Shown one piece after another: positions 1-64,000 of a DNA stretch of 64,000 nt. Each line of letters begins with the position of its first letter. The first letter of the stretch is position 1. The translations under genes and the position numbers were made by a program. The stretch spans positions 11,656,001 to 11,720,000 of the forward strand of contig OZ176050.1 in NCBI GenBank assembly GCA_964247055.1. Reading direction: 5' to 3'. The notes beneath the pieces were generated by a model. That model was not told where the DNA came from, made no database searches, and was given only the letters and a program-made list of their open reading frames with translations. This DNA is from Paragordius varius (lineage: Eukaryota > Animalia > Nematomorpha).

Positions 1-1483
1 ATTATACTGAAAAATTAATAGACTATGCCATAAAGAAATATTCATTTAATGATGAGTTATATGTGTCCGAAAATACTTAATTTATTTTTAGGGTGAATTT
101 GAGGTGTAAATAGTATATTAAGCATGCTCAAAGATTTAACTTTAATATAAACATTATATTTATAATATAATTCAAAGCAAGTAATGAATGAAACTTACAA
201 ATTTGTGGGTATACTCGTAAGAATCCAAGATTTCAAATTTTGAACCAAATCAGTGGACATATTTTAATGGTTAATGCTGGATAATTATTAATGATACAAT
301 GTTGAAAATGAAAATATCAAGAATTTTTATTGGCAGATTAGGTATAATAATTGGAGGTGATATAATAATATTAAGGAATGATTTCAAAGCCACATTTCTT
401 TTCTCGTTTGAAGTAGATTAATATTTAATGCAAAAATAATCCCTAAATGATAACCTGGATTATGTGTTTTCCAAATATAAGTTATCATTTTATGCGGCAT
501 AATCTAGTTAAAAAAACATAAAATTTGTCCATATCACAGATTGATTTTTAAAATAAATATCTTTTTGCTTTCTAAAAGTTTCAGGTATTCGCTTAATTAA
601 AGTTTATAGTAAAAATATATGGACCAAAAGTATCACTGGCGAAGGTTAAAATATCACAAAACAGTTTTTTTGAATCGACGTATGATTCGAAGAGATGTCA
701 AATATAAAAAAATTAATTCAATTCGGAATACCTCAGCAAATGATTTTAGATAATTTTTCATTACTAGCACATATACATAGTTATTATGGCAATTAAGCAA
801 GAGTGTGAAAAAAACCAAAAATATATAAATATAAATAGAAAGATAGATAAAAAACGAATGACAATTTATCAAATTAATATAATTTTTGGTTGCAGCATTT
901 TGAAAAAAAAATAGACAGAAAAAAAAGACAAAAAAATTCCACAAGAGAAGACGTGTGAGCATGCCATTGAATATTAAAGAAATTTAACAATTAGAATATA
1001 AATAATGCTTAATAATTCATCCCCCACCCCTCTGCGCATAGGGTATATATGTGGTGTGAAAAAAACAACTTGTAACTAGTATTTTTGTGTATTGACACAC
1101 ATATTATCCAATATGTCATTAAAAATTAATGACTCTAGAAAAACATAAGTAGTAAGTATATGGTTAATTTGTCTATTCAAAAATTAAGCCTTATATACCA
1201 AAATTGTGCGATTAATATAAAAGATAACGTTCAAAATTATAAAAGGGAAAAAAATGTTGACGAATAATCAAAATTTTTACTCTATTATATACAAGTAAAG
1301 TAGGTACTTTGTGTTATATTTAATATATATATGTGTGTTTAATTTTAAATCCGTGTCTCATTATTATCGATAAAAACCAAAATTGCCATTTCTATCAAGA
1401 ACCAACCAACCACCAACAGAAAAAAAAGATAAAAATATAATTAAATCAATAAAATTATGTTGAATTGTCATATATTTATATAT

Positions 1484-1515
<32 letters not shown>

Positions 1516-2447
1516 GCTAGCTTTGCAAGAGAAATAAAGAAAATACTAAAACTTATAACTTAATACGGATATATGTGATCATAATAATTTTCCAACTTTA
1601 TAATTAATTAATTATTATGCGATTCCCATTGGCTCACTCAATTCACTCATTTTTCAAAACGCTCTTTTTTTGTTAAAATATTCTTTTGTGATTAAAGCTA
1701 AAAAACATAAATGATATACATATATATTTAGTATGTGACAATTACAAAAACCAACCATTTCTATATGTCCAACAAAAACCTGAAAAGATAGATATATAGA
1801 TTGTTCAGTATTATATCCATAAATATAATAATTTTTATTTATGGATATAAGAGGTGTGAGTGTGTGTGTTTTGATAATTATATATTGGAAATTTATGCAT
1901 GGAAGCAAGCAGGCAGGCACAACTTTATACATATACTTTGTTAATTAATTATTATTTTACTGTAAATGTCAATATGAGAGATGGCCTTTGTCGACAACAT
2001 AACGCAAATTTATGATAAAATTATAACGCAAATTAATAATTACGGACCATATTTATCTATTTTTATACTATTTAATCCACTATGAAAAAGTATTAATCAA
2101 CTTATTTTAACAATTTGTGACAAGAATGTAACGGTATGATGATAAAAAATTCTAATCACAACAGTCAACACACTTTTAAGAACAAAGACAAAAACGAAAA
2201 TATATATGTATAACAAGACTAGTTTGCCCTCAAAAATCTGATAAATTAAATGATTAATTAATTCAAAAATATAATTGGATTTTTGTCACACACCAATATG
2301 TAACACAAAAAAATTATCAATAAATTATACTATACTATAGCTAAAACTATATATGAATTTATTGAAGACAATAAAAAAGAAACATTGTTGTAAAAAACCC
2401 ACCACCCCACTTTTTAAAAGAAACAGGCAAATGAACAATATATTTAA

Positions 2448-2593
2448 GGGTTGCTTATTTTACACTATAGTAAGAACATTTCGTTGCACAGTAGTGTATG
2501 GAAAAAACAACAAAAGGTTGAATAACAATTATTTTTTTTGTTGCAAATGGCCCTACTATAGCGTGAAATAAGCAACCATTAAAATGCATACTA
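2448..2593. mobile_element. Partial copy of the MITE family at 26257-26434
   Basis: Shares CACAGTAGTGTATGGAAAAAAC…GTTGAATA and GTGAAATAAGCAACCATTAAAA.GCATACT with that copy. Confidence 0.65.
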
Positions 2594-3849
2594 TAAAAAT
2601 CTACGAAAAAAACCATAAAAATAATCATTAAACATTGTATTAATTTCTACAAAAATTATGACAAATTTGGTGATAAAAAAATTTAATGATAGAAAACCTC
2701 CTCTCTCGTAATTATTCTCTTAAATTTTTATTTATTTTTGGATAATTTTTTTTCAAAAAAAAATATTTTAGCAAATGTGTTGAAGGAAGGCTGTTGTGTC
2801 AAAAATAAAAATATGAAGGGAAAACAATTTTAATTGGGTATAATTAGAATTATTATTCAAATTCATTATACATATAGGTTATAATAAAATCCAAAACCAT
2901 ATAAGTTTATATATATATATATATATATTTATATAGATTTTTAAAAGTATACTCCCGAATGAATGTTTGACAAAATATCTAAAAATATCGATAAATACAC
3001 TTTATTAAAAATTTATTATTAATAATTATAAAATGTTCATATATAAACTTAAAAGTATTTATATAATAGTTCCTTGTATCAGACTCTTAATTGCATAAAA
3101 AATGATATTAATAATTAATGAATGGTGTTGATTCCGCCTTGTCACCCTAATAATAAAATTTTTTCTTTTGTCGCAAATGAGTTATATATAATAGGGTAAG
3201 AACAATTACAATTATTGTATCGTTAAAAATTTTTTTGAACAACAAAATTTAACCAAAAAATTAAGGCTTAAAATAAATAATATAGACTTATATAGAAACG
3301 CTAGAAAAGGAATATATCGGCCGACTTTAAAGTTTTAAGTTGTAAATAAATCATTTTTAATAAATTTTTGGTGTAGAGGAATTGTTATTGGACAAACAAT
3401 AAAAAAACTTAATTAAATTATCTGTTTATAAAAAATGACAGATGCAAGTTTAAATAAAAGCTATATGTTTTTAATAATTTTGGCCCCATTTCCAAAGTTT
3501 TTATTGAATGTTCCTAAAATTTAATCCAATTAGTTTGGGTGGGATGCCCTTTTCGCAACATTTTTTTTATTGATGTAATTAAATATAATAAAAAATTATA
3601 TACCCTATAAAAATAATACAGGCGTAATGAATCTCTCGTCGGTACGTTTATGTCAAACAAGTAACCAATAAAACAAAAATATTGTAAAATTATCATTGAA
3701 AAAAATAGTCTTATATATAACTTCAAACGAAAGATTTAAAATAATATTGTAAAATTTTCGTATTGATTGATTAAATTAAAAATTGACATTAAATACCGAA
3801 ACTTTGAAAATTATATTCAAAATTGAAAAAGCATTTATAATTTGATGAG

Positions 3850-4730
3850 TGGTTTCGAAAGCCATCAGTTACTGAATTTATTGTCCAACAATAAAAGTGG
3901 TTAATATATGTGATTTTCATCACATATATTTCAAACTCTCCATTTCTTCATATCAAATAGAACTGAATATCAATACAAATTATTTGTATTTGGTGATTTC
4001 ATATAATCACACAGTTCTTGCGTCACTTTATGCAAAAATGGCCTACTAATTCGTTTCCAATTTAAAAAAATTATTGATTGACTTAAGACTGTGTCATAAA
4101 TCATGCATACCGGCAGATCATTTTGATTATTTATGTTTTTTTGCCGTCATTTCCTCACATATTCATTGGCTTGGATATACTGTTAATCAATTTCCTTATA
4201 GAGGTGGATTGGGAATATTTAAGCCTTAGTAAATGTGACATTGTGTGACACCAATGATAGACATGCGGGTAACGACTACAAAATCAACTAGTTAAGTTGC
4301 CTGCAGTTCTTACAATCTCTTTCTGCCATTTGATCCTTGTTCGGAGGAAGTTTCAACCACTAGTTTTAACAGCTTATGAGTTGATTCTCTGGAAACAATG
4401 CCAAAAATTTTGATTCGAATTTTTCGACTCCTAAACCTCCAACAAAGCATGTCTCATTTTTTCATAAATATGCTAATTAAAGTTACATTTTTTCCCAGCT
4501 TCTGTTTTGACACGTGTTAAAAATTCGGTCAAATAATTATTCTCATACAGTTTTTACAAAATTAAATTTAACCCAGGTGTTTGTATTATTTGATTTGTAG
4601 ACCTTTCTATCGGTATATATGATATCAGACAATTTGGGAATAATTTTATACTTATTTGACACGGGTACACCAGCATAAGCGAGATACAATATTTTACGAT
4701 TTGTGTCGCTTGGCGTCATTCTCACTTTTT
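3850..4730 (-). mobile_element. Possible decayed DNA-transposase remnant
   Basis: Coding-like composition with many stops; the segment YPHVYHWCHTMSHLLRL loosely recalls the hAT HCxAHxLxL motif. Weak support. Confidence 0.25.
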
Positions 4731-4812
4731 TTGTGACAAATCAGAGTGTTGTAAGACCCTTATAAAACCTTTTTGATATATTAAAAGTTTATAAAGGTCG
4801 TAGAATAACGAC

Positions 4813-5150
4813 TCCATTATAAAAGACAAGGTGCTGAAAGGGAAATTAAACGCCTGTTAGCAATGGATATAATAGGGCCGATAGAACCTACCAAAAACAA
4901 TTGACACATAACACCCCCATAGTCTGCAAAATTGCAAAAGCGGACGGTTCACTTAAGATTTCGTGCCTATCAAGTCATAATGAGCCAGCCTGACTTATTA
5001 GATGAAACTTATAACCACATACCCACATTCTATAAACTAGGAAAAGAATCATTTACAGTTATTTTAAAAAACGCATACCTATTACCAATAGGTTAAAGTA
5101 GTCAAAAATTCAACTCGACAATGAAAGAAAAATCCTACCGTGTATGGCAG
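4813..5150 (+). mobile_element. Degenerate Ty3/Gypsy reverse-transcriptase fragment
   Basis: Frameshifted remnants DKV..EIKRLLAMDIIGPIE, TPIV, KADGSL and KNAYL occur in the order expected for the RT N-terminus. Confidence 0.55.
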
Positions 5151-6147
5151 TGAAGAGAAGGTTGTCAGCAAAATTTTGTTAGAATTGGTTCTGAAAGTGT
5201 TTATAATTATTAAATAATGATATTATGGAATAAAATATAAATAAATTGTAACTTCCTTAATAAACTTCTGTTTTCAATCTATGCATTTGATTTTTGAAAG
5301 AATAGTTACGGTAATATCATGATAATTTTTCAAGAAATGTACAAAAAACAATTTCCATTATAACTTTATGTTTCAATGTAAAGGTAGAATCTAAAAATAA
5401 TTTAACATTATATATCTAAATTTCCAATTCTCACCAAATAAAAAACTTAACTCAAATATAAAAAATTTGATTGTTTATTTATTAAAATCACGAAAAAAAG
5501 GATAATAAATCTTCTTCATGGGATGTATTCCCCTTTTTCAGAAGCGATTTAAAAAAATTAAATATTCGTAAATTACTGTCAAATATATATCTTGAAATGT
5601 GATTTATGTTCTGTTTTTTTTAAAAAAATAGTTTCATGATATTTGTACATAAAAATTGTGTAAAATATAAGGTAACGGATATAGGCTATAAATTATCCAT
5701 GTTCAAAATTTCTATCCCTGTAAATTTTATGGCTCTTTAATAAGGAGAAGCCAGCATAAAATTCAAAATAATATAAATTCAGACAACATATATGAAATTT
5801 TCGCGAAAAAATAATAGGCTTCTAAATTTTTTTGGTTGATAATAAAAAAAGATAGAATTGTTATGCTTTAGATATGATGAAAAAAAACAGAAAATATCTG
5901 AAATTAGCTAAGTATAAGGTATAGCTAATTTATAATTCTAGTCAAACCTTGCGCACAGATAATTAGCACACATAAGTATATAACTGTACCATGATATATA
6001 AAAGCGAATCATTTCAAATTTATCTTAAGAAATCTGTTATGATAAAATAAAAGTTGATCTAGTTACAATGTAAATTTTAATTTTTAGAATATTCAAAGAC
6101 ATATCTTAAATTTAGGTTATACATTAACATAAATATTTGAAACTTAC

Positions 6148-9062
6148 GCATTATCCTCTGAACGAGTTTTGGCAAAGGGTGGCATTAAATTCCCATTTTT
6201 ATTATAATTATTATTGTATGTAGAACCAGATCCGGCACCATAAGAAGTATAGGGTGGGGCGGTACTTGCATGCACCTACAAAAAATATTAAGGAAAAATT
6301 TATATGCAAAAATATTCAAAGTTAAACTTAAAAAACTATAGTAAACGCCATTTAGTGTAAGCTTTGTACCATAAACCGTGCCTATCATCTAAGCCTATGG
6401 TATTTTTCCGATTTTTAAAATAAACTATAATTTTAATCGTTCAAAGTTAAGAAAACCTTCACACTTATGAGTTTGTGTGTATTTTGGAATCACCATAATA
6501 GCCAAAAACAAAAAATAAAATTAAAACAATTTTTATAACATATAATTTTAATTAATTAAATGTTGATCCAAATTAATTCTTAATATTTCTAACAAGGATT
6601 ACGACGCAATGATAATGACTGGTGAATTTTTTTAAAACGTATTATGGGGAGGAGGGGAATTAAAAGAGCAAATGCATTTTATTGTTCTAATTTGAATTTT
6701 ATGAATTTTTAATAAGTTACCATGTTTGATGCAGTATTTTTCGAAGCACGTTTCTTGGCAATAGCCGATTCTAAAAGTTGTTTGGCAGATTGTAATTTTG
6801 ATGTTCCATTCATCTACAAATAAAATTAAAAGTCTTATTTTTATGCGAAATAGCCTTAAAAAACACTTGATATGACGGTTCAACCAAAAGACAAAATTTT
6901 AAACGAAAATCAATGGGTAGATGAAGCAAATATATTGCTTATTTAATCATTTTTAGGTTTATTAACAAGACAAGATTAAATTAAAAAATTTGCCATCAAT
7001 AAAAATTACTAGATATTATACCAAATGAATAGGTTTTGAAAACAGCTTTCTGTGAAACTTTTTCAAACTTTTAAATCTTGTTTACATGAAATTTAAGTAT
7101 ATATAGCAGCATTGTTCAAAGATTAGACTGATATTATTAATTAGTTTTCATACTGTTAGAAATTGAATTGAATCAACTCCAAATTATATATATTAAGTTA
7201 GGTAAAATAAATTAAAAAAATGGAAAAATACTTGAGTCGATGTGGGTTGATGAGTATCTATAATTTGACCAGATTCATTTATAGAATTGGTATCTTCTTC
7301 AATAACTATCGAGGGCTGCTGAAATTTTTGAAGTAAATGCTGTTTTCGATGTTTTCCATGTTGTACATTCGACTTAGTCTGATAAGGTGTACGGTGAGCG
7401 TCTAAATATGGATTAAAAATAAATATATTGTAAAGGTTATATTAAGTTTAAAAGTAATTTTTATTACACATTAAAAAAACATTTGTTGACAGTTATAGAA
7501 ATGAGTTTAAACAAGTGAAATTGTAAGTAAATAAATTAATGTATATTCTTTTTATATGCCTTTTTGTTTAATTTTAATAACCGCCTTTGCCATAAGGCCT
7601 TAATTCGGTTTAAATATTCAAATATCTTTTTTTCTAACCAAAAAAATGTTTATATTAATTTCCTGAGTTTAAAAATTTAATTTTTTCTTATGATCCGTCC
7701 CCTATCTTGATGTAACTGACAGATTTATAATAATAATCCGTATGCTCTTTGAAAACACTGTTCAAAAACTTGCATATGGTGTCTGGAATAATTAACTGAA
7801 CCAAGTATCAACCCAGATTACATTTGAATAAAATTTAAAGTAATTTTTCGTTTAAAGCGGCTTTTAAGTTTATATATAAATATATAATATACTGTATGCA
7901 AAAAAGGGTTAATTTTATTAAAAAAATTTTATGAGATAGCTTATGACTAACAAATTCCTTTGCCGCAAAAAAATTTATTTGTTGACGACCTAGTTTTCAA
8001 AATATTGAGAGAAAATTGAAATCGGACAAAAAAAGAAGATTAAGGATAATTCAAAAATAATGATAAAATGAGATATTATGGTTTATTATCATTTTAAGTG
8101 ATATTTCTAATATATAAATAGCCTAAAATCATATTAGGGTTTCCATAAAGTCTCAGCTCAAAAGATGGCGTTTTTCTTTTAACACCCTTAAAAAACAAAA
8201 AAAAAATTTTGGAAAATATATTAAAATATTTCTTTTTAATTATTTACTAGCTAAATTCACTATTAAAATCTTAACATTCACAATTTATTCAGTAAAAAAA
8301 ATTATATATAAACAAAACTAAAAATACTGTTTTTTTATTTTATTGTCGTTTAATTTATGAATGCATAAAAAATTTAATGTTTTATTTTGGAATCTACATG
8401 GGTTAAGAAAAACCTTTAAATCTACTAAAATGATAACAAACCATAATATCTCAGGTTTTACCATTTTTTTTGAATTTTATCTATGATTTTTACTTTTTGC
8501 CCAATATTAATTTTCTCTCAAAATTTTAAACTAGGTCGTAATTGATTAAATTTTTGCGGAAAATGGATTCCCTGGTCATAAACTATCTCATGAAACAAAT
8601 TTATTGTATAAATTAGCCCTCTTTCTTGCACACAATATATATATATATATATATGTAACATTATAATTGTTTTAATACAATACCTAGAGGATGATCATGA
8701 TCCAAAGATTTAAACATCTGATTAGAAAAGAATGGTGCCTTTGAATTTGTTGGAGAAATATCTGATAATTGATGAATTAAATGTTTCTTTGAACCATTTC
8801 GATCATAAGGCAAATGCGATGTTAATTTGTCATCACTGGCAGTGTGGAGCATTGATTGTGCGCGACATAATGGTAAATTTCTGTGGCAAAACATATATAT
8901 ATTTTGCAATAATAATAAATATAATAGGACTATTATTAAAAAAATTTATAAAGATTTGAAAAATTGAACTATTTATTTTTTTTATTTCGACAATATGGAA
9001 TTTTTTTATTAAGATGAAATATTTTTTGTAATAATCCCGTTGACGACATTTGATTTAGTTTA

Positions 9063-9118
<56 letters not shown>

Positions 9119-12100
9119 AAATTATTTATAAGAGCATAAACATTATCAATTTTTCTAAAAAATAGATTCTTTTTAACAGTGGCCTTGTGTTAAACGCCGA
9201 ATTATATTGTACGTTAAAAGTTTATTAAATAATAATTTAAACCTAACAAAAAAGTACAAATTTTTCGATTTTATATAGCCTCAAACATTTAGTTTAGTTG
9301 TATCTCCAAAGAATTTAAAATTAGAAAATCAATTAATTAATTAATAAACTGAAGTTTAAGCCAATGCTGTGCGAAATATTAGTACATAAACAAGCATTTA
9401 AAAAGCTATCATCATCATCATCATGATAAAATTGAAATTTTAATAGTTATAATTACATAACATAAATTTTGTTCAGATTTACAGTCATGTAGCCTTTTTA
9501 TCAAAAATTTATTTTTTTTTCGTTAAATGGGTATAAATATTTGGTAAAGTATGGAAAAAACAAGAGCTCAATGTTATTAACAATATCATATTCATAAAAA
9601 AGTATATGGTATTACCATAGAGCTCTTGTTTTTTCCATTCTTTACCAAATATTTATATCACCCATTTAACGAACGAAAAAACAAAATAAATTTTTGATAA
9701 AATAAAGGATGATACATGGTGACTGTAATAATTGAAATAAATATATGTAAATTAATTAATATGGCGAAACAAAAAACCTATAATCTGTAACAACATGAGC
9801 GATGATACCATTAGTTGTCAGAGATGGAACGCTTGATTTTGCGCCCCTACTATTGTATGATAAAAATGGACTTCCGGGCTCAGGTGAATATGAAACTTTT
9901 CGATTGACTTTGTGAGTTTTTATTCTATTATCATCAGCATCATTATTGGTAATTAGAGCTTTTCCCGATGCTGACATAGGAAATTTGTCTTCCTCCAATA
10001 TTGTGGAAACTGGTGGTGGTGGGGTAGGTTGTTTTCGGTTTATAGATTTTTCTAAAATGTTTTTTTACAAATGTTGTTTTTTTTTCGAAATTAAATCATC
10101 ATATATTAAATGGTCTCTCTCTCTTAAATTAAAGTTAAAAGCGCGCAAATTTGTTTTCACCGTGTTGTTATTGTATATAACCACGCATTAAAAAAATCTT
10201 AAGTTGTTAATGCCTAAATTAAGGTGTAAAATGATTCATAAAATGATACCACCATAAATCGAAATAGTAAATTTTAAGCGAAAAGATAATATTAAACGAA
10301 TTGAGTATAAATTCGAAAACGCTTACCAATATTTTCTTTATATTTGCCATACATTTTAAAGAGATAATCAAAAATAACTTAAATAAAACTAATTATATGG
10401 AGAGTTATAATATTAAAGTACTTAAAATAAATATACCGAAAAAATAACTAAAGTCAAAATAATTCTGTAGATGCCTACTTTACAGTTGACTTTAAAAAAA
10501 TTAAAGTATTTAAGTGTCCCAAGAAAAAGTAAAATTGATATTAAAGAAAAAAACTTTTTTGTTCCATCAAAGCCCGGTTTGCTAATATTTCGGAAAACGT
10601 TAACTTTGTTAAAGCGGAACTATTAGGTGGCACATTTTCCTCTTTGGATAAATGAGTGGTAGAGACGTGTTTTGAAATAATTGATGATGGTTTTGTCGTT
10701 ACTATTTCATGTGTTGAACTAATTATTTTGTCCATTAAAGCTATTGATGTATAAAAAAGTCAAGACTTATAATTTTTGCATATATAAAACTAATTATAAT
10801 CTTTGAATTATTATAATTATCAGTACAAATAATAACCAAAATTATCATTATATAAAATATGAATAATTATTACAATTGAAAAGTGTAGAATATAATATAT
10901 GGCCAAAACAAGAAATATTACAAACTACCTACCTCCATCTCGTTTTTCCTCGATATTTTCTCCCCTTGATAAACTACCATCACGCAGATCAGCTGATCTG
11001 CTCAAAGTAGGCGCCACAGTATAATGCAAAGAACTGGTGCGACCATAACTTTTGCCATCTTCAATGGTAAATATAGAAGGTGTTTTAGGCTGTTTGAGTT
11101 TTGAATCTTGCTGTTTGATTGGAGGAACATTTGAAGTTATCATCGAGGAAAGTGTAGCGATAGCACTGATGGGTATAGCTGGTAGTATACGTAATGAATT
11201 GGTTTGTTGTCGATTTATGGACTGTTGTTTTTGTTGTTTGTCTTCACCGCCAATTTCTTGTGAATAAGCCGTGGTTATTGATTGATATTTGGGAACTTCA
11301 CTCATGGGCAATATACTGAAAGTGAGATTAAAGATATAAGATTTAAACTATAATGAGACAAATAGTAAAAGTTATGTTTATGGATAAAAATTTGGACTAT
11401 TTTACCATTTTGTTGTCAGAAAAAAAAATCGAGAGATTCTTATATAACATTCGAGTTTTTGACATTGATTAAAAAGGGGATTAAATTATTTATATTAAAA
11501 AAATAGAAAACGGATGATTAACTTTTGCGCTACAATCTTTAAACTTTTTACTAAATTATTTCATAATGTATCGAATTATAAGTTTTTTTTGAAAAAATAA
11601 CAAAATTATACTTTTGGGCGTCTAAAACATTTTCTGGCTTTTCCGTAGCTATCATGCTATGTTTATAGTAAGGCAGCTTTTTATCATCCTCATAATCATC
11701 AATCTTTAGTGTTGGTATAATTTTGTTAACGCCGCTTGTTATGGTAGATTTCATTTTATTTAAATTATTATTATTGCCATTATTTATGGTAAAATTATTT
11801 AAATTATTATTATTATTTATAGTTGTATTGAAATTATTAAAATTATTGGATATGGTAGGGTAACCACTAAATGTGCCCCCTCCCCCATTATTGTAATGAT
11901 GCTGTAAAACAGCTGGGAAATTGGCATCACTAATGTAATCGCTATCTTCAGAGAATCCCGTTACTTGAAAAATATATTATAATAAAAAAATTATTTTTAT
12001 AAAAAATCTAAAATAATTAATTTAATCTAAAATAATCAATAATTTCCTAAAAAATTAAAAATATCAAAAAAAACTTACAATGTACAAGAGCCGGGTTCCG

Positions 12101-15100
12101 CCTCCGTTGATTTTCAAGAGTAACCAACTGACATATAAAAGAGTAATTTTATTAAAATTATGTTAAATTTATATAAAAATAAATTTATTTAAAAAAAAAA
12201 TTATTTTATTAAAATTTATATTAGTCAATTATGAAAAAAGAGAATAAAATTAAATTGAATTTTATTATAATATATTACCTCTTGGTCCATAATACTGTTT
12301 AGCACCTCAAGTTTTTGTTGCAATTCCATTGCCTCAGAATCTTGAAGATCTATCATGAATTAAAGTTTTTTAAAAATTAAAATTATTATTTGCAGCAAAA
12401 AAATGTGGAATAAATATAACAAATATATCAAAGAATATATATTGGTTGAATAATTTATTTATTTATGAGATTATAATGTGCATTTTTTTGACTATAAATA
12501 AAAAAGCTAAAATAACCAAAAAATTTAAAGAAATGGATTTGGAAAATCCCAGGCCTTATCACCAAAAACAGAGTTTTACAATTTTTTTTATTCGTAAAAA
12601 CCAAATTAAACCAAACATTTATGCAATTCATTTTTATTTAAAAAATTGCTAAATTCAATGTAAAAAATTGACAATCTGTCAAAAACAATAAACGGGGATT
12701 TTTTTAGCGTTATTAACCAATTTTATTTTTTCCTTTCTCTGCAGCAATAAACATAAGAATGTCATATCTAATTTTTCCACTTATTTTATGTTTTCAAATG
12801 GGATTTTTTATAAGTTTAATAGGAATGGGAATAAAATTTATTTTATTATTACTATATAATGGAAAAAAATTTACTCCGGCAAAATTTTTCTGCCCGAAGA
12901 TTTCAAATGTAATAATTTTATTAGTTGAGTTTGTAAAATAAAAAATTAATTTAATTGACATTAACAACTCCATTATATTGAATAACGGCTTAAGTAAATC
13001 TATGTATAATTTAATAAACATCACACCAAAACAAACTATCAAAATTTCACTAATTTTCAAAAAATTTATCAAATAATGATAAATCTACCCTACCCTAAAT
13101 AATCACAAACTAATGATCTATATAAATAATCATTAAACAGACAGAAAAAACAAAAAGACTAAAACCTAATATATTTTAAGGGTTCGATTCGCATCTTTAA
13201 AAATTGCAAAATAAATTCTGGGCTAAAAAACAAAATAATAATATTTATTTATACTATTACGTTTAAAGTATAGTAGTATAAATTTCATCAGATAAAAATG
13301 AGATAAAAATCAAATAAATAAGTATTATTATTATAATTGTTTTGATGGAGTTAATTTTGTTTTTTATGTATAGTATTCACCAACATATCTCAATACAATA
13401 AGCGCCGGAATATCAAGATCAAAAAGTCTAATCCTAGACACAATGGTGAAGATGGCCTACCATATCAAAAAAGAAGACCGATGTTAAGATGGCTGGGTAC
13501 TGTAAATAAGGAACCGGTTAGAATTATAAGGGTATGAAAGAAATAGCATGAGAAAGAGACAAGTGGAGAGACCTCGTCATTTTATTTTCCAAGAAGTCAA
13601 GCTTGACCTACGAATTACCTACCTACCTTTTACATCCACAACATTCACAAAGACTAATATAGTTGTTTTTTAATAAATTACATTACACCTCCGACCATAT
13701 ACATAAACGAATCAATTGTCTCCATTAAAACAATTATCATCAAGATAACCTTTTATATTTTTTTCTCTTTTTTATTAGATATTGTTTATACTACTATAAA
13801 CGAAATATAATAAATAAATCTTATAATTATATAAATTTCGCTCTTTAGCCCAGAATATATTTTACAAATATGTTTCATTTTGCCCATAAACTTATAAAAA
13901 GTATACTAAATTCAATATTTGAAAAAAAAATTAAAAAAAATACCATAAGGAAGTTCGAAATGAGCATCAATGTAAACTTTGTTTTTAGTTGGCGTTCGGG
14001 TTCCCACCACGATTCCGTCTTTCATCTCAACTTCGCTATCCATACTTATCCATTTACCATTGCTTGTCTTTTGAAAAACAATTTTGATTATAAAAAATTA
14101 AAACCAATAATATATATTAATTAATAAATTGGTAATTTTACAACATTTTTTAAAAACAAGGTGTAAATCGGAATAAAAAGTTTATATCTGCTTTAATATG
14201 TTTTAAATCAAGAGTCGCCTGCTATTATAATAGGAAATAATTTTTTTGCTTATGGTTACATCATATTTTAATTACCAATGGCCAAATAAACCCTAAGAAG
14301 GATGCACACATTTTTGATGAAGAAAAATAAAAAAAGGCAAACTATTCTTCTAAAGTTTAGAGAGTTATAGAAAAATACCTATATTTTATGATTTAGAACT
14401 TTAAATTATACAATAAGAAAATTACACGAATTATGCTTGCCAAAATGTCAACGAGAATATTCTATGTAGTAATAATAATTTGAGTTTTGGTAAATTTTTA
14501 AAACTAAGCAATATCCAGAATATCTGATACATGTAGTATATTTTACAATGGATAAAAATTATAATGAAAAACTAAAATGAAAGAAAAATAATTAACATAA
14601 ACTTGATTAGTGTGGGGTAGATGAGCTAAAGGCATCCAATGAGTCCCCAATAAACGATCCCATAACATACCTTTGTTCCAAAGTTCTATCACCAACCCTA
14701 TATCGGTGCGGTTTGTTTCGCTAATATAAATTTGAAAAATGTTTTTATTGAATGATATGTCAAAAAATTATCATATTCTTGAATTTGTAAAATATTTATT
14801 AATAAAGGCTGATTTTCTATAGTTTTTAAATATAATCATATAAGATAAAATAAAAAATATTTTATATGAAAAAAGAATCATACAACATAAAATCTTGTTC
14901 CCAGCATGGATTGAGCCCTTTAAGAGCAACCGTAGTTGACTTAACACTTTGAAGTTTTATGGTAACATATGTATAAAAGTCATCTAAATATGATTAATAC
15001 AATAGATAGAAATATTTTGATTGAATTATTATTATTTACACACCTGGATTCCCAACAAGCCGAGCGCATTTCACTAAAAATATAAATAAAATTTATTCAT

Positions 15101-15159
15101 TGGAAGAATTCCAGAAAATAAATATTCAAAAAATTACCGGTAACACAAAGTAAAGACAT
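6148..15159 (-). CDS. unc-13: Unc-13/Munc13 homolog, 5' part (C2A domain plus long low-complexity linker). Exons: 15159-15138, 15073-15044, 14983-14884, 14720-14603, 14067-13944, 12349-12279, 12127-12079, 11963-11612, 11315-10933, 10740-10555, 10051-9778, 8880-8684, 7401-7232, 6275-6148. The gene probably continues past the left edge.
   Basis: Spliced translation [82 protein letters not shown]...[29 protein letters not shown]...[11 protein letters not shown] matches the Munc13 C2A domain and the invertebrate post-C2A motif. The first five exons are 22/30/100/118/124 nt, as recalled for UNC13 genes. All junctions are GT-AG with consistent phases. C1, C2B and MUN exons were not found in the window. 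Confidence 0.9.
9065..9114. repeat. (TA)n microsatellite; similar tracts near 1477-1516, 27817-27850 and 60144-60177
   Basis: Direct reading of the sequence. Confidence 0.9.
9482..9725. mobile_element. Tc1/mariner-type MITE in an unc-13 intron
   Basis: CAGTC…GACTG termini with TA on both sides and ~90-bp near-perfect inverted arms. Confidence 0.75.
13390..13627 (+). mobile_element. Degenerate 3' end of an RTE/CR1-like LINE in an unc-13 intron
   Basis: [14 protein letters not shown] and ERDKWRDLV remnants are followed by a short (ACCT)n tail. Confidence 0.5.
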
Positions 15160-15282
15160 TATCGGCTTTTAGTAAATTCTATCACATAACTTAAAGCAAA
15201 ATATAACGCTCTCATAAAATATTGATTTCTTCAACTTAGTGAAAAAACATACGGTTCTGGGCGTGAATAAAAAAACAATCGC
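15160..15282. promoter_or_regulatory. 123-bp spacer between the divergent unc-13 and IMP3 start codons; candidate bidirectional promoter or overlapping 5' leaders
   Basis: unc-13 ATG at 15159 (-) and IMP3 ATG at 15283 (+). The regulatory role is inferred from position only. Confidence 0.5.
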
Positions 15283-16961
15283 ATGGTTCGCAAACTCAGG
15301 TATCATGAGAAGAAATTGCTGAAAAAGGTTGATTTTATATCATGGGAATGTGATAATAATTTGCACGAACTTAAAGTCATGAAAAAATTTGGAGTTAAAA
15401 AACGGGAAGATTATACAAAGTATTTCAAAAAATAATTCTAGATACAATGGACTATCAAGGGAAATTCGTGAATTAGCCCGAAAGATTAAAGATTTAGATA
15501 ATAACGATCCATATAAAGCACAAACCACAGCTCATTTATTAGATAAATTGTAAATTTTATTTTATATCATTTTTATTTTTTGCTTAACTATATTATTTGC
15601 CCAGATATGAAATGGGACTTGTGCCTCATAAAAATACCCTTGAAGTTGCCGATAAAATTAATGCTTCATCTTTTTGCAAGTACTTTTGTCAAATATAAAT
15701 TTTAAGACGAAGGCTACCATGCGTTATGGTTTTAATGAAAATGGCTGAACGGGTTAAATACGCCACTCAATTCGTTGAACATGGACGTAATTCAATAATT
15801 TTTAACATAAACTTTTGCTAAAAAGTTGTTAATACTATAATATATTTTTTAATTTGGATTATATTGTTTATAATTTTTGTTTTTGTAACTATTATTTTTA
15901 AATGCCTTGCTCGCTATATTTTTGGATATCCGCAATTTATATTTTAAGCTGTTTAAGTCTATATTGATTTATATAAATTATATAGATGTTCGGATAGGAA
16001 CCGAATTAATACTAGATCCAGCATATTTTGTCACAAGGTATATACTCTTTCTTATTAAGGCATATAAAAATTTATTAAGATATGTACAATTATTTATAAT
16101 ATAGTATATTAAATTATTTTATTATGCAATTTTTTATGTAGATTGTATATATTGTTTAGGAGTATGGAAGATTTTATAACATGGACAGAATCATCCAAAA
16201 TTAAAAGACATGTTTTGGAGTACAATGAGATGGTTTATTTATTTAATATATTTTATTCCTTGTTATTATATGTTTCAATTGGGTATCGTACAAGTGACAA
16301 AGAATTAACACCATTTGTAAAAAACTCTTTGCAAATTTCAGTTCAATCATATATGTAGGGAATTTTGTTACAAACTAAATGTCTATTCGTTGCAAACATT
16401 CGCAGACCTGAACAATTATTGTGCACTTATTTGTTGCATTGTATGGAAATTAATTTAACATCCAGTGAATATATTCTCCAAGAGAATTTTCCTTTTTGTA
16501 AATACCATACATTTTGACATTTAAATTTCCGTTAGCCATAAGTTTGAATAATTATTCCCAACTTTCAATCCTTCTAAATATTTGTTTTTGAGTTATTGCA
16601 GTTGTGGCTCAATTATCCGCAGACAGGATCTTTCAAGGGAGTCCTTTCGATTTTTTCCATTATAGTTATTAAGCGTAATGGCTCTAACATTGAGCCTTAA
16701 TGTAGGACAGCATTAGAGAGTTAACTAGTTGGGAAATCCATGGCAGCATATGCTCACTATATGGGAAATCAAATTTCATCTTATGCAACAAATGTGACAA
16801 GAAACGTTCACATCATCTGAAATTAATGAATACGTTATGTTATGTATAAATTTTAAGATTGGTTATTATTGCAAGCGTATCATAATCAAACCATATGCAT
16901 TTTTTCTATATAATTTTTATTTATTTTATTTATTTAGCAAGATGATTTTGATGGCCTATGA
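15283..16961 (+). CDS. IMP3: U3 snoRNP protein IMP3. Exons: 15283-15419, 15442-15549, 15605-15679, 15707-15786, 15986-16037, 16160-16232, 16938-16961.
   Basis: Spliced translation [22 protein letters not shown]...[24 protein letters not shown]...ASSFCKRRLPCVM...FVEHGHVRIG...[39 protein letters not shown] is colinear with IMP3 from start to stop. Confidence 0.95.
16380..16650 (-). mobile_element. Possible decayed CR1/Jockey-type RT fragment inside IMP3 intron 6
   Basis: The remnant WL..../[10 protein letters not shown] resembles the post-YADD 'WxLxLNxxKCxV' motif; frameshifted. Confidence 0.35.
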
Positions 16962-17729
16962 ATCACAATTAACATTACCTATGATTTGTTATATAATACT
17001 CATTATTAAAATAAATTGGAAATGGATATTGCTCTAAATACAATTTATAACAAAAAAATTTGATTTTTTGGTTATACATTATGCTGGTTTATTCCCATAA
17101 TTGTTTGGTCAATTGGCAAAACAGTAGTCTATGGGTAAATGTTGAAATTAACCAATTTCTTTCTTTTGTTTATTTAGTTATGCACAAAATTTGTATTATA
17201 ACACACGCTACTGTAAATTTTTAGCGAGCAATTATGAGAATCACCATAATTTGAAACTGTAATATAAGAATTTCCAAAGTAATTTATTGGCCTCTATATA
17301 AAATTTTTATATACCCTTTTTGGCTTTGATTGGTAACAATCCTATTTTTTCCAAATAAAATTCTAAGAGGCACCCAAGTTGTAACATAAGAATGATTTTT
17401 TCGAAGTAAATAGGAATAATAATTTTATATCCAGCTATACTTTGCATTCCTTAATTCAGATTGATAATTTTTTATATAATAAAACTACATCTTAGGATAA
17501 ATAAACCAAATCATTCTTAAACGAGATATGGTTTTTTATATAAACATTTCCGATTTGATTTTTATAATCTATATACCTATAAAAATGGAAAGTGGTGACT
17601 TTGTGATCTGTTTCCGAAAAACCGGTAAACCCATTTAAATCCAAATGTCGAAAATATATAATCATTAATGAATGCCCAGACATAGCTTCGCCCTTAGGCC
17701 CCCAGTTCGGGCCTAACCCGTGAAAAAAC

Positions 17730-18790
17730 GGGTTTTTTGAAAACAGAAGTCCACAAATATCGTGTCTTTGAGACAATTTTTCGGAAAACGTGTTGGACCA
17801 TTCGATTTCAATTATGATTTTTTTTACTTATTTTCGATTGCGCCGAACATTGTCGGCTCGCTTTTTTAATTTTAGGCCTTTTTACCCGCTCCCCCGTAAA
17901 ATGCCATTTTTTAAAGTCCACAAAAATAAATTTTTGAATCTAATTTTCGCCCAAGGTATGAGACCGTAAAAATTCAATAAGGATCACAGTTATTCCCTAT
18001 TAAAGGGCAAAAATTTTAGTCAGGTGTTTCTTTGATCATACCTGCTGGGTAAGGAGACACCCGCTAAAAACTGACCCGTCATATCGAAATAGCGTGCCTT
18101 TAGGGCCAAATTTCACAAAACCTATCAGGCCATATGAACTCAAAAGCTGCTTATATCTCTAACAAGGCAAAAATTTAGATCGTACGGTTTTTTAAAATTA
18201 GCCTTAGTTAGATCCTTCACGCCCTGAAAAATGCGCAACCATAGAAGGATTTTTTAATTTTGAGGCAATTTTTTCAAAAACTACTGAGATATAGAATCAA
18301 TCATGATTCCAGGTATTTCCCGTAAAAAGGCAACAATTTTAATCAAGCGCTTTTTTGTATCAGCTTCTGGGTAGGGAGCTACCAACCTAATACTGCGCCA
18401 CTACATCACAATTGCGTTGTTTAGTTGTTAATTTTCAGAAAACTCAGGCCATATAAGTTTTTAAGGGCCTGAATTATTACCCGTAAAAAGGCACAAATTT
18501 AAGTCGAGCGGTTTTTTAAATTAGCCGTAAAATAGGCCCTTTACGCCCTAAAAATGCGCTATCATTGAACTATTATTTAGTTTTGAAGCCATTCTTCCAT
18601 ATAAGAACATATGGAATGAATGATGATTCCAGGTATTCCCGAATAAAGGCAAAATTTTTTATCTAACTACAATTTTATATTGGCCTCTGTGTAGGGGGCT
18701 ACCCGCCTACAACTGCGCCATCATCGATACACTATGCCTTTGGAGCCAAATTTTAGAAAACTTATGAGACTTGAATCATTTCAAAACTTC
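17730..18790. repeat. Diverged tandem array with ~160-bp monomers alternating A/B into a ~320-bp dimer
   Basis: An AAAGGC(A)AAAATTT-type motif recurs near 17991, 18153, 18313, 18474 and 18633. TGATTCCAGGTATT occurs at 18304/18624 and CTGCGCCA at 18393/18713 (320 apart). Confidence 0.75.
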
Positions 18791-19791
18791 GTGCCGCATA
18801 ATATAATTGCTTATAAAATCAAAAATATATTATGCTCATTTCAAAAAAAATTGTCTAAAGACAATCATCACAAATAACATTGTAGTATCCTGCTTTTTCA
18901 ACTTCAAATGTTGTTTTAAGGCAGGGGTGTCCAACACAAATGGCTTGAAGAGCCACCTTTTCGACCTCAAAATTCCAAAAACCCACTTTTTATTTATATA
19001 TATTAAGACATTGGTAACAAATAAATTTATTATATTAACATATAGATGTGCTAGTTTTCATATCAAAAAGAAAATAAACAGTATAAATATAATAATGCTT
19101 CGCTAATTAATTTATATCGATATGTAAAAAAAGATAAAAATACATGGATATGGTAAACTTATTGTTCGATAGTATGACTAGAGTAGACTATGGCGAATTT
19201 AATCGCCAAAATGTAACCTTTTTTTATCTAATAAAATTAAAAGAAATAAATATTTTTCATTGCATAATTTTTTAATGGGATATTTGTTTTGTAATTTTTT
19301 TGCATATTCAGATCTATATCAATATTTGATACAGCACATCTCAATAATTTTCAGTTAATAAAGAACATGAAAGAGATTTTGTGTATTTCATTTTAGAAAA
19401 AATACTTTTACAAAGATAATTGGACGGAAAAGCACAAATCTTTGTGCAAAAATTCTTTAATTATGAAATTTATTAAACGTTATATATTTTTTAAAAAATT
19501 CAATTTTATTTGTTTGCTTAAATAATAATTTTAATTCATTATTGGATTGCAAATCTAGTAATTCCATTTGAAAATTAATAGGAGCGTTGATAGCTTCAAC
19601 GTAGAATGGACAACAAAATAAATCAAATATTTTTTCATATTTTGTCATATCCCCGTATCAATTATTAAAAGCTTTTGATAATATGTTAATTTGAGCTGCA
19701 TATTTTGAAAAATCGTTAGTTTTACCAGCTTTAAATCTATTCAATTCTGGAAAATGTTTAGCATTATTTTTTTAAATGGCATTCAAATAAC

Positions 19792-20328
19792 AATAAATCA
19801 GGAGGAGTATAGATAGTTAGTCTACCGAGTTGCAGGTTGGATATATTAGTAAATCCTAATTAGCAACAGAGACTATGAGAAACCAAATTTTGTTGACAGT
19901 GTTTACCACGTGTCATAGTGTGAGACGCGTTTCGTCCTTTTTGTGGACTCATCAGCCACACATAATGAACACGGGTAAACACTGTCAGTTCAGGAATTGT
20001 ATATATATTGAGTTTTAGATTGAAACCGAATAGAGTCGGGGAAATGAATATTATAGAGCTTAAAGTCCATATTGGACAACCGATACCAAAATTCAACCAA
20101 ATATTTTAACTCCTTATAATCCTTAAGCCAGGATTAAGCTTTTTATAATTAGATACTCAAGAAAGCAAATTTTGTTGACAGTGTTTATTTGGTTTTTCAT
20201 AGTCTCTGTTGCTAATTAGGATATACTAATATATCCAACCTGCAACTCGGTAACTATCTAAACTCCTTCTTGATTTATAACTTATAAGGAGATGGCGCCT
20301 TCCGCCAAAGATTTTCTTATTTTCTAGT
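19792..20328 (-). mobile_element. 5'-truncated Penelope-like retroelement with an inverted terminal duplication, nested in the hAT transposase
   Basis: An 11-bp direct repeat ATTCAAATAAC flanks it (19781-19791, 20329-20339). It has ~90-bp inverted arms (19793-19888 / 20187-20278), an internal hammerhead motif, and a frameshifted remnant FLEYLIIKKLNPGL resembling a PLE GIY-YIG C-terminus. Confidence 0.75.
19918..19961 (-). ncRNA. Minimal type I hammerhead ribozyme
   Basis: The minus strand reads GUGUGG-CUGAUGA-GUCC-ACAAAAA-GGAC-GAAA-CGCGUC^UCACAC: intact core, 4-bp stem II, palindromic ACGCGU stem III, GUC cleavage triplet and 6-bp stem I. Stem I is extended by a flanking inverted repeat (TGACAGTGTTTACC / GGTAAACACTGTCA). 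Confidence 0.85.
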
Positions 20329-21532
20329 ATTCAAATAACGTCAATTTTTTACAAAACGCTTTAATATGGTTATTGGCATCAACAATCAAATTATCTTGCT
20401 TTTGCAAGGATTAATTGATTTAGTTTTTCGGTAATATCTACGAGAAAGAATAAATCTGACAACCAATCTTCATTGGTTAATTCCTCTACCAAATAATTAT
20501 TCTGCAATAGAAAATTTTTTATTTCTTTTAATAAATAATAAAACCTTTTTAGACATTTTCCTCGACTAAGCCACCTTACATTTGAAAAAAATATAAGATC
20601 CATATATTCTGAATGAATTTCTTTTAATAACTACTTAAACTGCCTATGCTTCAAAGCATGAGATTTTATAAAATTAACTATTTTAATAACAACGGTCACA
20701 ACATTGTCAGAGCATGTGCGCAGAGATATTCACGGTGAATCATGTAATGCATTATATATATATGGTCAATATTAATACCATCGGATTCCATCTTATTTAA
20801 CCGGTTCCCTTGTTTTTTCCCATCATAGCTGGGGCACCATCTGTTGTCAAACAAGATAGCCCCCTCTTATTTAATTTATTGTCCACAATACATAAAATTG
20901 CATGAAACATATCATCTCCCTTAGTTGTATTTTTCATCGGAAATATGCCTAACATATCTTCTGTGATATTAAAAAATTCATCTATCCCTCGAATAAAGAC
21001 TACCAATTGTGATATGTTGCTTGTATCTGTGCTTTCATCAAATCACAAGGAAAACGCCACAAAATTTTGAATTTAGAGTAAGTTTAATTTCTTCCGCCAT
21101 GTCTGTAATTCGTCGACACATAGTATTGCGCGAAAGACTTATACTGAATATTAATTCAACTTTATTTGGCAAAACACATTTTATAATTTTCAGTTCGCAT
21201 TCCTTTACAAACTCACCATCAGAATAAGGCTTCATTTTTTTGGCGTGGCAACAATATATGCCTTTACTATCGGATAATGTTGCGTGAATGAAATTGTTGG
21301 TTGGAGATTATAAATATTTTTAAAGATTCTAATTTTATTATTTTCATTTCTGTAGTCATATTAATAAAATCCAAATGCATGGTATTGGCATGTCTTTTTA
21401 AATTATATTCGCGAAACCCGTTTGTCGTAAATTTGCAAATAAGGCACTCCGCTTTGTTGAAAATTTGAGTACATATTTTAATTCCCAGTCGGGATTGTAT
21501 TTTCTAGTTACTCTTTTAGATTTATGCATATT

Positions 21533-21790
21533 GAAAGCTAAATAAATTATTTTAAATACCTATTTTTTTGCATTAATTAATGTTTCAATGGACCCAAATC
21601 ATAATTCCCAGTATTGGTATGAAAGCTATATAAATTATTTTAAATACCTATTTTTTGCAAGTAATTTAATTTTTCAATGGACCTTAATTATAATTCCCAG
21701 TATTGGTATGAAAGCTAAATAAATTATTTTAAATACCTATTTTTTGCAAGTATTTTAATGTTTCATTGGACCCAAATTATATTTGCAAGT
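21533..21790. repeat. Three tandem 88-89-bp repeats just upstream of the hAT transposase start
   Basis: Units GAAAGCTA…TTATTTTAAATACCTATTTTTTGCA… start at 21533, 21621 and 21710. Confidence 0.85.
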
Positions 21791-24550
21791 AATTTAATGT
21801 TTTAATTTAATGTGAAAGTTATCATCTTAAAGTTGGAAATAACATGCAGGAAAAAATGTGTTTTATAAATGATTAAATGAATGCATTGATAGATATTCAT
21901 AATAAATAATTTTATTAAAAGTTTCTAAAAATGATTTAAATGTCAAAATAAAAATGCCTAATTTACATATAAAAAATTTTTGAAAAAATTAGAAATTATT
22001 TTTTTTCCAAATTTTCAAAGAGCCACTGTACCCTGTTGGTTACCCCTGTTTTAAGGGATACATAATTATAATCAGACCATTAATATAAAATAAGAGTCAC
22101 GTAGATTAGCAATAGCGAAGTATGAAATAGTTTCATAAATTAAAAATATACGCTTTTAACTAAGCTTTTCTGAAGTTTTTTTTCTAATGATCAATCAGAC
22201 GTTATTGATTTCAAACATAAAATTGTATTATAATGGATGACGGATTGATTATGTTTTGTAATGACAGTTGTAAAATCCGTAATTATCTACATGGTGAAAT
22301 GATATATGCTTGTACAGAACAATTGACTTTAAATGAATCTTTTTCCATTTATTCAATTTAATAGGATATGATAAATTTATGATAAATAAGAGTGAGGCAT
22401 CTAGGGTTGTGCATTTGACTGCTTTTTCAAAAAAATCCGGTCAGACCCAGTCAATTACACTTGCGTTATGTTATGTTTTTTCACAAAAGTTTATTATACA
22501 TTTTTTAAATATTTATTATTTACAAATATTCTTAGTCAAATTTAATCACGAAATTTGTTTTCATATGAATTTTGCCAAATGTTTGTGGCCTTCTGGATCT
22601 CTAAAAACATAGCTTTTAATACTGAATACTTTCTTTCATCATAAAAATATCCATTATATGATGTTTTTTTATTTTATTGGTTCACATATGTGAAATAATT
22701 GCATGTTTTGCAAAAAGCTTGATTGTATTGTTTTTCAAAATAACTGGATATGCTTAAATGCTAATGTTATAAGGATGCATGTTTAACAATTTTTATATAT
22801 TTAAAAAACATAAATATTTAATTTTTATTTTTTTTGAAAAATATATTAAAAAACAATAAAATCTTACTATGTTTCTTCTAAAAAACTTTTACGAGCAATA
22901 ATTCAAAAAGCAGCTGTTTTTTTTAATGACCATGGTCAAAAAATAAATAGTCACCGGGTCATCCCACTATAATATATATTCCCCGTGGATTATCATCATG
23001 CATGTATAGATTTTGATGGTTAAGTTAAAGTTAAAAGAGCTTATTGTTCGGGAGTATCTAAAGTAGATAGATGAAGTTGTTAATTATATCTATTAATAGG
23101 ATTAATTAACAACCATTATTTTAGAAATATTTGTTATTATATTATTATAATCTAAGATGTAGAAAATGTTTAATACAATGTTTTACTGCTGGACGTGGCA
23201 CATTCAAATCAAAAGTGGATTATATTCATTTTTAAATGCGCCGACTATAGTGGGTGCTAGAAAAAATGCAATGCATTCTATTGAGAACTAAATTGTAATG
23301 GAAAAATATTACGATCATCGGTCAGAAAATAACTTTTATTGATTACATTAGAAATAATTGGAACAAATTAATATTTTTAAGTAAAAAAACGAAGTAATCT
23401 AAAAGATTCTTATATTTGACTGATTGATAGGGTGTACCCGCCATTTCAAAACGCTAAATTAGGCATCATTAATTTTTGTTTTAAACGAATACAATGCAGG
23501 AGAATAAATAATTAATGGTAAAATATAAAATTGTGTAATTTATTTAACATGCAATGCAATTAACCAAAAAATAATAAAAATAATTAAATTAATAAATATT
23601 TGATTATGGCTTTTTTGGCGGACGCCTTTGACGGGCATTAGCGACAGATGTGTTGTGTCTCGGCCGATGCGTTGGTCTCGTCCTACGTGTTGTTGTGATA
23701 GGTGCGGGCGTCGTGGGAGTCGTTGCTAAAAATATTGTATAATTATTATTATAAAAGACACGACATGTAAAATCAGTGGTGATAAAACAGCGGCCATGCC
23801 CGGAATTATTTATTAAATTTTTTAATGTTAGTGTACTTATTTTGTGTATAATTAGTTATAGTTTTCTTGAAAGATCTTCATATATAATGCAAATATATTT
23901 TATAATTGACAAATAACCTTTTAATTAAAATTAATTTGTCTCTCCAGTATATCTTCTAAAGTAACCTTTGTTTTTAATGGCGTTCGAAATTGCAGAAAAT
24001 TTGCATATAGACTCCTTAAAAAGATAAGTCTATATATCAAGGTGTATCAAGAAAAGGGTGTAGCAGACCCATGTCGCCACTGTCCACAAAAGACGTCCCT
24101 TGCTGTCCTTCCATACACCAAATGGTGGTTCAGTGACAGCTGTCTAGTAGCGTTGGGGGTGGAGTGCATCTAAGGATATAGTGGTACGTTATAGATATAG
24201 ACATGTAAGTTACATCTTTGATTAAGGTAAAAGTTTACATAGATAAATGAATATTTAGGTTGCTTATCAATCTTAGACTGGTAACCTCTTAGCCCAATAC
24301 AAAACCTATTTATGATTCGAAATCAATCATAGCCATATGTAATAGACATAAGAATAAGACCTATACTCTAAATGTTAAACCCTATGTGCGTATTAATTGT
24401 AGGTGTAGCATAATTGTTCAAGGGGTTAGTAATGTCATTAATGTGTTGGTCATCCAGATATTATCATTATATCTGGTAAGTGTGTCACTGCATGTGGGCC
24501 TATCATTAGGATCAACGTCAATAGGCATTCAAGCTTTTGGTTAATAATAA

Positions 24551-25786
24551 CACAGTGCGCACAAAAAAATAAATGAACATGAGTTTTATATAGAATAATA
24601 AGAAATCATATGGAAAATGCGACCCCAAAATTTAGGGCAAAAATGCGCCCCAAAATGAAAATCTTCCATTTTTTCATTTTGACTAGAAATAGATTTTTGT
24701 CCATAATTTTAAAGTTATTAAGCAAACTCGACAAAACTTTTATATACTATATAAAAACTAATATATTCTTAATAAGAAAATACATAAAATTATTTTAAAG
24801 CTAGAAATTCGTAAATTTTATGACATTGTCGAAATATGTTAAAAAAAATTATTTGTAAAAACTCCATATTGGTATTATTATTTAAGTTTATGACTTATAT
24901 TAAACATACCAAAGAGTTGGTATGTCTAATAAAGGCTATATATCTTTTTAAGTCCATCAAAAAATTTGTATTTTTGGAATATTTTTGTTATTTTTTATTT
25001 TCCTCACATGCTTCTCGTTGATTAATAACAAAATAAAGCCGCAATTTTCAAACAAATATAGTGTATAGCAGGTAAATATTTGATTAGCAAATAAAGCTAT
25101 TTATAAATCCTATGCTGCTTTCTGCATATCAAAAGGTCTTTAATTAAATTTATTGTCTATAGATTAAATAGTATATAAACATTTATCCAAAGTAAAGTAA
25201 TGAGAATTTCATAATTTTGGAGTTTTGCTGGTTTTTTCTGTATTCGCATTTGAAAATTACGTCTTTATGTTGTTATGAAAATGAGAAGCATATGAAGAAA
25301 ATAAAATAAAAATAACGAAAATATTCCAAAAAATACAAGCTTTTGATGGACTTAAAAAGATACATAGCCTTTGTTAGACATACCTATCTTTGGTGTGTTT
25401 AATATAAGTTATAAACTTAATAATAATAACATAGAGTTTTTACAAAAAAAATTTTAACATACATCAACATTGTCAAAAAATTTACGAAATCTTTGTGGAA
25501 TTAAAAAAATTATTGATACTTTAAAATAATTTTATGTCGTTTTCTTAAGAATATATTATGTTTTAAATAATATATAAAAGTTTTATCGTGTTCGCTCAAT
25601 AAGTTAAAAAAATATGGACAAAAATCTATATCTAGTCAAAAATAAAAAAATAGAAGATTTCCATTTTGGGGCGCATTTTTGCCCCTAAATTTTTGGGGTC
25701 TCATTTTCCAAGGAATTTCTTATTATTCTAGATAAATCTCATGTTCGTTTATTTTTTTACCCCCCCCCCTTTTTTTGCGCACAGTG
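24551..25786. mobile_element. Non-autonomous foldback DNA transposon with ~500-bp imperfect inverted arms; CAC…GTG ends and TAA TSD (Chapaev3/CMC-like by inference)
   Basis: Ends are CACAGTGCGCAC and TGCGCACAGTG, with TAA at 24548-24550 and 25787-25789. The arms match in reverse complement from the termini to about 25050/25250. No ORF. Confidence 0.8.
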
Positions 25787-26256
25787 TAATAACTGACAAA
25801 TTTAAGATTGGCTGATAGAGAGCATTTCACAATCTTCGTGTCTTAAATTATGAAATATGGCTGATATCACGTTTAAAATGATAATTTTTAAAATTTTATA
25901 AAATTCATTTTCTTTAAATATAAAATATTAAATATTAGACTTTTAAATATCCTTTATGGTTTTAAGCTGAGTTGATGAATCCAAAATACTGGAACTAAAC
26001 TTTATTATAATTAATATAAAAATAGAAACACTTGATTAAAGCCAAGTTACAGTAAGAAAAAGTACACATTGCTAATTTGTCATTAATTCTTTCCAGATCG
26101 TATGGGCTAATAGCAGTAAAAAACGGAAAATAACTCTAAGATAATAGTACTGTTTTACTGTATATGCTATCTGGCAATACGATAAACAATTAGTACTGTA
26201 TACTTACTTAAATAGCAATCAATCAGTCTAAATAATCATTATACTGGAACATAATA

Positions 26257-26434
26257 CAGTATGCATTTTAATGGTTGATTATCACAGTATAGTAGGGCCA
26301 TTTGCAACACAGTAGTGTATGGAAAAAACGACAATGTTGAATAAACAATTATTTCCTTTCTTTTTTTCCATACTGTCCTCTGTTTTAAATCGCCCCATAT
26401 AGTGTGAAATAAGCAACCATTAAAAAGCATACTG
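26257..26434. mobile_element. 178-bp Tc1/mariner-type MITE
   Basis: TIRs CAGTATGCATTTTAATGGTTG / CAACCATTAAAAAGCATACTG with TA TSD; a related copy lies near 2448-2593. Confidence 0.75.
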
Positions 26435-27813
26435 TAATTTAAATGGAACAATATAATTATATTTGTAAAATTTTTATACCAGACTTAAATTTTTCTACCT
26501 AATATCATAACTAAACTGTTTTACATAAGCTTAAAAGTTTTTTGTAAACTAAATATTCAAGAGCACAAAATAGAATATCACTTTTAAATCCCACATAAGG
26601 GATATGATATTTAGCTATTCGACTTTTATGATTTCGATTATGCATTTACGTTATAAAACAATTAAAATATTGTGATAACTTAGGGTTTATATTTTATATC
26701 GATTTGTGTCAACACTGGCACGTTATTGATTTCTTTCTCGATTCTGAACTTTAATTTAGACATCTATAAAAATACAACCCTTTTACAATGCCTATAGAAA
26801 ATATATCATAATTTAATAACATTTTACCCTGGGACACAAAACCACCCAAAGTAATCGTCTATAAAATAAGAATGTAAACGATTTTTATATCACCATGCCT
26901 ATATTTAACAACTGAAAACCATTATTATTTTTATTATAAAAATTGAAAATGTTATTTTTTTATAAAACCACAGCCAAAAAATAAATATTTTAATTTTTTG
27001 GACATTTTACGATAATATCAACATATGCGTATATATCATTCATCCAAATGCATGCTTTATACTCACCTGGATTTACAGGTAATCAATATTTAAATTAAAT
27101 AAAATAGTTGTTTCTTATATATATCTTAGCACTTTTTAGACTTTTCTTCTAAAAAAGAATAAATTTCATTTTAATTTTAATTAAATAATTGTGGTTAGAT
27201 ATTTACACATCTCTATTTTTAAATATTTGTACCAATATTGTATGTAGATCATTTTATATTAAATAAATTAAAAATATTTCAAATGCCTTCCAACCACTTC
27301 TAAAATGACCTAAAATACTTTTCACAAATTTGTTGTAGCCACATAAGCGCATTAACATTTCTATATATTCGTTTTTTTAAACTGTTTTTTTGTTTTTATA
27401 TAATATTTTTTTCGAATAGAGCATTATAAAAAATATATTGTTTTCTATTGTTGAAATCATTTTTACCTGTGCTAAGTTACCTATTTGACTTTGGCCATTT
27501 TTCGATTGTATTATATTTTAGAAAATATTATTTAGTGTCATTTTAATATATATTGCATAACTTTTTTAAAATAAATTATCCCTAAAATATACATTATATA
27601 TATATTTTTCAAAATTGCATTATGACAGGGGATTTCAAAAAAATAGTCAGGTAAATAAATTTTATCATAGGAATATCATTATATATAATGGAAAATTTTG
27701 AGGTTATACCAATTAACTTGTTACCATTTATGATTTATATTATTTTATGATAGTTTTTTTGATTCAGAAAGATCGTCTCTGTTTCTAACAATATATTTAA
27801 ACATTAAATTGTT

Positions 27814-27853
<40 letters not shown>

Positions 27854-28641
27854 TATTTATTATTGATTTCAAAACAATATCTTTCTGTTCTTTCCTTTTC
27901 AAAAAATTTAAACAGTCAAATAAGTGATTTAAAGTTATAAATATAATTTTTTTATGCATGCTAGACAATCTTTCTATTTCATCAATCGGCAACTTTCGGT
28001 TTTTGCTTCTTTTCATATTATTTACCCGTTAATATGCTAAACATTGACAGAATATTCCCACTTATTTAAATTATTTTAATTGAATATGTCTGTTTTTAAG
28101 ACCGCATCTTATGTTTGTATTTTCCAATAAGAAAATTTTTTTGAACAAGTAGTATTTTGTTAATTAATATTATATCATCCCTTTTAAATAAGTTGTTATG
28201 AAACCATTTTTTTCATGATTTTTGTGTATATTTTGCATTGGGTTTTATTGCAAAATATTTAAATTAACATATTATATGGCCAATATTCACATATTTAATT
28301 CATCGACGGACATTCCACTCTATATACATTTCATTAATAATGTACTGCTTACCTTTAATTTTGTTATTTTTATAGATTTTGTACATTCAGTATGGTACAT
28401 ACGCATATGAAAATCATTTAGCCATATTTATGTCTCCATCGAATTCCTCGTTATAATTTTCACCTTATTATCCATATTTTTGGGAATTTTTTACTGACTA
28501 CCAAGAATTGACGACGGAAACATTTATATATTAATTAACTCTAAAATTACTTCCTTATGAACGTATGTATAGCATATTGAACTCAATACCGCTTCTCTCC
28601 CTATCTAAAATAACATAAATTCATAAAGCACCACGCAAAAT

Positions 28642-31600
28642 ATGGTTATTTTATCTAGGGTACGTTAATATATTTGATATTTTTAAAATTTTATATATCA
28701 CTTTATGACCTTTTAGATTAGGTTTATCCTTTAAAACCATTTAATTAAAAATGTGCTTTTAGCAGCCTTTTAGGCGCATGATACAAAAAATATAAAATTG
28801 CAAAAAAAATTCTTATAAGGCAAATAAATGTATATTATGGTTAAGTAATATAAATAATTTAACTAAAGGTGTTAAAATTACGATTTACCTGAAAATTTTG
28901 CATATTCATTGATTTTATTAGCTATTCGTTTTTATGTTTTGAGGCTGCCTATAGAAGTTAATTACTGTAAACCAAAGTTTTTTTTATCTATTACAGGAGA
29001 AGAGGGTTTGATAAAAAAATTTTAACCAAAACAACTTTTAAAACAGTAGTTTGTTTACTACATTATTGAAAAAGTCCTTAAGTGTTATATAGTTATCAAA
29101 AGATAAGCAATAGCTTTTCTAACCCCAGTTATATCATGTAATTTTACCAATCTTTACGTCTATTTAAAATGTGTAAAATTTTTACAACTATACATTATGT
29201 TTACAAGCTAAAATTTAATTGTATTCGTGAAGGCCTAAGGAATTTGTCATTATAATATAAATATTGTTTGTACTTTGTCCCACATATTTAGGTCATCCAT
29301 ATTTTTCTTGCTATAATCTAAAACGGACACCGTAATTTAAATTTAAATACATATGCAATAAGTTTATCCAATCTTTTTATCAAATAATCTCCAAACTTTT
29401 TTGAAAGTAATAATTAGAGTTTTTTAAATTTTTACTTAACTTTTCACTCGAATTAAATATAAGAAAGAGGCTAGTCACTTTCTTTCATAAATTTCATGAT
29501 TTATTAATATTTTTACGAAATCAGGGTGAATACATCTGGATAATACCGGATGATCGTTCAAGCCATAGCAGTGAATACAGCGTTCCCATGGGAGCCCGGG
29601 TTAAAATGGTTGAAGGCTCCAAAATACTAGTTCAAGATGATGAAGATAGGGTATGACAAAAAGAGAAAAGAAAATTAATTTTTTTCTAGTTTTATAGTGT
29701 ACCACTTTAAATTAAAATAATTCTATAAATCCACTCAAAAATATGTCCAAAAACTGTTTTTAACCCTAAATTTTCACGATTTCAACATAAAAGTTAAATG
29801 TTTAAGAATTCTTGCTGTCTACTTATTTTATTTAAAATTATTTTGGATAGGAATATTATATTGGGACAAATAGTCGTATACGAGTTATGCATTCCACTTC
29901 GGTTGAAGGCGTCGAAGATATGATAAGTTTGGGGGATCTGCATGAGGCTGGAATCCTGAGAAATTTGCTCATACGCTATAAACATGGATTTATTTATGTA
30001 TGGTTTTTACGATCTATTTAAATACATACGTTTTAAAATTTGTGTTTAGGTCTTAGGGATAATTGACACCTCACTATTTAATTAATTTTTTTCAATTTTA
30101 AGCTGTAGTTTTGATTTTAAATTATCTAATTTTTGAATTTTCTAGAGAAAAGTAACATTAAATATTTTTTATAGTTAAGCGTATGTTGTTTAACGTCCAT
30201 TTATTCACATTGGTTAAAATAATTTTGGTAATTCAAAAAAATTGGAATTAAAATCAAAGTGTTATTTTTATTAATACACTTAAAGTCAAAAACTTAACTT
30301 GCTAACCGCATCCTAAAGGCAAATTTTGTTTTAATTTTTTATGTTAAATATCCATATATCAATCATTTTATCTTTTATGATAGAGTTATACGGGCTCTAT
30401 TCTCGTTGCCGTTAACCCTTATCAAGTTTTGCCTCTTTACACACCCGAACATGTTAAATTATATCGCCAAAGAAAAATTGGCGAATTACCTCCCCACATA
30501 TTTGCCATAGCTGATAACTCATATTCTAGTTTATTCCGTATCGGAAATCAATGCATTATAATTAGGTCACTTTTTGTAAAATCTTAAATTGCTTGAAGTT
30601 TTAAAAAATCCAATAAAATCTTTTTAAATATTTGTGTTATTTTGACAAGAAATTTAACCTTTTTACCTTTTTTAGCGGTGAAAGTGGAGCGGGTAAAACG
30701 GAAAGTACTAAGATTGTTTTACAATTTTTGGCGGCAATCAGTGGTCAACATTCATGGATTGAACAACAGATCTTGGAATCTAACCCGATTCTTGAAGGTT
30801 TTCATGATTACATGCAATAGTTGCAAATAATTATTGCATAATATTTTTGGTTATCCTAACTATAGATATTTTTATGATTTTTTCATTTATTAGTCATAAT
30901 CCTCGTTATAAGTATGAATGACATTTCAATCAATAAGTGTTTATATATTTAATATTTTTGCATATATAGCTTTTGGAAACGCTAAAACTATCCGCAACGA
31001 TAACTCTAGTCGATTTGGCAAATACATTGATATCCAATTTAATCGTTCGGGTAGCATTGAAGGAGCCAAAATTGAACAATATTTGTTGGAAAAATCGCGA
31101 ATCGTCCATCAAGTAATTTTTATAATTTTATTATATTGGAAGAAATGTTCTAATTTATAAATTATTTTAAATCAATTTGTAAATTTCGATAAATATTATT
31201 AATTTTTTTGGAAAAAGTTATCTAATTATAGTTTAGATTTTTGACAATCAATATATATTCAAGACTATCTTTTAGGTCTTAAAACAATATTTTCTTTATT
31301 TTTTAGGCTCAAGACGAACGGAATTACCATGTCTTTTATTGTATGCTAGCAGGAATGTCAGAAGATGAAAGACGTAAGCTCTATCTAACCAAAGCTGGAG
31401 ATTACTTTTATTTAACACAGGTCATTAAATTAAAAATATAATTATAATAATATCGTTTTAAATATTTAAATAGGAATATATCTAAGATTATCCAGAATAG
31501 TTTTGCAAATTATTTTATATATTTAATTATTTTATTTTATAGGGTGGTGGTTCATTAGTATGTGAAGGTCGATCAGATTCAGTCGAATATTTTAACATAA

Positions 31601-34600
31601 TTTCTGCCATGAAAGTCCTTTTGTTTAAGGAGGAAGAAATCTATGATATATTTCAATTACTTGCAATCATTCTCCATTTCGGCAATCTCAACTACAAAGG
31701 TTTTTTTTCATAATATTTTATAAATTTATTTTATATATTTGATTTTATTTATCATAAATTATTTATTTATAGGAACAACCATAAAAAATTTGGATGCCAG
31801 TGAAATCGCTAACCCAAATACCCTTGACCCCTTATCAAAATTATTAATGGTTATAATTTGAATAATTTGAATTCTCGTAAAATTTATTAAATTGAACTAT
31901 ATCCAAAATTTTCGAGACATGGTAGTAATATTTTAATGGAATATTAAAAACAAAAGAAAATAATAATGATAAAATATAATTAAAACAAAATTTGAAAATA
32001 AATAATCATAAATTATGATAAAAAAAAATGTAAAGTGTGATGTCCATGTGGTTCTTTTTTGTTTTTTTCTTGGAGTGACAAATATTTTAAATAATCTGTA
32101 CCCCTTAAGAAGTCTTTAGTGACCATGTTCATTTTTATATCTCCTCTCTTCTGTTGATAAGGTGGACACTATTTGAATGGATGAAACCATAAATATTTAA
32201 CTCATGTAATTAATTTTAAAAATTAGTATGTTTGATTTTTTTGCGCCTTATAAAACATAGATTATTTAATTTGGGAAACATTATCTGTTTTAACACTAAT
32301 AATCTTTGTAGCTTATTTTTTTCGAGCTAAATATGCATTAAGATCATGGCTAAATATTACATATATTTATGCCAAATTTGTTGCAAACATCAGTAAAACC
32401 AATATTATATTTATCAATAAATTTTCGTTAAATTAAACAAAAACATTTAATGACACTACTATTAAGGTAAAACCCAATGAATTAAATCGTGCCTTAACTA
32501 CCCGTACATTAATTACGGGAGGTGAAACTCTGGTAGCCACTCTCAGTGCAGATAAATCGATGGATGTTAGAGACGCGTTTTGCAAGGGTGTATATGGGCG
32601 ATTATTCGTGTACATTGTTGAAAAGATCAATGAAGCCATCAAAGCACCTCATGAAACGATCAATGGTCATATCTTACACGGTAGCCCTAAAAATGGGGGC
32701 CAATACGAATTTAAAAAGTATTTTTAAACTAAAAATGTATGCAGCAGAATTTAAATATTTTTAAGTGTTGAAAAAAAAAGCCTGAACTTTAATTATATTA
32801 AAATTTTATGGTAAACATCAATCACAGATCAAAGAAATTATATAAGGATTTTTTCCGTTTCGTATAAGCAAAATTAAAACCTTTCAGAAATGTAACTTTT
32901 AATATGTTATTAAAGTGTTTGGTCAACTTGCTTCTTTGTTTAATTTAAAAATCAGTTATGTCCTATTTTTTGACTTTTATACCACTTGATACTATCTATT
33001 TTAGTAGAGATTTTTAAAAATCAAATATATATATTCTTGTTTTAGTAATCATGTCAATGGACATTCCAATTCAAATATTATAAATGGGCATCAACACACA
33101 AATGCTATAACGGTAAATCATGGCGATGGATTGGCCCATTTAGGCGTTTTAGATATCTTTGGGTTCGAAAATTTCGAATTTAACAGGTTCTAATACATGT
33201 TAATCTGTATATTTAAGTTTTAAAATATTTTAGTATTTTGTAATTTTTTGTTTTGCTTTATAATCTAAAATTTACAAAATAGCTTCGAACAATTTTGCAT
33301 CAATTATGCCAATGAGAACTTGCAACAATTCTTCATACGTCACATCTTTAAATTAGAACAGGTAACTTTTTTTTTGTTTTCTATCAAATAACAAATTTTT
33401 TAATAATATAATTTTAGTAAACACAAAAATTTGTAATATTTTACTAATTATATATTTTCATACAATACCTTCATCAAAATTTTGTGCGCCATTATAGGAG
33501 GAATATAATCACGAGGGTATAGATTGGCAACACATAGATTTCATAGATAATCAAGAGACTTTGGACTTGATTGCGGGTCGACCGCTCCATATTGTAGCGT
33601 TGATTGATGAGGAAAGTCGATTTCCAAAAGGCACGGACCTTACATTACTGGATAAATTGAATCATACCCATAGGAAACATGCTTCATATCTAGAACCTAA
33701 AAGTGGAAACGCTAAATATTTTGGCATAAACCATTTTGCCGGTCAAGTCTTGTATGATATTCAAGGTAGATATAATATACATACGTGAATTATCATATCT
33801 ATGGTTGCTATAATCTTAATTTTTAATGTTTTACATGTCTTTAAATCATAAAGTTCAGACTCATTTATATAGTTAAACTATTATCAAAATATGGTTGCTT
33901 ATTAGCATGTTTTATTGTCAAACATCATATTAGAGTTTTTATACATTATGTTATATAACAGAGCTTATTCAAATTTTAATATGGAGTCTATAGTTTATGC
34001 ATAGTAACAGAAGCTTATTACATATTTACACTTTATATGCGTATAGGTTTTATTGAAAAAAATCGAGATACCTTTAGTGCGGATCTATTAAGTCTAATCT
34101 ACAGTACAAACAATCGATTTCTCCACTCTCTATTCCACAAAGAACGGATGATGGTAATATGCTAATTTTTATCCCTTAATTATTTAATCATTCAAAATTG
34201 CAAATATAATTAGGGACCTGAAACACGTAAAAAATCGCCCACGCTCGGTTTGCAGTTTAAAAAATCTTTGGATTGTCTCATGAAAACGCTAGAAACTTGT
34301 CAACCATTTTTTATCCGGTGCATAAAACCTAACGATGCTAAGAGGCCTGGGGTATGTCTTCATTATTATTTAATGTTTTTTCTTCGGTTTATAATAACCT
34401 TAATAATTATTCTACATAAAAACATAATCATAAGGCAATATTTTAAACATGAGCTTAAATATTATTATTATATGTCATGGCTAGATTTTTGATCGGGAAC
34501 TTGTTGTCAAACAATTGCGATATTCGGGGATGATGGAAACTATTCGCATTCGCCGAAATGGTTATCCCATTCGACATGGATTTAATGATTTTTTTGCTCG

Positions 34601-37600
34601 TTACAAACATTTAGTTACAGTTGCTTCCCTTAAACATGCCGGCGTAGCACACATCCTTAAACCCACTAATACTAAACAGCGGTTGGTTATAATTTTTTAT
34701 TTTTCTATTATTTTACCATCCATAACACTAGTCGACAAATTTGGACATTTTTGAGCACCACCATTCAAACTTTTAAATTATGACTAATTTTAGTGTTTTA
34801 AAACCGAATGTGAAAAATTTTTTGATCCCGCCAATCAGAATGAAATATTATAGATTTTTCAATTTTCCAAAAACCAGAGAACATCGAGAGAAAATTCAAT
34901 ATAACTTTATAATAAAATGTTATTATATTATAAATTTAATATCATTTAATAAAGCGTTTTAAACTCTATCTTTTGAATATAAATATGTCATTTAAATAAG
35001 AAAAAAATAGTGCGGACTTAAACGTCAATATTTAGTCTTTTTCTTTCAAGTGAATTTTTAATACGTATAAATAATTTTTTAAAAAATACTAAAAATAACA
35101 TTCTATGGTTTGAACCTTCGGCTTTTAGATAGGCTATATTTTTTTGTTAGTTTTCGTTCTTTCGAGTACTTATTAAGCTTTTTTTCTTGAGCTGGTTCTT
35201 ACAAAAAATCTTTTATTTATACCTAGTGGATATACTTTATTTTTTAAAATTATTGGTTGTTTTGTATTTTTAATTTCAGATGGATGTTGTGTAGCCACTT
35301 TTAGTAGAATTTACTGTTATGGGGTTGGACCATTTGTATTTACCTAATTTATATTCAATTTAATTGTATTTATCTAACTTTATTCTGTAAATTGATTATG
35401 ACATGTCAATTTGCCTGGATTTTGCTTGCAAGTCTCTCTTATCGGACTTTACGATTGCTTATTGTTGTCTTTGCCACATCTGGCATAATTATTGGATCGC
35501 TTGGGGGATATGCAGAGCTTGTGCAGCCGCCCGGATCTATCACACTATACATAAGCCCCTTTTAGATTTTTAATACTTTGGCTCTTAGCTTGTTTAGTAT
35601 CATATTTAATGACTAGAATTTTGTTATTCATGCATGGAATATTACTTGTATCGACTTGTTCGTTTGAATATTTAAACATATGTACATGAGGAATGATTGT
35701 TATTTTTAAATTATATACAAATTTAAAAATTAAATTTCGGAAAAATCCTATTGGTGGCCTCAATTTTCTTTTTTGTTTTGGCCTTTCCATGCCATTAGGT
35801 ATCAAAAAATGCAAAAATAATGGGGTGGTGCAAAACCTTGTTGAGCAGTGTAATTAAACATACCTGTGTATTTGCAATCAATTTTAAACCATAAAATTTT
35901 TTATTTAGGCATCAAGAAGCATTTATGGATGATTACAAAGTGGCTTCACGCATTATTTGTTCCACTGTTTTGGGATCAAAAGCTGATTTCCAAATTGGCC
36001 ATTCAAAGGTGTTTTTGAAAGTAAGGTGTTTTATGGTATCTATTTTAAAGGATTAAATACTTAATTCAAAATAGTATTTTTTACATTTAGAGAAATCTTG
36101 CGCATATATTAAATTAAATTTACACATGATATTTTTAGATAATGTTATCGCGCATGTTCTGAATATCAAACTAAAAAAAACTATTTCTATATTAATTAGG
36201 ATTGCCATGACCTGTATCTGGAACAAGCAAGAGAACGAGCTTTAACACAAAAAATAATCTTGATTCAAAAACACGTTAAGGGTTGGTTACAACGACGTCG
36301 TTTCCAACAAATTAAATGTGCCGCTTTCATCATTCAAAAATATTATAGAGGTTTTTGGTTCTTTTTATACTTTTAATTTTTCGAAATTTTATTTTGATAA
36401 ACTGTATACCGTCTAATTTTAATATAAATCTTTTATTATCAAAATAGGATATCTCTATCGGAAAAGGTATCAAGCGATGCGGATGGGTTTTGCACGATTA
36501 CAGGCTTTAATTAAAGCTCGACGTATCTATGAACAATATATGTCAACTAGGCAGTTTATGATATTACTCCAAGCACAATGCAGGTTTTTTATGCATAAAA
36601 TTTTGAATCCACGATACAAAAATTAATAATTTATCAAACTTTCATAAATTATTACATATATGTATAGAGGATATTTGGTTCGCAAGGAGACTCGTAAAAA
36701 ATTAGAAGAAGCCCGTAAAGCAGCCAAGTTACGACAACAAGAAGCCAAAGTTATTAAATATTTTGCAAATAAACAGTGTTTAAAATTTTTGAAAAATGGC
36801 AATCTTTTTTAGCCGGTTAAATTTTTTGCATTATTTATCCGAGGGCCGTCTTATTTAGAGTGGTATCATTTTTAATCAATTTAAAGACACAAAACGTAAT
36901 TATTCTTTATGTATTAACGAAAATTATATTTTGTTAAAAAATAAAGTTTAATTTTTGGCAATCTAAAAGAGGTATTTGTTGGTATGTATGAACTATTTAA
37001 TTCGATAGTCCGTTCTTAGAACCCAAACATTTTTCTTTTAACAATACTTTAGCGATTAAATAAACAATATGACAATGGTACCCGTTTTGACAAGTCAAAT
37101 AAGGGCCAAAATAGGCATGTTAATCAATTTTCGGACAAAAAGCAAAGGACCAACTCAGCCCATCTCAATACCGGATTCGATGAACAAGCCACGATTGAAG
37201 AATTATTCGGAAATTTAGATTCCAATAAAAATTCTGATAACAACGCCCCTAACCAACCTGACGGTGAAAGACTTGTTGAGTCAGAGGGAGGAAATAACAT
37301 AAAGAGCGGAAAATTTGCTGCTATAAAAAACATTTTGGAAGAAAAAAGGAGTCGTGATCCCCAAAGCTTAACTCAATCTGGCGCTTCAACAAATGAACCT
37401 GGCAATATAGTACAACCCGTTTCTAATAAGGCTTTTTCTGATGGGCCGACAGCTTTTAAAGTAATTGCGTAATAAATATGTGTTTGTATTTGAGATTACT
37501 AATGTTTCTTTTGAAAACTTCAATAATATATAATTTTTAGGACTTGGAGGATGGAAGGGACCAAGCTATAAAAGCTTCAAGTACCCAACCGAATACGGCT

Positions 37601-40600
37601 TCGGAAAAAACACTTTTATACCAATATATGCAAGAATTGGATGATTTGACCCTAAATATTAATAATAATAATGGCGATAACAAAATTTTAAATAATTATA
37701 ATAAAGATAACACTATACGTAATGATTGGAGTAGCTTAGAAAATTTGGTAGGTGAATTTAAATTTCCAAAATTTGCTACTACGTATTTTCAAGGTAATGT
37801 GGGCCATACATTTTTCCGAGGTGAACTGAGACAGCCTTTGTTGCCCCTCAAAAATCCTGGTAAATGTTTTATATCTATAAATTGCCTATCTAAACTAAGT
37901 TTTAATTAGTTTTTCATCAAAGTTAATTTTGTCTATACTCTGTGTTACTTAATCTTGTTTTTTTTAGTTTCCTATGTTTAAATTTTTTTAAAAATCAACT
38001 TTTCCTTGAATTTTATCCTGTATAAATGTTACCAGAAGGATTCTCTAATCAAAAAATTGTGAGTAGTTTTAATGTGATTTAAATAAAATAGGTGATATTT
38101 TGGCCGCATTGGATGTCTGGGTTATGATACTACGCTTTATGGGTGATATGCCAGAACCGAATTTATCAACAGATCCCAACAACACTTTAGATAAAACTAG
38201 TCATCGAATAAATGATTATTCGAATGGAAAAAATAGTAGGAGATCTTCAGCCATTTATACCGATGATAATATGTCAGTCATGAATAAAATTTACAATACA
38301 CTCTCTAGGACAGCGGTATATAGAATTTGATTTTTTTTAATCTTTTTTATCGATTTTCTTCTTCAAAATATTTTTATGTAAAACGCAAACGAATTTTTGA
38401 TTGAAAGTTGTGGCATAGTTTAACCTTGAAACCTTTTTAAAAACAGATTGATTTTATTTCGAAACTATATATGGATTTGAATTAATTTATCGTCCATATA
38501 TTTGAAAGGATGTCGATTTGAATAAAATATATAAATTGTTTTTAACTAACAAATTTATGCATATATTTTTTATAATTTTAGGGTAAAACGATTGCAGCCG
38601 ATAGAACGTTTGGTTTAGATCCCAAAGATTATCAAGCTATTAGCAATGGTTCACATCATGCGCTCAATAATAGTAAAAATAATTGTAACAAAAAATTCAC
38701 AAATCACAATTATGAAAATTCTATGGTAGAGGATTTGCATTCAAACACTCAAACTGGTATTCATGCACAGACAACCAATAATTTGCGGAAGAAATTGATT
38801 AGTTTAACGCTAAAACGAAAATCTAAAATGGCCCCATTAGGTAGTTATTTATATACTTTACGAAATTCTCTCTCGAATAAATTTTGTTAAATTATAATTT
38901 TCGAATATTTGAATACTTTCACTTCCCTCTTAGGTCTAATAAAATCTGATCGACCAGCGCTTAAACAACCACACCAAAACGGATATCATGATAATTCTCA
39001 TCGAAACGAAACTACCCCTTATAATGGCCCGTCAGATATGAATCATAATATGACTAATGGAGATGTTTTGGGTTATGATGACCCTGCCGAGGACCTTATA
39101 GCTTCCATGAAAAACAAACCGCTTTCAAATTTGGACAAACTGCATTTCATAATTGGTATAGGGAATTACTATGTGTTACTAAATATTTTGGTTGATAATA
39201 TATGCATAATAATATTTTTTTGCCATAAGCGTTGTTTCGGAAATACATATTATAGCACAACTTTCAGATTAGGTGGGTAAATATTAGGATTCCGGATTTG
39301 GAGTTGTTTTCTTTCCACGTAAATCCCACCCGTTACAATTAACAATCTTTACATTGTTCTGTTATAAGGATTAAAGGCCATTTTTATATTATCATTATAG
39401 GAAACGAGTGGTCGTCCCTTTCTTCTTTTGCCATCAACATTCATGTTTTTAATAGTTATAGAATGGGTCGCGTCTTGCAAAATTAAGCCTTTTAAACAAT
39501 TTTTTACTTAAACGCCAAATATCGTAATTGTTATGCATACAAGGCCCTTTTTTAGTGAAATTTAACAATAGCGCCCTAAATTATTTTAAAGATATCATTT
39601 ATTTTAACTATATCATTTTACACATGATATATATTTTTACCCAATAAAATACCCAGGAAACGGCATTTTGAGACCCAAACTCCGAGACGAAATATTTTGC
39701 CAAATTTGTAAACAGCTAACATCAAACCCTAATCCGGACTCCAGTCGAATACGTGGATGGATTTTACTTTCTTTGTGCATTGGTTGTTTCCCGCCCTCAC
39801 ATACGTTCGAAAATTATCTCAAAAATTTCTTGTACCAAAATCACAAAAGTATACAAGCCGCAAATGCTAATATAAGGTAAAGTGTCAATTTATATCTTTT
39901 AAATATTTTCCTGGCTTACTAAATTATCCAATTTTATAAATCAAACGATGTAATTTACTTTCAATATAGATATAGTTATATATTTTCTTTATTTTTTTCA
40001 AGCATTTAATTCCATTCCTTATATAAAATTGGATATATCAATTTTTAATTAAATGACAAATTAACTTTGTCATACATATAGTAGATGTCAAGAAAATGGG
40101 AAAGTTGCGCGTATGATTGGCATAGATTTTGCTGCACGATGCTTACATCGCTTACAAAGAACGCTTAAGAATGGTCCCAGGTCTCAGCCACCCTGCTGGT
40201 TAGAACTACAAGCCGCAAAGGCCTCCGTGGCTGCAGTTTATAAAAATTTCAATACAAGTATGTGTCTCGAGCTAAAAATGAGTTTATTAATTATTATGAA
40301 AAGTTTAAAAAGCAAGCGATGAAAAGTTTGGCAAGCACTAAAACGCTACAACTTTGATATTTAGTTTTTTTGTCAACACATATTTTAAAAATAAACTCAA
40401 ATCAGTATATTATATACAAATTATCCTATGTTATGAGCTACTTTTATAAAAGATTCCTTAATAATGAATACCATCGCTATTTATTTAAAAAGAATTTTAT
40501 ATGCTAAAACTTACATATTGTAAGTATCATTAAGTCAAAGATTAACTAAAGACTAATTATTGTTTTATTATTTTAATGATTTTACATTGTAGATTATTAT

Positions 40601-43600
40601 TATATATAATGGACATTTGCTCAAGATATAAAAAAATGTACATGATACACATTACATGCCTTGTATATTTTCTTTTTGAGGATAAATCGAACTACTGGAC
40701 TGAAATTAAATTAAATTTATCCATTATTTAAATACCTAATTTTTGATTTTTATGCTTATATGTATGTTTTTAGCAAATGCAAACTCAATCCTAATTGAAC
40801 GCGAACCTCCAATAGTATTACCTGTAACGTGTATGGATGGGCGAACCGAAAACTTGCCTGCAGATTGCGCCACAACTGCAAGAGAATTATGTAGATTACT
40901 ATCGCTCCGATTAGGTCTAATTCCAAAGCCAGAAACTATGAATGCTCATCGAAAGGTAGGACATCATTGATTTTTTAATTTATAGTTGATTAAAAAATAA
41001 AAAGCGGAATTACAACTCAAAATTTTTAATATTTAAAATCAATAAGAAGGTATTATCTTATAACAAAAGCGGAGCCAGAAAGATATATCTATTTGTGTGT
41101 TAACAAAAAATATTATGTTTAATTATTTTTGTAACAATTAATAATTATATATCTTTTACAACTTTGAATAATGATAGAAATTGAAATCAAATTCGACAAA
41201 TGTTCAATCACCACCATCCTTTATTACGAATGGGGGTGCTTTTGGGTTTTCACTGTACGTTGCCCTATTCGATAAGGTCAGTAGTTTAGGGGATGGGAAT
41301 GATCATGTTATGGATGCCATAAGTCAATGTGAACAATATGCAAAAGAAACGGGCGCATCCGAACGCAATGCCCCTTGGCGACTATTTTTCCGCAAAGAAG
41401 TTTTTGTCCCTTGGAGAGGTTTTTTTTCAATTTGTTACATTTATCTAAGAAAATAATTATTTACGTAAAAAAAACATTTATCTTTATGCATCACAAGTAA
41501 AAAATAACTAATTTACATATAGTATCTATCAATAACACCAAAAAAGGTTCATAATGAAGTCCAGATTAAACCAATTACCATTTTTTGACTGTTTTTTAAT
41601 TTTTTATTACATTTATATTTTTCATTAACTATGAAACAGAAGATGAAGAATTGGATGAAAACTATGGCATAATTCCCAGATCCATTAAACAAAGTCGAGA
41701 TGCCATACGCGATTTAGTGTATCAACAAATTGTTAGAGGAATCAAATTTGGTACTTTCTTATCAAATAGATTTTCATTTAAAAATGTCATTGAATCTCTT
41801 ATTTAGTTCATAGCTTTAATCAATTTTCCAAAATTGGCCCATCTTTTGCATTATATATGCAATTTATGTAGGTGAATACAGGTGTGAAAAAGAGGAAGAT
41901 TTAGCCCATGTAGCCCTTCTCCAATACTATGTGGATGTGGCTTATTTATTACATGAGTCTGAGAATAAAACATCCATGGCCAAAAATGGTAGTAAACATT
42001 CATCAGTTACCATAGTCAATACAGAACTTGATCCATCACAACTTTTAACGTTACTCCCCTCATTCATTCCCGATTATTATTTGAACCGGGATGGGGCCAT
42101 AGAACATTGGATTCGACAAGTTATGCTTGTTTATCGCAAAAAGTCTGTCCCACTTTCGAATGATACACCTTTGTCTAAGGTTTTACAAATAACTGATATA
42201 TATATATGTTTAATTGTGCAACATAAATTTATGTAATAATTTAGAAAAATATCTCTTTTTTTGGAATATAAATAAAATATCAACAAATACTTTATAATAA
42301 ACATTAATAGTAAAATATTGTAAAAAAGATTATTTTTTACAACAATTTTAATAAAAATTTATATATTAGCAAAAAAATTTTTAGAAATATTAAATATACG
42401 AGCTTTACAAATTTAACCCGCTAATCAGCTAGGATAAGAACCGATGTATGTATTCTATTGTTCATAATAGGTCAAAGATGAACTCATTATGTTTGCCAAG
42501 TTTAAATGGCCCCTATTGTTTTCACGTTTCTACGAAGCTAGTCTCATGATAGGTACAAGCTTAGCTACGAGCACCTTTGCACACCATATACCACGTAATC
42601 AAGACATTATTGTGGCTGTTAATTGGACAGGTTTTTATGCCGTGGATGATCAGGAGAGAGTTTTATTGGAACTTTCATTCCCTGAAATTGTTAGAGTCCG
42701 CTATTTCGCCCCAAACATGATTGCATCCACCTCCTATGGACACCAATCAAATAAAAATTGCACTCTCGCTGGAGAAGAGGGCGCGTCCCAAGCGAGAAGT
42801 ATGGATGACAAAGATAATGTAACAGATATGAAACGACGAAAAGAGCATCAGAAAAATGGATTTTACGATAGGTAATATGGTTAATTAGCAAGTGCAACTT
42901 TTATCTATAAAATAGGGTCAATTATGAGTGCACTACAATGCCATTGTAAACTATCGTAAACGAATATTATTCATAAACTACGGGCAGAAAAAATGGATTT
43001 ATAATTATAATTTTTTTGATACTTAGTAACCAATAATTATTGTTGAGAAACGTTTGTTCATGAAAAATTAATTTGTTTTTTAAGACCACAATTCATTCTA
43101 CCCTATGCTGTATTGTGCATTCTTACGGTGAGACAAGAACTGCTCGTTTTCCGATGTTCCGGTGCTAAAGATGTGTGCGAACTTATGAATTATTTTTTGG
43201 ATGGATTGAGAAAAAGGACGCGCTACGCTATTGCTGTTAAAGATTTTTTCGGTTATTTATATTTTATTCATATTTTTTTATTTTATGAAACTTTTTTTGC
43301 TAATGTGAGTAAATACTTTTATCTAAATATTACATTTTAGGTAAGGAGAATATAAAAATATATAATATTTAACCAATGGTTATTGTTTCATGTTAGAAAA
43401 CGATTCCACTTTTCTTAATTTTCAACGTGGAGAAACTATTCTGTTAGAAAAACCGTATGGATCCGCTGTTATGGCTCAAAACCAAACAGTCAACGGTGCT
43501 AAAGTTTGGCTAACTGGTATATTTCTATTTAAGGAATTATTTTCTATACTATATGGCTTACATTAATTAACAATTTGTTTTTATCTCCCCTAAAAGGTTC

Positions 43601-46600
43601 TACCACAAACAGTAAAAATAAGGGTGATTTTCCATCCGATCTCGTTTATTTAGTTCCGACTTTGACGGTTCCAGACCCACAAACTATTTCCGCCATAGCG
43701 GAACATTGTATTAATGCAGATGCACCTGGGCGTTTCGCTCAACACATGGATAGATTAAATTTAAGTTCTTCCAATGATAAATCACCAAACACCACTTATC
43801 CAAATGCATCATCCGTTGCCCTTAAAGATGCCATTCAACGGCTTTTTCTAAAACAAGAATTTCAAGGCATTTCATCTCAAATATCTGGCGCTAATATGAG
43901 CGAGGACTGTTTACCACTTTTCGACAATCCCGACTACTTTGCAACTAGTAATAATAATAGTTTGTACGGGAATGAATTGTATGGTGAAGCACTGGGCGGA
44001 AATTTCAATTCGGGTTTAGGGCATTACACTTACACTAATATGGGACTACCCGGCGGCGGTGCTAATAATGGTAAAAGACAGAATGTCGCAATAAATGGGA
44101 TGGCCTCACCCCCGGCACATCCGTACGATCTTAGGAAATTTGCTGCAGAACATTTCCGTAACAGTGAAAAGTTTATCATAATTTTTTTATGTCTCTTATC
44201 TTCTAATTTATATTGTTGGGGAAACATGATTATTTTATATGTATTTTATGAGTGAGTTGCGTGTTTGATATGTAAAGTGTATTTTTTGATAAATAAAGCA
44301 GAAAGGGTTAACCAATGAATTAAATTTTTTTAGATTTTAAATAAATTCCCACTTTGGCACATTAATATAGACATACCTGCTATATAAGTTTTCCACAATA
44401 TTTTTTGTTTAAGATTATTTGGACATTTATTAGTCAAAATAATTTTATGATTATTAATAAGACAATGATTTCCATTGCAGGTTAAGTGTGAAACGAAGCA
44501 TTGGACAAGCCATAACTAACACATTAAACCGGAAAAACCCACTCAAAACCTTGTTAAATCACAGTAACAACAATCCCTCCTCCATAGACTTGGCAAATGG
44601 GACAGACTTTAATTCGATTAATCCATCTGGTATGGTTAATTCTACAGAAGACAATGATGATTTTGCCAATAACAATAATGGCAAAATTGAATGCCTATGG
44701 CGACACAGCAAAGAACCATTAAAACTTCCTTTGTTACGAAAGTTACAGGGTAGAGAGCAGTTTTGTCACTTGGCTTGTCAAATATCGTTGGCTATTGCAA
44801 AGTATATGGGTGATCAACCTATGCGCCGCAAATTAACCATAAATGGATCCGGACCTCCGTACAGTAATGGTATTTTAACTTCATCACCTCATAACTCACT
44901 CGTATCCAATAATGGTAAGTTATATGGTTCTGGTGCTTTGGGAAATGGGACAAATTTAAATGGGTTAACCAATAATGGTACACCTTTACACTCCATAGAC
45001 TTGACTGATATGATCTTTGAACCGGCTATTAAACATGTGAGTTATCAATTATAAAAAGTTATTATCAAATTTGAGTATCTAATTAAGCATAGTTAAAATA
45101 TAAGTGGATTACAACAACTATTATATTATCTTGCACCCTGATATAGGAAATTTTGCGCGATGAAGTATATTGCCAATTGATTAAGCAACTGACACAAAAC
45201 CCCAACAAGTATGCATAGTTTTATGGCATAAAAATCATTTTTCCCTTATTATGATATAAATTAACATTTATATAGACTGAAACGTTGCAAACACTATGAT
45301 TTATTTTATTTTTAATCTATTTATAACGAAGTTATTGTTTTGCTAATTAAATAATTAATAATATTTCCAAAGATGACGGCATAATATATTACCCATAATT
45401 TATATTTTTAAATTTATTTTTACTTCATTCAGATCAAGCGAGGAAAAAGGTTGGGAACTTATGTGGCTTTCAACCGGCTGTTTTCCTTGTAGTCGAATAA
45501 TGTTGCCTGAAATAACGGATTTTTTGAGAAGTAGCAGCTCCTCGCAAATGATATCACCTCCCGCAACAAATAATGGTTTTAAATATTTTATATATTAAAT
45601 ATACTTAACATTATAGCTATAGGACAATATCGCAATTTATATTATATTTACAGTTGTCACCTTGAATATTGTGATGGCGTATAATTTAAGATCATCTTTG
45701 ATTTTTTTACTGAAAAAAAAAATATGTCCCTTTAGGCATGAGTGTTCCTAATCTGGCCCTAAAACGCGACTGTTTTATACGCCTTCAAAAAACGCTAAAA
45801 GTCGGATGTCGAAAATATCCTCCACATCCGGTCGAAGTTGAAGCCATTCAAAGGAAAACTACCCAAATATTTCACAAGGTTTACTTTCCCGATGATACTG
45901 AACAAGCCTTTGAAGTGGATTCTGGTATGTGATTGGCTCTATGAAATATAACATCCACAAATTATAACTGTTACATTTTTATTTCAATTTGTAGGTACGA
46001 AAGCGACAGAATTTTGTTTCCACATATCACGTAGGCTTGGTCTCCAATCTCCCCAAGGATTTAGCTTGTTTGTTAAAATTGCTGATAAGGTCATCAGTGT
46101 TCCAGACCAAGATTTTTTCTTTGATTTTGTCCGACACCTAACGGATTGGATCAAAAAGACATGTCCCATATCAAGCGGTAATTTTGCGGGTCATATAACA
46201 CGAAATGGTGAACATATTGGACCTTTCGGGACAAACGGTTCCAATTCATCCCTCAATTATAGCCATAATAATAGTCAAACCAATGTGAATTCTACCCTAA
46301 CCTACCAAATCTTTTTTATGCGAAAATTATGGCTAAATGTTGTACCTGGAGTGGATCGAAATGCCGATCTTATCTTCCATTACCATCAAGTATGTAAAAT
46401 CAATAATGAATACTAGGGATATTTGTTGTTTTTATTAGTTTAAAATTTATAGGTATTAAAAAAATTGATTTGAACATTGTCTAAAAATTTTATTATATTA
46501 TTGAATTCATTTATATAAAGGAAGTGCCCAAATATTTACGTGGTTATCACAAATGTAACCCTGAAGATGCCAAATCTTTAGCAGCCTTAATTTATCGAGT

Positions 46601-47952
46601 CAAGTTTAATTCCGATCCATCGTATATCACAAGTCTTGCTATGTTTAGCAAAATCATAAAGGTATGTGATTAAGTTTAGATATATGATATGATCGAAATT
46701 AAAGCATTATATATGATTATTCATAATTTTTTTAATTTGGATATTAGGAGCTTGTCCCCGGACACTTACTTAAGATCACCCATGATTCCTATCATCAATC
46801 TGCGCTTGAGGATTGGAGAAAAGGCATATCTCATTATTATTCACTTACAACTGGTTCGGCTAGCAGAGGCATTCCACCATTAAGTCCGGATGATGCAAAG
46901 ATTGAATTCCTTAAAATCATATATAAATGGCCAACTTTCGGCTCCGCGTTTTTCGAAGTCAAAGTAATGATTCGTTTATCAATGTAACACTTTCTCTTTT
47001 AATGATTCTTTAAAATATCATATAATATAATTAATTTTTCCAGTTATGATACGGTTCAAGAATAAACATGTAGGTGCTGTATTCGATATAAATTATATTT
47101 GATTTATAACAATAAGAACACTGTTTTCGGAATATATAATTTCTATTACGTGGTTTCTATTCTATCAATTTATGCCCAGAACATTTTAAAATTCACATTA
47201 TTTGTTAAATATCTTTATCATGTTCCTCACTTGGTAAAAAAGATTTTGCATTTAGCAGGAAAATACAAATTTTTAATCTACTATGTTTTAAACAGCAAAC
47301 AACTGAACCCAATCTCCCAGACTACATCATAATAGCCATTAACAAGAATGGATTAACACTTTTAGACCCGCATTCAAAAGATACATTAGCCACGTTCCCT
47401 TTCACTCAAATATCAAATTGGAGTAGTGGGAATACCTATTTCCACATTACCATAGGCAATATGGTTCAAGGAAGCAAATTACTTTGTGAAACATCTTTGG
47501 TAAGTAAAAAATTTGTTTGTGCCCTTAATTAAGAATTGTTAAACCTTTTTAAACGATTCATCCCGCAATACTTGGGCTTAAAATTCTAAGTTTATCATGA
47601 TTATGTGAGTACATGGTGTATAAGTTAAGTTTTTTACTTTCTACAAGCCCTTCTGAAACTGGTATCTGCTGTCAGTTCAAATTATGATCAGCCAAAACTA
47701 CGGAATCGTTAGGACCTAATTAGCCCTCCATCAAATTACTGATTTTTATTTATAATAATAAATTTTTTATTTATAATAATGATACTTTGATTGCAGGGGT
47801 ATAAAATGGATGATCTGCTTACCTCATACATTGGACTCATGTTAAGTGCCATGGGAAAACAACAACATCAACTACAAAATCAATTTCAACAGCCAACTGG
47901 ATTGCAACAAAGGCAACAACCTATTATGCATATAGCAGCTAATGGCTTCTAA
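28642..47952 (+). CDS. MYO7A: Unconventional myosin VIIa (crinkled-like): motor, about 4 IQ motifs, MyTH4-FERM, SH3, MyTH4-FERM; multi-exon and complete
   Basis: First exon MVILSR (28642-28659), then GEYIW..., [23 protein letters not shown]-loop [38 protein letters not shown] and IQ motifs. The tail has MyTH4 ([14 protein letters not shown]; [14 protein letters not shown]), FERM ([10 protein letters not shown]; [13 protein letters not shown]; [21 protein letters not shown]; [12 protein letters not shown]) and the terminal [12 protein letters not shown]. Stop TAA at 47950-47952. Confidence 0.95.
34726..35850. mobile_element. Degenerate CAC…GTG / TAA-flanked element in a myosin intron
   Basis: Left end CACTAGTCGACAAA…GCACCACC versus right end GGTGGTGC…TTGTTGAGCAGTG, with TAA on both sides. 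Internal similarity is weak. Confidence 0.4.
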
Positions 47953-48933
47953 AAATAACCATCTTTTAAATAAAAGTGAAAACAAATTAATTAATAAAAT
48001 GACACATATTTTTAGGGAAGTTTTTTAAGAAAATTTTCTAAGGAAGTGATAATTGTTGTCCTAACAAATTATTTAGAAATTGCATAATGATTTTCTTGCA
48101 TTTATGTGTTTTTTATACTTGTGCATTTATAATTAGGTAAATTATTTTTCACGCAAATTTTTATCAATGTTATAGCCAATTTTTATAATATCCTTGTGAT
48201 TATTTTTACATATTTTTACACAACTAGGTAATAAATTATATTAATAAAAATATTTATTCAATAAAATTTCAGATAAATAAAAAATTTAACCAATTTAGGG
48301 AATAATAATGCCAGGTTTTATTAAATCACTTGGATTTTTACGGGTATTTTAGGCCAAAAAATTATTATAAATAATTATTAGTTTATTAATGGGTGGCAAA
48401 AAACCCTAATAAATGGGAGTGAATTAAATCCTAACGTTAATTTTTTTCTTTCCATCTATAATGCATTCTGCCGGAGTATCAAATTTTGGCCAGTAATATA
48501 GAAAAATATTTTTTTTGGAAACCATCATTATTTTAAAACCCAAAAATGTCACGTTGAATTTGATACTATCAAAATCATTTCTTAGCAGTCAGCTATTCTT
48601 ATTCTATTGAAAATCAATTTGCTTAATGAAAATGCTAATATTGGTAATCTTTTGTAAGGACTCACAATATTTCCCACGTCAAAGTCAAAATTTATGTCTA
48701 TAATATAAAAACCAATTTAATATTTAATATTATCATCTACACCTCTATAATATTTTAAATTTTTTCAAGCAATCTAATTGTTCAGTTAAAACTGCTCTAA
48801 ATTATCAATTAAAATTATCAGATTTATAAAGGCCAAATTCACATTATTTGTTTATTTCTTTTTGTTTGATTTTACCCACTAGCAACAATTTTACTATTAA
48901 TTCGTCCATTATCTATAAATATCCTTGATTACT

Positions 48934-48994
48934 GGGGTGCTAAGTCCTTCTTCCACGTCCCCGTCGTGCACCCTGGACATTGACAAACGGAAGA
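48934..48994 (+). ncRNA. HDV-like self-cleaving ribozyme at the 5' end of the RTE element
   Basis: P1 GGGGUGC(48934-40)/GCACCCU(48968-74) with a G1-U wobble; P2 UCUUCC(48949-54)/GGAAGA(48989-94); P3 ACG/CGU closing L3 UCCCCGU; P1.1 CC/GG(48975-76); 7-nt minimal P4; J4/2 CAAAC with the catalytic C at 48984. The order of elements matches the HDV double pseudoknot. Confidence 0.8.
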
Positions 48995-51900
48995 GGCGTC
49001 AAGAATGTGTGGGGTGTGGTGGTTTTGGCTCCTGGCAAGTCAAGACTTATAAAATGCCACAATACCTGTATTCACACGAAATTCCAAGCGGGCTCTCTGG
49101 CGCTTTAACCAGTTGCCAAAAACATGACAATATATAATAATGCAAGACTTCAACTCCAGAATTATTTTAAATTAGAATGTGGAGAGGGAACTCCATTAGC
49201 CTGGTAAGGCGATTCCCTAGGTTGTAAACTATCTCCTCCTCGGAGCTAGAGGTTGATATTGCAAAGGCATGCAATCATAAAACATTTGCTTAATAATAAT
49301 ATGATCAATGCAACTAAATTTTCAACTATTATACTGCAACAAAAGCTTTTAAACACCTTTATTTTATTTTCTTACTTGCACCAACGCCAAAAAATATATT
49401 TATTTATATACATAATTTATATATTATATTGTATTTAATAACTATAATCTTAATGGTAATATGACTGAACGAAATCAACGCAATAATAAAACCCAACTGT
49501 TTAATTCTGAACAGTATACATCTCCAAACAAACCACCACTAATTTGATTTCCCTCACACATTAAAAATAATAATACGAAACAGTTAAAGTTTAAGTTTGC
49601 CACTTACAATATAGGATCTCTCAAAGGAAAAACCCCATTTATCATCTCCAAGCTCACAAACAAAAATATAGACATTTGTTGCCTTCAAGAGACACGATAT
49701 AAAGATGGACGAAACGAAGTCATTGAGAATTATAAATTATTTCATCAAGGCGATAAAACAAGCCAAGGAGGGGTCGCTATTGCTTTGAAAGTAGAACTTG
49801 CAAAAAATATAGTATCTATAACCAGACATTCAAACAGATTATTACAACTTAGGGTAGTCATCAGTAAACAGATATTTAACGTAATATGAGCATACGCTCC
49901 ACAGAACGGGATAACTCAATCTGACAAAACTGCTTTTTGGGAACAGTTATTCAATATATGCAACGAGATACCACCAAATAATATTGTGCTAATTGGTGGC
50001 GATTTGAATGAACATGTTGGAGCAAAAAACGATGATTATGAAAATGTTCATGGTAATTATGGTTTTGGCTTTAGAGATGATGAAGGAGAAACAATACTTC
50101 TGCAATTCCTTAAATTTAGTTGTATCTAACACTTTCTTTACAAAACCAAAAAAGGCTTTTATCACCTATCGTAGCAATGATAATGAATCAATGATTTATT
50201 ACGTCCTAATCAATCAAAAACACCGCTATTGTATAAAGAACATAAAGACTTATGCATGTGAAACACAACATGCTCTAATAGTAGCAGAACTACAGATAAA
50301 TAGTAATAACAATAAAAATAAAGTCTTAAAAGCTAAAATAAATAGTGATGCCCTCTCCAAACCAGAAAAGATGAACCTCTCTCAAAATGAGACAACCAAT
50401 ATAGCTATAGATGAAAATATGAGTGTTGAAAATATATGGACCACCTTAAAAAACAGGGCAGTAAAGACTGCTCTTAAAGTTTGCGGCAGAAAAAAGTATG
50501 GCGGTAGGCCACAAAAGAAATGGTGGTGGTCAAATAAAATTAAATGTCACACATCGAAAAAATTTGAATTGTTTAAAAAATGGAAAAAATCAGGCCTCGA
50601 TAAAGATAAGTTAGCTTATTTAGATCATAAAAAATATGTCAATAAGTTGATTGATGTCCAAAAGAACAAGAGGAGCAGAGAAATAGCTGATGATATTGAA
50701 AAAGATACATCCAATTCGAGAATATATAGAAAAGTAAAAAATAGAATACAAAATAAGCAAGATATAACAACCAATAATATTAATGATAGAGACGGTACAA
50801 CTATGACCTAACCTGAAGACGTGAAAATAACTTGGCTTGAATATATGAAGGGAGTTTTAAATGAATCAAATCACGTCAACGAACTGCCAACATTGCCTTT
50901 TAACATTGGCCCCACACCACTCATCAATGAAATTGACATAGAAAACGCATTAAAAAAAATGAAAAACAATAAAGCGGCAGGACCGTCTGAACTCTCAGCT
51001 GATTTATTGAAAAGTATAAAGTTTAAGAGTCCCATTTTAACAACCCTTTTCAACAAAATAATAATCGAGAATAAGATCCCATCCGATTGGCAAAATAGTA
51101 TTACTATTCCAATCTATAAAAACAAAGGAAATAAACTTAATTGCGCATCATATCGCCCAATTAAACTTCTAGAACATACTATGAAAGTTTTTGAATCAAT
51201 CTTAGCTCAGAAAATAAGAGACATAGTTAATATTGACAACATGCAGTTTGCCTTCCGTCAAGGTTGCAGCACAACAGACCCCATATTTATATTAAGGCGC
51301 CTCCAAGAAAACTATCTTTCTAAAGGTAGCCAATTATAACATCTATTTATTGACATGGAGAAAGCGTTCGATAAAATCCCTCGAACGCTTATTTTCTGGA
51401 GTCAAAAAAAAGGAGTAGACAAATGGATCATAGATGCAATAAAGTTATTATATGATAACAGTAAAACTTGTGTTAACACGCATTTCGGGTACACAATTCC
51501 ATTCCACATCACATCAGGACTACACCAAGGTTCTGTTCTTAGCCCCCTTTTATTCACCATAATAATAGGCACCATTAGTGATGAGATCCGTACTGGTCTT
51601 CCTTGGGAGCTCATCTACGCTGATGATCTATTGTTAACGTCAGAAAATCTAAACGAACTCAGTCAAAAGTTCAAACTTTGGAAAACCTGCCTTGAGCGAC
51701 ATGGTCTCACAATCAACATCCAAAAAACTAAGGTTATGATAACAGGCGACAAAAAGACTGATAAAATCAAATACCCATGCCGTGCATTCTTAAAAAATGA
51801 GGGACTAAACTCCATCCAATGCAAGTGTCAATACTGGTTACACAAACCATGTTCGGGATTAAATGGAACTTTAAAAATAATAATAATTACATATGCCCCC

Positions 51901-52573
51901 CATGTACTCTATCCAAACAATATATTCCACCCATAGAAGCTGAATCCAACCTTGAAATAGGTGACAGCGAAATTCAAAAAGTACCAAAGTTTACCTACCT
52001 TGGTGATACCATTTCCGCTCAAGGAGGTTCATCTGAAGCCATCAAAAATCGCATAAGAATTGGTTGGGGTAGATATAACCAATATAAATACATATTTACC
52101 AACAAACACAGATCTACAAAAACAAAAAACAAAATATACCTAATTGGCGTTAGACCTACTATAAATGCTTGCGAAACATGGCAAATAAGTAAAACACACG
52201 AAAATATGCTGATAATATGGAACAAAGAATGATAAATACATTTAAGCGAACAATCTCTCAGGATAAACAAATCCTATCAATTTCAAAATATATTCAAATC
52301 CGTGGACTCGGCTATTACGGTCACATACAAAGATTAGATATCGATAATTGGATTAAAAATATAACAAACCTTAAGCCAAACAAACAAAACAGAGTTGGTC
52401 GTCCAGCAATAACATGGGATAAAAACATTACCCAAGACCTACAGGCCAAAAACATAAAAGCCGGGGACTGGTTAAACAAAAAATCCTTCAATGCAATGAT
52501 CAAACACCTAAACCCCGTCACGACGGGATTCCAAGGGACCCCTTGACAACAGATATCTATCTATCTATCTATC
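48935..52573 (+). mobile_element. Full-length RTE-clade non-LTR retrotransposon, inactivated by stops and frameshifts
   Basis: 15-bp TSD TATCCTTGATTACTG (48920-48934; 52574-52588) and a (TATC)n tail. APE motifs: TYNIGSL, DICCLQETR, YAPQ, GGDLNEHVG. RT motifs: KAAGPS, YRPIKLL, QFAFRQG, GLHQGSVLSPLLF, YADD. C-terminus: LGYYGHIQR...GRPAITW. Confidence 0.95.
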
Positions 52574-53479
52574 TATCCTTGATTACTGAGTCGGAAAACA
52601 TATATTTAAAAAAGATTGCGAGATAACAAAGTGTGTAACTTAACTCTAGCTATATTGATGGTTAAAATAAAATTATATTTATTTACCCATTTCCTCAACT
52701 AACAATCTTATTTACATTTTTATCCATTAACACTAGTATACAACACATTCATTTCAGTCCTTCGTTTCAAATTGTAGTTGGATACCCGGCCTGTCAAAAA
52801 TGAAATACTTAAAAAAATATATAAGGAATTAAAACCATGCGAAACGTTTGCACTTGTATAGCATTATACAACCGAAATATAAAAAAATTTAAAATACTTA
52901 ATATTAGTTTTTTTAAGATAAAACCCAAAGATAAAAATTTAATCAAATGACATATGTTTATTAGCTAAATATAAAAATAATACAAAATAAACCATTTTCT
53001 CTGTTTCTATCAATGTTGTGTAATAAATAAAAAAATAAGCTTTAATTTTAGCTTAAAAATTATATAATTTTTTGCAAAAACGTTGTAAAATAAAAATGGC
53101 GCCTAAGTAGTTTGATATGAAACTTTTCTTATAAATTTTATTGAGGTATTTCGGGTTATTTATATAATCTTCATGAGATAGAAGCATATTTAAATTGGGA
53201 CCGTTTCATATTGCCTAGGGTGTTTAGATACCCCAATTTGAATCGAAGTGTTAAAAAAGACTATCATGTTAAAATTTTATGACAATTATTATTATTCCAT
53301 AAATATTTGTTTTCAATGACCCAAAATTCTGCACATTATTATATTAATCCAATAAAGTCTTTCCCGAGTAACATTAAATTAACAAATGCCCATAGTAGCT
53401 AAAAAAATAATATATTGTATTCAAATGAATGAAATAATATTTTACTCTTGTCAGCTTATCCACATTTTATATTACACAT

Positions 53480-55464
53480 ATGGCTAGATCCCGGAGCAGA
53501 CACAAATCCCCAAAATCATCAAAACGCAGAAGAAAATCTCGATCACGAGAAAGACGAAAACGGTCAAAAACTCCAAACAATTTCCCTCAATACATAACCA
53601 GGCGTGAAAGTTCACATTCTAGTTCAGATCATGATAGACGCCACTCAAAAAATGATAAATTATATGATTCCCTCAAAAAACTTAAAAAATTGGATGACGA
53701 GGAAAGAAAAGTGGAAATGGAAAAATTTAAATTACTGTATATAGATAATATAAATTTTAGGCGTTTACGTGAAAACAATAATAGATCATCAATTACATCT
53801 GTGACTATTGAAGATTCCCCTCCACCTCCCCCACTTCCCAAACCGACTTTGACCGAAAGTGACGTTAATCGCATGGTTCAAGAACAATTAGATGCATTTA
53901 AAAAGGATTTAAGGGAATCTATGCAGTTAGAATTTGACAATAGATTACGCATAGAGCGTGAAGATTGGAGAGAAAAAGAAGTTGATTTGAAAATAATTTT
54001 GTTTTTTAGGAAGAAAATTTTAAAAAGCGGGAAAGTTTGGAAAAAACTATCGCCGAACTTAAACAACAGATTGACAATCTAAACAAACAAATGGTACTGT
54101 TTTTTGTCAAATATTTTTAACAAAACTTCAAATATATTATTAAAAGAGTCGGTTCTCTTTTTTTCCATATTATATTATTGGTTAGATAAGGGTTTATAGC
54201 CAAATATTGGATAGATCCTAAAGTATAGATGCTCAATACTGAATAGTTTGTTGGCAGGATGTAACCTAGGTAATTATTTTTATTATCATATATAAACGCT
54301 TTATGTTTTTGAATAATTTTTAAAAGAATACAAATTATGTTATATCGGACAGTTTTTCTATCGTAACTAACTGTTTTTCTTATATTAACTTTAAACCAAT
54401 TTTTAATGCACACGATAAATTTATAATAAAACGGTTATAAATTATAACTCATCGTTTTTATGAAAAAAAATAATTATATAAAAATATGAAATCAATTTAC
54501 CATCAATCAATGAAGCTCTGCCTTTTTAGTGTAGTATATCATATTATTATGATACCTGTAACCGCATGCATATACCTTTTAAAACACAAAAAACAGTATA
54601 AACTCCCATACCATATATTTGACTTACAAAATAACATTATATAACTATCATAATTATATATTAATTTATAATTACATTTTATTTCTGTATTTATTATACC
54701 ATTTTACTAATTTATATAATATATGTACATGTTGAGTCTGGATTATCAAAAAGGCGTAATTCGTAATATTGAGAAAAATTGTATGTATGCTAGGAATATA
54801 ATGTCATACATATCAATACATTTCTGGTCGCTTGTGTAAGCTTCTATTATATTCTTCCTCTAAAGTTATTAAAGTTCAAATTTATGCAATTTTTTGAACA
54901 TAATAGTAATAATATTTCATTTTTTATCGATAAAACTTTCTTATGTGTTTACAATTGAATCCAAATTAATAAATGTTTTTATCATATTTTAGAGTTTCAA
55001 CAATAGCGAGGGCTCAATTTTACTCTGGATATTCATTTTAACGGACGATCTGAGAAGACAAAGGATCTACAAGCTTTCTGATACCAAATTTAAAAAAAAA
55101 TTATTTTTTTCTGGAAATTTAACAATTTAAAAAATGGAATTTATAAAAATAGTCGTTTTTTTATTTTAATATGATAATTTTTTTCACTATAATTTTAATA
55201 AACTTTCACAACATACCGAAAGAGTAAGTTAAATTTTATTTTAAAAGTTTAACAACCTTGAATATATTTTAATAGGCAACCGAACGTTTACAATTCCTGG
55301 AAGAAAAACGTAAAATTATTGGAGAAAAGCGTAAGCTTGAAGAGGAATTGAAAAAGAAACAAAAGGAAGAACAAAAAATTATATTGAATCGAGGAATGAT
55401 GGCAAGACCAAAACTTTCGTTTTCTTTATTAAATAATAGTCATCATCATGAAAATAGCACCTAA
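53480..55464 (+). CDS. ARGLU1: Arginine/glutamate-rich protein 1. Exons: 53480-53736, 53761-53980, 54010-54093, 55276-55464.
   Basis: RS-rich N-terminus MARSRSRHKSPKSSKRRRKSRSRER, a charged coiled-coil middle, and the C-terminal signature KEEQKIILNRGMMARPKLSFSL. The four-exon layout with an 84-nt third exon matches recalled vertebrate ARGLU1. Confidence 0.9.
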
Positions 55465-55799
55465 GTTTTTTATTATTTGCGCTTGATGGTCAACGTTATT
55501 TGGCTTGGAATTATTATGGATATTGAAGAGTAAGGTTCCCTTTAACTATTTTGTGATATCAAATCATATTGTTGCTTTTATTACAGATTAATATATCTAT
55601 ATCTTACAATATAAACTGTATACTATGATGTATCTACCCTACATGTAAATAATAAATGATTCATAGAAATTTCATTACCCTTACAATTTGCTATCCTGTT
55701 GTGCTTTTACAATAAATTAATTAATTACAAATTACAAATCTGAAAAACAATAAAATCTTTCTTTGGCTTTGTTTTCTCACCCATATTTAATTTAAAAAT

Positions 55800-56150
55800 A
55801 GGCATCAGCATCATCAATACAATCTGTTTTTAGCAGTTTGAGTTGTTGTTGATCCAGATCAATCTTTTTAGCCCAGGTTAAACGTGGGCGACCGGGCTTA
55901 TTGTTCCCGGGTGGAATGATGTCGAATGAGGTCCTGATCGGATTGCAGGATTCATACGGTCAAGGTGACCGTAGTACCTCATTCTTTTGAATTGAATGAA
56001 TTTTGGCTCCATTTGTATGTGACTGCGGATATCTTGGGGATTTAGTTGCGTTGACATCAGGCGTAGTATGCGATTTTCCGCGCTGATAAAACGTTTCTCT
56101 TTGTGTGACATGTTTTCTGTGGCATATGAGAACTACTTCATAAAAAGCTG
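55800..56150 (-). mobile_element. 3' fragment of an RTE-like LINE
   Basis: The translation …ENRILRLM…IQFKRMRYYGHLDRM and a downstream PGRPRLTW-like segment are typical of RTE ORF C-termini. Boundaries are approximate. Confidence 0.7.
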
Positions 56151-57966
56151 GATAGCTTACGATGGAAGTACTGTTAAACAACAACATCAGCATCATCATA
56201 ATTTACTAATTTTACAGTTTCTAAAAGCAAACTACCTTTTATTGAGTACGCATAATTATATTACAACATATTTTTTCAGACTAAAACATTTTAATTTATA
56301 TTCAAAGCAACCATACCTTGAGATTGAACAGGAGCCGTTTCCTTTTATGATTCTACTTCCTTAATAACCATCTTTAAGAAAAATTGGAAAGTAAATGAAA
56401 TTCAAACCGCAAATTTTTCATAAAAAATAGATCGCTGTACAATGCCCCCCCATAATGAACCCCTCCAAATGAGCTTTTTAATAAAATTGGCCAAATTAAC
56501 TATTGTCTCATGCTGATCAGCATTCACTTTTACAATCAGTAAATTCTATTTTTTAAGTAATAATCGTTGTAAAGTATGTCTGCCCACAAACTGCACAAAC
56601 GTATAGTTTGTGGGTATGAAATCCTCTCATAATGCGTCAAGAATAATACAAAATAAATTATATCATTTTTTGCAAACACGGTAAAATATAATTGATTATT
56701 ATATATTTTATTAAAAAAGGATAATGATACGGATAATGAGCCATGTATTTTTTGCCACTATCGGGGTAATTATGAGGAGGTTCACTGTATTTAAATAATT
56801 CCAATAATGTTACATGATTGGGTGATTTTATGTGCTGTATATTGATTTTTGGTGATGATATCGTAAGTAAGGCGAATGGCTGTGAATTAGGGATGCGAAG
56901 CAAAAAAAATATTGATATTTCATTAACAAATACTAAAGTTGTAACAATGGATTTCGTGGACATAACATCGTTTAATACCTCCGTGATGGTAATTATTATA
57001 ATTCGTAGCATTTAGGTAAAAACAAATACATAAAGGGAACATGGTGCATGATGAAACGGGTATATTTGGGTTATTGCGACAAGCCGAAACTACTTTCTTA
57101 GGATTTAATTGATCCCTGGATTCCGCGGAGCCTCGCATAGGCTGGCAGATTAGCATTTTATAGCGATGTTGAGAAACCATAAGCAAAATGCTTTTTTAGT
57201 TGGTTAACTAATATAAGTGTTAGGGATCAGTAGGTCACCTTGGCTCGAAACAAGCAAAAAACAATAACGTACCGACACGGGCATAGAAACAAATTTTGTT
57301 GTGATGGTGTTGGTGAAAAGCAAGCTGGAAATACCTTGATGGAGTATAATAAAAATATTTATATATTATGCGTTTCAACATAAATATTTCAAAAACTGAA
57401 ATTTAACTATACTTTGGTTTTGATCTTTAATGTATACTACCCAAATAAATTAGTTTAAAGCATATCGCTTTTACGTTTGCGATTTCTTTATAACGATATA
57501 ATGTAATAAAATAATTAACTAAAACGACTTGTAGGCCCTAAAACCAAAAGCATCATTGTAAAATAGTTTACTAACATATTAAGTTAGACCCGATTTAGTG
57601 CAGATTAATCATGTTACTAAGCAAAAAGTTAAGGGGATCCTACTAGGCAAAATATTTTGACTATCAAGCAAATATAATCAGTAAACAAACTCGTAAACTC
57701 CATATTTTTTTGTTATTGTATTGGAGCTTTAAGTGAAATAATTATAAACGCCTTATATGTAACTTAGATTTTCGAAAAACATTTTATTATAAATTTGTGT
57801 TTGCTTTTCAATTGAGCTAGAAAATACCTAGCATGCAAAAAATTATCATTATACCCTTTTCCAATTATCATACAAATTAGGCATATTATCTGCTGATACA
57901 GCAAAATACACATAATAATTAATTACCCATTATATCTTTCCTATTGTTTTTTTTGAAGATTTTATT

Positions 57967-60136
57967 ATGAAAATACCAACTTTCCTTTTATTAACGATCT
58001 TCCTTGTACTGTTGATTGTCCAGCAACCAGGTATATTAAATATTACATTTCATTTATTTTAATTTGTAATATATATTTATAACACACGTTTTTACCGGTC
58101 ACAGTTTAACATTATAAATAAACTCCAAATTATTGTGTTGTGACTCTCATTATTTTATAAATCTTTTAAGATTGTTTTGATTTATAGATTGATTTGGTAA
58201 TTAATAAATTTATTTGCTCAAATTTTTGATTATAAATTTTCAGTGTTACCAAATTTTTTTCTCCCTATCAACGTTCCCGCCATCGATAACTTATTGTTTT
58301 TTATTTTTTCACGCTTAAAAATTTCCAAATTAACTATGGCGAATTTATTAAATTTAATATCAGACAAAATAAATTTAGAATCATCGGTAAATATTCAATA
58401 ATTACAAAGTTTGTCTGGTAATTAATACCTTATTGGTTATATTTGAGAACTAAAATGTTTGTTTATTAACTCCCTTCTGGTTCCACAATATCATCTAACT
58501 AATAAGTTTAATTTAATACAGTATGAGTAAAAATGTTGCTAGTTAAGATTGCCAGAAAGCATATATATTAAAGTGAAATATTATTAGCTTTTATCGTCAT
58601 TTTTTCGCTTTTTCTTTCTAATAACCAATAATTGCTCCTTTCTGTAAATGCTAGCTGTCAAAATTTAATGAAAAACTAGCCATATAAATTTAAAACTTAC
58701 TGTATATCGATTTGATATATTTATATTCATGGACGAGTCAAAAATTTTAAGATTATTCTGATTAATTTTATCTGTAAATACAATTTTTTGTTGTTGTTTA
58801 TGAGTAACGCATATTCCCGGAACACCAGCAATTACATTTTATTTTAAAGGTAATTTCGCAATGAAATTTCTATGTTTACATATAACGAAAGCTATTATTG
58901 GCCATTTTTGTATATTAAATGGCTGAAAGGGTTGTATAAAAAATTTTCACTTTAATTTGCATATTTGATTGATGTTGTGAAGAAAAATACGCCTTGTTCG
59001 CAATGACGAATTACCAAGTTGGCAATATTTTTATTAAACAAATTGAAACATTAAAAATTTATATATTAGTATATAGGATTGTATGTTTAAAACGCCGTAA
59101 AATAAACTTAAAAAAACTTTGAAAAACATAAATTTAATTAGACAATTAAAACTATCATCCATATTGTATGGTGATATCAAAAAACTCTTAGTAACATTTA
59201 TATCTGCAATCACCTAAACTACGTTAATTAATTTTTTAAATTTCAAGATTATAAGAAATTGTGCAATTTATTTAAAATGTTGCAGATCACAGAGTTAAAA
59301 TTGATTGTTTTGGACAACTTAAAGGATTGTCCGTCGTCAGAGATAAAATATTTTTTTCATATGTTCGTTTCATATTTAGTGTTAAAAAACTAAGTAAAAT
59401 ACATTATAAATATTTATTTAGATTACATTTAAAAATCAATTTGTTATAGCAGAAATCAACCATGATATAAAAAAGTAGAGAAGCTGTAATGGTAACTTGT
59501 AACTAGAGTTCAAAGGCTAAACACCAAATTTTCGGCAAAATTATATAAAATATAAAATTGTGTAAAAATCAAATGAATGTCTGTAAATTGAAAAGAAATA
59601 GATTTTATAAGCTATGATAACTTACGGTATTATTTTATTAATTATGCATTTTATTATGATGTTACTTTTTAGGCAATACCTTAGCTGACGAAAGAAAAAA
59701 ATGTCAGATTCTTTTGTCACATGTCTTACCGATTGTGTTTCCGTAAATATTTATTTTTTTTATTATTTTTTATATAAAAAATAAATATATTTACAATTAT
59801 ATTCAAGGAATCACACCATTCTTCCTAATAATGGGTTATTTAATATTGTTTTGAATGTAACCAAACTTCAGTTAGCTAATCTTACAAAGAAGGATATTGA
59901 TGATTTCCTAAATAAAGCACAGAGATTACCAGGTGTGCCTTATAATATTGTGATAATCATTGAGGTAACTCCTATTTTAACATTATTCAGTTTACGCATT
60001 ACCCTGTTAGGTCAAACTGTGTACGCAATTTTATGGGTACTTTTGAGGTTCCGATTAGTTCATCCGAATCCTCTATTATCCAAGTATCCGAATCCTCTAT
60101 TATCCAAGTAAGTATTTTTTAGGGAGTTTATATTTA

Positions 60137-60178
<42 letters not shown>

Positions 60179-60641
60179 GTAATTAGTTTTGCATAAATCA
60201 TATATAAAATTAGTTATTATAAGGGCCATAAATCAATATTAAGACCAGGTAATTTTGAATCTGTCCAAAGTTGAGACTAAAGGCTTGGATAATCTTAAAA
60301 TACGGCATAGAAATATTGGATTCCGAAAACGCAACAGGTGTCAGTTTTTGGGCGGTTATAGAAAGTTTTCTTATCCTTAAAACCACTTATGAAAGATATT
60401 TAAACAAAAATCTAGATATAAAATATAATTTGGAACCGTTTCTGGCTTTTGGCCATTAAGCTTCTATATTCGAATAAACTAAGCCTAACTTATAAGTAGA
60501 CTTTACTTTCGAACAACAGTGTAGCACGCCGCAAAGACTGAACTTTTTATATAGAATGCCCTAATTAAAATATAATGCTGCCCTTTAAAAAATATTGTTT
60601 TTCCTACCAGGCCGATAGTGCGACGTCATCGAAACCCGTAA
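57967..60641 (+). CDS. Tentative orphan secreted protein. Candidate exons: 57967-58030, 58244-58386, ~59286-59378, 59673-59742, 59808-59964, 59991-60107, 60249-60337, 60611-60641.
   Basis: An ATG is followed by a signal-peptide-like stretch (MK...FLLLTIFLVLLIVQQP), and open GT-AG-bounded segments chain in phase to a stop (…IGFRKRNR-PIVRRHRNP*). One junction (~59378 to 59673) does not phase-match, so an exon is missing or mis-called. No family was recognised. Confidence 0.45.
60063..60110 (+). repeat. Exact 24-bp tandem duplication spanning a putative splice donor
   Basis: TCCGAATCCTCTATTATCCAAGTA twice (60063-60086, 60087-60110). Confidence 0.9.
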
Positions 60642-63600
60642 TTGGTTAAGCGCGGTTTAAACGATTCATTTTTCTAAAACATAAATTACAATTTATAATC
60701 TTTCTATAGAGCGCGTCATTTCTTTACAGTGGTGTCGGCACCATGGTTTTGGTGGGTTTAAAATTTACAAATATTAATATAATGATTAAAAGTTAACTAG
60801 TTTATAATTTACTTTATATGCTTGTTGATCAAATTTATGCAGGCAAAACGTAAATATATTAAGACAAAAATTTTTTTCAAAAGACAACCATACATTTTCA
60901 AACCTAATTTATCCTATAAAAATCATTTATGTAATTGATTGTCTTACCAATACACTTCTCTATTTTATACTTACTTTGCAATTTTGAACAATGTGTTATT
61001 TAAAAAATCAAGATTTAAGAAGTATGGATATCTTTTAGAAAAAAATATTTGTCTTTATATTTTTACGTTTTGTCCGTATAATTCAATTTTTTACTGTATC
61101 AAATTTATATAGAGGTTAAAATTTGTCGAGGATGCAAAAACTAGAATAATTGTGCAAACAGATGGTGGAATATTCTCTAATTGCACAAATTCAACAATAT
61201 CTGATTACAGAAAATTAAATATATTTTTCCAATACAATTGCAGCAACTTGGATTTCAGTAATTTTTTATAGTTATATTTAATTTATTCCTTATCTACTAA
61301 TGTTTATTTTGCTCATCCTTAGTTACTTTTTGGAGTAGGTTTGTACCTTAGAGCGAAATTAAATTCTATTTTGAAATATTTATGGTCAAATATACTTTTG
61401 GAAAACTACCAGAAACATAGCAGCAAATTTTTATAATTTATTGATTTTAAATAGGTGTGTTTTCGAGGTTTGGATATTTCCCAATTGTCTTTGATTCTAG
61501 GAGTTGTAAACTGTAAAATATATTTATCAAATACAAAAGAACATGTATTTAAATTTTCTCTAACACAACCTTCAAAACAGTAGTTTATTTACAAGTTTAA
61601 GCTTTGCGCACTAAACTACCCCAACAATATGTAATCGTCAAAAAAATAAAGAGTAATAAAATGTTAAATTATTTTTCTTAATCACACAAAAATTTGGATA
61701 TATTTGTGTATTTGGAGACATTATAAATATTACACACTGACAGATATAATATTAATTAATATTTTAAAAATATATAGGTAGTCAACATAATGATCATTAT
61801 GCAAACAATGGCCCTGGGTATAAATATAATTATTATTTTATCAGATAATTTTGTTTTTGCGTCATAGTTCTTTCTCCTTAGTATAACGGCACTCAATACA
61901 CGTACAAAAAAAAACTAATTATAAATATAAAATAAAATCTTTTACAGCATAATCGCAAGTTATCATATTTAAATTTGACACTAAAGTGGCATTATTTAGC
62001 TTCAATTCTTAAATGCCTTAGGATAAAAATGTAGTCTCGTAAGCAATAACATTACGCGTTTCCCCTATCGTATTTGCTATTTTTAAATTTTGGTAACAAA
62101 ATTATAAGACCTCTTTCTCGTATTTTAACAATATTTTTGATTGGACACTTTTAGCTGAGGAATAAATTAAGATAAATAATTATTTTTACGTGCGCATTTT
62201 ATTAAACATATTTTAAGGCATATTGGTACGAGAAATATATCAACCTGTTAAAAATCAATATATTGTTAGTGTTTTCAATTCTATAATAATCATTTAAGTA
62301 TAATTTTTACAGTTTTTAAAAGTAGACGATATATTTTTTTAGCTTACATTTGACGTGTTACAGGATTTAAAAAGGTTTTTGGTGTTATAAATAATTGATT
62401 TTTATACCTATAATATATATGTTTATCATAATTATATAATTGAATGTATTATTTAATGGTCGAACCCTAAGAAACGATGGATCTAACGCGAAATATTCTC
62501 CCATGAATATTACTGTCAATACCAATGAGGTAAGTAGAAATAACATATGAAACAGAGTTAATACATTATTGTAAATTTTGAAGTTATAAATGATAAATAT
62601 TGAATTCATCTTTATAAATTTATTTATATACTATTAAAAGATAATTTTAATATATAATTAATTGAAAAAAATGAAGTAAAAAATGTCAAATATAGTTTTA
62701 TCAGAAAGGACTATTTTGATAAAAACAAGGTAAAAATGAAGCTTAACTTACTAAAAAAGTTGGCACTTAAATAATTTCACTGTAATTAATTTTTAGAAAA
62801 AATAATCTTCTACTTTACCCATTTGTTATATTTAATGATTATTTGCTTAAAAATATTTTCTAGTTTATATACTCGAAATCCATTCAATGCCTCAATACGT
62901 CCTTTGGTAGTTTCAAAGTGCCAACATTGTTACATAAATTTGACGTAAGTTTTGCATATTTATATTTTTAATAATTTCTAACTTGGAATAATGTTAACTA
63001 TTTTATATAGATTGTAAACTAGATATATTATAATATAAATATATAAAAAATTAAGCTAAGCGAGGGCAGATAAACATGAAATTATAAAATTGTATGTAAT
63101 CAATATAAACTAGTGCTTTCTGTGCGAGGAAACGCTCCTAAACTGATCACTTTTTTTCTATCCATACAACTACCATATATTGCCTATATTCAAATATTTA
63201 ATTTTAGCAAATTATAGTGTTGTTTGAATATTGGAAAGAAGAAAAATTAGTTTTTGCGCACTTAGTATTAGAATTTAATAAATTTTCAAATTCAAAAACA
63301 ATTTGGTAATTTATGGGCATGAGTTAATACTGTAAAGTTTGCGAAAAAAAAGAAATCTTTAACTTCTTGACATGCGAATCAACCCATAAAATTTATATAA
63401 ACATCTATATAACTTTTCAAAGAACTTTTTTAATATTTTATATTCATTTTTGGGAATCCCTCTATAAACTTCCCTCTTCAATCCCAATATATAGAGTTTG
63501 TTCATTATTTAAATTTATTAAAGGTAAAAATTTTTTCGTAAAAAACTATGAATGAGAATAGAGCTGCAAGTAATCAATCATTGTCCGTTTCAAAATTTTA

Positions 63601-64000
63601 ATTAGAGATCCCGGTTGATTACTTGAAAGCTTCTATACTTTACTTTACAGATTTATTTTTTATTATTCACTCATGTGTTCATATCAAGCGGGGTGGGGAC
63701 AGTCAAATTTGAAAATTATCTTAGTTGGAGCGCAAACAAAATAAGGTTGGGATTACATACATAATAATGTTAAATGCGCTTAATTTTATTGAGAGGCATA
63801 CATTGATGACCAAAGTTTAATTATAGAAAATTTATTATAAGTTTTATTACCATTCAACTTATTTATATTTATGGAATGATACAGTCTACAAGCTCCCACA
63901 TCTCTCAAATTTCAATGAAAAACCAAAAACCTATGACAATCATGGTTTTTAGCGATGATGACGAAAGGATGTACATATATTTTGTTGATGTTTGCAACAC

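Follow-up and report, generated by a model that had tools for sequence, protein, structure and literature searches.

A probable 22 nt spliceosomal intron at an ancestral position in the IMP3 gene of a horsehair worm

Ultra-short introns in animals and other eukaryotes

Introns shorter than about 30 bp were once thought to be absent from animals (PMC13644364, Mol Biol Evol, September 2026). Among 51 animal genomes they have been reported only in the myxobolid Myxozoa and in Dicyema, both of which are very small parasites whose genomes are compact; the trait has been tied to genome reduction. The median intron length is 22–27 bp in Henneguya salminicola, Thelohanellus kitauei and Myxobolus rasmusseni, and in the myxobolids and Dicyema the donor site is reduced to GTa and the acceptor to AG, a few A residues lying just upstream of it (PMC13644364). 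Tiny introns are also found in ciliates, with lengths of 15–16 nt in Stentor and about 25 nt in Paramecium (as cited in PMC13644364). The background on ultra-short introns given in the initial annotation of the DNA described here, in which dicyemids were the animal example, agrees with that study, which adds the myxobolid Myxozoa. Introns of the Bigelowiella nucleomorph are 18–21 nt long, and the human introns regarded as ultra-short measure about 43–65 nt, some of them being spliced with SPF45/RBM17 replacing U2AF. An earlier paper on Dicyema Pax6 and Zic reportedly mentions short introns too, and we know of no animal model system that splices an intron of 22 nt. No mention of intron length in Nematomorpha was found in the literature searched.

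We analysed a window of 64 000 nt from the genome of the horsehair worm Paragordius varius (Nematomorpha; contig OZ176050.1), and all coordinates given below are positions within this window. The first intron of its IMP3 gene (IMP3 intron 1) is very probably a further case of a known, very rare kind, the animal intron shorter than 30 nt. Like the introns of myxobolid Myxozoa, the tiny introns of this gene are GT–AG introns of less than 30 nt that occupy conserved positions between conserved exons, with a donor that is approximately GTA, a polypyrimidine tract that is slight or absent, and A residues shortly before the AG. In the myxobolids, however, tiny introns constitute the bulk of all introns and the parasite genomes are compact (about 20–200 Mb; PMC13644364), whereas here two tiny introns share a gene with introns of 55–705 nt, in a different lineage and in a window that contains transposon remains and a 133 nt myosin intron. 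Dicyema japonicum, a dicyemid and thus a bilaterian parasite, likewise has spliceosomal introns of less than 30 nt with weak splice-site motifs, but dicyemids are highly reduced in both body and genome and their introns are uniformly short, while the horsehair worm has retained long introns alongside the tiny ones of one gene. In ciliates and the Bigelowiella nucleomorph a canonical spliceosome removes introns of 15–30 nt whose branch A precedes the AG by a few bases, although these are unicellular, non-animal systems in which intron length is near-uniform. The human ultra-short introns also resemble the present ones in being short and in having a truncated polypyrimidine tract, and could plausibly serve as a model of how the 3′ site is recognized independently of U2AF, but they are twice as long.

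The IMP3 gene and its first intron

IMP3 is a U3 snoRNP protein that is required for 18S rRNA processing, and its gene is an essential ribosome-assembly gene. The exons were traced downstream by homology, one exon at a time and with no joined sequence, and the resulting model, on the + strand, has seven exons with 549 nt of coding sequence and a product of 182 aa (184 in human and 183 in yeast IMP3). Exon 1 (15283–15419) runs from M1 through the second base of codon K46 and corresponds to residues 1–47 of human IMP3. It is followed by intron 1 (15420–15441; 22 nt, phase 2), exon 2 (15442–15549; human residues 48–82), intron 2 (15550–15604; 55 nt, phase 2), exon 3 (15605–15679; human residues 84–107), intron 3 (15680–15706; 27 nt, phase 2) and exon 4 (15707–15786; IMP3 residues 109–134), and the split codons at introns 2 and 3 provide residues 83 and 108 respectively. 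The remainder of the gene consists of intron 4 (15787–15985; 199 nt, phase 1), intron 5 (16038–16159; 122 nt, phase 2) and intron 6 (16233–16937; 705 nt, phase 0), which separate exons 5 (15986–16037) and 6 (16160–16232), both assigned by homology, and exon 7 (16938–16961), which encodes QDDFDGL and ends with the stop codon. An AATAAA polyadenylation signal lies at 17010–17015 (+), 49 nt 3′ of the stop. All six introns have GT–AG ends, none of the twelve splice dinucleotides or the seven exons being damaged; the tiny introns are the first and the third, and the remaining four range from 55 to 705 nt.

Intron 1 has the sequence GTATTTCAAAAAATAATTCTAG (18 % G+C) and splits IMP3 between K46 and Y47. 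Its GT occupies 15420–15421 and its AG 15440–15441; cuts shifted by one base have non-canonical ends, and GT–AG is obtained solely with the 15420/15441 cut. A random stretch would be delimited by GT and AG in about 0.2 % of cases (GT occurs 5514 times and AG 5064 times in the 128 000 positions of both strands), and the 22-mer is present as a single copy in the window even when up to three mismatches are allowed. The frame that opens with the ATG at 15283 reads MVRKL...KKREDYTK and, if left unspliced, continues with YFKK and a TAA, forming an ORF of 50 aa (15283–15435). The 46 residues of exon 1 match residues 1–47 of human IMP3 (PDB 7mq8_LZ; phmmer E-value, 1e-14), and the 35 residues encoded by 15443–15547, in a frame shifted by one base, match human residues 48–82. 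Since no residue is lost or gained at the joint between exons 1 and 2, exactly 22 nt have to be removed, and joining the two exons without these 22 nt gives a continuous frame homologous to IMP3. We infer from this that the 22 nt are excised from the RNA.

Several proposals of the initial annotation are thus borne out. It had placed a 22 nt intron between REDYTK and YN, where we find both the GT–AG ends and a gapless fit to human IMP3 on either side; it had predicted that the unspliced frame would reach a TAA within five codons, and the stop follows four further codons; and it had held the length to be fixed by the adjoining conserved residues, which agrees with the gapless succession of human residues 1–47 and 48–82. 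A 27 nt intron that it listed elsewhere in the window corresponds to intron 3, whose flanking exons fit IMP3 residues 84–107 and 109–134. The length of intron 3 is divisible by three, but it contains an in-frame TAA and its removal is therefore needed as well. Everything testable supports the core of that annotation, namely a required spliceosomal intron of 22 nt belonging to a class of less than 30 nt that exists alongside long introns. As both occupy sites at which other animals carry introns of hundreds to thousands of bases, the 22 and 27 nt stretches are almost certainly true introns that lie below the usual animal size limit.

The signals within intron 1 are sparse. The donor GUAUUU agrees with the U1/U6 consensus only at GUA, and the donors of the long IMP3 introns (GTAAAT, GTAATT, GTATAT and GTTTAT) likewise match it no further than the GUA. 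A run of A residues and a UAAU are found 6–14 nt before the AG and are followed by a 4 nt UUCU tract, a composition that at 82 % A+T is not separable from chance; the terminal AG is the sole AG of the intron. The UAAU at 15433–15436 (+) is a candidate branch site, judged from the sequence only, and would put the branch A at a distance of about 6 nt from the 3′ AG. We suggest that the intron would be recognized across itself (intron definition), that the weak donor would be passed from U1 to U6, and that the branch adenosine may lie within the A-rich/UAAU stretch, 6–9 nt 5′ of the sole AG. Since the polypyrimidine tract is nearly absent (UUCU), the choice of the 3′ site is probably independent of classical U2AF65 binding.

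The removal or skipping of the 22 nt by some other route, such as excision of the IRE1 or tRNA-endonuclease type, bypassing during translation or precise elimination from somatic DNA, has to be weighed at this point, given that spliceosomal removal is deduced from the sequence and that small excisions of such a kind exist, as in XBP1, where an intron of 26 nt is excised non-spliceosomally. The local fold around intron 1 has nothing above background (z=−0.25), and this lack of a stem–loop or bulge–helix–bulge argues against the IRE1 and tRNA-endonuclease types of excision. The GT–AG ends also argue against a non-spliceosomal route, as do the orthology of this intron to ordinary spliceosomal introns of other animals and the fact that DNA contigs from two samples contain the 22 nt, both of which are described below, and we consider such routes highly improbable.

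Intron position in other animals and variation at the locus

A word search of public proteins with IMP3 exon 1 yielded, as its best 120 short matches, products of 46–81 aa from genomic contigs, and 106 of these 120 break exactly at codon 46. Sixty-one end precisely at ...REDYTK and about 45 have unrelated sequence directly after REDYTK, whereas only eight continue into YN(K/Q)LSR. A break at codon 46 in so many of these matches is characteristic of a widespread phase-2 intron. We note that ORF callers, when applied to animal contigs, reveal this conserved phase-2 IMP3 intron through ORFs that break after K46. Among the short fragments to which the length filter of this search applied, and which leave full-length IMP3 outside, nothing exceeded 87 % identity, and the exact 50 aa read-through ORF is not on record in the public protein collection.

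Seven IMP3 loci were fetched, two of which (L002 and L003) are near-identical and come from one assembly, and the exons of the window were mapped onto them singly. The codon-46 intron is 2078 nt long in Mytilus galloprovincialis (L005) and 19 310 nt in Stegodyphus mimosarum (L006), and in further animal contigs it measures 3160 nt (L001), 235 nt (L002/L003) and 2802 nt (L007). In each of these loci it interrupts a K/R codon after AA, ahead of the third base, and TAY AAY follows that codon. Intron 1 of the window interrupts codon 46 in phase 2, exactly as do these long introns of a mussel, a spider and three further animal genomes, and it is therefore a shortened ancestral intron and not an insertion. 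All six IMP3 intron positions of the window are common to L002, and that of intron 2 is common to L001, L002, L005 and L007; the counterpart of intron 3 is 552 nt long in L002/L003, and L001 has none. Human IMP3 is not known to have introns.

We therefore regard 15420–15441 as a genuine and ancient U2-type GT–AG spliceosomal intron that has shrunk to 22 nt within a functional seven-exon IMP3 gene, a reading to which we assign a probability of roughly 0.88. The ancient phase-2 intron at codon 46 would have contracted in this lineage almost to the physical minimum, and the 27 nt third intron would have contracted likewise, with the other four IMP3 introns remaining at 55–705 nt.

The DNA of a second sample bears on whether the 22 nt are real. 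Two runs of the same study that carry the same species label and derive from another sample (X4 and X5) contain contigs of 899 and 1006 nt that span 15027–15866 with about 97.6 % identity. Over the 840 aligned bases the 22 nt are identical in both short-read contigs, and no indel is listed there. In the best-matching DNA run (X1) the listed contigs end at 15371 and restart at 15461, with a depth of 8.55 across 15372–15460, and the bridging of the intron 1 region thus rests on one other sample; the gap in X1 is probably a heterozygous bubble (with SNPs at 15372 and 15417) and not missing sequence. An error of assembly or sequencing, in which the 22 nt would be miscalled or absent from the real genome, could draw on these breaks in the X1 contigs on either side of 15372–15460, but it would leave unexplained both the unaltered 22 nt of X4 and X5 and the occurrence of GT–AG at an ancestral intron position, which would not be expected of an artefact; we judge such an error extremely improbable. 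The initial annotation had itself named an assembly artefact as one of the findings that would undo its reading, and the contigs of the second sample answer that concern.

The same contigs show how the gene varies. The allelic differences listed within 15027–15866 amount to 4 in 400 coding nucleotides versus 15 in 440 non-coding nucleotides (Fisher p=0.02), and those in coding sequence comprise three synonymous changes (K>K, L>L and T>T) and one L>I. Intron 3 of the X4 allele has four substitutions and a 5 nt insertion, TTTTC, which brings it to 32 nt and lengthens its pyrimidine run, while the X5 allele has two substitutions and remains at 27 nt; GT and AG are kept in every intron 3 allele, and with this variation between preserved ends the segment behaves like an intron of a working gene. 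Such a pattern of polymorphism is typical of genes subject to purifying selection.

It bears directly on the possibility that the locus is a pseudogene, in which a 22 bp insertion and a stop-bearing 27 bp insertion broke a former IMP3 while a working copy exists elsewhere. The read-through ORF does end at 50 aa, IMP3 is known here from the 64 kb window alone, and none of the public sequencing runs on record as RNA contains the locus, all of which could be accommodated by a pseudogene. Against this, both interruptions have GT–AG ends and lie at intron positions common to other animals, the seven exons and twelve splice dinucleotides are intact, and the 22-mer is not a repeat. The allelic differences, moreover, tend to fall outside the exons, and those within them are synonymous or conservative. 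A pseudogene is expected to carry arbitrary disruptions, decayed exons and neutral substitutions, and here the frame is broken only at ancestral intron positions. We consider a pseudogene very unlikely, and the locus is better read as a functional gene with a shrunken first intron.

Contigs from four sequencing runs were compared with the locus, and all are genomic and contain the introns. X4 and X5, which contain about 20 % of the locus words, were considered as possible RNA and ruled out, their contigs being diverged genomic ones. Runs filed under four other organism labels (X6, X3, X7 and X8) contain 5–39 % of the locus words, and X6 has three contigs of 151 nt that are identical to the window at a depth of 2.5–3. 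DNA of the same species appears to be present in these differently labelled samples.

Implications, and other features of the window

The presence of 22 and 27 nt introns beside introns of up to 705 nt in one essential gene suggests that intron miniaturization is separable from genome compaction. The genome studied here, that of a horsehair worm (Nematomorpha), probably represents a third animal lineage in which introns of 21–30 nt are spliced routinely. It would be the first such lineage whose genome is bulky and rich in repeats, and also the first known in which one gene combines introns this small with others of 0.1 kb to kilobases. If so, the animal spliceosome would have no hard lower limit near 30–40 nt, and extreme intron shrinkage would be possible without compaction of the genome. 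The combination of miniature and long introns in one transcript would also provide a natural system in which to study how U1, U2 and U2AF fit onto 22 nt.

A further consequence concerns gene content. Annotation pipelines of the BRAKER/AUGUSTUS type set their minimum intron length close to or above 22–27 nt, so genes like IMP3 would be truncated or lost and estimates of gene loss inflated. Such a pipeline, BRAKER/AUGUSTUS with STAR, is described in the preprint on another nematomorph genome, that of Gordionus montsenyensis, for which a BUSCO score of 71.6 % is given (10.1101/2023.06.26.546503). If introns of this size are spliced, part of the conserved genes reported as 'missing' from such genomes could be an artefact of annotation.

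Within the window we verified two introns of less than 30 nt, both in IMP3 (22 and 27 nt) and both with lengths fixed by conserved flanks. The AATAA(A)TT(T/C)TAG ending and the bimodal intron-size regime that the initial annotation put forward are proposals at this sample of two tiny introns, IMP3 by itself having 22 and 27 nt beside 55–705 nt. The initial annotation had also listed introns of 24 and 29 nt and a probable one of 26 nt. The first two lie in an ORF at 53480–54117 (+) that is rich in Arg/Ser and Glu/Lys; this ORF has no Pfam hit and its designation as ARGLU1-like is taken from that annotation. The corresponding GT–AG stretches are present at 53737–53760 (+; 24 nt, in frame and lacking a stop) and at 53981–54009 (+; 29 nt), but neither junction is supported by Pfam, and we treat both as candidates. 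The 26 nt intron was not located in the window; one stretch of that length, 29902–29927, was considered and rejected as an intron, as it encodes the conserved myosin motif GVEDMI. A scan of ORFs alone, for GT–AG stretches of 18–35 nt that join open frames, returned 261 cases compared with 246–436 for control dinucleotide pairs, and because it does not discriminate, homology is required for calling tiny introns.

Elsewhere in the window, a myosin VII-like gene extends from about 29800 to 47400 (+), with pieces of a Myosin_head domain at 30918–34751 and a FERM_C1_MyoVII domain at 42489–42872; the one junction examined, by alignment to PDB 9dfs_D, contains an ordinary GT–AG intron of 133 nt (34352–34484). 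A Pfam search of 33 further ORFs recovered only myosin head/FERM and reverse transcriptase domains, and the unc-13-like exon has no Pfam hit. No Rfam family or tRNA was found in the window, and hence no snRNA gene. A retroelement at 50821–51933 (+) consists of two adjoining ORFs with RVT_1 matches (E-values, 4e-5 and 1.5e-18) and lies in the interval that separates the myosin VII and ARGLU1-like genes. On the − strand, the segment 19400–21500 contains ORFs with hAT transposase-like motifs, for example RWLSRGKCLKRF; two of these ORFs have no Pfam match at an E-value of 0.01. The G+C content of the window is 24–32 %, and the value of 26.9 % published for Gordionus montsenyensis is in keeping with this range.
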